A stretch of DNA of 64,000 bases. Source: Marsupella aquatica (Eukaryota > Plantae > Marchantiophyta). Of this stretch, positions 1 to 64,000 are shown piece after piece. A program made the translations under genes and the position numbers. The stretch spans positions 8,332,963 to 8,396,962 of the forward strand of contig OZ316893.1 of assembly GCA_973895155.1 (NCBI GenBank). The letters are read 5' to 3'. The notes beneath the pieces are model-generated. The model saw only the letters and a program-made list of their open reading frames with translations, was not told where the DNA came from and did not search any database. Numbering within the stretch: the stretch's first letter is position 1; each line of letters opens with the position of its first letter.

Positions 1-94
1 GTCCTGCACGTTCTGTGAAATTGCGTCAAGCACTCTGTTGATCGATGTACTCTGAATGTCCTGTGTATCGCGTGTTGTCTACGTTCTGCTGCAG

Positions 95-215
95 GATCGG
101 CGGTAGTGGATTGGATCTGCGAAGCAAAGCAAGGGTGCGTTCCCAATTGTACTCCAACCTGTTGCTTTCCTCGTGTGTGTGAGCTCAGGGAGGGAGACAG
201 AGAGACAACATCTTG

Positions 216-259
<44 letters not shown>

Positions 260-3200
260 ACCGTAACCCGAGGGATGACACACACTCTGCGGTGATGTGG
301 TAAAGGCGTCCAATCATGTTGGCTTGGCTGTGTTGAATTGTCGAGGAATGCTTGCTGTCAATCTCGCGGCCACGTGAGGAGAGAACTGATTCAGACTCCT
401 TTGGGCCACATTTCACCATAGTTCTCGCAGTCAATGGTTCGCGTTGAGGACGTGCCTGTATGTGTCACTAGTCCACGATTCTGAATCAGAGTCACTATCG
501 ATACTGCAGACTCGCCTCGTTCGTAGGCCAAAATCATATCGTGGATCCTGGGGTCGTCGCTGTGTCTTCGACTTGATGTTTGCCTCGTGAGAGAGTTTGA
601 TCATAATCAACTCGCCGTCGAGATGTCATCCAATGCTGTAGAGCCCAATTGGAGAATTGGATTCAACTTTCCGTCAGTCTGATATAAGCAGAGTGTCTTC
701 CAGAGAAGTAGAGGACACAGTCTTGGGTGTCAATCCGCTCGCGTTCAACTTTCGGAATCAAACCGAGTAAGATGGCTCGCAGGGGACTGCACTGGTTGTA
801 GTCGAGCTATGAGGTGATGGACTGATAGCTGTAATTGTTTACGGTTACGATCATGCATTATTTCATGCTATCGAGACGCTGCTGTTCCAGCCAGGAAATT
901 CCAGAGAATTCCTGGAGTCGCGTAGGAATGGTTATCCCCAGGGGGGAGATCGGACTGGAACATCGTTGACTTGGAGCTTATGATGACATAGATTCCTCCG
1001 GTACGGTCACAGAGTGCTCCTCGAGCTGCCCTCCGCTGAGATCCCAGCATTCACGACAAGTTGATCTTATTTGCGACAGAGCATATCGAGTCCGACATGG
1101 CATAGATCAATACTTCCATGAGTGCACGGTCATCTATGCGAAGGCCAAGAGTGTCAAATTGGATTGAGTTATTGCTCATCCTTGGCAGTCCTGGAATGCT
1201 CCGTGCGGGAGTGATCGATGACAACGTCTCACAATGTCTGTTGGATGTTGTGTACCACAGACTCTCAAGGGCCCAATCAAGAGCCCGGCCGAATTGCCCA
1301 ACTGGAACTATGATGGGTCTTCAACAAACCAGGCTTTGGGTCACGACAGCGAGGTTATTCTAAAGTAAGCTGCTCAAACAATGTAAAACTCGTCTGCAGC
1401 TAATTTGAAGGCTCCATTAGTTCAATATCAAATTCGATGTCGTACTTCCTAGAATATGGCGAAATCGACTTGACTGGTAGTAGAGATGAGGCTGAAGGAA
1501 ACATTTGTAACACTCCCTTTCTTCCCTGGTTGTGTAGACCGAAGGCTATCTACCGTGACCCATTCCGCCAAGGCAAGAATATTTTGGTAAGTTATTCAAG
1601 TTTTGCGCAACTTCCACCTGCGCATCACCACTTGTGATGCAAACTAAGTGTGTCAGAAAGCAGAGTAGGCTGCAGTTCACATTCTAGATCTCTACTCTCC
1701 TTGTTTTTTCGAGGCGGGTTGACAGGGAATTTGAGAGGTGGGTTTCCGTAAGAGTATGGGTCTTCGCCAGGAATTATGAGTAGTTGGAAGGACAGTACGG
1801 GGTCCGAACACGGACGACAACTGTCGTTGTGCACAGCGATCGACGTGGAACAGTTCGTACATCACTGTTGGATTCGAAATTATCCATCGGATAGACTGTA
1901 GCGGAGTGTATGTGTGTCGAATTAAGCAACATCGACCACTTGGTTTTACAGGTGATGTGCGACACGTACGAGCCTAATGGAAAACCACTTGCAACCAATA
2001 AGAGGGCGGACGCAGCTAAAATCTTCGAGAACCCAGCTGTAGCGAAAGAAGAGACTTGGTATGTCATGTTGATTTCACTCCTACATGAACTCTGTTTATG
2101 CCACCCCCGCTTATTGTAACAGTGCGGAGAATTATCCATAGGTTCTCGTCCAATCGATGTCCTCTCTCCTCTCTCCTCTCTCGTTCTCTCGTTCTCTCTC
2201 TCTCTCCGTAACTTGTCTTACAACACAATGAGTTGAAAGATGGCACTGCTCCCGTGTTGGCTCTAAATAGGACAACCGAGTACGTTTCACTACATGCTAC
2301 ATAGGAATTTTATTTGGATGCGCTCAAGACATTAGAATTGTATCAACTTAAAAGTTTTTCGGGATTGAGTGAGGAGAGAAAAGAAGCTTCTATTACTTGA
2401 TTTGTCTGTGTTCATTTTCTATATCTATGAACGCGCAAGTTACTATGAAGTAATGGGATACATGCGTACCGCTTCATAAATTTTCTGTATTCTCGATAAA
2501 TGCGAGAGTATTGGTGAATACTATACCCAAGGACTAGGAAGCACGTGAACAATGAAGTAGAGGATTTCCCATTGCAGCTCCTTGAAGCAAGGCAGGCGCA
2601 CTGTTAGTAACAGCACAATGGTAATGTGGTTACACGGCTAGCAGGTCAAGTTCGTTAAATCTTTGCTTGGATGCAGGTACGGTATCGAGCAGGAATATAC
2701 CTTGTTGCAAAAAGAGCGCAAGTGGCCTTTGGGCTGGCCGGCAAACGGATACCCAGGCCCCCAGGTTGAAAATCTAACGCGAGATGATGTCAAAAAATCT
2801 GTTTATTCATGAAATTCAGCTGAGTTTTGCAAAGTCAGGCTCGAAAGATGATGTACTGTGTGTCATACATTGAAGGAATTCTCCAGAGTTTCAGGTCATT
2901 ATCGATATGTCTACTGTCTTCAAGTCTTCATGAGGCAAAGGACAGTAGTAGGAAGCCGAGCTGTACTGTTAATCACGGAAAGATTCCTTCCTTCCTGAAT
3001 CGAAGGTAGACGCTATGTTAGTATGTAGTCCTCTGAATGTGAGCAACAAACCGCGGTGTGTTGCACACTGTCCTGTTACTATGTCATTAACGGTTTCTCG
3101 TGGAAATGATGTGTTGATCAGGGACCCTACTACTGCGGGATTGGGGCAGACAAGGCTTGGGGCAGAGACATCGTGGATGCTCACTACAAGGCTTGCCTTT

Positions 3201-6200
3201 ACGCTGGTATCCAGATCAGCGGGATCAATGGTGAAGTGATGCCCGGCCAAGTAAGTTGTTTCTCGTCCATGTGCAGTCACTGTAAAGCTTTAGTCTCTGC
3301 CGTTTCTTGCAGCTTACAGATGCCGGTACTAGTTTGCTTCAGATCATCACCGTTTAGTCAATAAATTGCTAAGGACTACTTTCCCTGGAAATCAATGTCA
3401 GACAAAGGTTGTGACTCGAAATCTTTGTAGTTTTAAGACTACTTATGTTTGAGATCCCTCAGGGATAACGAAGTATACTCATCGTCGGTTACAGTCGTAA
3501 AGTTAGCGTGACATGAAATCATGCTATGGAAGCTCGTTTCCAATGTCCTTGGAAAAGTTGTCAGCATTTGCACTGGTCCTACCAATTTCAGACTACTCCA
3601 TAGTCTTCGGAAAACATAGATTCCAAGAGTGTCTGGTGGTGAGATTTCTGTGGTGGTGGAAATCTCCAATTCGCTGGGGAGTGCGCCTTTCTGACCTTAT
3701 CTCCTCTTCTGGGTTGTCATTAGTCCGATACCAACTTGACTTTTTCCGCACTTTAGGAACTGCCAGCTAACACACATTCAGTTCCCTCCTGTACTTTCCT
3801 GATCGTCCTTTATGCACCGGCCGGGGCCCACTTCCGCCCTTCGGAGCAGCTTCGGACGTTGATTTAACGATGAAAGTATCTTGTGCTTCTGCGAATTCGT
3901 CGGTTCTGGAGAGACTATGAAATGGAATCCTATATTAAAAGCATTGGAGGAGGTTGGGTCCGAGAAAACCGCAAGATTTGTGGTCTCTTCTCTTTTGGGG
4001 CTGTTCGTAAGTTTCGTTGAAGGTAGATCTAAATTAAAGCGTAATTCCAAAAGCCGAAACCAGGACTCTTTTCGTCCGGGACTGACAGTTAACACGTACT
4101 GTAATTACATCAACATATCGTAGGTAGGCAGGCAGGCAAAGAACGGTAGGGAGGTTGAGAGCCGCGCAGAGATGGAACACTGATGCTAACGAGTGTTGGC
4201 GTTTGCATGATCGCAGTGGGAGTATCAAGTCGGCCCGTCCCTCGGCATTTCTGCTGCAGACCAAGTCTGGGTGTCCCGTTACATCCTCGAGGTACAGTAA
4301 TAGCAAATCCTCCGTCCTTTGCGTCCGAGTTCTTCCTTCCCTTCCCGTCGTTCCTTCTTTCTTTTTCGTCAACTCGGAATACAATTTCTCGTGTTTGCTC
4401 TCCTTAGAAAAGTATTCCTTGAAAAACCCAACAATAATAATATCCTCTCTTTTCTGTACCTTGTAGCCTTTAGGAAACCCCTCGTGTTTTGTATTCTTCG
4501 TATTTATATGGGTGGTCATGAGCCGGTAGAGGCCGAAATAATAAACCCCTCTTGTTTGGTTTGGAAGGGGAAAGAGCCTTGTCCCCCTTTCAGCCTTCCA
4601 TGAACCCCTCTTGCATGTTTTTTCTCTGTATTTATACCAATGGTTATATGAGTTATTACCCTGATGGGGGGTTAAGAGATTTTGGCCCCCTTGGTTAGCT
4701 GGGCTAGAGGATTATCCAGTATCAGGCACAATTTTCAGTTCCTAATTTGCTTAAAACTCTGACGATGAGTTAAATATTTTGATTCATGGTCACTTGAAAT
4801 CATGACTGAGCCTAGGAGTCTAGGCTCAGCATCCTCTATAGTATTACCATAATACCATCCCATAACCCGCTCGAGGTCTGGTGACCCTATTACTTTTCCC
4901 TAATGCTGACCCTATATTACCTTTCCCTCCTACCCAGCCAGTTCGTGGCTCCCTTTCTGTCGTATCCTGCCCTTGCCATCGTAGTCTACGGTGTCAGTGC
5001 TCGACCAATGACAAGTAATGAAAAAGCAAAAAAACAAATAGTTATTTCTGAGCTGACCGTACGCAACCCGGTACGGAGAGGTCAGCGTGAGCTGCCCGAC
5101 GGCCCTGCCCGCGGTCATGCCCTCAAAAGTATCTGCACGAATGCACGATACTCTCTTCGGCGCATTCTCGGTCGGTCGAATCTATGCGCTCTAGTAGTCT
5201 GGTACTCTGGTATCCTCCGCCGAATCATATGCTGCGATAATCGTGCTCTTCCCGTGGTGCGGAGATCGGGTCCTGAATCCTGATATTGCGTTCGAATTTG
5301 GCGGTGAATGCAGAGGGTGACGGAGGATGCCGGGGTGGTACTGTCGTTGGACCCCAAGCCAATTGAGGTACTAACTACTCCACTGTACATCTCGTCCCTT
5401 TGTGGGCCCTTTTGCCTTCCTCGTAGTTAATTAAATTGTACCAACGTTCGCAATGTGGAAGAAATGTGACATTGTTTTGTGCAATCAACAAACCTTGCAA
5501 CATTTGATTTTTAGTGTTGTTGCTGGGCGATGTCGAGTTCTCGGTCTTTTGAAGGTTGAGCACGACTGTATTCTCTTGATGTGGTAACCGAGGTGAAGTC
5601 CTTTGGCTCTCTCGGAAGCTTGCGCTCCACGTTTGGATGTTGTTCCAGAGAATCTTTGGGTAATTGATTGCACAGTGAACTAAATGAGTTGCTCGCGGGG
5701 CGATGTTTACAGGGTGACTGGAATGGAGCGGGATGCCATACGAATTACAGTACGAAGAGCATGCGGGCGGATGGAGGATACGATGTCATCGTGAAGGCCA
5801 TCGAGAAGCTGGGACTGAGGCACAAGGAGCACATCGCCGCATACGGAGAAGGAAATGAGCGAAGACTTACTGGCGCTCATGAAACGGCTTCAATCAACAA
5901 GTTTTCATGGGGAGTAGCAAACCGTGGTGCTTCCGTTCGCGTCGGCAGAGACACCGAGGCCGAAAAGAAGGGTAAAATTCCAGCGAACCTCATTGGACTC
6001 CCCTGTCATAATCCCTCCATCCGCTCGCTGCTTGCATCTTCCAGAATGGTTTTATGTTAGTGCACTTCTCAATGTTGACAAGACAATTACGTGTTGGTAC
6101 CACCTATGCTGGTAACTGAAATTTCGAGGCGATGAACGAATTTAAGATTACCTTGATAAGGCTGTTGCCTTACATTTTCTGTTTCTCAATTTTACTGTAG

Positions 6201-6561
6201 TGTTTTGTCGAGTAAGTTGTTTTGTAGCGTAATATATCAATTAGTATTGTCTTCGGTGCAACATTTGGTGTATGTAGGAAACTAACGAAACTCTCCAGCT
6301 CTGCATGAGTACTTGAATTCTTCCTCATTAGCTCGATTGGGATTGCTGGCGTTGCTTGGACTGGTTGACTGGTTTTAGCCCAGTTAATTAGGTCCGGTTG
6401 GACTTCGCCGTAAAACTCGAGACTGTTCTAACCTTTTGAGCACCAACGTTTCAGGATACTTCGAAGATCGTCGCCCGGCATCCAACATGGACCCGTACAC
6501 CGTTACGAGCCTCATCGCAAACACAACAATCATTTGGGACGGAAGTGAGAACCTTTCTTGA
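95..6561 (+). CDS. GLN1: Glutamine synthetase, GSII cytosolic (GS1)-type; first coding exon lies upstream of the window
   Basis: GT-AG exons 95-134 ([13 protein letters not shown]), 1261-1364 (WNYDGSST), 1538-1586, 1952-2058, 2677-2764 ([11 protein letters not shown]), 3122-3250 ([10 protein letters not shown]), 4217-4291 (WEYQVGP), 5314-5367 (DPKPIE), 5713-5971 ([14 protein letters not shown]...NRGASVRVG), 6455-6561 ([14 protein letters not shown]...stop). Sizes 40/104/49/107/88/129/75/54 match the conserved plant GS exon pattern; no long GS2-type C-terminal extension. Confidence 0.97.
220..255. repeat. (CT)n microsatellite in a GS intron
   Basis: About 18 perfect CT units; a second, imperfect CT tract lies at about 2161-2206. 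Confidence 0.95.
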
Positions 6562-7502
6562 CTCCTCTGCTTTGCCAATCCTTGTCATCTTTAAGTTGTG
6601 TGTGCTTTTATCAGAACGATGCTCGTCCAAAAATGGTGACGTAGTGCGATGAGACTGGGACCTTTTTCAGACTGTTTCTAAATTATTTTGGTGTGTGCGC
6701 TCAGGACCTTTTCCACTTGTTCTCTCTCGTTTTACAAATTGTTTCTCTTAGTGAACTCGTCTCCTTCTTTCTTGTACCTCGTAATAGACATCTGATATTC
6801 AGGGGCGGGTTGTTTGATGTGATTGCAGAGTAAATAGGACGAATTGATCGAAGCGACTGTACTGAAGAAGCAACGTGATTACAACGTTTCCAGATTTTTC
6901 AGTAGCCTTAGAAACTAAAGCTTCAAAAATTATTCTACGGAAGTTGGTAGAATCTTCGCAGTCGAGCAGTTTAATTTGTGTCATTTCCGTCAGCGGATAT
7001 TTTCCGTTATCTGTATAGAATGTCCTAAGAATGTGCACGTTTTAGTTCTTCAATAACAGTATGCTTACTTGTGCAGTGCCGTAATGTCATCAGCGAAGAG
7101 CTACAAAAATGGAAGTTAATTCATTAATTTTCTAGTGAATATCGAATTCTACGATTAAATATACTGAATCTCTAATTTCGCATGCCCAGTGCTTCGGTTG
7201 CCAGTCTTGAGTCTCGATACATGTGTCACTTGATTAGTTTCCGTATATGTGAACAACTTTCACAGTGACAGCAGTGCTTGCTTGGGAGTCGCAAAAGTGG
7301 GATTACCAGAGAAATACCAAACTTGTAAAAGTTCCCGGAGAAGCAAATTGGTTTTGGCCAAATCTCATGATAAGGTTGTGGACGGAAACAATTGAGTTAC
7401 AGGCGCTGTTATAGTCCGGAATCCCCCTCGTGAAGAGCTGTCATTTGAACTAGAATCCCGCTTTTCATGTTTGTACCATGAGCCTCTCTCCAAGTACATT
7501 AC

Positions 7503-7556
7503 TGCACAGGCAAGGAGAAAAGTAACGATGCACAGGCAAGGAGAAAAGTAACGATG
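7503..7556. repeat. 26-bp tandem duplication
   Basis: tgcacaggcaaggagaaaagtaacga x2. Confidence 0.9.
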
Positions 7557-10500
7557 GCGATGATCTCCAATTTCCTTATTCTGAAGGGTGATCACCTTCT
7601 AGGTCGAAACTCAATAATTTTGTTTTCGTAAACTGATTCCAAGACATAGTCTCCATCAACAACAGACTCGGCGTTCGAGAGCACTGAATCGTATCATAAA
7701 TTATCGTTATCTTTGGCTCGTTCTGAGATTCTGTGGCTGACGAGATTCTAAAGTTTTAAGACAACGTCAACATCTGCACAACGCCAACCATTGAGAGAAG
7801 CAGCTAGGTCCTTACTAGGGAGGTAACTCCAGCAGACTATCACGATCTCATTTACAGGTTTATTATCAAGTCTCGTATCAAACTCAACATGTTGTGTATA
7901 CGTGCGAGTAATTCGGATCGCGGGAGAATGTGAGATAATTATGCATGTGGACCCCAACGAATTCAATTTCTCTGGCGATATTTAAGATTTGATTCGGTTT
8001 GATTGGTCCTTAATAGATATAGAGGCAATAACATCACTGACCGTAGTCATTTGCATGGAGGAGAGAAACTCCGTAGAAAATATCACCGCGCAGGGTGTGA
8101 CCCCAGCCAATAAATCACTGTCCAAATTCACCAACCGCAACTAGCTCAACGTCAATACTTCATGATTGCCCTCTGACACCCAGGTCACTTGCTATTCGAC
8201 CGATTCGCGAAAGATCAGAAATGGTAGGTGGATTACTTGCGCGATCCATCTTTTGTCCTTGCAAGCTCCTATGCTTTAATCTATCGCATGCGGAATAGTG
8301 GTAGTAAAATCAACAGTTCGATGCATCATATTCACCGCTACGTACATCCCACACTATACCTGCTGAGAACTTTCGTTACTTAACATAAACCGACAAGACA
8401 CTCCATCCGATTGTACCGTTTGAGAACACCCAAACAAGACAGTGAAGAAACTCAGTACGAGACTTGGCCTTCTGCCTCGATATGGCAGCCCCATGTGCAT
8501 ACAATGCCAAAGTGGTGCTACTTCGTTCCAAATTGGTATCTGCAAGATGGACTTTCCTTTCTTCACAATTTGTATAGGTTAGTATATAGATATACTTTCC
8601 TTTCTTCCCAATTTTGGAAGAAACTTTCCCCTATCTGTCTTCATTGGAGATCCCGTCCGTTGTAAGCTTTCCGGGCATTACATTGTAACAGGAGTCATAC
8701 ACGACATTCCTCACATGGCCCCCGTTTACTATGATGGATCTCTAGTGCTCGTCTCAAACCGACAATAGCTTGCACGTCAAGAAACTTACACGGTCTTTGT
8801 CGGGATCGTCAATGGTGGTCCTACCACACGATGGCCAATATGCAATCACAGTCACGGGATAGCTGAGAATCTAAATGGCCCAGATTTTGGCTCTGGACTA
8901 CCTTGACAAGGTCGAAGGACTGTATTGTACACCGACATTTGGTTTTGTTTTCTTCGAGACTCACTTCAACGCGGTTTTTCTCGGCTGCCCAATCGTCCCG
9001 TTCTTCCTTTTCCGTTGAGTGCAGCAACGATGCAGACAACACAACCAGATCCTGTGAAGGTTGTTACAGTATTTAGCGGTTTCAGTTAACCAGGTGGTAG
9101 ATCCAATCCATCGGAGTTGTCGATGTATCTTGTCGGCCGTTTTGATTCAACAGCAAGCAAGTAAAGTCCGTTCCAAAAAGGGCCTAGTTAATCAACCACC
9201 ACTGCAACTATAAAAGAAGAATTGTCCAAGTTCGAGTTTCAATTTCTCTCAATTTCTCTCGATTGAAGAGCCTTGTCACCATCAACTCCGTGTAATTAGG
9301 ACAATCAAATCAATTGCAATGAGGACAAGAGGTACTCCTGGTTTAACCTTTGTAAATTTTGATCCATGAAAATTGTAGTTGGCCGATCCTCCGGTGTGTT
9401 CACAGTATACAATTGTGTAATCCAACATACAACGATGTCTACTGTTCGTTGTATATTCGTAGATTAATTTGCGGTCGGTGATGATTGTATATGAGTTTCA
9501 GGTGTTGTTTAATTTCTTATAATGACGACAATACATCAGCCCAATAGAATAATTTCAAATGTTGTTTATTTTTTTGTAATAATAAAGTTAAACTAGCCCA
9601 ATGCCGCACAGTCGGACAAGATGGCCAGGCAGTATGCTGCCAGAGTGGCTAGTTGGCCTTGCAGCTGAATTTCAAAGGAGTGTGTCAACTGAGGGAGAAT
9701 GTCGGGTTGGGATACGAAAAAATCGAGCAAAGACACGTATAGGTTCACCTCATGATTATGAAAGAATGTCACCACAATCAAACTAAATTTTCCTCCAGAA
9801 TGACAGAGTGAGATATTATAATACAGTGTTTTAAATAAGCAAATGTAATTTTGGGGTTTTCATTACAGTAAAAGTATAAGATAATTGTGGGGTTTTGATT
9901 GTACACACAATTATAAAAATTATAGTGTTTAGATACAAAATCATCAGAATGCGGAATACAAATCGAAGGCACAGACTGTAGATTGCCTAGAGATTGCCCG
10001 CCTCTGCTCCCACCATTAACAGGTAAGAGATGAAAGCAGATATCTGAGTGTCTACGAGACAAAACTGCCTTGCTTTTGCAAAGTAATCACATTGAAAAGG
10101 AGAGCAGGATTGTCTAACAGATTCTTTCCTTGTAAAACCCAAAGTGTGTCGCTCTAAAGAGAACATAGGTACCCTGGGCGCCAGAGGTTTCTGCTTCCAA
10201 GCTACTCGTCAATTTCCTCGTGCTTGAGGGCTGAAACGCACACAGTCAAACCATAATTGTTGCAACAACTAAACCGGAGAGGATCCCTGATAGTTAACTT
10301 AACTCAAATGATTCAGTACCTTAACCTTCGCGTCTGTGAGATTAGTCACAAAGTGGTATCGTCTTCTCTTGCTGACAGACTGTGTGTTCGTAAAAGCTAG
10401 CTAGAGTTGCAGATATGGTTGAACCTTTCGAGTTCTGGGGTCTGCCTCAGGGGTCTGCCTCTCAGCTAGAACTCGGTAAGAACTTTGAAGTGTTTTCAAC

Positions 10501-13500
10501 GTTGTAGCTAAGAGTGCTTTGAGCTAGGGATGCAAGTATGTGGCTTGTCGGTATGAACTGGAACTCATTTCGGTAGTAATGTGTTTCACCTTGCTACAGT
10601 AGCAACCGTAGCCATGGAGGATCACGGAGAGCTTACGGGGTCATTTGTGCTGAATTACTGGATATTCGTTCAACTCTATTTGAATCGTCATCATCCATCA
10701 TCTATTCATTGGACTAGCGCGTGTTTATTAACCCCACCCGCCATATGTAGAATTGAAATGTAGCCTTCTAATTGTGATCGTCATCGTACATTTATATAGC
10801 AATGCTACAAAATATTTCCGTTGCAAGATAAAACTGCATCAAAAACAATACCAATCCGTTCTCCAGCTGGTTTCCATAGGTGGGTGCATGCATTTTTAAG
10901 AAGCAGGATTTGACTAGTGGCCATCACTATCTTGTGATAAACACAGAGACGTCAATGAAAAACGAGATATGAAATCTTAGTTAGCACGGTGTAACTGAGG
11001 TTATATTACACAAAAATTCTCGAAACAAAATTTTCATTGTTCGGCCCTGTTTGCTCAACTGAAAGCTGGCCTCAAGCAAGAAACACAACACAAGGGAAAC
11101 AATGATTGGCTTCTGTTAGATTGGAAATTACAGTGCAACATGGTTAATACAAGTAATCTGAGCTCTCCTTCCTCATTGCTAGCGTGGGAAGCTGGCCTGT
11201 CAGCAAAGCTGAAAACATTGTTTTCTCAACAGAGATTATACTTATCAGAGCGTGGGCCATGCTAATAGTGACTGAACTATTTCTGCCACCAAATATCCTG
11301 CGAACAATCATAACAGAAAGAGTCTACTAGCTAGGTGCTTATTTACGCTGACCTGTGGACTTCCAACAATACCAGTAGAAGACTACAGGTGAGAAACAAA
11401 TTAGTTTCCTAGTAGAAAGAAGAAACACAGTCAAGTTTCTCACAAGGGTTAATGGTCAGACGAGCAGACGTGTTCTCTTGAACGATAAACTGTCCAGGCA
11501 GAGTTCTCTTTTTCCCCCGATCTGAGTGATCATATTCAAATTTAGAAAGCAAGTTTGTTTCTGTCCTTGCATAGACCATGGGACCGAAGCACGATGACTT
11601 TTCCTGACATGAATATTGAAATTGATATCGCACATTCAATGTCATTCAGGAAGCCTATTAACCACTCCAGGTTGATGACCGGAAGGCCACTTCGCGGACA
11701 GTTCTTCCTCGAAAGGCCTTCAGACGTGCTCCTGGGCCTTACGACATGGTCAGGCATTTCGGCAGTTACTAGAAATGTTTTAGCCCAGCCACTCAAATCA
11801 GCTCTGGTGAACCGGAACTCTGCAAAAGAAACAGCAAGTCAGACCTTAAACAAAAACACAGAACCATATATTCGCTAAGACGAGGTAAGAGCCATGGGTT
11901 TAGACGATCTTTTTCTCCCAGCTGGTTGCTCAGGAGAAAGGCACTGCCACAACAAGGAATGTCGTTGGCGGTATGGCCCCTCGGCAGAACTATGAAGAGG
12001 ATCGGCCAGTGTAAAAGACGAGAAGTCAGAGGAGATTGAGACTGCCAAATTGCACTTTGAGATTCCTGATGGGGATAGCCTACATTTGCCTTCATCCGCA
12101 GAAACACTGACGGAATCAGCAAACTGACTCGACCTTAACATCACCCATATGAGAGATATGGATGGACCCTTAAATTGAAAAGAGTTACGTTGAGTTGAGG
12201 TCTTTCAACAATCCGGACCACTCATGGGGTCCATCAAGGATTAATTTTCATTTTGGAGGTACATCAAGTATATCTGTCTCAAGAATCAACAATATATCCC
12301 ACAAAGCAGCACCAGTAATTGTAATGTGCGAGCAAACAGTAAAGTTTTTACTTGTAGGAGCAAAAAACATTCTTGCATGACCCCTATTTTTCTACATCCA
12401 ACTGCCTCGCTACCAACTACCTGGTTGGTAACATCCTTTTTGGGGACTCCCCTTTTTGCTAGGAGCTGGCTAGCCATCTGGAGTCTTTTAAAAAATACAA
12501 AAAATCTAAAAGTCACCAAAAAGCAAATGAAATTTGAAACCATCAGTGTCTTGCTAATAACATTCTCCTCTGCTATCAAAATGCTCGCAACATAGAATAC
12601 CTCCACCAGTTCCCTCTAATTAGTTCTAAGACCCTTTTGTCATGTAAGCTTGCTTTTGTTATGCAAACTTGTTGTTATTCAACAAGTTGGAGCCATGAAT
12701 AGTTGCAAATTGGAACAGACATGCACATGAACATGAGACAAAAGTTAAATGTTCAAGCTGGTGTTCAAGGGTTTAGGGTTTTTCCTTAGAACTTTATTAT
12801 CATATATTTTATTAGTTCTAAGGAAAAACTTTAGAATTTGACAAAGGATGAATCATTTTATTAGTTCTAAGGAAACACTTTAGAATTTTCTGGGAAGAAT
12901 ATTAGGGTCTTTAAATTCAAATTTGGAGACTATCAATGCTTTTTAGAAAATTGTTTGACTGTCAATGTTGTGGTACAGAGTACTGCTATCTTCTTGTTGT
13001 GTACGTAGTGGATTGCTGAATCATGTCATATATCCCCTTCAGTCAGTCACATAGTAAAATATGCAGATCATCTTCACATGTATGCTTGGCTTCCACACTA
13101 CTATAGACATCTATCCGGAAAATCTTTGAAGCACAATCAAAATAATATTAGTGACTTAAAAAGACCACAAAATTCTCCTCAGTTGGATCAATGAATTGTG
13201 AGGAACCTGAACAAAGACATTTTGACATGCAATGTGTGTCCCAATCTGAGTGACACAAACATATGAACAATCCCTGCCTCAACAAAGAGGGGAAACCATA
13301 TCATATAGTACTATGAAGGGGAGGCAGTGAAACAAACTACCACTTGGCAAGCAAGAAGCCAGCAGTGTGAAAAAGGCGTTGCAACTGATTGGTCATACTG
13401 AGATCAAATCAAGGAGTCAGAGCAGGAGTCCATCCCACCAAACTAAACTAAACAAAATGTGATGTGGATAGCAGTCAGACGATGGAAACAAACTGTGATG

Positions 13501-14440
13501 TCGAAAGCAGTGGGAGCAGGAATTGCAACCTGAAGAGAAGCAAATTCAGTTGAGTGTAGAGCAACCCTGGTTTCCTCACAAACTCCAAGCATGAGAGTAT
13601 CCAGAGATGGCAGCTTCTTGGGATCTTGCCAAAGCTATTCACGTTTATGAGAAGCCCACAATGACAAATAGGACTCCAAGACGTGAATGAATTGGAACAC
13701 CTGGCTACAATCTGGGATGTCCAATTGCAAAGAGATGCAATGAACCAAATTTTCCGACATTGCTATATGGTGAATACCTTCTACCTTATTTTGTCTTATT
13801 AGAAATATGAGTTCTGAATTTTCTTTTAAATCTGGCCTAGTGTATCATTTCACTTTGTATTGGTTTGAATTTAACAAATTATCTAACCCCTTTAATTATT
13901 TCAAGTTTATGATTTTCATTTGATATGATATGTTTTATTGTGATAACTTATCATGTATTTGATGAGATTTTCTTTCTGCCATTTATTCTCTATTGCACAA
14001 GATGATCAGACTCACCAGGATGCACCCAGTACAAACACCAGAGATGCCCTGTAGGTTATATGTCCATTGGTGAACAACTTTCCAACCCTTACGGTTTAGA
14101 GGTTAACAGGTGTCACCTAAATAGTGAATCTTTCAATAGGGCCTAAAAGTAGAGTACAAAGCTAGAGTATAAAGCTAACATACTTCTCTGTCAAACACAA
14201 AATACTATACCTCTAGGGTACATCTTACAAGTTATGTACTTGTTTTTCACCTAAAAAGTGCGGTAAAGGTGTGCATTTTTATTCTATTTATTTATTTGAT
14301 TCACTGTTTTAATGCATTTGAATACTATGCTATAATTGCTATTTGATAATTGATAGGATACAATTGACATTGTCAATAAGTTAAAATAGCTGTGTCTTAG
14401 AACGAACATGCTATATATCCAAAGCAGCCTGATACTGTGC

Positions 14441-14842
14441 TCAGAAGTCCTCGACATCAATGCCTTTGTAGCTCAAATTATTGAAAGAGGTCCAGATATC
14501 ATAGAAATGAATAAGCCCGCTTTGCTCATATGAAGAGGCAAGTTTGGTCCAACAGAGCTGAGCATTGTTCACAATTTCAAGAATATCTTGAATATGAGGA
14601 CAACAACTTAAAATAGTTGCAGTGCAAGCAGAAGTAGCTTGAGCTTTAAAAATCTGAATACGTTCAAGAAACATTTAGTCATGCTCGTCAATGTGCTTAA
14701 CTGGGGAAATAGCAGTGCCATCAATGTGATGCCAGATGCCACCTGATTCAATGGCAGACCGACATAGATGCCGCCAACTCTTAAAATTGGGAGATCCTTC
14801 GACTTTGGGGATAAACTGAACGTACAAGGAGGAACTCATCAT
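14441..14842 (-). pseudogene. Copia gag N-terminal remnant
   Basis: MMSSSLYVQFIPKVEGSPNFKSWRHLCRSAIESGGIWHHIDG...*...NAQLCWTKLASSYEQSG resembles the copia gag start (GxxNFxxW...W..IDG...W..L...Y); in-frame stop at 14675-14677. Confidence 0.75.
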
Positions 14843-14921
14843 AAAGAGAACTTGAAGAAGGACGGAATAGAATCAGATGAGAGAAGGATTCTGAGACCAA
14901 AGAATTACAACACTAGATAAA

Positions 14922-14932
14922 GGCACATAACC
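14922..14932 (-). promoter_or_regulatory. Primer-binding site complementary to the anticodon arm of tRNA-iMet (half-tRNA priming)
   Basis: GGTTATGTGCC abuts the LTR end; 10/11 match to GGTTATGGGCC, the Drosophila copia-type PBS. Confidence 0.65.
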
Positions 14933-15121
14933 TATGACGTGCAATCTTAGTGACACATAAAAAAATAAACAATTCCTACCTCAACAAAGAGGGGAAACCA
15001 TATCATATAGTACCCTGAAGGAGAGGTATTGAAACAAACCACCACTTGGCAAGCAAGAAACCAGTGCTGTGAAAAAGGCGCTGCAACTAACTGATCAGTC
15101 ATACTGCGATCAAATCAAGGA

Positions 15122-15420
15122 TATTGATAGTAACTTTACTATTGCTGTAAATTACTGGTGATGCGCTTTCTAAGTGTCAAAGCATGATTATATATCTCTT
15201 TACTATCTTGTCCACTCCCCGGACATCACGCTGTGTTATCTGCTCTCATGTTCTAGTGATTAGTTGTTAGTTAGTGGTACACTATATCTCTTACTGTTGA
15301 TCTTCATGTCTAGCTTTATGGATCTTGATCCATCTCATTTCCTGGCGTGTATTTATGTGGGGCCCTTGCCTCCCCTCAGAATTGTTAATTCAATCAGAGT
15401 TACAGACTCCGTTGTGTACA
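15122..15420. mobile_element. Probable solo LTR nested inside the copia 5' LTR
   Basis: 299-bp insert absent from the other two copies of the host LTR; 5-bp TSD aagga (15117-15121, 15421-15425); ends tattga...gtaca. Confidence 0.7.
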
Positions 15421-18400
15421 AAGGAGTCAGAGCAGGAGTCCATCCCGCCAAACTAAACAAATTGTGATGTCAATAGCAATCAGCCAATGGAGAAGAACAA
15501 GTGACTCGTGACAGACATCAATTAATCCCGATTATTGTGTAATACAACTGGTCACCTATAATCTAAAGCTAGGCAAGGGTGGCTTGGTACTTAATAGACC
15601 GATGCACAATCCACACCTCTATCTTGTAAGATTCTTCATAATTGTGATCTTGGGCAAAAATTCCTGGGAATTTCCAAATGCAATATTATATCTCGGGGGT
15701 ATCACATGCGATGAAGGATAGGGTCATTTTATTGGTTCTAAGGGAAAATTTAAAAATTTTGGTAGAAGAACAATAGGGTCTTTTAAATTCAATTTTGAGA
15801 CTTATAAGAATATTAGGGTCTTTTTAATCCAATTTTTAGAATATTCCAAGAATATTCCAACTTTATAGGGGTTAAAAAATAAATATTTTTTTCTTACATT
15901 TTAGGAGGTCCGAGGCCTAAAAACGTCGCAGGCGATGGGGAGGTCCCCATATAGTGAGACCCCCGAGTATTATATGTCAGGAATACTACAGTCATGACCA
16001 GGAATTTTTAATATCTATCAATTAAACAAAAATTCCTCAAGCCAAAATCAGTTATGCAGAAACAGGAAACAATTTCCTGTTTAAGCTCCCACCATATTAA
16101 TAAAATTGAAGTTGAGACAGACTAAGCTTGTGAGAGTTTTATTAAATGTGAGGGTCTAATGGGCTTGAACCAACAAAAAGCAGAATTCACTAATATCAAG
16201 ACAAGAGTACGTCCAATTAATCATAGGATTTGTCGATTGTCGCAGCCTCAGTTGATTCAAATTCTGTAAAATCCAAGTACCATGTTACTCTATCACTGCA
16301 AAGGCAAGATTGATGCAAACATAGTATAATAGTTAAGTGTTTACAATATTGAAAGCTTTTAGAGGACTAAGCTTGCAGTATTGTGATAGTTCTCTAGTGT
16401 TCAAAATATCATAGTACAATCCGCCATCCACAGTCTATGCTGTATCTGGTCTAAGGTAGTACCAGAAAATTAATTAGGTAATTAAGGAGCATGCGGGGTG
16501 TCTGGGTCTACAACATGGGGCCCAGGAAGGATATTAAAGGTTAGGCAGGGAGACTGAAGATACCCTCATGCAAATGGAAATTTCAAATATATAGTCCCGA
16601 TCTATTGTTGAAAACCTTTCTTTGGGTCCCAGTGAGCAAAGTGAAACCTCTATAATTACCTGTCCATGACTCTGGGGTGTAATTGAAGTTGGGGGTGTGA
16701 GTGGAAAAGGGGGGTTGAGGGCAAGGTGAGTAACTGGCTAGTTTATAAATGCGCTTGCTCTATTTATGTTCAAACTATTGACACTCAAGCTAGTTTTGTT
16801 AGTTTGCCAATCACTCAAACATCACCTTAGATGGTCTTGGTCTACACTCAAGTCTAATACACATTTTTTTTGCACTTTGCCTCCACCTTTGCCTTTCCTA
16901 TGTAATCCCATGAGAACATAGCAGGTCTCGATGTGCAGAGTAGTTATGTCACAATTAATTGTAGACAAAAACTGACTGAAGACATAACTTCAAAAAAACT
17001 AGCTCGATCAGCAGTGCATACAAAGCCCGGTCAACCCTGGCTGATTGTAGATAGTTATTTACTTGTGCCACTAATAATATGACAAGTTTGAAATAGTCAA
17101 ACTATAAGGGCATCACACAAGAGGCCCAGAGAGGCATGCAGTGGGGTAACTCATTTGAGTTGAGACTTAATTATAAGTCTAGAGTTCAAATGACTGTTGT
17201 GATTTACTGTTTTGTTCCTATGGGGTTTCACAGATGTCCCCTAAAAACATAAAATAAAATAAGGCTTCACAAGGCATCACACAAGAAGAACACTGTGCAT
17301 TTTTATTAGTGTTACTCACACTAATTCATGAGCATGCATTTTTGGGCTCAGCTTGTGTAAATGAGTGTTAATGAAACTATATATTTTTATTATTAATAAC
17401 ACTAATTCAGTGCACATGTAATAGTGTTACTTTGGTCACAAGAATGTAGATTGATCTTTTATTATTATTATTTTTAAGGAAAAATCTGTGAAATCCCTGC
17501 GTAACATTAACATGTATTTCACATAAAATAAACTACAGTGAAGTGTCTAGTCTAACTAATTTTGGGACGAGGTTATAAAACCAAACGTTGTGGACGTTAG
17601 GGCCATCATGACAACTTCTGGACGACAGTTTTACTCAGGGGTCCATGAAGCATAATTATGTATTCGGGCTACAGGTCAGTCTGATGCAGAGACTCCAATA
17701 AAAGCGCACGGTCCACTACCAGTTCAGGTCGCATCAATTGCTTGGCGTTCCAGCTTTTGATCCTACTCCCAAGGTTCATTGACGCGTCCGCTGCTCCACA
17801 TTTCTGATCATGTATTTTCACCAATCCTGGACCCTCACGGGACACGCAATTAGTGTTTCTGTACATTATTTTGCCTTTCAGATGGACAGAGCTTGAGGCA
17901 ACCCGAAAGAGCGTCACACCATACGAGAACAAGCGACAACAGTCTTACACAATTCCATGTGGTTCCCATTCTTAGGCATTAACCAACCTTTCAAGACAAC
18001 AAAATGAGATGAAAACGTCCTCAAGAGATACGGTGTGCGCAGAATGGTTTTTGCCGGCAGGCTGCCAGGTACCGGCTTGCTATCCAATGTTCGCGCCCAC
18101 AACGAACTTACGCACCTGCGTCGGGTACAACGTGGGCTTGCCATCTCCTTTGTGGCCTCCCCACTTCGCTGTACGCTGATCTCCGTTATTCTGAGTAAAT
18201 GAAGTTGAAATAAGTTGCAGGCAAGAGTGGCTAAACTCCTTAGTTAATGGGACTGTTTAATGTGAACTCCCCAGACAGTGCGAGCCACTTCTCCGCATAA
18301 CCCACGACACCTGTTCGTAATTACTCCTCACTTTCGAAAACGGTGACTCTTAAAATAATTAAAATTCCAAAACCGATCGAACTGGCGAACCTGCAGACTT

Positions 18401-18709
18401 GAAGATTAACCCCCACTGTCTCGTCCACATGCGTTCAATTGAGTTGATCTGGATGAATCGACTTCGTCACCCCGGACATATATATCGTTATGTCTGCAGC
18501 TACCCATGTTTTGGGAGTAATGTTGCGCAGCTATCAACACAAGAATGTTACCGGTACATAGGAGCTACTGATGGGTTTACTATCGTAGACATCAAGCCTC
18601 GATTCCCGTAAGGAATCGGCGGAGAGCACTTGCAGACTTTGCAGGTTTGAATGTGCCGGGCACTCGTAGCAGTCATACTAGCTTCCCATATATTGTGGAG
18701 GAGAGAACT

Positions 18710-21700
18710 ATGTCGACTGCACACGGGAAGTCTGGAGATTTGCATCTGGCAGCCATTTTAGCCCTGCTCTTCTGGACCACTTGCAATGGCAGCCACGGTC
18801 CAGCTGGGGTTCTCGCTGCTCCCGCTCTGGTTGTGCTGGGAGATTCGACAGTCGATGTGGGGGTGAATACCTACGTCAACACAGTCATTAAAGCAGACTG
18901 GCCGCCTTACGGGCGTAAGTTTCCAGGCCACCAAGCTACGGGGCGATTTTGCGATGGCAAACTTATCCCCGATGTCGTCGGTATGTAAACGTAGTGTCTG
19001 CTCTACAATTCAAGCTGTCATTCATGAATTCTACATTGCGCTTTTACTGTTAATTTGAAGCTTTGCAAGGAGCTAGATGAGTCAGGTCTTCGTATTGAAT
19101 TTCATGCTTTTCATATCAGAGAGTTTATAGTATGAGGTCTTTGGTTGATGACTTTGTCTGAACATAGACATTGTAAGCCTTCTAGCTAGTCTTCAGAGGC
19201 CTGACAAAACGCCGATTGAAGGCCAGTGATGATAGCCTGTCCCTTCCTAGTGATCTATCCAATAAAAAGTATTCAGATTTTTGGTGTTGGAATTAAACAT
19301 TAGAAATACGTGAACTCAGCCTGTGACGAATGTTACCTCCCCAACCTTTCGACGATGCTCTTACCTTAGTTAGACATCCTGAAGACAGGCCCCTGCACGC
19401 CGCAGAAGATTTCATCAATAATTGGTTCTCTGATGTTATGTACGTATCCCTGCGGATTCGTGCCTCCCCGCGGTAAATTAACTACTATTACAATTCTACT
19501 TCAATTCCATTTATTAGCTTCGTAACGTTTAAATTCTGACCAATTTCGCGATAATTGGTTTGCAATGGACCGTCAAATTGGTTTTCGTTTCAGTCCAGGT
19601 GTCCTAGTTTCTTGTATCGATATCCCAATTAAGTTTCGAAAGCTGCAATCCTGAATGACAACCTGGTTAATTTAAACGTACTGCTATTTCCTTCTCCTTT
19701 CTAACTAACGAAGGTTGCACAATCACGAAATCACAAGTTGTTTTGTACCGATGTTTCGTTCTGTCTTCTAACTAAGCAAGGGACCGATCAAAACTTTGAA
19801 AACCGGCGTTGGTGCAGCGGAACTTCTGGGTTACCCACCCCCATATCAGTTACCGTTTAATGATCCCAATGCTGAAGGGAGCGTTATCCTACAAGGCATC
19901 AACACAGCTTCCTCCGGCTCAGGTTTCTGGGACAGCACTTTAAGCGGTTTAGTGAGTGGCAATTCTGCATAACTCTCAAAATCATTTCAGTGTTGATGTA
20001 AGATCAATCCACTTTGTCAGATGCTAAATATGGTAGAAACGATTAGGCATGGGATTTTGACTACTTCTTTGCAATTCAAAACGAAGGCTTTGCTCAAGTT
20101 TTCAGCCATGGTACTTAGTCTCGATTTCTGTGCGCATTCGAGCACAGTAATTTCTCTAATTCAGTGCCAAACGCATGCCGTGCTAAAGTCATCACAAGTT
20201 AAGTCGTTGTTTGCACGAGCAGTCACCGTCTCCAACTTGAATATTGTGCAGTGTGGTTTGCATGATATATGGCATGAATTTGTTAACTACTGTAGAGCTG
20301 TTAAGCTAGTCTTGAAACAGTTCAAGAGCTAGTTTTTCGTCGAATTGCACTTGTCTTAGGCCTTGTTCAGCAGCCTTGTCGTGAGAGCGCTCGTATTATT
20401 CAACATTCAGCATATTGCGGACTTAATTAACGTGCGCGCTTTTGATTCTTGAGCATTCTACTGATCCCGGTCACTTGGTACAAACCCGTGCAGTGTGTAT
20501 CATTGTCACAGCAAGTCGAGTGGGTGGGGGAATGGAAGAACAAAGTAGTAGCGCTGGTGGGGGATGCGTCGGCTGCCTCAATAGTAGGAGAAGCGGTCTA
20601 CATCATTTCTACCGGCAGCAACGACTGGATTAATAACTATTTCAATGACCAGTCTCTCATGCAAATGTACAACATTATGCAGTACACGCAGTTTATCCTT
20701 GGGATTGTACAAAATCGTATACAGGTAGACGTCTCAGTTATCCTCGACCATCTCAGTCCAAATAACATCATGATGTACTGAACTCAATCAATCGACTTTA
20801 TCGAGAAAGATTACTTTTTTTAGGTCAACTAAAAATCTGCAGTTCCTAACGAATTGACATTTTACTGGAGAGCCGCTCCAATGTCAATTCCTGTCATCGA
20901 ACAACATTCTTCCGAATGTTTAATCTGGCTTCCTCATCGGATAATCATGCCTGAAGACTCAACATGCAACGGCATTGACACCGGCTTTAGATATGATTTC
21001 AATCGAGTCGTGAGTCGATCTACAGATACTTTCAGCATAGCTCCATATTTTGGAGAGGTACCTATTCTTGTAACATAACACGAGACGCTTATAGTATATT
21101 CTCGAAAAGCTCACAATCGCTACCGTAGACACGGCGGTTTATGGTTTGGAAATTCGAACAGATCGAGGGAACTCGTGCACAATAAAGTTCCCTCTGAGAT
21201 TACTCACTTGCCACTGTATCACAGGATCTGTACAACTTGGGTGCGCGTCGAATTGCGCTGGTGTCTCTGCCACCATTCGGCTGTGTTCCTCTCGAGACGG
21301 TGTTACGCAACACAGGCGGGAAGTGCATCGAGGAGTTTAACAGTGCTGCCACGACTTTCAATGCTGCACTGCAGAATTTGCTCACCTCTGTACAAGGGAC
21401 TTTTCCAGGCAGTACGATAATGTACTTTGACTCGTACTCGCAGGTCTACGACGCTCACATGAACCCAGCCCAATACGGTGAGCTTTCGAATTTTCTCCGA
21501 CATTCAGGTGGTCTTCCACTAAGTTTGAAGTCGTCTACTCGCATTGCTGATCGATGTTAAGCTGTCCGTAATCCTTCGGTCTCACTTTGAAATGTATCTT
21601 TCCGATTTCTGCTTGCAAAGAGTATCGACGAAAGAGTATCACAGGACTGGATATCCTGACATCTATATATCAACAGTAAGAATGAAGAGATGAACTCATT

Positions 21701-22366
21701 CAAGTCAGATACCGGGAATTAAGCTATGCCTAGTCTCAAACATGTCTAAGCCATAGGGGCCAAACTCCCGTTCAATTCTAGGTCTAGATCTAGCCTATCT
21801 GTAATGGCATAGCCTAACTGCTGGCTTTCAGATCGAATATATCCGGATTGATTCATAGTTATTTCATATATAGTCGCTCTCTCAAAGGCCTAGCTACTTA
21901 AAGAAGGAGAATCTCGTATGATCACAAGAAACTGTCAGGCTAGATGTTACGTACTTGCAATATAGTTGTGTGTGTTCTGACAAATTCATGCAACCATCTT
22001 CAGTTACGGCTGACCGTAAAGTCAAATACTACGTCAGGTTGAAAGATACAACAGCTACAGAAGTGTGTCCAGCAATATGGCTGACGTGATTATTATTTCA
22101 TACGCTTGTGTGTTCACCAATTTTCTAATTGTACGTAATTGACTGCAGGATTTGCTCACACCAACACCGAGACCAACACAACCGGAGTTTGTTGTGATTT
22201 AGCTGGCTCTTTCCCTGGATTTGGTCCCCTTTGCAACCAGGCATCTCCGGTTTGTCTCAATGCAGACGAATACCTCTGGTGGGATGCTTTCCACCCAACG
22301 CAATTCTTCAACCAGAAAGTTGGAGCTTTGCTTTACGCTCGTCTACAATCGACACTCGGCATTTAA
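18710..22366 (+). CDS. GDSL esterase/lipase (SGNH hydrolase), probably secreted
   Basis: Exons 18710-18980 (hydrophobic leader, LGDSTVDVG, PPYG, TGRFCDG), 19818-19951 (GINTASSGSG), 20494-20724 (TGSNDW), 21225-21477 (LYNLGARRI...PPFGCVP), 22149-22366 (YLWWDAFHPT). Canonical 5-exon plant GELP layout with catalytic Ser/Asp/His present. Confidence 0.95.
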
Positions 22367-23809
22367 TTCATCAGGGGCTTTCAGCAAAACTGTGTCATTT
22401 TGTTGTCCGGGGTTGTTATGTTGGTTTGAATGAATCACTGTAGTACTGACAGAGGCATTGATCTGTAATCATGTTTTTAAACCCATCGATATCAATTGAG
22501 CTACAATTCCAAATTAATGTGTCCTGAGCTATTTGTGTCCAGATCAACTTAGATTGCTTCACTTTTAGAGTCCACCCCTTAAATGCTGCTCCTCCGAGGT
22601 CAAGATCGAGCAGCATTAATTATGTCTTCAGTGCAAGATCCAACTTCAAGAAGTCGGTTGGTGATGCACAGAATGATCTGCCATAGCTTTCACTAGAAAA
22701 TCAGATTGGAATTCCATGGTGTTAGAATCCAACCGTTGTAATGATGTCTGTAACTTCTGGCGCAAGCACTGTTGGGCTCACTCGTTATCTGGTGAAATTC
22801 TCGTCAGCTTCGCTTTTGCTGAGGTAGCATGGATTCTGACATTCTGTTAACCTGGCACAAAATAACTTACATTGTGTACATTTCAGCCCGTTATTTATCT
22901 TGTTAACATACGCTCATGGACCGCTCATGGACCAAACATTAGGGTATTTCTAATCAAAAATATTAAACTATAATACAAGGTTGCGTCTTTTTATGAAGTG
23001 GTTGTCATTCAAATTTGCAATGTCCAAAAAACATTAATCATGTCAAAGAGAAATAATAAAAGTTATATAAAATTTAGTGTGCACCAAAAATATAATAAAT
23101 ACATTCCACACAAACGGGGAATCAAATGGGGACACAAAAGTAGGGAGCCAATACTAGAACCAATGGGGCACACAAAACAAGAGAGTGTATATACATGCAT
23201 GAGTATCAAGGAGGTGTACACATGAAATACAAAAGTACATAATATATATGATACTATATATTATTGCAAATATTACAATATTATAAAATATAATAATAAT
23301 AGTAATTTAATTAAAATAGGTTAATTAAAAATAAATTAGATTACAAAGACCATATCAAAACCTATAATAAAGTGTTACATTTTTTATTATAGTAATCATT
23401 CAAATTTGCAATATACCAAAAATGAAAAACATGAAAAAATGATTTCTTTTGTGAATGAAAATGGAGAGCAGTGTTTCCAAGAAAAAATGAATTTAATAGT
23501 ACAAAGAAAATAAGGAGGGTCTCTAGGAATGCAAGAGTATCAAGGAGACACCCGGATCGGGTCCCTTTACAAACTAAAAAAATGTGACAATCAATCTTGA
23601 ATGTTCATCAAAACATAATTTTTTATACACTTTAAGATCCATCCATACACCCCTTCTAAAAATAAGTTCCTACCCAAGCTACCCTTTAACCTTCCCATAC
23701 CTGCCACAATTGAAAACATTAATCAAATTTTAATTAAATTTATTAATATATAAATAATTATAATTTTTTGAAATAATTTCAAATATAAATAAAATATAGA
23801 TAAAATATT

Positions 23810-25008
23810 TTCTCATTTTGACATCTTTTTTCATATTAAGATCTTCTCACCTCAAGATCTTTGCTCATCTTGACATATTTTTCTCACCTTGAGATCTTTT
23901 CTCACCTCAACATATATATTATATTTGTCTCATTTTGCCATATTTTTCTCACCTGGTCATCTTTATCTCACCACAACATCTTTCTTCACCCTCAACATTT
24001 TTCCTCATATTGACATCTTTTTCTCATCTCACCATCTTTTCTCTCCTTGACTTATTTTTCTCACCTCGGAATGTTTTTCTCTAATATGACATCTTTTTCT
24101 CACCTTGCTATATTTTATTTCCTTGACATATTTTTCTCAGCTCGAAATGTTTTTCTCTTATCGACATTTTTTCTCACCTTGATATATTTTCTCACCTCAA
24201 CATGCATCATTTGTGCAATGCACAGGTATCAGGCCCGATATGTACTTAACAACATCTTTTACTTCACAACATCGTTTAGTAATGACATACTTTATCTATT
24301 GACCATTTTATACTTAACAACATCTTAATACTTAACGACTTCTTTGGCATAACGACATAGTTGGCGACATGACATCTACTTACTTGACACAATTTTTTAC
24401 TTGATGACCTTTTGGGCAACATGTCATCTTTGGCATAATGACTTCTTTTTCTTAACAACATCTTTTTACTTCATGACATTTTTCACATAAGAACATCATT
24501 CTTGGGAAACACAACATATAATTCTCTTAAGAGCATTTTGGGCCCCACAATACTTTCCTCTTAGTGACATCTTGGGGGACACTACATCTTGGGCACCACA
24601 ACATCTGTTTTCTTAACAATATCTTGGGCGCCATGAGATCCTTATTTTAATGATATTTTGGGCGACACAACATTTTTTTTCTTAACGACATCTTTTGTAC
24701 AATTCATGGGTAATTTCCCTCAATGATGTCTTGGCCGACACGACATATTTTCTCTCAATGATGTCTTTGCCTTCATGACATCTTTTCTTCAATGACATCT
24801 TGGCTGACATGACAACTTTTTTTTCAATGAACTCTTGGCCAACATGACATCTTTTTTACTCAACGACTTTTTTTTCTCTCAACCACCTCTTGGCCGACAC
24901 GACATTTTTTCTCTTCACGACCTCTTGGCTTACACGACATCTTTTTTTTCTCAACGACATCTTGGCCGACACGACTTCTTTTGTGCAACACACGGGTATT
25001 GAGCTCGT
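23810..25008 (+). mobile_element. Degenerate non-autonomous Helitron-like sequence with pyrimidine-rich internal minisatellites
   Basis: Arrays of tctcaccttgacatctttt-like units (about 23810-24200) and ~36-bp ctcaatgacatcttggccgacacgacatctttt-like units (about 24700-24980). Each array ends in a decayed tgtgcaacgcac-type hairpin; homologous to 60070-60383, which ends hairpin+CTAG|T. Confidence 0.55.
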
Positions 25009-25083
25009 TTAGAATATTACAAGAATGTTTCAATTTTTATAGAGATGCTTCCATGTATTTCTGAAAAATAGTCATAGTTCACT

Positions 25084-25163
25084 CTCCACACTTCATTCTT
25101 GAAATTATTGAGGGATCTAACGGTCCTCCACACTTCATTCTTGAAATTATTGAGGGATCTAAC
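25084..25163. repeat. 38-bp direct duplication
   Basis: ctccacacttcattcttgaaattattgagggatctaac x2. Confidence 0.9.
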
Positions 25164-25527
25164 TGGCATATTTTTTAAGGTTTTTTGTTTTTAGCCAGTG
25201 TGGCTAAGGTAAGCCACTCTAAGGGAGTAGATGCAAGGAACATTCTTCATCACTTTTTCTTAGATTATATCTTGAGTCACATATCCCTAGATTTACAGAT
25301 GATCTTTAGATTCTGGCAAATGGGGCCCATGATGTGATGGGAGAGTGGCCAATGGTATACAAAGAATTGACACTTTTTGGGGAGGTGGAATTTGGCAAAA
25401 AATTGCACCTAAAAAATAAGCTGGATGTAACTTTGACATCAGTTCCTCCCCATATCCAATGACGTCTATTGGGTGCAAGCATCATATCCAGACAGTGGCA
25501 TCTGATTTGATAGTGTTAATCAGAAAA

Positions 25528-25641
25528 GCTTACAAAGATCTTTCTTGTGACTATATATCACACCTCCAAAACGACAGGAGGTTTGGCTTACAAAGATCTT
25601 TCCTGTGACTATATATCACACCTCCAAAAAGACAGGAGGTT
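25528..25641. repeat. 58-bp tandem duplication
   Basis: gcttacaaagatctttc.tgtgactatatatcacacctccaaaa.gacaggaggtt x2. Confidence 0.9.
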
Positions 25642-26085
25642 CAAACCGGGAGACATGGTCCCAAAGGCCAAAAAACCCAATAAAGGGGGGAAGCAAAAAA
25701 CCCCAAGAAGACCAAAGAGGCGCACAAAGTCAAGGAGTAACCTAGCAAAAGACAGGAGAAAACAACAAACAAAAAACCCTACTGGGTGACTTAAATTACC
25801 TGAGTGTCCAATTTCATTGAGAACACTATAAAGTTCCTTTCCAGAAATTATTGTCTGACTTTCTTGCCACAATTGGCTCATCCTTGTAAAATGTATTGTA
25901 CTAGCAGACAAGAGGGTCTGGCTGCCAATTGTCCGGGTTAAAATAACATATCCAATCCTTTTGACATAATTTGAAAGAAAATATATTACTTTAATATGTA
26001 GATTGCATCTGTCAGAAAAGTTTGAAAGCATTTAGTTGTAAGCCAATGCTATACCAGTGTTGATTTAGACTGAACATTTCAGAAA

Positions 26086-26126
26086 CTAGCCCGGATTACC
26101 CGTTCTTTGAATCGTGAATAGCGGGG
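26086..26126 (-). mobile_element. Possible Helitron 3' terminus
   Basis: Minus strand reads ccccgc...aacgggtaatccgggCTAG|T; AT-rich body lies to the right; 5' end not identified. Confidence 0.4.
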
Positions 26127-28401
26127 AATACAATAAAAATGTCACCAAAATATATTCCTTATTCACATATTTTGAAGATTAATGAAATGATAAAAAATTA
26201 TCATGCATATCATCATTTTAATAATCAGACATAACATATCATAGTACTTTTTTTATGCACATTCCTAGTTTTTTTATCCTACATCCCACTTATGCACATA
26301 TAATATGGTGGGGCCATAGAGATCAGTTTTTAATATAAATAGAAATCATAACAAAAAGCAGTCATGGTTATCATTTGATATGACATACATCATAGACATT
26401 AGTTTTCTCATCATTCCACATGATGAGCCATGGAGTTATGTTCTAGAGGCTTCACTCTAGAAACCTAGGCCCCAACTCTAGCTTGTAGTTGTAGATTTAT
26501 AAGTAAGATATTGTACCTTTCTACGTGCACCCTTGCAATGGAAAACACTGATACATCAATGTATACATTGTTTTTAAATAAAAACAAAAATCATTAAAGG
26601 CCCGTAGTGTGGACTGTGAGCTCTAAGTAAGCTTATTCATGATAATTTTTTCCTGTCAAATTGTAGACATCCTTGTTATCAAACATGAAAATGTGAAAAT
26701 ATACTATTATGGATAACACTCACTGATTTAAACAAAATAATAGGGTAATTTGACATCAACACATGGCAATATATACAAATTACTATTATGAGACTTGCTC
26801 ACTAAAAATAATAATTGGGTTTATCTTGGTGTGGAGTGACAATATACTATTATGGATAAAACTCACTCCTTTAAACAAAATAGTTAGGTTTTATAGTGGT
26901 GTGGAGTAATACAGCATGTGCATCTTGGATCATGCTTTCATTTTTTTTTCCTTGTTAGGGATTTGTGAATGATTATTGCATAGTATCTGATAGGATTGAG
27001 TGGAAAAATATAACACATTCCAAATAAAATTACATGTTACATAATGACCCAGGAATAGTACAAGTCTCTCAAGTCTTGAAAACTAGTGCACATAAGGTAT
27101 AGATTCTCATTTGCTTTAATGACAGTCAAATCAAATTAAGTACATAAGATATCCTCTTGCCTTAGCTAATGACAATAAAAACCTTAAATTTAGCATATAA
27201 GAGTTTGAGAAGTACTTAGAGCACGAGGGGTCCACACCCCAAAGTACCAACTCCCTCTCATTCCACTAGAATTGACAAAAATTCCATAGAATCTTGTAAT
27301 CGGGTGAATGCACTATATTGAAAACTAATCATAGTGTGGAATGAGATCCCTAGCATAGAAAGATTAAAAAAATACTTAGAGGAGTGCCAAAGTAATCTAA
27401 AGTCTAAATTAGTTCGTGGACCCCTATCTGTTGATTGTATGTGAGGTATGTGTTGGACAATATATGTGAAATAGATAAATGTGTTATAAAATGTGTGACA
27501 ATGAACATATCTTTATTGAGACTACATGGTGGATCGAATCTGGAGACTAGGCCAGCTGAAAATAGTGACCGAGCTGAATATATGAGCAAACCTCAACTAG
27601 TTCTGAAGCTGCAGCGTGGTGCTCTGAGCTTGAGGCAATCCCAATCGCTTGGGAGTTCAGCTCTGGAGCCAGCAAAGGTATTTCAATTAGGAATCATGAG
27701 CACAGTTGAAGATCTAATTGCAGGTTGGAATGGAAATGGAGCTCAATTGAGGACGTAAAATATAGCTCTCATTTGGATCATCTAGAACACCTTTGAACAA
27801 AGACCGGACAAATTGCAGTTCAACAATTTCCTTGCCAGAATAGTTTTTCGACTCATCCAAAGCCAGTGATTTCAACAATGGATTTTAGAAAGTAATGCAA
27901 CACACTTTTGCACGGTATTGCTTAGAGTGAGTAAACCTATGTGTCAAGCTTAGGGCCATCTACATTAATTCTCGCTTGTCTCAAGCGATTGCTGTCTGGT
28001 AGGTAGCGATGGTGGCCAGAGTTGGTTTGCAATTACCTTGTACGCATCTAGTATGAGGCACTGTGGAACCCACGATGCCATCACAATTTAAACCATATGG
28101 TCAGTTGTGACGCCAATGACATGGTCCTTATTTTGTAATCCGATTAAGTAGGTTGCTGTATGCAAGGAGTAGCTATTGATATTGCATAACAATTAGCAAG
28201 ATGGCAAGAATAAGGGCAATCATGGCGTTAAGAGTAGGGAAATAAAAGCTATGTCGCGGGTGGTCGGTGACCATATTTCTTTCAATATGTCACCAAATCC
28301 GGATCTGTAAAGAGCATTGGAAAGATCTGGTCAAGGCGAGTAAAATCGATATAAAACACTCGGGAAACGGAGATGTATTAAGGAAGATACAGTCTGATTA
28401 G

Positions 28402-30600
28402 TGTGACGGGTTAACTTGTGGCCGGAATTAGCGGGTTCGGCTTCAGTTTCGGGTTAACCCAAGCTCGACCACGGCTTAGCTTATGTGAGCACGGCTTCAG
28501 CTTAGCTCAGGTAAGCATGGCTTCAGCTTAGCTCAGGTAAGAACGGCTTCAGCTTAGCTCAGGTAAGAACGGCTTCAGCTTAGCTCAGGTCAGCATAGCT
28601 TCAACTTAGCTTAGGTAAGAATGGCTTCAGCTTAGCTCAGGTAAGAACGGCTTCAGCTTAGTTCAGGTCAGCATAGCTTCAGCTTAGCTTAGGTAAGAAC
28701 GGCTTCAGCTTAGCTCAGGTAAGCATGGCTTCAGCTTAGCTCAGGTAAGCATGGCTTCAGCTTAGCTCAGGTCAGCACAGCTTCAGCTTAGGCTTAACCC
28801 GAGTTCGGATTAGATTGATCTCGGGTTAGACTGAACTCGGGTTAGCCTAAACTCGGGCTCAGGTTAGCATAGGTAAGCTCGGGTTCGGGCTCAGCTTAGG
28901 CTAGGTTAGCGGATAGCGGGTAGCGGCCTAACCCGAGACCACGGGTTAGCTCTACTCAGGTTAGATAGGATAGCTAGGTTAGCCGAACTCGGGTTAGCTA
29001 TGTAACTCGGGTTAGCGCAACAGTGAGTACCCCCTCTCGGTTGCGGGGGCATAACTCTCTGTGTATTTGACCAAATCGGCTATAATTGACCTCGTTGGAA
29101 AGAGGAGCTCAAGCCGCTTCCAACGCTGTTATCCACGCAGCAAATGGTTGAATAGAGAAATCAAGAGAGGAGGCGCAAGCTCGCAAAAACCATGGAGGAG
29201 GGCCAAATCCAAAGTACATAGCCAATTTGAGATAGAAATAAAGCTGCGAGTTAGGGTTCAGTAGTTAGAGATAGTGGCGGCTCTGTTAGGGCTGGGATGG
29301 GGCTCCAGCAGCGTAGCATCCACCCATTTGGGCTCAATGAGAAAGTATATAGAGCAGCCCTCCAGTAGAGGCAGGGGGACTTCAGTTGTGTGATCTCACT
29401 TAGACTGAGCAGCAGGGAGGAGCTCTGTGCAAGCAAGGCTAGACTTGGACGCTGCGTGTTGGGGAGAGCTTGGTTGTGCTATTACTCAGGGAGTAATCAG
29501 CCAAGCTTCACAGCAACAGGTTGCTAGGTTTGCAAGCTGGATTGTGGCTCTTTCTAGTGGGCAGCACAACTGGGTTCTTTTCCCCCGATACAGAGCCTTG
29601 GTGATAGGTGATGTATTGGTGATTGTAAACTGTGGGGAGGATGTCAATTTGATTTGTGGTGAGCACATTAGGGAGGCTGAGACACTGATTGAGGGGCAGC
29701 AGGAGGAGCATTTACAGTTCAGTCTGGCAAGGCTACGTGATCCATGGGGAGTCCCGGCCTTTGTCTGGTAGAGAGCACTAAGGGATTTATGGCCAGAGCT
29801 GAGCTTGCAGGGCAAGCGTGAGGCCGGGCCTCATTGTAGTCTGGGGTAGATCGCCATTAGGCCTGGTACCAGTTTTGAAGTCGAGTCAACTGTGCATGCG
29901 TACTTGACATTCTGAATTGGAGATGTGAGATCTGTATGTGCCCCCAAGAATGAAGTGCAGTGAAGGAGGTTGAGTTCAGGATTGAGTTTGCAAGGCAAGT
30001 ACGGGATTGGTTCGAGTCCAATCTGCCGTTGCAATCTGGAGTGAGCCGGGCTCAGGTTCAGGATTGAGCTTGCATGGCAAGCACGGGGCTTGCGGGGCAA
30101 GCACGTCGCAATCTGGAGTAGACAGCCTTCGGGACTATTGTTCGAATCAAGTGTTCTCAGTGAACTATTGTGCACATCTTTGAATCTAATTGAGTTTTCC
30201 TCTCAGGCCTCATTTCTCTCATGGATGTGTGTGTGAGTGAGGCAATCTGAGTGTATGATGGGACTAGCAGCGCCACTGAGAGGTGTACAGGGTGCATTGA
30301 AGCGGGCTGGGTGAGGACTGTCATAGCTCTGATTGCTGAGAGTGGAATGGCAGGGTGGTGGGGCAATGGCTTAGAAGTCCCTAAGGCGGGAATCAGTCAG
30401 GAGTCACTGGTTTATGGGTACATTCCGGTGGCGGAATAGAAACATACCTATGACAGTAAGCATACGTATAGACCTATGCGCACCGTAGCGCTAGGCCCTG
30501 TGTGTACGGGCCTGATATGAAGACCCCTTCTCACCAGAACTATCATGAGCGCAGATCTGATCCCCAACCTTGGTTCCTTGGGATTGAGCTTGGGTGATGT
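28402..30600. mobile_element. Probable LTR-retrotransposon remnant containing the minisatellite
   Basis: tgtgac...gcaaca bracket (28402-29022), then a cataact...cgttggaaag...ttccaacg motif of the kind seen in plant LTR-element non-coding regions, and GC-richer decayed sequence. No recognisable protein domain; boundaries uncertain. Confidence 0.35.
28493..28792. repeat. 26-bp minisatellite, about 11.5 copies
   Basis: Unit ggcttcagcttagctcaggt(a/c)ag(a/c)a(c/t); followed by repeated aactcgggttag motifs to about 29015. Confidence 0.95.
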
Positions 30601-30665
30601 GTGATAGAGTCTTGCTATGATAGTCTGGTGTTAAGGGCATAAATTGGTGTTTACCGGCCTTCACA

Positions 30666-31330
30666 CCCTGGGCCCCCAGCCTTTGTAAACTAAAGAGGTA
30701 TACGTGCGTACACCCCCCTCCCTAGTACCCCTTGTTATTTTTGGAAGCCTATAAAAATTTCTCTTGTTATTCTTAAAAACTTAATTTTGGAGAATAAATC
30801 TGCCCCTTTGAGATATTATAATTTCACATTTTACACCATTTATGAAAGCCTTGAAAAGTTATAAATTCATCATGTGCAAACGGTTCTAAAACTGATGGGA
30901 GTATTTTGGAAGGGTTTTGGGTACATACATTTTTGTGTTCGTGACCCTTTAACCCCAAACTTCAACTTTGGGGCATTTTTGAACCACATGGCAGGGTAGT
31001 CAGGGTTCAAAAGCTCCAAAGTCCTAAACTACTCTGAATCATAGATGTTGCAAGCATAATTATATGTCATATACACATGTTCCAATAAAGGGTGACCACA
31101 AGGACCAATCCTATTGTGACGCGTGTCACATCCATATTACATCACCTCTTGAAGCATATTAACTTGGGTGACATTTATATAAGCCTATATTAGTTAGAAA
31201 GGGTTCTTTGAATAAAACCATCCCTTGATATTTCTAAGCCAATTATAAAAATTAATCTCAAATCAGATTTTTTGCACCCTTCATCCGTTCGCACGTCCAG
31301 CCCATTATTAATAATGCTGGGGGCCCAGGG
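30666..31330. mobile_element. Non-autonomous DNA transposon (665 bp) with perfect 15-bp TIRs and 8-bp TSD
   Basis: TIR ccctgggcccccagc / gctgggggcccaggg; TSD ccttcaca at 30658-30665 and 31331-31338; AT-rich non-coding interior. Confidence 0.9.
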
Positions 31331-33071
31331 CCTTCACAACATCCCTTCGTGATCCTCATGTACAAGGAGATGGTTTTGGCACCCATAGTGACGTTTTTGG
31401 TGTTAAGACCCATGTCAATCGCGTGACATCAGTTCGCAAAACTTTGTTCACTGGAAGTTTTTATTGTTTAGCATAGTTGTCAAGGTTTGGTCATGTAAGG
31501 TTCACGACGGAGACTTTCTAGTAGTCACAGCAGCTTTGACTACTGGGAACTGTACCGTGGTACTCTGCCACCAGGACACTGACGCTACCACAGAATGGGC
31601 ATTTGTTGTATGCCTAGAAGGATTCAATTTTTTTCAAGCAGGCAGAGTTGATTGAGAGGCGTTTAATTTCGCGCCGAGGGGATTTCAAGTCCTCAAGAAT
31701 AATTCTTTTATGAGTAGCTAGATTGTGCGATTGATCATACTTCCGGATGAATGGAGCCTATGTAAGGGGAGGATCGCAGCATGGCCATTGAAATTGTGTC
31801 ATCTCGGAGCCTTCCTGTACTTGTTTGATCTTGGGCACGGTGAAGACTAGGATGCCCATTTATTAATTTTTTAGATAGCCATACTCTTGCATCTCTCAAC
31901 AGAGCTCGCTGCCAAAAAACTCATGAGTGTATCATCAATAAATTTCTAGCCGAGCTGCAAATTGTTACCCTTGAATTGTTTCTTTACCAGAAGTCCAGGA
32001 GAGACTCAAAGCATAAAGCCGGGTCTGCAATGAGAGAGAGAGAGCGAGGGGCGGCAGGCGAAGCAAGGAAGATTCTAACTAGAGCGTTTAATAGTCTCAG
32101 CGCACTCCCTGTTCTCCCACTCGGCTATGAAAGTGGAGTGGTTGAAGTATTTGAACTTGGTGACCATTGGGTCTGTCCTGTCACTTTGAGATTGAAACAC
32201 ATTGTTGGTCTCCTCGGACACTCATTTCGTCATTTCATCGATTATTGCTGTTCGAGACTTCGGTGTCTCATGACTTCATTGGACCCCTTCACATTCAATT
32301 CTTCCGTTTATTCAATCATTCTTTCCACCTATTGCGGATTTCGGGTATAAATCGCGGATCACATAGTCCCATTGGAATCCTTGGAGATCAATTGCTCTCA
32401 TCCTTTCACCTTCACAATCACATCCTGGCTAGTTTTGGTGTTTCCCTCCCCTCCTCTCTTTCGTTCAATCCAAAGTCGTCTCTCTATCATTAGTTGCCTT
32501 GCTTCTCATGCATTGTTGTGGAGCAAGAGTACTCAACCACTTCATGGTCCAATCAATGCCTCTGTCTTAGGTGAGGAGCAATGACGTCTTCCTGAATTCC
32601 CTTACTGTCAAAAATTTTTGATTCGATATTCATTTGCAGATTGAAGCAATTTCCGAAATTCAGTTCCGAGCAGCAATTTCAGAGCTCTCACTAAGGACTA
32701 AAGTGATATCCTCAAGAGAGACTATCGTTTGTTAGCCATGACTGAGAATTGCTCTTCTGACTGCCTCTTGTGTGCGGATGAACTTGACCTTCCGCTAAAG
32801 ATAGAGAAAAAGAGAAAGTCAATCTTGCTTTGCACTCTCTGCACTTGTTCGGAAGGTTAGATGAGTATTCCATTACCTCATCGCCACTTCTTCTATCCTC
32901 GATTACGACACGAGGAAATGAGGAAACACAAGGTTACCTTCTGCCCCTGTGGGATTCTTAACTGCCATGCTGTGTTGCTTCATTTAATTACTTATTTTTT
33001 ATTGTGGAATTGAAACCACAATTCACAAAAGGGTGGGCAATCGGTTATTTGCAGTAGATAAAACTGAGTTG

Positions 33072-33292
33072 TGGGCCTACTCAGGGTAGATAAAACAGTT
33101 ATTTTGATTACTTTTTACATGAAAATTAACGGCATGGCGTCACCAATTTTACCAAAATCCTGTCGCAAACACGAATGTTAAAGTCATTTTATTTTGTAAA
33201 CCAATTCATACCTGTTTGCAGCACGTCATGATGATGTGGCGCGCTGTGGAGCCAGGAATTTTGGAAGGGACCTCTAGTGGGGTCCGTAATTA
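33072..33292 (+). repeat. Dispersed ~220-bp repeat, second copy at about 60834-61049
   Basis: Shared agggta.ataaaaca.ttatttt...acggcatggc.tc...ttaccaaaatcctgtc.caaacac...catgatga..tggcgc.ctgtggag...ttttggaagggacctc...tggggtc. Confidence 0.85.
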
Positions 33293-35371
33293 TAAGTGGT
33301 GCATCTTATTAGCGCATTAAAGTAAAAACACATGACACAAATGATCAGTAAGACAAAACCTTGAAAAGTGTATTGGCCATACACCATTGGCAAAATTTTG
33401 TTTGATCGTGGTGTGGAGTAATAATATACCCATGTCCAATTATTGGGACCCAAATTATAGGGTTGTCGTACTAAGCTATGAGTAGTCTGAACCTGATTGT
33501 GGCTACAGTGTTCTGGAGTCGTAACGAGCTCTGAATGGAAAACCGAAAATGCGAGGAGCGAATCGCCGATTGAGTGCTCATGAGAGAGGTGGTTGATTTC
33601 GGTTCCTCTTCATGGCACACGCATGTCCGAAGTTCGCGCTCCGAATCCCCTCCGGAAGCTCAACGCATGACGTACCCGTCGATCCTCCTCGGTCTGCGGT
33701 ACGAGGGAGGGTGGAGCTTCTCTCACAAGACAGTCCAATGCATTGCTCTGAAAGCTGTCATCAATCAATTCGAGCAGTCAGCTTCGCCGAGCGCTTTCTT
33801 TCCCTCCGCAGCTTTCATCAATTGTTATTTCTCCACGGAGGTGTGTGTCTGTGATGTGATGAGAACAGCGTCCGCGACTTCGGGGCTTCGAGCTGTCTGG
33901 AATTGCATAGAACAATGGTGAGGCTGCCATTTTGAGCCGGACGACTTTCTCCTCATTCGGTATCGATGCGGTGAGAAGGCTCTTGGAGGCCTGGTGATGG
34001 TGATGATTTGCAGGTTGTCGAAATTGTAATGTGGGAGAATGAGATGGCTCTTGTTTGCATCGTCTTTGGGGAGGCTTGACTGTCGCTATGCTGGCGGGTC
34101 TTCTTCGACGAAGCGTGTGCAGAGTTATCCGACTCAAATGTCCTTTTCGTTGGCGTCCTTGGGCTAAATTGGCCGGATTGGAGCTCCCAGTTTCTTGCCT
34201 TCACGATTGCTGAGCATATGATTTGTCTCGACTTCTGTCATTTGTATAGAAACCCTATGTCTCGGATCCGAATTTCTCAATAGCTTTCGCTTCGAGTCGG
34301 CTTGTTCTGGTGAGGACCCTCTCTCTCGAACTCTGCATCCGATTTGTGATTTGAATTTTTGGAGTATCGATTCTAATCGTTCACCTCTCCCCTGAAGACG
34401 TCTCTCAAGTAGACGGAACGTGAACTGAAACAGAAGCTCTTGATAGGACAGCTCCAGATCGTTGTTCTGACGATGATGCAACAGGGACTAGGTGGAAAGA
34501 GACAAGAAATAATGTTCCGTAGATGTTGCCTGTTCAGTTTCCTGATATCCAGGAATTTGGATTCCCATCCCTGGATCCCTGTAACGGCAATAATGCTATA
34601 GGAAGTGGGGAGAACGGGGTAAGGGGTCTGCTAGCTACTGGATTTTTTGATAACCCAGGATTGGACTTTTCTCGGCTGCTCGTACAATGTTGCTGTAGAA
34701 AGGCGTAGACAACTGGATTGCTTAAAATCTTCCGAAAACAGAAATTGTTTTGCGACATTTGTCCCAAAAACGGTGCTAGAGGCAGAGCATGAAAACTGTC
34801 CCTCTTATTCCCGAAAACTCGCATTGAGGTGGTGTAGATGGACGTGGAGTGAGGATTGCGTCTCTGCGGTGCATCCCAATGATAATTTGATAGGAAGAAA
34901 GCCAGGGGTTGAATATATTCGTCGTGCGGACAGGAAGAAACTCAATCCTAGCAGCGTCGTAGCCTTTCCTTTGAGTGTTCTTGGAGCAAGTCCACTGTCG
35001 GTCTATTATTCACTCAGCTTTCTTCTGATCCACTTTCGTGGAGTTTGATGGTTTACGCGATTGCCTAACTCGTCCATTACTGCATTGGCGTTACGATCAC
35101 CGTCTCAATTGAAAGAAAAATTCTTCAGCTTGTTCCGCATGATGCACCGTAATATTTGCAGCACATATGGGCAGATTTCTTTATATTTATTGGACGGCCA
35201 TTTTGTTTTCAAAATGTATCATTATTTGGCTCATCGCTCCAGTTCTGAGCAATTGTTTCTACTATTTTTTGAATATGCAGCTTGGTATGAATGTGTCGAG
35301 CATCTGAAGCGGCCAGGTACCACCCCCAATAGGAATACAATGCTCGGTGCGATGTTTAGGGACCGCCGCGC

Positions 35372-38300
35372 ATGTTATCAATGGCATATTCAAAAAGATG
35401 TTTTGACCCTTGCCTTGATTCATGCCATCGTCTTGTAGTGAGGAATTCTGGGACAATTTGGGAGGCCAGATCGCTGCTGAGCTGCTCAGAAATGGGTGGT
35501 TCATTGAGGCAGCGATGCCTTCAGACTGGAGGAGAGATTTTGACATCGAAATATTACTCGTACATCGTCCGTGTCCTGATCTTGCTGGGGACTGCAACTT
35601 CGGTGGCCTTTTTGTTACTTGCATGGACCCAGCCATTTGATATCCAGTCCCTCGCTTTGCACTGGGATGGAAGTCCTTCTGTGGCGGTGACAGACCCACC
35701 CAACAACTGCGAAACTGAGAAGTCATCGAGGGAAGGCGTCTTACAACAACATGGAGTAGGGCTTCTGCATGCATGGACAGATTCAGAGCTCGTTGCGAGA
35801 GTAAGGACAAATGAGAAAATCCTGGCTCGGCAAACGAATTCCTCGTCCTTCAAGACGCCCAAGATTGCTTTTCTGTTTCTGATACAGGACGACCTCCCTT
35901 TTGAGCCCCTTTGGAATAGGTTCTTCAAGGGGCATGAGGATCAATTCAATATCTATATTCATATGTGGCCACTCAAACTGAGCGCCTTCCAAAGAAGCAA
36001 GGGAGTGTTTTGGGGACGATTGATACCGAGCCATGAAGGGAAAAAGTTGACACCAGGCCTCATTGCGAACGCTCGGAGGCTATTGGCGAATGCACTCCTT
36101 GATGATCCTAGTAATGAGTGGTTTGCCCTCATTTCAGGAAGTTGTATTCCTATCCATGGTTTTCGGCATGTTTACAACGCCCTGGCTTCTACCAACAAGT
36201 CTTTCGTGGTGAGTAACGAAATATTGAATTTCCTCTTCATTTAAACCCTTGACGTAATTGCTATCTCTCATCTCCATGCAGTTTAAAGGTCTGTCACTAC
36301 CTGTCACAAATCAGTAAGGTCATTTGTTTTGGTCTTTCCCCAGTTGAGAAATATACAGTGAAACTCGTGAGAGATCTAGTTTCAATTGAGGGAAAAGGCC
36401 CAGGTTTGCAAGCTGTTCTTTGTCAGCACTGAATTCGAAATTTCACTTTTCCTTCTCCGTTTGCATGATGTATTCACAATTTGCTATTAAAGTGTGGTCT
36501 AAAGCACTAAGAACATAGAGGTCGGTGCTGCCAGGAACTACACCTTGGTGAGAAATAGAACGTTCTTTCAACTGTGACGGTCATTCTTCTCGTTCTTACA
36601 TTTCCAGGCAGATTTGTGAACATCATGGATGTTAGAAAGTGAGCCCGAGTCGGTGTTTTGCTCGAATGAAACAGAATGCTTTGTTTATGTTTTGCACAAA
36701 CCTACGTCTTGTAATTGCTGTCCCATCCTTTAAATCTAGTTCTTCTCTTTGCCTTTCTGGTGCACTCGGAGCTCACCTGGAGGTGGCTAACATGGTTGTC
36801 GGGCTGAGGGAAAGCTCTGTGAAAAGCCCATCGTAATATTCTAGATCGATCTTTTATTACCTACCAAGGCACGAGGTACATGTTGGACTTCTGCATACTC
36901 GTTTTGAAAATACGTCTGGATTTTTGAAACCAGAAAAGCGTTTCCAGCCTATTAAATAAGGACTCAAGCACTCTTTGGAATCCCAGCCTTGAGCCTCCTT
37001 TCCCTCAACTTCCCGAAGCCAAGCTGGCTCGGAAGATTCGCAATCTTCACAAATTTTCTATTGAATTTTGATTGCAATCTACAAGAAAAGCAGATTGCTC
37101 GGGCGTACTGAATTCTATTTACTCACGTCTGAGAACCCTCGTAAGACTTGCCTCCCGCACACTTAACTCATCTCCAATTTTCGTGCCTCTTTTGGTGGGT
37201 CAGGAACCGGGACTCCTTTTGCCCTTTGCCTGCAGTAGATCGATTGTAAGTGCTCGTCTTCAGGGTGTTCTGATCTGTGAGCTGGGAGTAAAACCTTCTC
37301 TGTGCCCTATTGTGTGCTCATGTCACTAGGGTTTCAAATGCATATCCCGTACATTTGCCATTACTGGCTTGGATCTAGACTGCGTTCTTTCTCTCCATAT
37401 TAATCAGCTCCTAACTTCGGTTAAGGCAGACTCTGAGAGTAACTGAACGAACTTGTTCATGGTTTATGCGTTATAACGTTGGTCTGTCTAGTGGTAAAAC
37501 AGTACTCTTCATCGGTGAATTTCCGGGTTTACTTCAGTGCTCCATTATTGCACATTCCTGAATAATAGAGTTACTCAGGAACACAATTTGTCTTCTCTCG
37601 AATTCTTAAGAGGTTGAAGTAGTGCGATTACTGATTTCCTGCGGGACCCTAGGGCTGGATGACCTCATTGCAGTTACTATCCAAACGAGTCTCACACGGG
37701 AAGGGAAGACAATAGATGTGAAGTCAGAAATGTGAAGTAAAAGATTTTTGAGCTCCTTCCCACTTCCATATCCAGGCTATGATTGTGGAAGATATCATGA
37801 AAAGAGTGATTCGTTGCTATCAATCAGATCATGTACCTAATCAGACGTGCCTCTCTCTTTCTTCTACAACACTCGTTGCCGAAGGAAACCGAAGTCACTC
37901 AGGGAGGGAAGGTTGTCTCGTTGTTTAACCATGGAAATGTGGATGATGTTGAGTCAGTGGAGGTGTCTTGAGCACGTCCTGGCAACGGGCTGAGTGTGTT
38001 CTGAGTATTGCAGCCGGGTTGGGAGTCTGATGAGATTTTGTTTCATGTTCTACAGTGACTTGAGGTGTCTTGAGCGCGTCCTTGACTGGCTGAATGTGTT
38101 CTGAGTATTGCAGATGGGTGGAGAGTCCGATGGGATTTTGTTTCATGTGTTTGTGTGACTTAAGCTGTCTGGACCACATCCTGGCACACCGGATGAATGT
38201 TTTATTACTTCCGTAACTGGTCTGAAAAGATATTGGGGATGGCATTGTCATTTTGAATATAAGTCTTTGATGAAATTGGGCATGAGGGGATGTAGCTCAG

Positions 38301-40706
38301 ATGGTAGAGCGCTCGCTTAGCATGCGAGAGGTACGGGGATCGATACCCCGCATCTCCACACACAGAGAGGAGGAGAGACTACTCTTCTCCCAAAGTCAAT
38401 AGAAGCTAACTAAGTTTTACCTTTTCCCGGCATGATCCCCTCCATCGACGCCTTCTGTACCCACCTCTGGTCAAATGAACGTCAATAAAAGCTTTTTTCT
38501 GAGTGTTGCCCTTGCCCGGCATGATCCCCTCCAGCGACGCATTTTGTACCAGCTTCTGGTCAAATGATGGTGAAGCTGCTTTTCATCATTCTCTTGTCAG
38601 TTCTCTTGTACTGAAAAGGCAGAGCATCATTCCAAATTTCCAATCTATGGCTAGTGCTTTAATTAAAACAAGTGACCCTCCCGAATGTTTCGTTTATTTG
38701 TCTGCCGCCCAATCGAGTCTTTGTCCACGAAGCTTTGTCTGTTACGGCTTTGCAAGTAATTCTGTCGGCTTGAGAGGTAATGCAGGAGAAAATCGAAGAA
38801 GAAGATTCACTTGACCTAACACTTTCAGGCTTTTGTCGTTGTGAACACAGGACATAGGTCCCAGTCACTGGGACATGTGGAACAGGTACGTTGCTAGAGG
38901 GAACGACGTCATGAAACCTGAAATCCAATTTCAGCAATTCAGGGTTGGATCGCAGTTCTGGGTGATGCGCAGGAGACACGCTGTCCTGACCGTGGATGAC
39001 GTGAAATACTGGACAAAATTTAACAGACCCTGCGTCCCAGCACACCCCTACTGCTATCCGGAAGAGCACTACTTCGCGACCTTGATGTGAGTATTCCTTT
39101 CTCGTCACCCCCACGTTCAGAATTGTTTAGAGCATTGTTACTAAGTTCTCGGTCAGTCTATTCGGCTTGGATTATTTTTTCCCCTTGGAAATCGAGTTTC
39201 ATACACAGAAGGGGACAGACGGGAGCCCCACCAAGGTTGGATTGGTTTTTTTCGTTTTAGCATAGCCTTTTGCTCTGGCCCACTCTTGCCTTTCCCACCT
39301 TTTACTCCACCCCTAAACTTGCGTCCACCTACAGGAGGAGTCCTTGTGTAGAGTCTTCACTCTAGACAACATTCCAGGGTGTAGCTTTCGCCAATGTCTA
39401 GACTCGAGTCTGACATTGTTGATTATTCGTTATGCAAAGAAAAGGGAGACCCATCAGGGGATGGGATTGTTTTGTACTTTAGTCGTTTTGCTTAGGTCGT
39501 TTGACTAATATGATTCTAATTTAGTTAGAACCAAACGGGGAACCAATCACCACAACTGAAGAAAGAAAAAGCCCAGATAGATACACAAAGTTTTGATGAG
39601 GTGGATTGTTTTGTAATGTAGTCGTGTTGCTTAGGTCGTTCGACTAATATGATTTTAATTTAATTAGAACTAATCACCGCAAGTGTAGAAAGAAAAAGCG
39701 CAGATAGATATACAAAGGTTTGATGAGGTGCTCAGATGGATCATAGAATCCCAACGGCCACAAACTAAACAGTATAGAATCCCAACGGCCACAAACTAAA
39801 CAGTATATTATACTTTTATAACACTATATGTAGTTTGAGTACATACTTTTACACTCAGAGTACTTTGTTAGTGTGTTGTGCTTTGAGTGATCCACCGTAG
39901 TCTGGGGTATCAACCTTAGTGTCTAAGAAGGCTTTCGCTAGACAAATGGAAGTAATTGAGTCATAAGCTGGGACAACACCTCCATCCAAATCCTTGATAA
40001 CATCCAAGAGGGCCTCCATCCACACCTTTGAATTTTAGACAGTAATCCAAATTTTGCCCTTTGCGTGTTAATAAGCATTTTCTACTCTAAAATCACGTAG
40101 TGCAAATTTAAATGTACATTCATACAAGATCTCATGCAAACGTCAGAATCTTATCTTGCTAAGAGGGTGAATTGCAAATTGTCCATGCAAACTTAAAAAT
40201 CCTATCCCACTGTAGGTCTCATGCAAATATCAGCATTTGAAACCTTTTGCTGTGAATGGTTTTACTGGGATAGCATTTTAAGTTAGCATGGGATCGATGA
40301 ACTCCGCCCCTCCTTGCTAGAATAAGATTGCTACCCACACGACTCATAAATCGTATGAGCTCAAAAGCTTTGAAAGATCAAATCTGGGCTGAGAGTTCCA
40401 TTTCTTAGACCGATTTCATTTTATGTGGAGCTGCTTCTCGCCAACCCTCACTAACTCGATCTTCCACTGGGATTCGCACGCAGGAATATCTTGGACCCAG
40501 CTGGGATGTACCACTCGGCCACTCTAGTGGACTGGTCGCGTGGTGTGAATGGCCACCCAACGCAATGGCAGGCCAAAGAAATCAGTCTGCACTTCATCAG
40601 AGAGTTGCAACATAGAGAGCGAGGGGAACTTCTGTTTGCAAGGAAGTTCCACCGAGACTGTTTGAATCGGTTGTCCGACATCGCCGATGCAATTTGGAAG
40701 GATTGA
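35372..40706 (+). CDS. Core-2/I-branching beta-1,6-N-acetylglucosaminyltransferase family (GT14-like, DUF266/BC10-like) glycosyltransferase
   Basis: Exons 35372-36208 (TM helix, PKIAFLFL, LPFEPLWNRFF, FNIYIH, ARRLLANALLDDPSNEWFALISGSCIP), 38851-39086 (FRVGSQFW, CYPEEHYFATL), 40484-40706 (TLVDWS, GHP, LFARKF). Splice phases are consistent; start could be 35372 or a nearby Met. Confidence 0.93.
37960..38200. repeat. ~101-bp tandem repeat (2 copies plus a partial) in GT intron 1
   Basis: gaggtgtcttgagc.cgtcct...ggctga.tgtgttctgagtattgcag...gattttgtttcatgt...gtgactt repeated. Confidence 0.8.
38286..38358 (+). tRNA. trnA-AGC: tRNA-Ala(AGC), intronic
   Basis: GGGGATGTAGCTCAGATGGTAGAGCGCTCGCTTAGCATGCGAGAGGTACGGGGATCGATACCCCGCATCTCCA: 73 nt, full cloverleaf, G3:U70 alanine identity pair, anticodon AGC. 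Confidence 0.97.
39467..39805. repeat. Local duplications in GT intron 2
   Basis: A ~130-bp imperfect pair (39467-39603 / 39607-39730) and atagaatcccaacggccacaaactaaacagt x2. Confidence 0.8.
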
Positions 40707-40973
40707 TCATGAACAAATATTGGACCTCTCTCCTTTCTGGAAAGGTAGCTAGCTCTGATTGAACTCTTTCGAGTGATGGCGATCGTCAATCTCGAGCTGT
40801 CGGAGTGCCCCGGCTCGACGATCGACTCCTAGTTTGGGACAGGACAGAACGGTTATTGGAAGCAACAGAATGCATGGGGCGATCAATTGCAACAATTGGA
40901 AGAAAGTGAAGAACTCGAGAAGGGAACACTGCTCCGGACTAAACATCACAAATTGAATGAGTCTGCTTTACTG

Positions 40974-41085
40974 CCTGCAATTGCTGTGGCACTCACACAG
41001 CTCTGGGCTGGAAAAACGCTCCTGCAATTGCTGTGGCACTCAGACAGCTCTGGGCTGGAAAAACGCTCCTGCAAATGCTGTGGCT
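40974..41085. repeat. 47-bp tandem repeat downstream of the GT stop codon
   Basis: cctgcaattgctgtggcactca.acagctctgggctggaaaaacgct, about 2.3 copies. Confidence 0.9.
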
Positions 41086-41889
41086 GACAACTATGGGTTG
41101 GGAAAACCCTCCCATGCAGTTCCGCGATGTTCTTATTGGGTTGGTCAGACTCACAGTCCATCTATCCAGTAAATTGTCTGGGAAAACTCGCTTTCCCTAC
41201 CCTAAAGAATTACCTGATTGAAGAGTACCTCAAGCACTTTTGTACAAATCTATAGAGCTTAGTTTCGGTGCACTCTCCTTATTTGATAGTCTAATTTATG
41301 AGGACCTTTGCAATAGATATATAATCATACGATCTGGGGACGATCTGGAACTTCAATGGCCCCGTAGCTGGCTCTTAAATGCAGATAGGATTCTATGCGT
41401 GAATCAGATTTATTGATCTGATCTCCCAGAGGGTGCCCCAAGCGTAATAATTATATGGCGTCCCACCCCCTGCCACATTGGCATTGTAAGGAGGCATTGT
41501 ATGATTCAAGCAAGGAATTTTGATACTGAGGAGAGCGCTGATAGTGAGTCACTAGTGGGTTTTTTTTTTCATTTTTGCCTACTTTCATAATTTAGTGCAT
41601 TTTTAAGATTCCAGATGGCTAGCGAGGTGGGCATCCCATCCACATGGTAGGCCATAAAGTTAGTGTCAACTTAGAGTCTTCATTTTAGAAGCATAGGTCC
41701 CACCTCTAGTCTTCATTCTAGAAGCATAGGCCCCACCTCTAACTCTGGTTGGGCCCCAACTCTAGCTTGTGGTACTCTAGCTTGTGGTTGATGCTTTAGT
41801 AGTACTATGTCTTATTTAATTTTTTAATCTGATTCATTTTTGACAATTAGATCTCCCTAGACGTAACAATAAACACAGGATTGTGGGTA

Positions 41890-42088
41890 GTGGGATCTGT
41901 GGCTGGGCAGAAAATTGGCTAATGGAATATTAGATATTTAGCCATGTTTTTGCCAAAGTTGCTAAGACTTGTGAGTAAGGTCTAGCCAATTTAAATTGGC
42001 TAATGGAATATTAGATGTTTAGCCATGTTTTTGCCAAAGTTGCTAAGACTTGTGAGTAAGGTCTAGCCAATTTTTGCCACAGATCTAC
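41890..42088. mobile_element. Possible MITE with an internal ~81-bp tandem duplication
   Basis: gatctgtggc...gccacagatc inverted ends with TA on both flanks; interior aaattggctaatggaatattag...gtctagccaattt x2. Confidence 0.45.
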
Positions 42089-43381
42089 TATGTGGGGATG
42101 ACCAGGTTCATGCAGAAAATAAATAATTATTAAGATTCAGCTCCCAACCAGAAAGAGAGAACAAATTTAAGGGTAGCTTTTGTGAGACCTGGGAAAAACT
42201 TCTAACTCAGATTTTTGGAATATTAAGCATTGATGTAAACACAGATTTATTCCAGTGTAAATAACTGTTTCAGTTAGAAAATAATCTTGAACTCCAGTTT
42301 TTGGCATTTGGGTTGCAATCTGGAAACAAAAGCATTTAAGTTTTGATCAGCAGCAGCCCTGCGCAACCTGATCATCCTTAGGGTATATATATCACGGTCT
42401 GCAACCAGCTTGATTTATGGACAGTGACACACTAAACATTTTTCTGAATTTTAAGGATACATATTCTTAATGGACCCCCAAAATGAAAAGATTTACTTGA
42501 TGGACCTCATGAGTGATCCATACCCTTGATAAACCTTAAATCAACTGTCCTAAAATCTCATAGGGCCTCATAGGGTCCATTAAATAACACTTCTCAATTA
42601 AGAGGTCCATCTAGTACCTCTCGAATTTTAAGCTGCATCAAAAAAAAAAATCCCCAGACAAAAATTGACCAAAACAAAGTTTCACAATTAAACCTGTTTA
42701 GTAACTCAATTTGAATGTTTGGTCTAGGGCTGCGACTTCTCTGTTCCCTTTCAGGTCTCCAGGTCTGTGATGATCTCTCCACCATAGCCACGAGGAGCAG
42801 CTGGAGCAGTGAGGATTAGCAGTCCGAGCCAATCAATGAGTACTCAGCAGCGAGGAGTAGCAGAAAGATCACCTCAACACGTCACGTACAAGTCTCGGAT
42901 TTAATGCACATCAACAACACAGGCAAGATCTATTTCTGCCCCAAGTTTTGTTCCACTTCTCCCAAGCCATCAATGCAGAAGCTTTTGTAGTCCAACTGGA
43001 CTCGTGCTGTGGGATATAGGGAGAGGAGTAGCAGCTCAGCAGCGTGGAGTGGCATTCCCATTAATGTAGACTCTAGGCGCGCTATTTGGCTCTTTGGTCT
43101 TCTTGGGATATCTCCGTTGTTTTCTTCTTTTTATTTGGTGTCCTCTCGTTTTCCCCCTTTATTCTATGTTCCTCCCCCCCCCCCCCCACACAAATTCATA
43201 CTAATACACTCTTCACCATCATACCTCGATCCAACTGGTTTTCTTCTATGAAATCGTGGACTAGACTAGCAGAGTCCAGTAAAGGAAAGGATCCACAATA
43301 AATTAAAAAGGAAGCATTGGAGAGTTCTCCTTATATAGCGCCGGACAAGAAGTTGACAAGAAGTTACATACGAAGCACACA

Positions 43382-43580
43382 TGACAGACCCGGAAGCAGA
43401 GTAGGAAACAGACAGTTTTTGTTTATCGGTCTGCCTATGGCATTGTGTCTCACGCTTTAGCGCCTTTTGACTGGGCATTGACAGACCCGGAAGCAGTGTA
43501 GGAAACAGACAGAGTTTTTGTTTATCGGTCTTCTGCCTATGGCATTGTGCCTCACGCTTTAGCGCCTTTCGATTGGGCAT
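43382..43580. repeat. ~97-bp tandem duplication
   Basis: tgacagacccggaagcag.gtaggaaacagacag...ctcacgctttagcgccttt.ga.tgggcat x2. Confidence 0.9.
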
Positions 43581-44386
43581 ATATTGTGAAATATAAAACA
43601 GACATAGATACTTAGATTCTTCTTCGTTTCACCGAACCAGCATCCGACATTAAGGCATGATGTACTTTTTCATCGACCATCTTGACCGTCTTTATGTTGC
43701 ACTGACAATTGTGGGTTTGCGTCTGCCTCACATGCTCATCTATCTCACCACGGTATTACCTACTGCAGAGTGGGACATTCCCTCGGCAGATTCCTTCCGT
43801 CCCAGACCAAGTGTTCGTTCAATCTCATTCTAAATTTCTCGGATTTTCATCAGTTCAAAGCTGCACTGATCTTAAACGGACAATTACCACTTTGTAACGT
43901 TCTTTCGAACACTCCCAGATCAAGTTTGAGTTCAACATCAATCTTACAGTTTCTTCATTTCAAATTTTCAATCGTCTACAATCGATCAGACGGAGTAACC
44001 CCTCAACCAAATGAATCCGAATCGAAGGATTGATGCACAGAACAACTTACTCCGCCCCTATGTTACATTCATTCATTCAATCAGTCATTTAGCCAGTATC
44101 TGCAATAGACCATTCCGCATCGCTTCCCAATCCCAACAACTACTACTTCGGATTTAGTCACAGAAGTCTCTCAGGTTTGCAACAATGTCTAAGATTATTG
44201 CAGTCATGGGAGCCACTGGTATCCAAGGTGGATCCGTAGTCAATAGCTTCCTCAACCAAGGTGAGTACAAGGTCAGAGGCATCACCAGGAATGTCCACAT
44301 TGACAAAGCCAAAGCTCTTGAGCAGTGCTAAAGGGGTCGAGATGGTCAGAGATGGTCAGAGCAGATTTGGATGACCAGACGTCCCT

Positions 44387-45913
44387 ATCACCCTATTCAT
44401 TAAAAGTGTATTTTATTTTGTTTACTTTTAGGCTTCCAAATGTACACTTTTAAACCCCAAAAGATATACTATAGTACAATACTCTACACCTAAATAGTCA
44501 ATTGTAAACTTTAGGGGAAAAAAATGATCTTTACTAGAAGGAGTCTCATTCTAGTTCATTTATAAAAGATGAACATGGTGGTATGTCTGATGGCCATCAT
44601 TTTTATTTCTTGCCCAAATGTACACTTTTTCCTTGGAATCGTAGCCATTTTATAAATTTTAGTCCCCCTGCGAAAAGCCCCACGGGGAGGGCGCACAAAC
44701 AGAACATATTCCCGAGAGACAACCCAGACAAAACAGAGGACCAAACCACAAAAGATTCATTCTCTTCCTAATTCGGCCATTATGGACATTGCAACGATCT
44801 GTGGCCGTCTGGGAATGAGATCGATTGGTGATGGTTGGTCGGCGAAGGAAGGATGTTGGAAGGACCTCCCACTTAGATGGAGCAATATGCGTGGCTTCTC
44901 TGCGGAGCATCGATTGCTTGCACGGAAGTTCTTGGAAAGTATATGGAGCGCTTCACACTGCCAGTCAGAGTACTTCCTGTATGTCAAACAGTGGAGGTGG
45001 ACAGATAGACCTGAACCATTGAAGGATTTCAGAATTGAGAATTGCAGAGTGTATGACTTCCTGAGGCCCAAGACCTCAAATCACGAACGTCTGAATAGGA
45101 TCTGGTCTCTTACCCAAGAGGAGAGAGGTTGGAATGAGAGCTGGTACAGACTGTGGAGATCGGATTTACCAACTAGAGGCAAGACCTTTATTTGGAGGAT
45201 CATAGTGGGGGGCTTGTTCACTGGGGCCCGTGCGCTTCGATTAGAGGTGAGCAACGGTGACTGTAAGTTGTGCAACGGATGGCTGGAAACCATCCCTCAC
45301 CTTTTTTTCCATTGTGCACATGTTGTCTGCTGCTGGCGTATCTGTTTGACCTCTTTGAGTGCGTTGGATATGCCAATTGAACAAGGGCTGATGGCCCTTT
45401 TAGATGCTGCCTGTGGGAGTGGCGCAACTTTTTGTCTTGCACCAGATTCTCTGGAGGCTCTGGATTGGGAGAAACACTCACATGTTTCAGACGGGGGGGA
45501 GACGGGTGTTTGACTTGGGACTTGTCCTGTCGGAGGCAATGGAGAACTTATTTGCTGCTGGTCGGCATTGCCCCCCAGGGAGGAAGTGCACGCGCCTGCT
45601 ACGGGCCAAATCATGTATTGATGGGCTTCGCAAGAGCTGGCTTGGCGGTGGGGGGACCAGTTTCACTTCCGTTGGTTGACTCTGATTTTGCTGTGAGGTT
45701 GGAACATTGAGACCGTTGAATGTAGATGGTTCTGGGGAATGGATGCCCTCTAGATGGTTATTAGGTTGTGTGGTCGTCCTCTTTTGCTGTTAGGTGTCGC
45801 CGGGGAGATTATTTCCCTGCCAAATGTACACTTTTTGAAAGCCAAATGTACACTTTTTATTGCCCAAATGTTCACAAATTGAATAATAATTCACTTTTAA
45901 TGAATAGATTGAT
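44387..45913. mobile_element. TIR DNA element inserted in NmrA-like copy A
   Basis: Ends atcaccctattcattaaaagtg / cacttttaatgaatagattgat (20/22 inverted match); ccct duplicated on both sides, single in intact copy B; internal repeats ccaaatgtacactttt. Confidence 0.85.
44782..45810 (+). mobile_element. LINE (non-LTR retrotransposon) ORF2 3' fragment with zf-RVT zinc-binding domain
   Basis: ORF 44782-45513: WYRLWRSDLPTRGKTFIWRI..GGLFTG..A....CKLC....ETIPHLFFHC..V..CW, the plant L1-type zf-RVT motif; decays into frameshifted and 3' UTR sequence. Confidence 0.85.
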
Positions 45914-47110
45914 CCCTCATCAAAGCGTTTGAAGGCGTCACCACAATCTTTGCATTGACGGACTTCTTCGACACCTTTCGCAATGACGGTGTGGATGCCC
46001 ATGCCACCATGGACAAGGAATACCAGCAAGGCGTCAGACTGGCCAACGCAGCCCTGCATACGCCAACACTGAAGCACTACGTCTGGAGCACATTCCCCAA
46101 CTCAGGGAAGGTCTCGGGTGGCAAATTTGTTGTCCCACAATTCGACGGGAAAGCTAAGGTCAATGAATTCATTAAATTGAAGCCTGAGCTTCTTGCCAAA
46201 ATGACCTTCCTGTGGGTCACCGCCTACGCAAGCAACTTCTTCGCTCTGGCCTTGAGACCACACCACCTCAAGTCGATCAGCACCTACATTTTTATCCAAC
46301 CCGTCGCACCATCGACGCCCATAGTACTTGCGGGTGATGTTATAGTCAACGTCGGCGTCATCGTGAAAGCCATCGTCTCCAATCCATCGAGGACATTGGA
46401 CGGCAAGTACGTCATCCTTAAAGTGGGGACCATTTTGAATGGGGACATCTATAGCTCTGGGGCAAGGTCACGGGCAAAAAGGTCCACTACCTGCAAGTTT
46501 CCTTCGAGGAGTATGACAAGTTGTTCCCAAAATATGGCGCATTGGTAGGCGTCAATATGCAGTACCACGAGTATGCCGGGGAGAAGGCTTGGTTTGGTGA
46601 CGAGGAGCTGGTCACACCTGCTGATTTAGGTGTGCAGCCCGGAGAGTTGGTCACCGAAGAGAGGGCTTTTGAGATGACAGATTGGAGTGCTCTTTATTAA
46701 CAACGTCAGCGGGCAACTGAGTGACTTGATGTTACTCAGCCAGTATGGTAGTTTAAGGCAATCTTTGCGCGATTGAATGGGAGCGCTTTTGATTGAATTG
46801 AAACGTCAAGCGATTGAGGAGTTGAACATTTGTCATTGTTGGTAAATTTCCTCAGACAGTAGACTACCAATTTAGTGCAAGCTTCGAGCAATTGAATACC
46901 AAATTATTCTCAGCTTGCAAGTTCAGTGTAGTTGCGTTCAGGAGATTGCAATTGAGGCTGCGATGAGTTGGCGGTCCAGTGCCAAGATAGGGGATAGGGA
47001 TGGTCACAATATGAGATTGGTAAGCACTCCGGATGGACAGTGTGCATGTCACTGCTCGGATGTTGAAACAGTGACAAGATTCCAGATTCATGCTCAAAGC
47101 ACTCCCTTGC

Positions 47111-47662
47111 CCGTCAAACTTGCCCCAAAACTCCGACAAAATGACAACCCGGCACCCGAGTTTGGGAGCAGTTTGGGCCAGGACAAGTTCAGGAGAGGTT
47201 CGGGCTGGGTTCAGGCCGGGTCCGGGCTGAGTTCGGGAAAGGTCCGGGCCGGGGTCGGGGGGCGGTTCGGGGGAGCCGGTCCGGGTGTGGGGGGGAGCCG
47301 GGTTCGGGAAAGGTCCGAGAAGTGTCCAGGAGAATCCGAGAATTGTTCGGGGGGGTCCGGGGGGAGGTCGGGAAGGGTCCGGCCCGAGTTTGGGAGAGGT
47401 CCGGGCCAGGGTTGGGGGGAGGCGGAGCTGGTCCGGGGGGTTTGGGGGAGCCGGTCCGGGTTGGGGGGCGGAGCCGGGTTCGGGGGAGCCGGGTTGGGGG
47501 GAGCCAGTTCGGGAGAGGTCCGGGAAGTGTCCGGGGGAGTCCGGGAATTGTCCCGGGGGGTCCGGGGGGAGTTCAGGAAGGGTCCGGGGGGTTCCGGGGA
47601 AGTTCGGGAGAATCTCAACGAATATGTGTCAAACTTCCGGTTTTGGGGCCATCATTTGACGG
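47111..47662. repeat. G-rich degenerate minisatellite bracketed by inverted repeats
   Basis: Repeated gttcggg/gtccggg/ggggagccgg units at about 47185-47610; ccgtcaaacttgccccaaaac (about 47112) is inverted relative to gttttggggccatcatttgacgg (about 47640-47662). Confidence 0.8.
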
Positions 47663-50600
47663 TTTTACGTGCCCAGCAAGGCGTCAAGTTGCCCGTCAGG
47701 TTAAACCGGGCATACAAGGCTCTGCCCATATCCACTCCCTTTCAAAATCAGGGTTGGTGGCTGCTGTAGTTTGTGTACCATTGTTAACTACACTGTCCAC
47801 CTCAATTAGTGTTAGTCACACTAATTGCATGGCCTCAAAGTTTGGAGTGTCACATAAAATAGTGAGTTACATTCATTTTTGTGTCACTCACACTAACTAG
47901 TATGAGTTAGATTAATTTTGGTGTCATTTGAATTGCAGTTCACATGTACTCACACTGAATGTAGTGCTGAAATAGTGTCAGTTAGATTAATTTTGGTGTC
48001 ACTTGAATTGCAGTTCACATGTAGTCACACTGATTGTAGTGCTCTGGTCACAACCAAATGTCAAGGGCAATTGAGGATCACAACGCAGAACAGAGGGCAT
48101 AAAACTGAGTCAGTGGCATTCAATAGGAGACTGACCATGTTTTGGATGGTGATGGGCTTGGCTCTGGGGTTTAGTCTCCAAGGGAGAGCATTAAAGAACC
48201 GAGGAATGTGGGCCTAGATCCCCAAAGCTTGAAGAAGAAGCAGGCTTTCAATATAAAATAAATCTCGTGAACATCAGAGTTTCAAACAAGTGAACATAAA
48301 CACAGTAAACATCAATCTCTATGACCAATTGAATTTAAGCCATTATCAAACTTGCTTTGACAACATCATAATCATGTTGTCTGCCTGTCACTTGAATGTG
48401 GGTAGAGCAAAAAATTGAGGCTCATAGACTGAAAAACAAGAGCAGATTGTGATCTCTACTCCAGTCTGCTCTGCTCACTTCTATCTAAACTCTGCTCTGG
48501 CTCTGCTGGATTGGTGTGTCCTGATAAAAATTGTGTGAGTCCTGATAAAAATAAATTGTACACAAATTAGTGCGAGTCACACTAATTGCGATACACTGTG
48601 TACATAGACTTTTACTACTAAATGTGTGATGCTCATGTGTTTGATGCATCCCCACAGCTTATACAGTCACTAAGTCTAATGAAATTTTACATAATCAAGT
48701 TTTGGTTGATTGGTTGTGTTCTCGATGTACACTTGTCAATTTTACAATCTACACAGGAAAAGCTTTTGGTCTCAATCCTGAACTTCAAGGTGTTCTGAGA
48801 CGTGGGTCTGTCTTTTGACATGTTGCTTTCATTTGTCCACTCCAACTAATCTTTTGGATTGGGACTCAATCTCAAATTGAAACATGACTACCACTGAACC
48901 CCCTGGGCCCCCATTCTTAGGTTATACGAGTCGGACTTGAGAATGATTCAAGGGTCATTTTTATTCATAATTAAGGATCAAGGTAGTTTTTAGAAATCAG
49001 TTACAACTACACAACCTGCATTTATGGTAAACATGACATGTAAGTAATGTGGTGTATTGAATATTTGGTCGGGATTAGATTTATGGAAGGGAGCCCTAAT
49101 ATGTAGTGGGACATTTGTCATCATCTTAGTGAGCCATGTGTCAACATGTAGTTGCTATAGTGCTGCCAAATATGCATGTATAGAAGATATTCATCTTCTT
49201 GTCAAGGTGCAAAATAGATATATATTGATAGATGTTCTTCTTTCTCAAAGAGTACAAAATGCAGCAAATTTGACTCCAAGCATTCTGTTTGATGAGATAT
49301 GTGAATTTTTTCTTTGACTTGAAGAAAAATGTAACTAATGAGGCATAATTATAATCCTTCAAATTGACATTTTATAATTGTCTCAAGGATCATTCTCAAT
49401 CACTTTTGAATGTAACAAGAATATTTTATTGATCAAAAAATAATAACAAGGGGTACTAGGTGGTGTTCGTTCTTAAGGGGTTACAGATATTTTACTAGGA
49501 GTCGGGGCCATAGGCCAATACTTGTCCCTGCTTGGAAATGATAAAGGAGAAACACTCCAGGACACTATGACAACAATTTTTCTCCTTTCATAGCCACTTC
49601 TTGTCATACGATGGGATTTAATAGGAGTTACTTATTAAATCATGTAGAATTGCCCCATTACAATTTCCGTTAATACTTCTCCTATTTTGCTCTCCATTTT
49701 CTCCTCTAGCATCCCTGAACACTCCTTGAATCATTAAAACTTGGCATTGTTGAATTGCCCCGGTCACTCATCAAATTCAAGAATCAGATTCTATTAATAT
49801 CAGACTGGCTTTGATTCAACTCAACTCACCCCATTTGCCTGGTTCGAAATTTGTGAGCTTTAAAGTTAAATCCAACTTGATACAATTCCATTCCATTCTG
49901 GACCACTTGGCTCGACTTAGTTGGTTATTCATTTAAACCATCACTGGCCATATTATAAAATGTGGAGTAATTAAAATGGTGAAATCTTTGTAACCACCTT
50001 TTTGTCTTGGCTAGTGGAGGTCTAAACATTACTGTCCTTTGTCCCAATTTTCAAGTTGGAAATCCATCAACTTTCAACTTTGGTACAAAAAAACTGACTC
50101 GCTCATTTGTTCAACCTCACCGTCCCCTTTCCCCAATTGTCTAAGTGACTGTCTCCAAGATTAAAACCTTATTTTGAGCTGTAGTCACTCCGTTCTCAAT
50201 GCAATGCCTAGGATTTCAAAGTGCCAGACATTGCTTGAAAACTCTAATCCAAACCCTGTTCTCCAACAATTCCAGGATCAAACTTAAACGAGCTACTTTT
50301 GGGTGGTTACAGAATTATGGTTTCATTAGTTGATTAAACACTCATAAATGTTTTACATTTTGGAATAATTATCTTTACTGATTTTTCTGAAATTACAAAC
50401 GTAAATAAAACAGTTACTGATGAAACATTTTCTAGCCTTGTAAACTTCCCCTTATATATAGCCAGTGGTGGTTTAATTGGTTTAATAGACCAGAAATTTT
50501 ATGTGTTGTCTTTTTGGCCTATTGCACCAGTGGGTGCTGTTTTTGCTTGCCTCGGCTTGCTGGTTCCCAGTGGGGTTCATGGGGAATAAAAATTTTAATA

Positions 50601-51280
50601 TTCCATAAATAAATAAAAAGTAAACTAAATACCCATTCTTTGAATATTAATGGGAATGATGACCCAATCACTTTACATTTCCAAATTTTGGTGGGGCCCT
50701 AGAGTCACCATCTAGAGTCTCACAAATGTAGCTTTTGTCTGCTATTTAATAGTAAGATAAACAGACCAGAAGCTACTCTCGAAGCACCACAAGGATCGAC
50801 AATAAACTTTTTATAAGGGGGAACCTTGGGCACTTCTACATACTTACATCAACACGCCAGTGGTGGTTTATTACACAGACCAGAAGCTACACTCGAAGCA
50901 CCCCAAAAGCTACACTCGAAGCACCCCAAGACAGGACACGGAATTAATGATCTCCTGCCTGCATGTGCCTATGGGATCGTGCCCCCACGTTTGGCGCAGA
51001 TAGAGAGTTAGATTCTACTTCGTTTCGCTAACCCAGCGCACAACAGGAATGCATGATGCACTTTCTCTATTTCGTCGATCATCGTTTGGTTGTACTGACA
51101 ACTGTCGATTTGCGTCCGCCTCAGAAGCTCAGCTATCTCACCACGGTATTACCTACAAGCATTCCCTCAACTGATCCCTGGCAGATCAACTGTTTATTTA
51201 ATTTTATACTCAATTCTCAGACTTTCATCAGATCAAAGCTCCAAATCTTAAGGACAGTCCTTCTAGCTGGAAAGCTCTAC

Positions 51281-51288
51281 ATATAAAG
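51281..51288 (+). promoter_or_regulatory. Putative TATA box of NmrA-like copy B
   Basis: atataaag inside the upstream block conserved among the three copies (ctatagaa in copy C, degenerate in copy A). Confidence 0.4.
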
Positions 51289-51589
51289 CACTCCCAGATC
51301 AGGTGTAAGTTCAACATCAATCTTACAGTCTCTTCATTTCAAATTTTCAATCGCCTACTATCATACGGAGTGGTTCTTCAATCAGGTGAATCCGAATCGA
51401 AGGATTGATGTAGAGAACAACTTAACACACGTCTGCGTTACATTCATTCATTCAAACATTCAAACATGCATCCAATCAATCAGTCATTTAGCCGATATCT
51501 GCAATAAACCATTAGTACGCATATCTTACCAATTCCAGCAACTTTAATTTCGGTTTGGCTAGTCACAAGAGTCCCTCAGGTTTGCAACA

Positions 51590-52561
51590 ATGTCTAAGAT
51601 TATCGCAGTCATCGGAGCCACTGGTATCCAAGGTGGATCTGTCGTCAATAGCTTCCTCAAGCAAGGTGAGTACAAGGTCAGAGGCATCACCCGGAATGTC
51701 CACAGTGACAAAGCCAAAGCTCTCAGTGCCAAAGGCGTCGAGATGGTCACAGCAGATCTGGATGACGAGACGTCCCTCATCAAAGCATTTGAGGGCGTCA
51801 CCACAATCTTCGCATTGACGGACTTCTTCGACACCTTTCGCAACGACGATGTGGATGCCTATGCCGCCATGGACAAGGAGTACCAGCAAGGCGTCAGACT
51901 GGCCAACGCAGCCCTGCAGACGCCGACATTGGAGCACTACGTCTGGAGCACGCTCCCCAACTCAGGGAAGTTCTCCGATGGCAAATTCGCCGTCCCGCAC
52001 TTCGACGGAAAAGCTAAGGTAGATGAGTACATCAAATCCAAGCCAGATCTTCTCGCCAAAACGACCTTCCTGTGGATCGCCTTCTACGCGAGCAATTTCT
52101 TCTACCCGCTCATGAGCCCACACCACCTCAAGTCGATCGGCACCTACGTTTGTATCCAACCCGTCGCACCATCGACGCCCATGGTACTTGCCGGTGATGT
52201 TACTGTCAACGTCGGCGTTATCGTGAAAGCCATCGTCTCCGATCCATCGAGAACGTTGGGTGGCAAGTTCGTCATCCTCAAAGTGGGGACCATGTCGAAC
52301 GGGGAACATCTGCAGCTCTGGGGCAAGGTCACGGGCAAAAAGGTCCACTACCTGCAAGTTTCTTTTGAGGAATACGACAAGTTGTTCCCGAAATGGGGCA
52401 AGGAGGCAGGCATCAATATGCAGTACTACGAGTATGCCGGGGAGAAGGCTTGGTCTGGTGATGAGGAACCCCTCACTCCTGCTGATTTAGGCATTCAGCC
52501 CGGAGAGTTGGTCACCCAAGAGAAGGCCTTTGAGACGATAGATTGGACTGCTCTTTATTGA
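51590..52561 (+). CDS. NmrA-like (NMRAL1/HSCARG-type) atypical SDR, NAD(P)-binding Rossmann protein, copy B (intact, 323 aa, intronless CDS)
   Basis: N-terminal IAVIGATGIQGGSV, VRGITRN, GVEMVTADLDD, LEHYVWSTLP, VPHFDGKAKVDEYI; His replaces the classical SDR Tyr, as in NmrA-like proteins. Confidence 0.95.
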   Translation: MSKIIAVIGATGIQGGSVVNSFLKQGEYKVRGITRNVHSDKAKALSAKGVEMVTADLDDETSLIKAFEGVTTIFALTDFFDTFRNDDVDAYAAMDKEYQQGVRLANAALQTPTLEHYVWSTLPNSGKFSDGKFAVPHFDGKAKVDEYIKSKPDLLAKTTFLWIAFYASNFFYPLMSPHHLKSIGTYVCIQPVAPSTPMVLAGDVTVNVGVIVKAIVSDPSRTLGGKFVILKVGTMSNGEHLQLWGKVTGKKVHYLQVSFEEYDKLFPKWGKEAGINMQYYEYAGEKAWSGDEEPLTPADLGIQPGELVTQEKAFETIDWTALY

Positions 52562-55500
52562 CAACGCGACGGGCAACTGAGTGACTTGAAGTTACTCAGA
52601 CAGTATGGAAGTCTGAGGCAAAGTATGAGCGATTGAATGGGAGCGCTGACGTCGGGCAACCGATTAATTCATCATTTGTCATTCATTTGTTTGTAAATTT
52701 CCTCAGACAGTAGAATGCCGATTCAGTGTAAGCCAAATTTTCAAGCGATTGAATAGCAAATAATGCGCAAGCTTGAAAGTTCAGTTGAATTGCCTTCAGA
52801 AGACACGAGTGTTTGGCAGACCTGCAATTGAGGCGACGAGTCGTCAGTTTTCTGCCAAGATAGGTGATAGGGGTAGTCACAACATGAGATTGGTAAGTAT
52901 GAGAGCAAAACCTGGATAATATGACGAAGTATTAGTTTACTCGTTGGTGCGTTACTCCAGATGGACAGTGCAAAATTTCCCTGCTGAAATGTTGAAACAG
53001 TGAAAGGATTTCAGATTCATTTTGGCAGGATACATGACATGTTATGGATGAACTGCCTCCAGAGGATAATGCCATCTCAAGTCGTCCGTATCTGTTCATG
53101 CTTTCTATATGTTCAATTCGCCAAATTAAGGCATGCTACATAATTTTACTCTACTATCTTTGAGTGGCAATCTATCACGAGTCTGAGTATCATGATGATC
53201 TCCTTTGTTTTGATCTTTCGTAGGCATTTGGTTGACTCTTTGGCAAACAGTCAAGGTCAATCTTTGGGGTTGAATCTCTTAAACAAGACTTCGATGTCTA
53301 AAGGAATGTGCTAATGTAGTGTTGAAACCCCGTGTCGAACACATTGTGCCCGCGGCAGCAATTCAATGTGCTGGAAATCTATTTTGTTGTTGCTGGGGAT
53401 CCTTAAATTGGGTATTATCTTACCAAAGAAGACAAAGCATCAAACCCGCAGAGAGGATCCATGGTGACCAAAGAGCCAAAATGCCCACGAGTCCCCCACA
53501 ACTGCAAAAGAGCAAATGCCCTATTAAGTACCAAATGAGAAGTCTTGTAGATGAGAGACACCTGAATATATGGCCCCGGTCTTCGTAAAGCAGACTGCAA
53601 TCATTTTCACTCATCTTATGGCTTCATAGAAACAATGGGTTTGTCTAAACAATGAAGCTGAGTGATCGTCGTGCCGGATCCGGGCTTCCGAGGTATGATC
53701 GATAGTATGCCGTTCATGATCTACTATCATTGGCACAACCAGCCGACATATATATCTCCTCAAACTTACTGATGTTGACGTTCGTGAGGGTCTTAAAGAA
53801 TCAGGCATGGCTTGCGTAGGACCAAACCGTTCATGCACCTGAAAGTCCGGGCTTACCCAGCTCCGACCGGGCTCCGACCCTCTAATAAATACTCAGAGGG
53901 GCCAAAATACTCACGACTCGTAATAGCCGCAAGTTGCACGCAATAAGAGATGACAACTGACACTCGAACCAATCCCACTCTTCTTCATCACTTGACGAAG
54001 AACTCTGGATCGTAATCATGATCCGTAGTCATGCCAACGCCTGCCAAAATAATTACTTACAGTGTTAATCAAAAGTATAACTTACATTCGGGCATTTAGT
54101 TGCTCCAGAAAATTCTCACCCCAACATTGGAGTGACAACATTAAACACAAGGACCTGATTTCAACATATTGACATTTAATGTTGAGTCTTCGGATGGCAG
54201 GCTAGGACCAGAAGCCCAGAACAGTGTGGACTCGACTTTAAATTGATGGTGGTGCTACAGTTGTTGCGGATGAGGATAGTGAGGGGGACAAAGAGTATGG
54301 AAAGACGATATCATCCAGTGGAGCTTTCCTGCCAGTCTAACCCAATTGAGTAGACCGCTGGCAGACTCAATTGAAGATGAGAAATGGTGACCAGAACAGA
54401 GAATCAATGGAAAATGGCAGAACTGTGCGATAATAGATCAACTTAACGCAGAGGGCTCATTCACACTGAATAATTCCAACATTACATCTGCGCCAACGCA
54501 CAAGGGGAAGTTCAGCTATGATAGATATACATAGACTATGTTGACACAGTTCCAGTATAATATGACACCGAAAGAGAATGAAAGGAAAAGTCATGAAATG
54601 GATAAGATTCCATATCGCTAAAATGGATCAAAGTTACAACTGGAGCAAGGATTCGGTTGAAGGGAAAGCATAGGAAATTAGCTGAATAAAGGACAACATA
54701 ACTGAAGACATGTGCGGGACATTTAAATTGATATGAAGCGTTAAATGAATCTGGACTAGATTTCATCTCAGTATTGGATGCGTGAGAAAACGAGAGCTTG
54801 ATCCAACCTGTTGACTTCAGAGCAATCAATGAGGTTCGATCAATACCATGATTGATTTCCAATCCTTTAACTCTTGTATCAAATCGACACTTATCTCGAG
54901 TGATGTCCACCCCAGAGAACATTAATTTCGCAAGACCAGTGAAAAAAGCTCGCTCACGTGAGACTAAAATCCATCGATCACACGCATAAACTTACTAAGA
55001 TTTTCAAAGTCGCGAGGATGCTCATACCAAGGAGTGACAGACAGTATCTACAAGGTCAGAGAATTTTGCGGATCCAAAGCTAAGAGATTTACGTGCTTCC
55101 TGTTCAAGATCATTCGCTGGGGTGATCCTCCCTTTCTTTTGCTCTCCTCCCTCCTTGAACGCACAATTTTTGCCTCTGGTCCCTACTTGCAATTAGCAAT
55201 GTCATTTGTCTGACTATCCTTTTTATGTCCAATCCTCGGTCCAATCTTTGGCTCTCACCATAATCTGCATGGTCAACAGTTTTGCAAGAACACTTTCACT
55301 CCAACAACATTGTGCAACTACATGATGGCCGCAACAATAACACCCACAATGACAAGTACACAAGAATGGCACCAACAATAACACCCACAATGACAACTAG
55401 TACACATGAATGTGAAACTCTGCAACGCCAAGGTGAGGCTTCCTTGTATATACAACACTTCTTTTCCTTGCGGCACCTACACTTCTTTGTCCTGAGCACA

Positions 55501-56677
55501 TAAATCTCTTTGGCATCCCTTGAGTATTGAAGTTGTTAGTGTTTATAAAATGGATTTCCAAACAATTTACCCCCAAAAGTTTTCTTACTAAAGGCAACAT
55601 CTCGGGGCACCCACAAGTATTGAACGTGGTTATCTCTTTTCTTTTCTTTTAAAAGGGGAAATTTGTGAAACCCCACTCCTTCTGCACTAGTTAAGTAGTC
55701 ATGTTTGGCTCCTTCCTTGTGAAGTCTGCTTCTCTCCTGGCACTGGCCTCCCTGATTCTCTGGGCTGTTGACCTTTGCTTCCCCCTGTGCCTACCCCTTT
55801 TGTGGACCACCTTTGTTGGTATGCTGGCTTTTTTAATGAAATTCATTGAGTATTTTGGAAAGGAAAAATATATTAAAAAATGTGAAAACCCCACAGGGCA
55901 CATAGTCAATCACAACGTTGAACCCAAAACCTATCAATAGCTCTCCCAGCCATGCCTATGTGAGAACTTGTTTATCTTTATAAAGATAAGTTACAAATAA
56001 CTCTCCCCCCACTCCCCCATGAAAATGGTTTCATATTGGTATAACGAATCGACAAGTGGCACTACTTTATTTCCTTTCCAAATTGATGAGAAGTCTTTGG
56101 CTTCGGTCTTCACCTGGTTTCACCATTAATAACATTTTTTTCTTCAAATCGTGTACGAGATTAGCAGAGTCCAGTTAGGGACACAGGTGGGTTCGCGTCT
56201 GCCTCGGATGCTCATCCATGCATATGATGCTCATCCACTTACCCTACTGCAGCTTGGGAAATTCCCCCGGAAATTTCCTCAGCAGACTCCTCCCGTCCCA
56301 GACCAAGTGTTCGTTCAATTTCTCAATTTCTGACTTTCGTTACTTAAAAGCTCCACTGATCTTCAACGGACAGTCTGTGCCACTTTCTAAAGCTCTATAG
56401 AACACTTCCAGATCAAGTGCAAGCTAGTTCAACATCAATTTTACAGTTCCTTCATTTCAAATTTTCAATCGTCTGCAATCATACGGAGTAGTCCCTCAAT
56501 CAGGTGAATCTGAATCGAAGGATTGATGTAGAGAACAAGTTAATACAGGTCGACGTTACATTCATTCAAGTAATCAGTCTTTCAGCCAATATCTGCAATA
56601 GAACATTCCGCATCGCTTCCCAATCCCAGCAACTTCGATTCCGGTTTCAGTCACACGAGTCTCTCAGGTTTGCACCA

Positions 56678-57647
56678 ATGTCTAAGATTATCGCAGTCGT
56701 CGGAGCCACAGGTGCTCAAGGTGCATCTGTCGTCAATAGCTTCCTCAAGCAAGGTGAGTACAAGGTCAGAGGCATCACCCGGAATGTACACAGTGACAAA
56801 GCCAAAGCTCTCAGTGCCAAAGGCGTCGAGATGGTCAAAGCAGATCTGGATGACGAGGCGTCCCTCGTCAAAGCCTTTCACGGTCACCACAATCTTCGCA
56901 TTGACGGACTTCTTCGACACCTTCGTCAAGGACGGTGTCGATGCCCAAGCCGCCATGGACAAGGAGTACCAGCAAGGCGTCAGGCTGGCCAACGCAGCCC
57001 TGCAGACGCCGACATTGGAGCACTACGTCTGGAGCACGCTCCCCAACTCAGGGAAGTTCTCCGGTGGCAAATTCGCTGTCCCGCACTTCGACGGAAAAGC
57101 TAAGGTCGATGCATTCATCAAATCCAAGCCCGAGCTTCTCGCCAAAACGACCTTCCTCTGGGTCGGCTTCTACGCGAGCAATTTCTTCTACCCGACTTTG
57201 AGCCCACACCACTTCAAGTCGATCGGCACCTACGTTTGTATCCAGCCCGTCGCACCATCGACGCCCATGGTACTTGGCGGTGATGTTACTGTCAACGTCG
57301 GCGTCATCGTGAAAACCATCGTCTCCAATCCATCAAGAACATTAGGCGGCAAGTTCGTCATCCTCAAAGTGGGGACCATGTCGAATGGAGAACTTCTGCA
57401 GCTCTGGGGCAAGGTCACGGGCAAAAGGGTCCACTACCTGCAAGTTTCTTTTGAGGAATACGACAAGTTGTTCCCGAAATGGGGCGAGGAGACAGGCATC
57501 AATATGCAGTACTACGAGTATGCCGGGGAGAAGGCTTGGTCTGGTGATGAGGAACCCCTCACTCCTGCTGATTTAGGCATTCAGCCCGGAGAGTTGGTCA
57601 CCCAAGAGAAGGCCTTTGAGACGATAGATTGGACTGCTCTTTATTGA
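56678..57647 (+). pseudogene. NmrA-like family gene, copy C (single 2-bp frameshift, otherwise intact)
   Basis: ATG at 56678; gcctttcacggtcacc (about 56873-56888) versus gcatttgagggcgtcacc in copy B is a 2-nt deletion; the rest is colinear to TGA 57647. Confidence 0.88.
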
Positions 57648-59448
57648 CAACGTCGACGGGCAACTGAGTGACTTGATGTTAATCAGACATTGTGGCAGTT
57701 TAAGGCCAATCTCTGAGCGATTGATTGGGAGCGCTCTTGATTTAAAACGTCAAGCCATTGATGAATTCATCAATCATGCAATTCATCTGTAAATTTCCTC
57801 AAGACAGGAATGCAGTGGGAGCCAAATCCTCGAGCGATTGAATACCATATTATGCGCAAGCTTGAAAGTTCAGTTGAATTTTCCTCACGACAGTAGAATG
57901 CCGATTCAGTGTGAGTCAAATCTTCGAGCGATTGAATACCATATTATCCGCAAGCTTGAAAGTTCAGTTGAATTGCGTTCAGAAGGTACGAGTGCTTGGC
58001 AGACCTGCGATTGGCGCTGAGTCGTCGGCCCACTGCAAAGATTGGTGATGGGAGTATTCACAGCATGAGATTCGTAAGTGACAAGAGGGAAACCTGGATA
58101 TTGTGACGAAAACTTCACTTTACTGCTTTCGAAACAGTGAAACGAGTCCAGGCTCAGTTGGAAGCATATTTGACATCTTGTGACAGGAAATTGGATCTCT
58201 GACTTTATCTACGGCTGTTGTTTTCGTTTACTTTTGTGTTAAGCTTCTCAGTTTCGCTTACACAGTAAATGTCATGCAAGGTTTACGTGTCTTGAATTTC
58301 AGACCGCGCCCCTCGTCCTAGCTGTGTGCTGGACAGGACTGTCCCTGGCCTTTATGTACCCTTCGGGAGAAAAACTGGAATACACTTTGTGTAAATACAG
58401 TCACAATTATCTTTCAACCAATTTCGTTCATGCGCACACTGTCTGTTTGTGTTTTACTATGTGTTCTCGTTCTTAAGCATCACACATGTTTGTCGATGAA
58501 CTGCCTCCAGACGATAGTTCCATCTAAATTCGTCCCATGTTTTCATCCATTCGACATGTTCAATTCACCAAAGGCATGCTACATAATTGTACTCTACTAT
58601 CTTTGAGTGGCAATCTATCACGAGGCTGAGTATCGTTACAATCTCATTCGCATTGATCTGTGGTAGGCATTTACTTGACATTTACTTGACTGTTTGGCAG
58701 CAGTCAAGTTCAATCTTGGGGTTGAATTTCTTAAACAGGACTTGGTTTTCTAAGGGAATGTTCTTTTTGCCTTGAACACTACGCCTGCTGCAGCAATTGA
58801 TTGTGCTGGAATCTATTTTGTTTTGGCTTGGGGATCATTAGATTGCTTTTAAGCAGACGCTTTGTGACCAGTTGCACATTCTGGTCTGAGATAATGAGGG
58901 TGGGTATTGAATTTTATGACTCTGTTTTATTTAAGTATGTGAATATAAATTCACAAAGTGTGACTATGGAAAGGTAATGGATGCCACGTCCGGAGTGGTG
59001 TCAACTTTAAAATTTCATTGAACGTGGTGTCTGTGTAAGCTGTGGGAATGATAAGGATATGCAACTAGCTTAAACCCATTAAAAGGTCAAGCATGATCAT
59101 TTGCGATCTTATGAGAAAATGACCATATAAAAACCTTCCATACTCCTCTTTGCATAAAGGTTTCCAGATATAGTCGACTAATACACTGGAGTATGATAAT
59201 TGGCCTCCAATGAGTCATAAGGTATGCCCATATCCACTACGTTTCAAAAACACTCCTTAGAAGGAAAGTGTGGATAGAGATTCAATAATAAACTGTAGAC
59301 AGTTAGTAAGAATAATAAGCTTAGATTTCACTCTAGAGAGTAATCCCGCCAGAATCATCCTTAGTCTGTTTACAAACTCAAGAAAACTGGAAACCAATCA
59401 TAGCCCTTCAGTAGAAAATAGGTTTTCTGGAACCCTTAGATCCATCCT

Positions 59449-59760
59449 TGTCAGGAGTCACTTGACGCCTGTTCTTTTCCATCGGCTGACTGCTATCACA
59501 TCAGAGTTTGTTTAGTACAGCTAGCACATCAGAGTTTAGTTTGGCGGGATGTTCTCCTGCTCTGACTCCTGATTTGATCTTAGCATGATCCTTCAGTTGC
59601 AGCGCCTTGTTCCACGCCTTGTTCCACCGCTGGCCTCTTGCTGGCCAAGTGGTGGTTTGTTTTACTGCCTCTCCTTCGGGGTACTATATGATATTGTTTC
59701 CCCTCTTTGTTGAGGCAGGGATTGTTCATTCTTTTCTGTGTCACCAGATTGCATGTCATA
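59449..59760 (+). mobile_element. Solo LTR of the same copia family as 13221-15513
   Basis: Reverse-complement homologue of those LTRs; starts tgtcaggagtcac, ends gcatgtcata; 5-bp TSD atcct (59444-59448, 59761-59765). Confidence 0.88.
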
Positions 59761-60069
59761 ATCCTTACCCTTTTTAACCTCAATTGCCTCTGCCTAAGCT
59801 GCCCTTAGCCTACCCAAACCTGACAGACCAAGATGAAAAAAATAATTGAAATTACAACTGAAAAACTAGGAAGTTTTGAAAAACCTTGATTATAAATAAA
59901 ACATTTAAAATGTTTTTTTCTCTAAAAACTTAAAACAAAGAAAAAAGAAAAAAAAATTGTCACTTGGTTATGTTTGGATTCTATGGTACGGTGGTCATTA
60001 TATCGTGTCTCCAATTTCTATGTGCAACACACAAGTCATTAAATATCACCCCATCAACTTTATCTTGTC

Positions 60070-60383
60070 TTGACATCTTTTTCTCATCTCGTTGATTTTT
60101 TTCACATTGACATCTTTATCTCACAATGACATTTTTTTTCTCATCCTCAACATCTTTTCCTCTACACAACATCTTTTACTCACGTTGACATCTTTTCTCA
60201 CCTCTATATCTTTTCCTTACCCTTACCAATAATGAGAAATATTTTTCCCAAAGGATATTGACATTTTTCTCACCTTAATTTTTTTTCCTCACCTTGACAT
60301 CTTTTTCTCTCATGGACATTTTTTCACCTCTATATCTTTTATCACCTCGACATCCTTTGTGCAACGCACAAACATAGGGCTAG
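60070..60383 (+). mobile_element. Helitron 3' end
   Basis: tctcaccttgacatctttt-like array, then hairpin tttgtgc-aac-gcacaaa (60356-60372), 7 nt, and CTAG followed by T. Confidence 0.7.
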
Positions 60384-60833
60384 TCAAGAATAATAAACTT
60401 AAATCACCAAATTATATACGCTGGCATGGGATGCTTGAATTTGTATAGGAGTTCAAAGGTTTGGATATTAAATTAGTTTGTGGACCCCTATCTGTTTTGA
60501 TTGAGATTGAAAAGTAGTGAGATATGTGTTGGACAATGTGTGATATATATTAAAAAGCGAGTGGCAGTAGAAGGTAGAGAAAATTGTCACGACACAAAGA
60601 CCATCTCTGTTCTCCTTTCTTTTTTGTTCTTGACAAACGACTGGTCCAGACAATTTTCAAGTTACCGAGACGCTCTATCCCGTCATTGATTACTTGTCAT
60701 CAGTGCTCAAGTTGCAGAGCTTGCAGAGAGATTTACTTACTCAATTGAACCACAATTCAGAATGAGGGTGGGCAGTAGGTTACTCGGGGTAAATAAAACG
60801 GAGGGTGGGCCTACTACTAATTGAGCATTCGGT

Positions 60834-61049
60834 TACTAGGGTAAATAAAACAATTATTTTTGAAACATTTTTACATCAACGTTTACGGCATGGCATCCTC
60901 AAATTTACCAAAATCCTGTCACAAACACAAATGGTGAAATAATTTTATTTTTTAAACCAATCCGTATCTATTTGCAGTGCATCATGATGACATGGCGCAC
61001 TGTGGAGTCTCAAATTTTGGAAGGGACCTCCAATGGGGTCTGTAACTAG
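60834..61049 (+). repeat. Dispersed ~220-bp repeat (copy of 33072-33292)
   Basis: Direct similarity to 33072-33292; ends gacctccaatggggtc-tgtaaCTAG. Confidence 0.85.
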
Positions 61050-61303
61050 GGCCTAGGTTTCACTCTAGAGAAATGTCTGAATGATAAACTTAGATTGCCA
61101 TTGCCAATTATATGCACACTAGCCCTATGCCATTATGTTGCACTGTGCAAGGAGGATTGGCCCATAGGGAGTTGGGCCGGGGCATTTATGGGGCAGCAGG
61201 AATCACATATGTGCTAGGGGTGCACATTTACTCCATCAATGATCAGGGAAAGCAGCTCATCCAATCCAATGGTTGTGGATCTTTCTCACCCATGAGCTTT
61301 TTT

Positions 61304-61419
61304 GTTATTGGGAGGAAGGACTAAAAAAAGGGGATCACTTATTATAGTTGTAGATAGGGTGGTTATTGGGAGGAAGGACTAAAAAAAGGGGATCACTTAT
61401 TATAGTTGTAGATAGGGTG
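61304..61419. repeat. 58-bp perfect tandem duplication
   Basis: gttattgggaggaaggactaaaaaaaggggatcacttattatagttgtagatagggtg x2. Confidence 0.92.
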
Positions 61420-62053
61420 GGAAGCTTGAAATCATATCCTAGTTCCTAGCCTAGTTCGAAGGTTTGGATGGAACTCCCATAGTAGCTTATGCGCTTAGGA
61501 GCCACTACCTACAGTAGTGAGAAAGGTGCTGTGTAATAAAGTAGTGTTTCTCTGAGTGTTTCTCTGTCGACTGGGCTGCACTCTTTATCTCTGCTGACTC
61601 TGCTGCCATGCCCACAGCAATCTACTCCAGTGCTCTGTGCTCATGCCCCTGTTGAATGGAGCTCTCCCCTTGACTCACGGCCCCCACCATCGCCGCTGCA
61701 TCATCATCCTCTGCCTCCCTTCGTTGTACAATCAGAGCTCCATAATTATAACCTCTCAATCCCCACCGGAAAGGCTGTGAAGAGAAGAATCTGAGACCCT
61801 CCTGGTTTTGGCTTCCTCGCCTGACGGTACTGGGATTGGAGCTCTGCCCACGTCCATTCTGTTTCCGAATCGGAGCTCCACAGACGCATGACAGGTTACG
61901 ACTGTACTACTGCTGCATCGATATCTCGACGTGGCTGATCAGAAAGAGCTCTACATTGGGTGACTTTCGTTTTCTGTCTGCTCTGCTGCGCCACAACGAT
62001 TTACTGAGTTTCGGGCAAATAGGCCAGCCAGGCAGACACACAAACCTCCCGAC

Positions 62054-63967
62054 ATGGCAGGGCTTGGTTGCATCTCCGCTTCTGCCTCGTCCTCGTGCAC
62101 TGTGAGGACTGCTGCCGCTGCTGTCAAAGATTCCGCTGCCTCTTGCAGCAGCACGCCGTCCTACTCTGTCGTTCAACGATCGGGAATTGGGGGCAGGGGG
62201 GCAGTGCGGATGATATCCAAGGGAGGGTTGTTCGGATATGAACGATTGTTGCCTCACAATTATGATCAACATCATCATCTTCTTCACCATCGAGGTTTGG
62301 CTGATGGAGCAGCTGGGCAAAGGGAACAGAAGGGCGGCCTCGGGGTGCAGGCTGTAGTCAAACGGAGCCCCAAGCGATTGAAGTACGCAATGGGTGGCAA
62401 CAGTCGTAAGGTGCGAAATCGTCTGTCTGACCCCTCAAGAGCCGCAAAATTCAATTATACTCTGCTCTGCTTCAGGATGTTCAATTCGATTTCCTTAGCT
62501 CTAGCGTTGGAGCAAAGGAATTCTTGAAGCACTGCGGGGTGAAGTTGACTGACTGAATTAGAGAGTGAATGATGAGGGTAGCAGGAATTCCCGTTTCATT
62601 TTCCTTACTAAGTGTATCTGAACTTGATTTTCTTTACTCAACCGTGTCAAGGATGGAAACATACTGAGCCGAATGTCATGATACTCTCGCTAGATTGAGA
62701 TGCTATGTATTGTCACCCAGGACAAAAGAACTGGGTTCATGAGCTAAGCACTTTTCGAATAACTGATCTTTTTAAACATCATTCAGGTGTATCATCCAGA
62801 AAATTTCTCACTGTCAATAAATTTTCGAGCCTTGTTTTGCGATCTTTAAAATATTCAGTGATTGACAGATCTTCGTGTGCTTCACTTTCAAGAGTTATGA
62901 TATAAATTCTACTTAAAGTCCATATCGTGAGGGGAATTCATCCTTACGAGCCAGCATTGAAGCAAAGTCTTATCTATCCAATTTTGTCCAATTTTTCTAT
63001 CTTCAGGTTCCAGTAGAAATGGTTTTCAAGACTCTCTAGTCCGCTTGTGTTGATAGTTTGCTCGATCGACAGTTATTTCCGTATCCTCCTGTCAATTCCA
63101 TTCAACTCAATTCACTGGGAATCCTTTAGATGTTGGGACCTATTCTGACGTCCAGGAAAATGTCGTTTCAGGGCACAAGTGTAGTCTACGTGCAAGTCGA
63201 TCCCGCAGGATCGGATGTTTGGAAATTGGATGCGATTGTCGACTTAATAAAAGATGGCGCTGTTGGAGTTATCCCAACTGACACAGTGTAGGTTTTGTTT
63301 GATGCATTTAAATTAGCCGTTGACACGAGCGATTTGAAGTGCGAAAACTTTTATTCATGGACTGTAGCAGTTTGGAGGTTCCCTGTATCACTAAATATGC
63401 TCTGAAATTTCTCTGTTAACAGATACGCCATCGTATGTGACCTCAAGAACCGAAACTCAGTCGACCGTCTGTACAGGTGAGAAACATCAAAGAAGATGTT
63501 CCATTGACTTTGCTTGCTTAAGGTGGGTTTCCATCGTGGGCACGCTAAGATTTTAGATTTTAGATCGTTGTTAGGTTGCTCGACCGGGAGGATGGGCAAT
63601 TTTAGGCAACTTATCTGAGACATACGTTACTCGTCTCTAATTCTCCCTCAAATTTGGTCACGCAGAATTAAAGATATGGATTCAAAAAAGGTAGTGTTCG
63701 ATCTCTATCACACTGAATGGTCTCAATGCATATTTGTACATATCCAGATTGTTGGTGTCTTGAGTGTGCTGGAAGTTACCAACTCGGTATCCAATTGGTC
63801 CCTTGCTGTCTATTGACAACTGATATAAGTTTTTTTGATGCCAGCCACTGAGCATTCTTTGTCGTTCATTCCAAGACATTGATACCTACACGACCGGCTT
63901 TCCAAGAGGAGACAGCCATGGCCAAACAAATGTCTTTCGTGCTGCAAAGCAATGTTTTCCAGGACCG
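62054..63967 (+). CDS. YrdC/Sua5/YciO-family protein with predicted plastid transit peptide; 3' end beyond the window
   Basis: Exons 62054-62410 (Ser/Ala-rich leader, VKRSPKRLKY), 63172-63287 (VDPAGSDVWKLD...GAVGVIPTDTV), 63423-63476 (YAIVCDLKN..SVDRLYR), 63666-63690 (IKDMDSKK), 63845-63967 (PLSILCRSFQDIDTYT..FPRG...FPGP). PTDTVY, KPLS and PGP are YrdC-fold motifs. Confidence 0.92.
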
Positions 63968-64000
63968 GTAAGTTCACTTGTTAGGCCACTTTGTCAATCT

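What the first reader, a model, noticed from the sequence alone, without database searches (positions are those of the whole stretch)
44185..57647. Tandem array of fungal-looking NmrA-like genes in a plant genome: candidate fungus-to-plant horizontal transfer with local amplification
Seen: three colinear copies with intronless, C/G-ending-codon-rich CDSs, sitting among intron-rich plant genes and plant-type transposons on the same contig. Recalled knowledge: the motif string TPTLEHYVWSTLP...GK..VPHFDGK..VDEYI.S.P.LLAKTTFLW..FYASNF resembles ascomycete NmrA/HSCARG-like proteins, which often sit in secondary-metabolite clusters. It does not resemble plant isoflavone-reductase-like SDRs. Inference: an acquired redox-sensor or tailoring enzyme undergoing birth-and-death evolution.
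Basis: partly seen in the sequence, partly recalled or inferred. Interest (0 to 1): 0.8.

Follow-up and report, generated by a model that had tools for sequence, protein, structure and literature searches.

The report
Fungal NmrA-like gene in leafy liverworts
A likely leafy-liverwort genome carries three side-by-side copies (one intact, two broken) of an enzyme-like gene that groups inside sac fungi, is shared with the liverwort Calypogeia, likely at the same chromosomal place, and is predicted to reduce small reactive molecules with NADPH: probably one more old fungal gift to bryophytes.

Summary
Confirmed: three tandem, intronless NmrA/HSCARG-like copies. Only copy 2 (51590-52561, 323 aa) is intact. 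Copy 1 has frameshifts, a stop and a 1.5-kb high-copy transposon; copy 3 has a 2-nt deletion. It is not a contaminant: contigs of four runs cover the array at host-like depth. Of 58 organism-named top hits, 57 are fungi; the best is the liverwort Calypogeia fissa (65%), which has four NCBI copies 20-26 protein accessions from its orthologues of the neighbouring glycosyltransferase. A rooted ML tree nests this clade (100/100) in an ascomycete-dominated subfamily. Placement outside all fungi is rejected (AU p=5e-8); placement sister to the subfamily only marginally (p=0.048). dN/dS against Calypogeia is 0.24 at dS about 0.95. So the transfer is likely old and single, not local; the amplification is local and turning over. 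Function is untested; a stand-alone NADPH-dependent reductase is my best guess (about 55%). A secondary-metabolite-cluster origin was not seen at 9 fungal loci. Fungus-to-liverwort transfer is a known kind; I found no report of this family but could not read the main published list.

The parts
44185..44386 (+). Copy 1, 5' part (codons 1 to about 63), pseudogene: 4-nt and 10-nt insertions
44387..45913 (.). 1527-bp terminal-inverted-repeat element (ATCA...TGAT, 22-bp TIR, 20/22 match; 4-bp target duplication CCCT at 44383-44386 and 45914-45917) inserted into copy 1; very high copy number in the host genome
   Evidence: summed depth 334-33,881 in the three bins that cover it against 6-10 in X1/X2 neighbouring unique bins
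44782..45513 (+). zf-RVT (LINE-type 3' end) fragment nested inside the TIR element
   Evidence: Pfam PF13966 E=1.8e-11
45914..46700 (+). Copy 1, 3' part, pseudogene: 1-nt deletion near codon 239 and a premature stop just after it
51590..52561 (+). Copy 2: intact intronless 323-aa NmrA/HSCARG-like atypical SDR (G9xxG12xxG15, R35, H137xxxK141)
56678..57647 (+). Copy 3: 93% DNA identity to copy 2 in the longest repeat blocks, 2-nt deletion at codon 69; a contig of run X4 carries an in-frame version, so the break is likely polymorphic
   Evidence: table 4
43604..44184 (+). Conserved upstream region of the duplicated unit (matches 51000-51589 and in part 56187-56677); likely promoter and 5' UTR
   Evidence: self-BLAST
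35492..40710 (+). Host anchor gene: intron-bearing Core-2/I-branching glycosyltransferase, best named hit Calypogeia fissa 71%; 3' end read from the sequence by eye

Best explanation
This is a tandem array of an NmrA/HSCARG-like short-chain dehydrogenase gene that nests among fungal genes, was likely transferred once from an ascomycete into an ancestor shared with the leafy liverwort Calypogeia, and is predicted to act as a stand-alone NADPH-dependent reductase of small reactive or aromatic metabolites. Shown: three copies, one intact; host integration; nesting in fungi; purifying selection; the fold and cofactor motifs. Inferred: a single transfer at this locus (accession adjacency, about 0.85); an intronless donor or a spliced-mRNA route, since fungal relatives occur both with introns near codons 68 and 181 and without; local duplication, with copy 1 dead and copy 3 dying. 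Predicted mechanism: NADP(H) binds the Rossmann domain (GxxGxxG, Arg35), the invariant Lys141 assists hydride transfer, and variable segments (81-100, 161-180, 261-280) set the substrate, for detoxification or tailoring of the liverwort's own or its microbes' metabolites. Fungal origin about 0.9; enzyme rather than sensor about 0.6 of that.
For: Origin: 57 of 58 organism-named hits among the best 120 of 626 are fungi, and the 58th and best is C. fissa. The liverwort clade has 100/100 support inside a fungal subfamily at 100/98, with nested nodes at 97/92 and 96/90. Placement outside opisthokonts and outside all fungi is rejected, p=5.5e-47 and 5.5e-8. Bacterial and animal homologues are 33-39% identical and the 15 listed plasmid hits 28-32%. 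Integration: a high-copy host transposon sits inside copy 1. X2 contigs with 0 differences run from flank into each copy, and in X3 the GT last exon (30.1) and the copy 1 3' piece (36.1) have like depth. Shared locus: C. fissa NmrA accessions CAM6086138/140/144 and CAM6092190 lie on the same two scaffolds as GT orthologues CAM6086164 and CAM6092214. dS of the two C. fissa copies is 0.056, matching its reported WGD peak of 0.05. Selection: dN/dS 0.24, CI 0.17-0.33. Enzyme reading: K141 is invariant in 81 of 81 aligned homologues; 11 of 58 named fungal subfamily members keep Tyr in the YxxxK position; R35 is kept in 11 of 11 clade members. Solved NmrA-like biosynthetic proteins KstA11 and CtdP are close folds. 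Fusarium NmrA-like genes are strongly induced by a plant xenobiotic (PMC10512309, passages; not shown to be this subfamily). Tandem turnover fits metabolic enzymes (inference).
Against: No activity, substrate or expression was measured. The nearest solved fold is the NADPH sensor HSCARG (TM 0.79-0.81), and the window protein has its HxxxK rather than YxxxK. The tree that makes the liverwort clade sister to the whole fungal subfamily is only marginally rejected (p=0.048), and the donor class is unresolved (90/90, unstarred, with unnamed rows and Fonsecaea). Six unnamed Logan proteins in the clade (P0001, P0002, P0004-P0007) are assumed to be liverworts. Synteny rests on accession order; no DNA match to the GT or YrdC genes was found within 10 kb of two C. 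fissa copies. No listed contig spans GT to array. No PKS, NRPS or terpene-synthase neighbour at 0 of 9 fungal loci. The 54 tree rows were my choice and hold no native plant NmrA-like protein, as none was retrieved.
Confidence: 0.55

Rival explanations
1. Same fungal transfer, but the protein works like HSCARG or NmrA: a non-catalytic NADP(H)/NADPH sensor that changes shape and binds a partner protein, tuning redox or nitrogen responses.
For: Best structural and PDB sequence match is HSCARG. His replaces the catalytic Tyr in 10 of 11 clade members, as in 10 of 10 animal NMRAL1. A Fusarium NmrA/HSCARG-like gene is read as an NADPH sensor by its authors (PMC12028961, passages).
Against: True NmrA is more distant (E=5e-11, 21-22% identity). 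A sensor needs partners that would not travel with a single gene (inference). Repeated tandem gain and loss in two liverworts is unusual for a dosage-sensitive regulator (inference).
Confidence: 0.3
2. The gene is old in eukaryotes, was inherited vertically and was lost in most plants; or it moved from liverworts to fungi.
For: Published reanalysis keeps only 29.3% of claimed interkingdom transfers into plants (PMC12711439, abstract). The sister-to-subfamily placement is rejected only at p=0.048. Both protein searches list only their best 120.
Against: Placement outside opisthokonts or outside fungi is firmly rejected. No other named plant appears in 120 + 120 listed hits, although Marchantia, Riccia, ferns and lycophytes are in the database. 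Fungal members are far more diverse than the plant clade.
Confidence: 0.05
3. The gene was once useful but is now dispensable here; the array is decaying.
For: Two of three copies are broken. dN/dS between recent copies is higher: 0.45 (0.26-0.81) for copy 2 vs 3, and 0.59 (0.31-1.39) between the C. fissa homoeologues.
Against: Copy 2 is intact with all motifs. C. fissa keeps four full-length copies. Long-term dN/dS is 0.24. An in-frame version of copy 3 exists in run X4.
Confidence: 0.08
4. The array is fungal contamination misassembled into a plant contig.
For: Fungal-type protein with higher GC3; leafy liverworts host ascomycetes; no single listed contig links it to the GT exon.
Against: A host high-copy transposon interrupts copy 1. 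Depth matches host DNA in runs of two studies. An independent long-read liverwort assembly has four intronless copies on 25- and 47-Mb scaffolds near the same GT.
Confidence: 0.02

Closest known systems
Fungus-derived genes of liverworts: RDS1, YANB, EUPF, fruit-body lectin FBT (PMC12513842, section 8 read)
   Same: Fungal gene fixed in a liverwort lineage, intron-poor, metabolic or defence flavour.
   Different: Different family. NmrA is not named in that paper's main text (0 occurrences). Its list of 1,809 families could not be read, so this family may already be in it.
Ascomycete 'hscarg dehydrogenase' / NmrA-like subfamily (e.g. Oidiodendron maius KIN00437, Cadophora, Pseudogymnoascus, Fonsecaea, Lipomyces)
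   Same: 44-53% identity over most of the length, same motifs, one clade at 100/98.
   Different: In a plant genome, tandemly amplified; several fungal loci carry introns that the plant copies lack. No member of this subfamily with a tested function was found.
Human HSCARG / NMRAL1 (PDB 2wm3, 2exx)
   Same: Same fold (TM 0.79-0.81), GxxGxxG, TR motif Arg, HFDGK.
   Different: 26-27% identity by structure; separate branch of the tree; sensor role not tested here.
NmrA-like biosynthetic proteins KstA11 (5f5l) and CtdP (7uf8)
   Same: Same fold and family (E about 1e-19 by sequence).
   Different: 26-27% identity; no matching cluster around the plant gene.
Plant IFR / PCBER / PLR / eugenol synthase atypical SDRs
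   Same: Same superfamily fold; a catalytic Lys without Tyr (recalled).
   Different: Only 14-21% identity by structure; best sequence E=2.6e-4 over 70 residues.

Membership tests
NmrA-like atypical SDR (PF05368) | Pfam match above the curated cut-off over most of the model | tested here: met
   175 bits vs cut-off 27, model positions 1-259 of 298
NmrA-like atypical SDR (PF05368) | Rossmann fold with GxxGxxG and a C-terminal subdomain | tested here: met
   AF2 model pLDDT 93.5; TM 0.79-0.81 to HSCARG
NmrA-like atypical SDR (PF05368) | Binds NAD(P)(H) | not testable with these tools
   Motifs only (G9/G12/G15, R35)
Classical or extended SDR | Catalytic YxxxK | tested here: not met
   H137xxxK141; no Tyr in 11 of 11 clade members. 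The motif definition is recalled.
True NmrA (AreA-binding nitrogen repressor) | Orthology to Aspergillus NmrA | tested here: inconclusive
   Much weaker match than HSCARG (E=5e-11; 21-22%), but NmrA itself was not a row of the tree
Plant IFR/PCBER family | Closest relatives are plant IFR-like reductases | tested here: not met
   0 named among 120 top hits; 14-21% identity by structure
Fungus-to-plant horizontal transfer | Supported nesting inside the donor lineage | tested here: met
   nesting within the subfamily itself only p=0.048
Fungus-to-plant horizontal transfer | Physical integration in the host genome | tested here: met
   Host transposon inside copy 1, host-like depth, flank-bridging contigs; copies on C. 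fissa megabase scaffolds. No single spanning read.
Fungus-to-plant horizontal transfer | Absence from the recipient's wider relatives | tested here: inconclusive
   No other named plant in two top-120 lists; the rest of 626 and 2374 hits were not shown, and bryophyte genomes could not be searched directly
Fungus-to-plant horizontal transfer | Function after transfer (selection or expression) | tested here: met
   dN/dS 0.24, CI 0.17-0.33; expression not shown
Secondary-metabolite cluster gene | Backbone enzyme (PKS, NRPS, terpene synthase) nearby | tested here: not met
   0 of 9 fungal loci and 0 of 2 C. fissa loci in a scan of 68 selected ORFs; none seen in the 11 window ORFs scanned. Flanks were short.

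The most novel reading that the evidence does not exclude
The gene was taken from an ascomycete of the kind that lives inside leafy-liverwort rhizoids, and the plant now uses it at that interface, reducing fungal or soil phenolic electrophiles or tuning redox during ericoid-type symbiosis: a symbiont-derived enzyme serving the symbiosis. Testable at once in the existing C. fissa plus Hyaloscypha RNA-seq.
Probability: 0.12. Interest if true: 0.7.

Novelty: new member of a known kind. Interest (0 to 1): 0.38.

Why it matters
It adds a well-anchored case of fungus-to-plant gene transfer: strong nesting, a second genome with likely conserved position, purifying selection, and copies caught at three stages of turnover. 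That matters because many such claims fail on reanalysis. The gene is also present in Calypogeia fissa, which can be grown axenically with its fungal symbiont and has public RNA-seq, so what an uncharacterised fungal enzyme family does in a plant can be asked directly. It is not a new kind of system: fungal genes in liverworts are already well documented.

Tried and rejected
No whole genome is held for the window. No RNA holder was listed among 6 runs: no evidence either way on expression. Prokaryote genome scan with the protein: 111 pattern matches, 0 confirmed; this finds close relatives only. DNA synteny within 10 kb of two C. fissa copies: no match to window flanks; the many short tblastx hits were sum-statistics noise and vanished. 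NCBIfam: no family reached its cut-off. An ericoid-fungus donor (Oidiodendron, Cadophora, Pseudogymnoascus give the best identities among named fungi) was considered, but these are not sister to the clade in either tree; donor class left open. Higher summed depth over copies 2 and 3 in X3/X4 was not taken as extra copies, since the copies cross-map at 90%. Literature: NmrA + liverwort + horizontal gene transfer gave 1 paper, on VEP1 by its title; NmrA + bryophyte gave 4, none on this transfer by title and abstract start; one search listed 25 of 200, none on it. NmrA terms were absent from the supplements searched for PMC12513842 (1 file), PMC11906373 (3 of 4 files) and PMC12711439 (1 file). 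The HSCARG review PMC7497778 is not held. No complex prediction was run.
Full report
1. What is there. The 323-aa ORF at 51590-52561 matches Pfam NmrA at E=2.7e-51. It finds three copies in the window, all on +. Copy 1 (44185-46700) carries 4-nt and 10-nt insertions, a 1527-bp element at 44387-45913 with 22-bp terminal inverted repeats and a CCCT target duplication, a 1-nt deletion and a stop. The element holds a zf-RVT fragment. Copy 3 (56678-57647) has a 2-nt deletion at codon 69. Upstream and downstream DNA is duplicated with the gene. dS is 0.10 for copy 2 vs 3 and 0.21-0.28 for copy 2 vs 1, so copy 1 split first. GC3 is 0.68 against 0.53-0.58 for four host exon stretches.

2. Host. The upstream Core-2/I-branching glycosyltransferase has Calypogeia fissa as best named hit at 71%, against 37-43% for Marchantia and Riccia. 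The host is therefore likely a leafy liverwort (inference; that C. fissa is one is stated in bioRxiv 10.1101/2025.04.01.646537, part 1 of 4 read).

3. Integration. Six runs hold the stretch, four with a share of 0.72 or more, from two studies and two organism labels; the best may be the source sample. Laid on 40380-59700, all four cover 30 of 30 bins. X2 contigs with no differences run 42566-44414 (flank, copy 1, into the element), 49812-51666 (into copy 2) and 55822-56754 (into copy 3). X2 depth over copy 2 is 5.6-6.7, and its listed long pieces have 6-15. In X3 the GT last-exon contig has depth 30.1 and the copy 1 3' contig 36.1. The bins over the element reach 334-33,881, so a high-copy host repeat sits inside copy 1. 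No listed piece spans the whole stretch. One X4 contig has two letters more at the copy 3 break, restoring frame; X2 and X3 cover the place without it. The break is therefore likely real and polymorphic (one contig only).

4. Relatives. The best 120 of 626 hits hold 58 with an organism name: C. fissa (65%) and 57 fungi (at most 53%; 50 ascomycetes and 7 Armillaria relatives, by my knowledge of the names). Six unnamed Logan proteins at 64-78%, on 1.4-2.9-kb contigs, rank with C. fissa; their origin is unknown. One unnamed cluster proved to include Oidiodendron maius, another hit Fonsecaea. The index-free search gave nothing above 327 bits among 50% representatives (no names). The ESM Atlas's top three clusters are 100% eukaryotic, mostly Ascomycota. 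A profile of distant relatives returned chytrid, mortierellalean, basidiomycete, animal and bacterial members and no named plant in its best 120 of 2374.

5. Shared locus. C. fissa has four NCBI copies: CAM6086138, 140 and 144 on a 46.8-Mb scaffold and CAM6092190 on a 25.0-Mb scaffold; the two fetched are intronless. Its two GT orthologues are CAM6086164 and CAM6092214, on the same two scaffolds, 20-26 accessions away. With 38,150 genes reported, a window of 26 either side is about 0.14% of the genes. The two scaffolds are likely homoeologous: dS 0.056 against a reported WGD peak of 0.05, so they count as one observation. Accession order as gene order is an assumption, and the GT is not within 10 kb of either fetched copy.

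6. Trees. A 128-row quick tree put window copies, C. fissa and the Logan rows in one clade, SH-aLRT 99. A 54-row careful tree (rows chosen by me: 8 clade, 6 unnamed near, 25 named subfamily fungi, 15 outgroups; rooted on two bacteria) gives the clade 100/100, inside nodes at 96/90, 97/92, 100/98 and 99/97 whose named members are otherwise all fungi. AU tests: clade outside animals plus fungi, p=5.5e-47; outside all fungi, p=5.5e-8; sister to the whole subfamily, p=0.048, marginal. The sister group is unresolved (90/90 with unnamed rows and Fonsecaea). Window and C. fissa copies form separate subclades, so each array arose after the split. dN/dS against C. fissa is 0.24 (0.17-0.33) at dS about 0.95 (Nei-Gojobori).

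7. Mechanism. The model (pLDDT 93.5) is closest to HSCARG, then KstA11, CtdP and NmrA; plant IFR-type reductases are 14-21% identical. G9/G12/G15 and K141 are invariant in 81 of 81 aligned homologues, R35 in 80 of 81; position 137 is His in 10 of 11 clade members and Tyr in 11 of 58 named fungal members. Among 7 clade members, segments 81-100, 161-180, 221-240 and 261-280 vary most; that some of these line the substrate pocket is recalled, not tested. Of 9 metagenome loci of relatives whose neighbours I scanned (57 selected ORFs; of 80 loci fetched), none showed a PKS, NRPS or terpene synthase; several had fungal-type neighbours such as Fungal_trans and FTA2. Several such loci show breaks near codons 68 and 181, read as introns; others have none. 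Papers give both readings: NmrA-like genes induced by the xenobiotic BOA (PMC10512309, passages), of uncertain membership in a naphthalenone cluster (PMC9239057, passages), or read as an NADPH sensor (PMC12028961, passages). Substrates of atypical SDRs cannot be predicted in silico (PMC5540887, passages). None was shown to be this subfamily. I commit to a stand-alone reductase because a lone transferred gene needs no partner to be useful and tandem turnover suits metabolic enzymes; both are inference.

8. Known or new. Bryophytes take microbial genes often, and fungal RDS1, YANB, EUPF and FBT are named for liverworts (PMC12513842, passages and section 8). NmrA does not occur in that main text, in the C. 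fissa preprint or in the supplements I could search, and three searches found no report. The spreadsheet of PMC12513842 was too large to read and bioRxiv supplements are closed, so prior listing cannot be excluded. Caution on such claims: PMC12711439 (abstract). The scan held no note on this sequence or place; it has other fungal transfers in mosses.

9. Verdict. Real, old, likely single fungus-to-leafy-liverwort transfer with local birth-and-death amplification; new member of a known kind; interest 0.38.

Noticed in passing
window 44387-45913: High-copy element with ATCA...TGAT ends, 22-bp TIRs and a 4-bp target duplication, carrying a nested LINE-type zf-RVT fragment; joints that skip about 1.2-1.4 kb suggest shorter forms without the nested piece. 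Superfamily not assigned.
   Followed up: partly
window 38286-38359: tRNA-Ala(AGC) on + inside the long first intron of the glycosyltransferase gene.
   Followed up: no
window 47150-47650: G-rich degenerate repeat with long open frames on both strands and raised depth; likely part of another repeat element.
   Followed up: no
window about 4000-6100 and 18570-21600: A glutamine-synthetase-like exon (recognised from recalled motifs; no Pfam hit) and a GDSL lipase gene.
   Followed up: no
tree, rows P0054 and P0033/P0066: Armillaria-group basidiomycetes and Lipomyces yeasts sit inside an otherwise filamentous-ascomycete subfamily, and a rotifer (P0493, long branch) among early-diverging fungi: this family may have moved sideways more than once.
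   Followed up: no
window 13242-13488, 14933-15121 and about 59500-59760: Dispersed copies of a short repeat, the last in inverted orientation.
   Followed up: no
L002 12772-18778: In C. fissa the single copy on the 25-Mb scaffold lies 1.8 kb from an ABC transporter gene, a pairing that would suit a detoxification role; not seen in the window.
   Followed up: no
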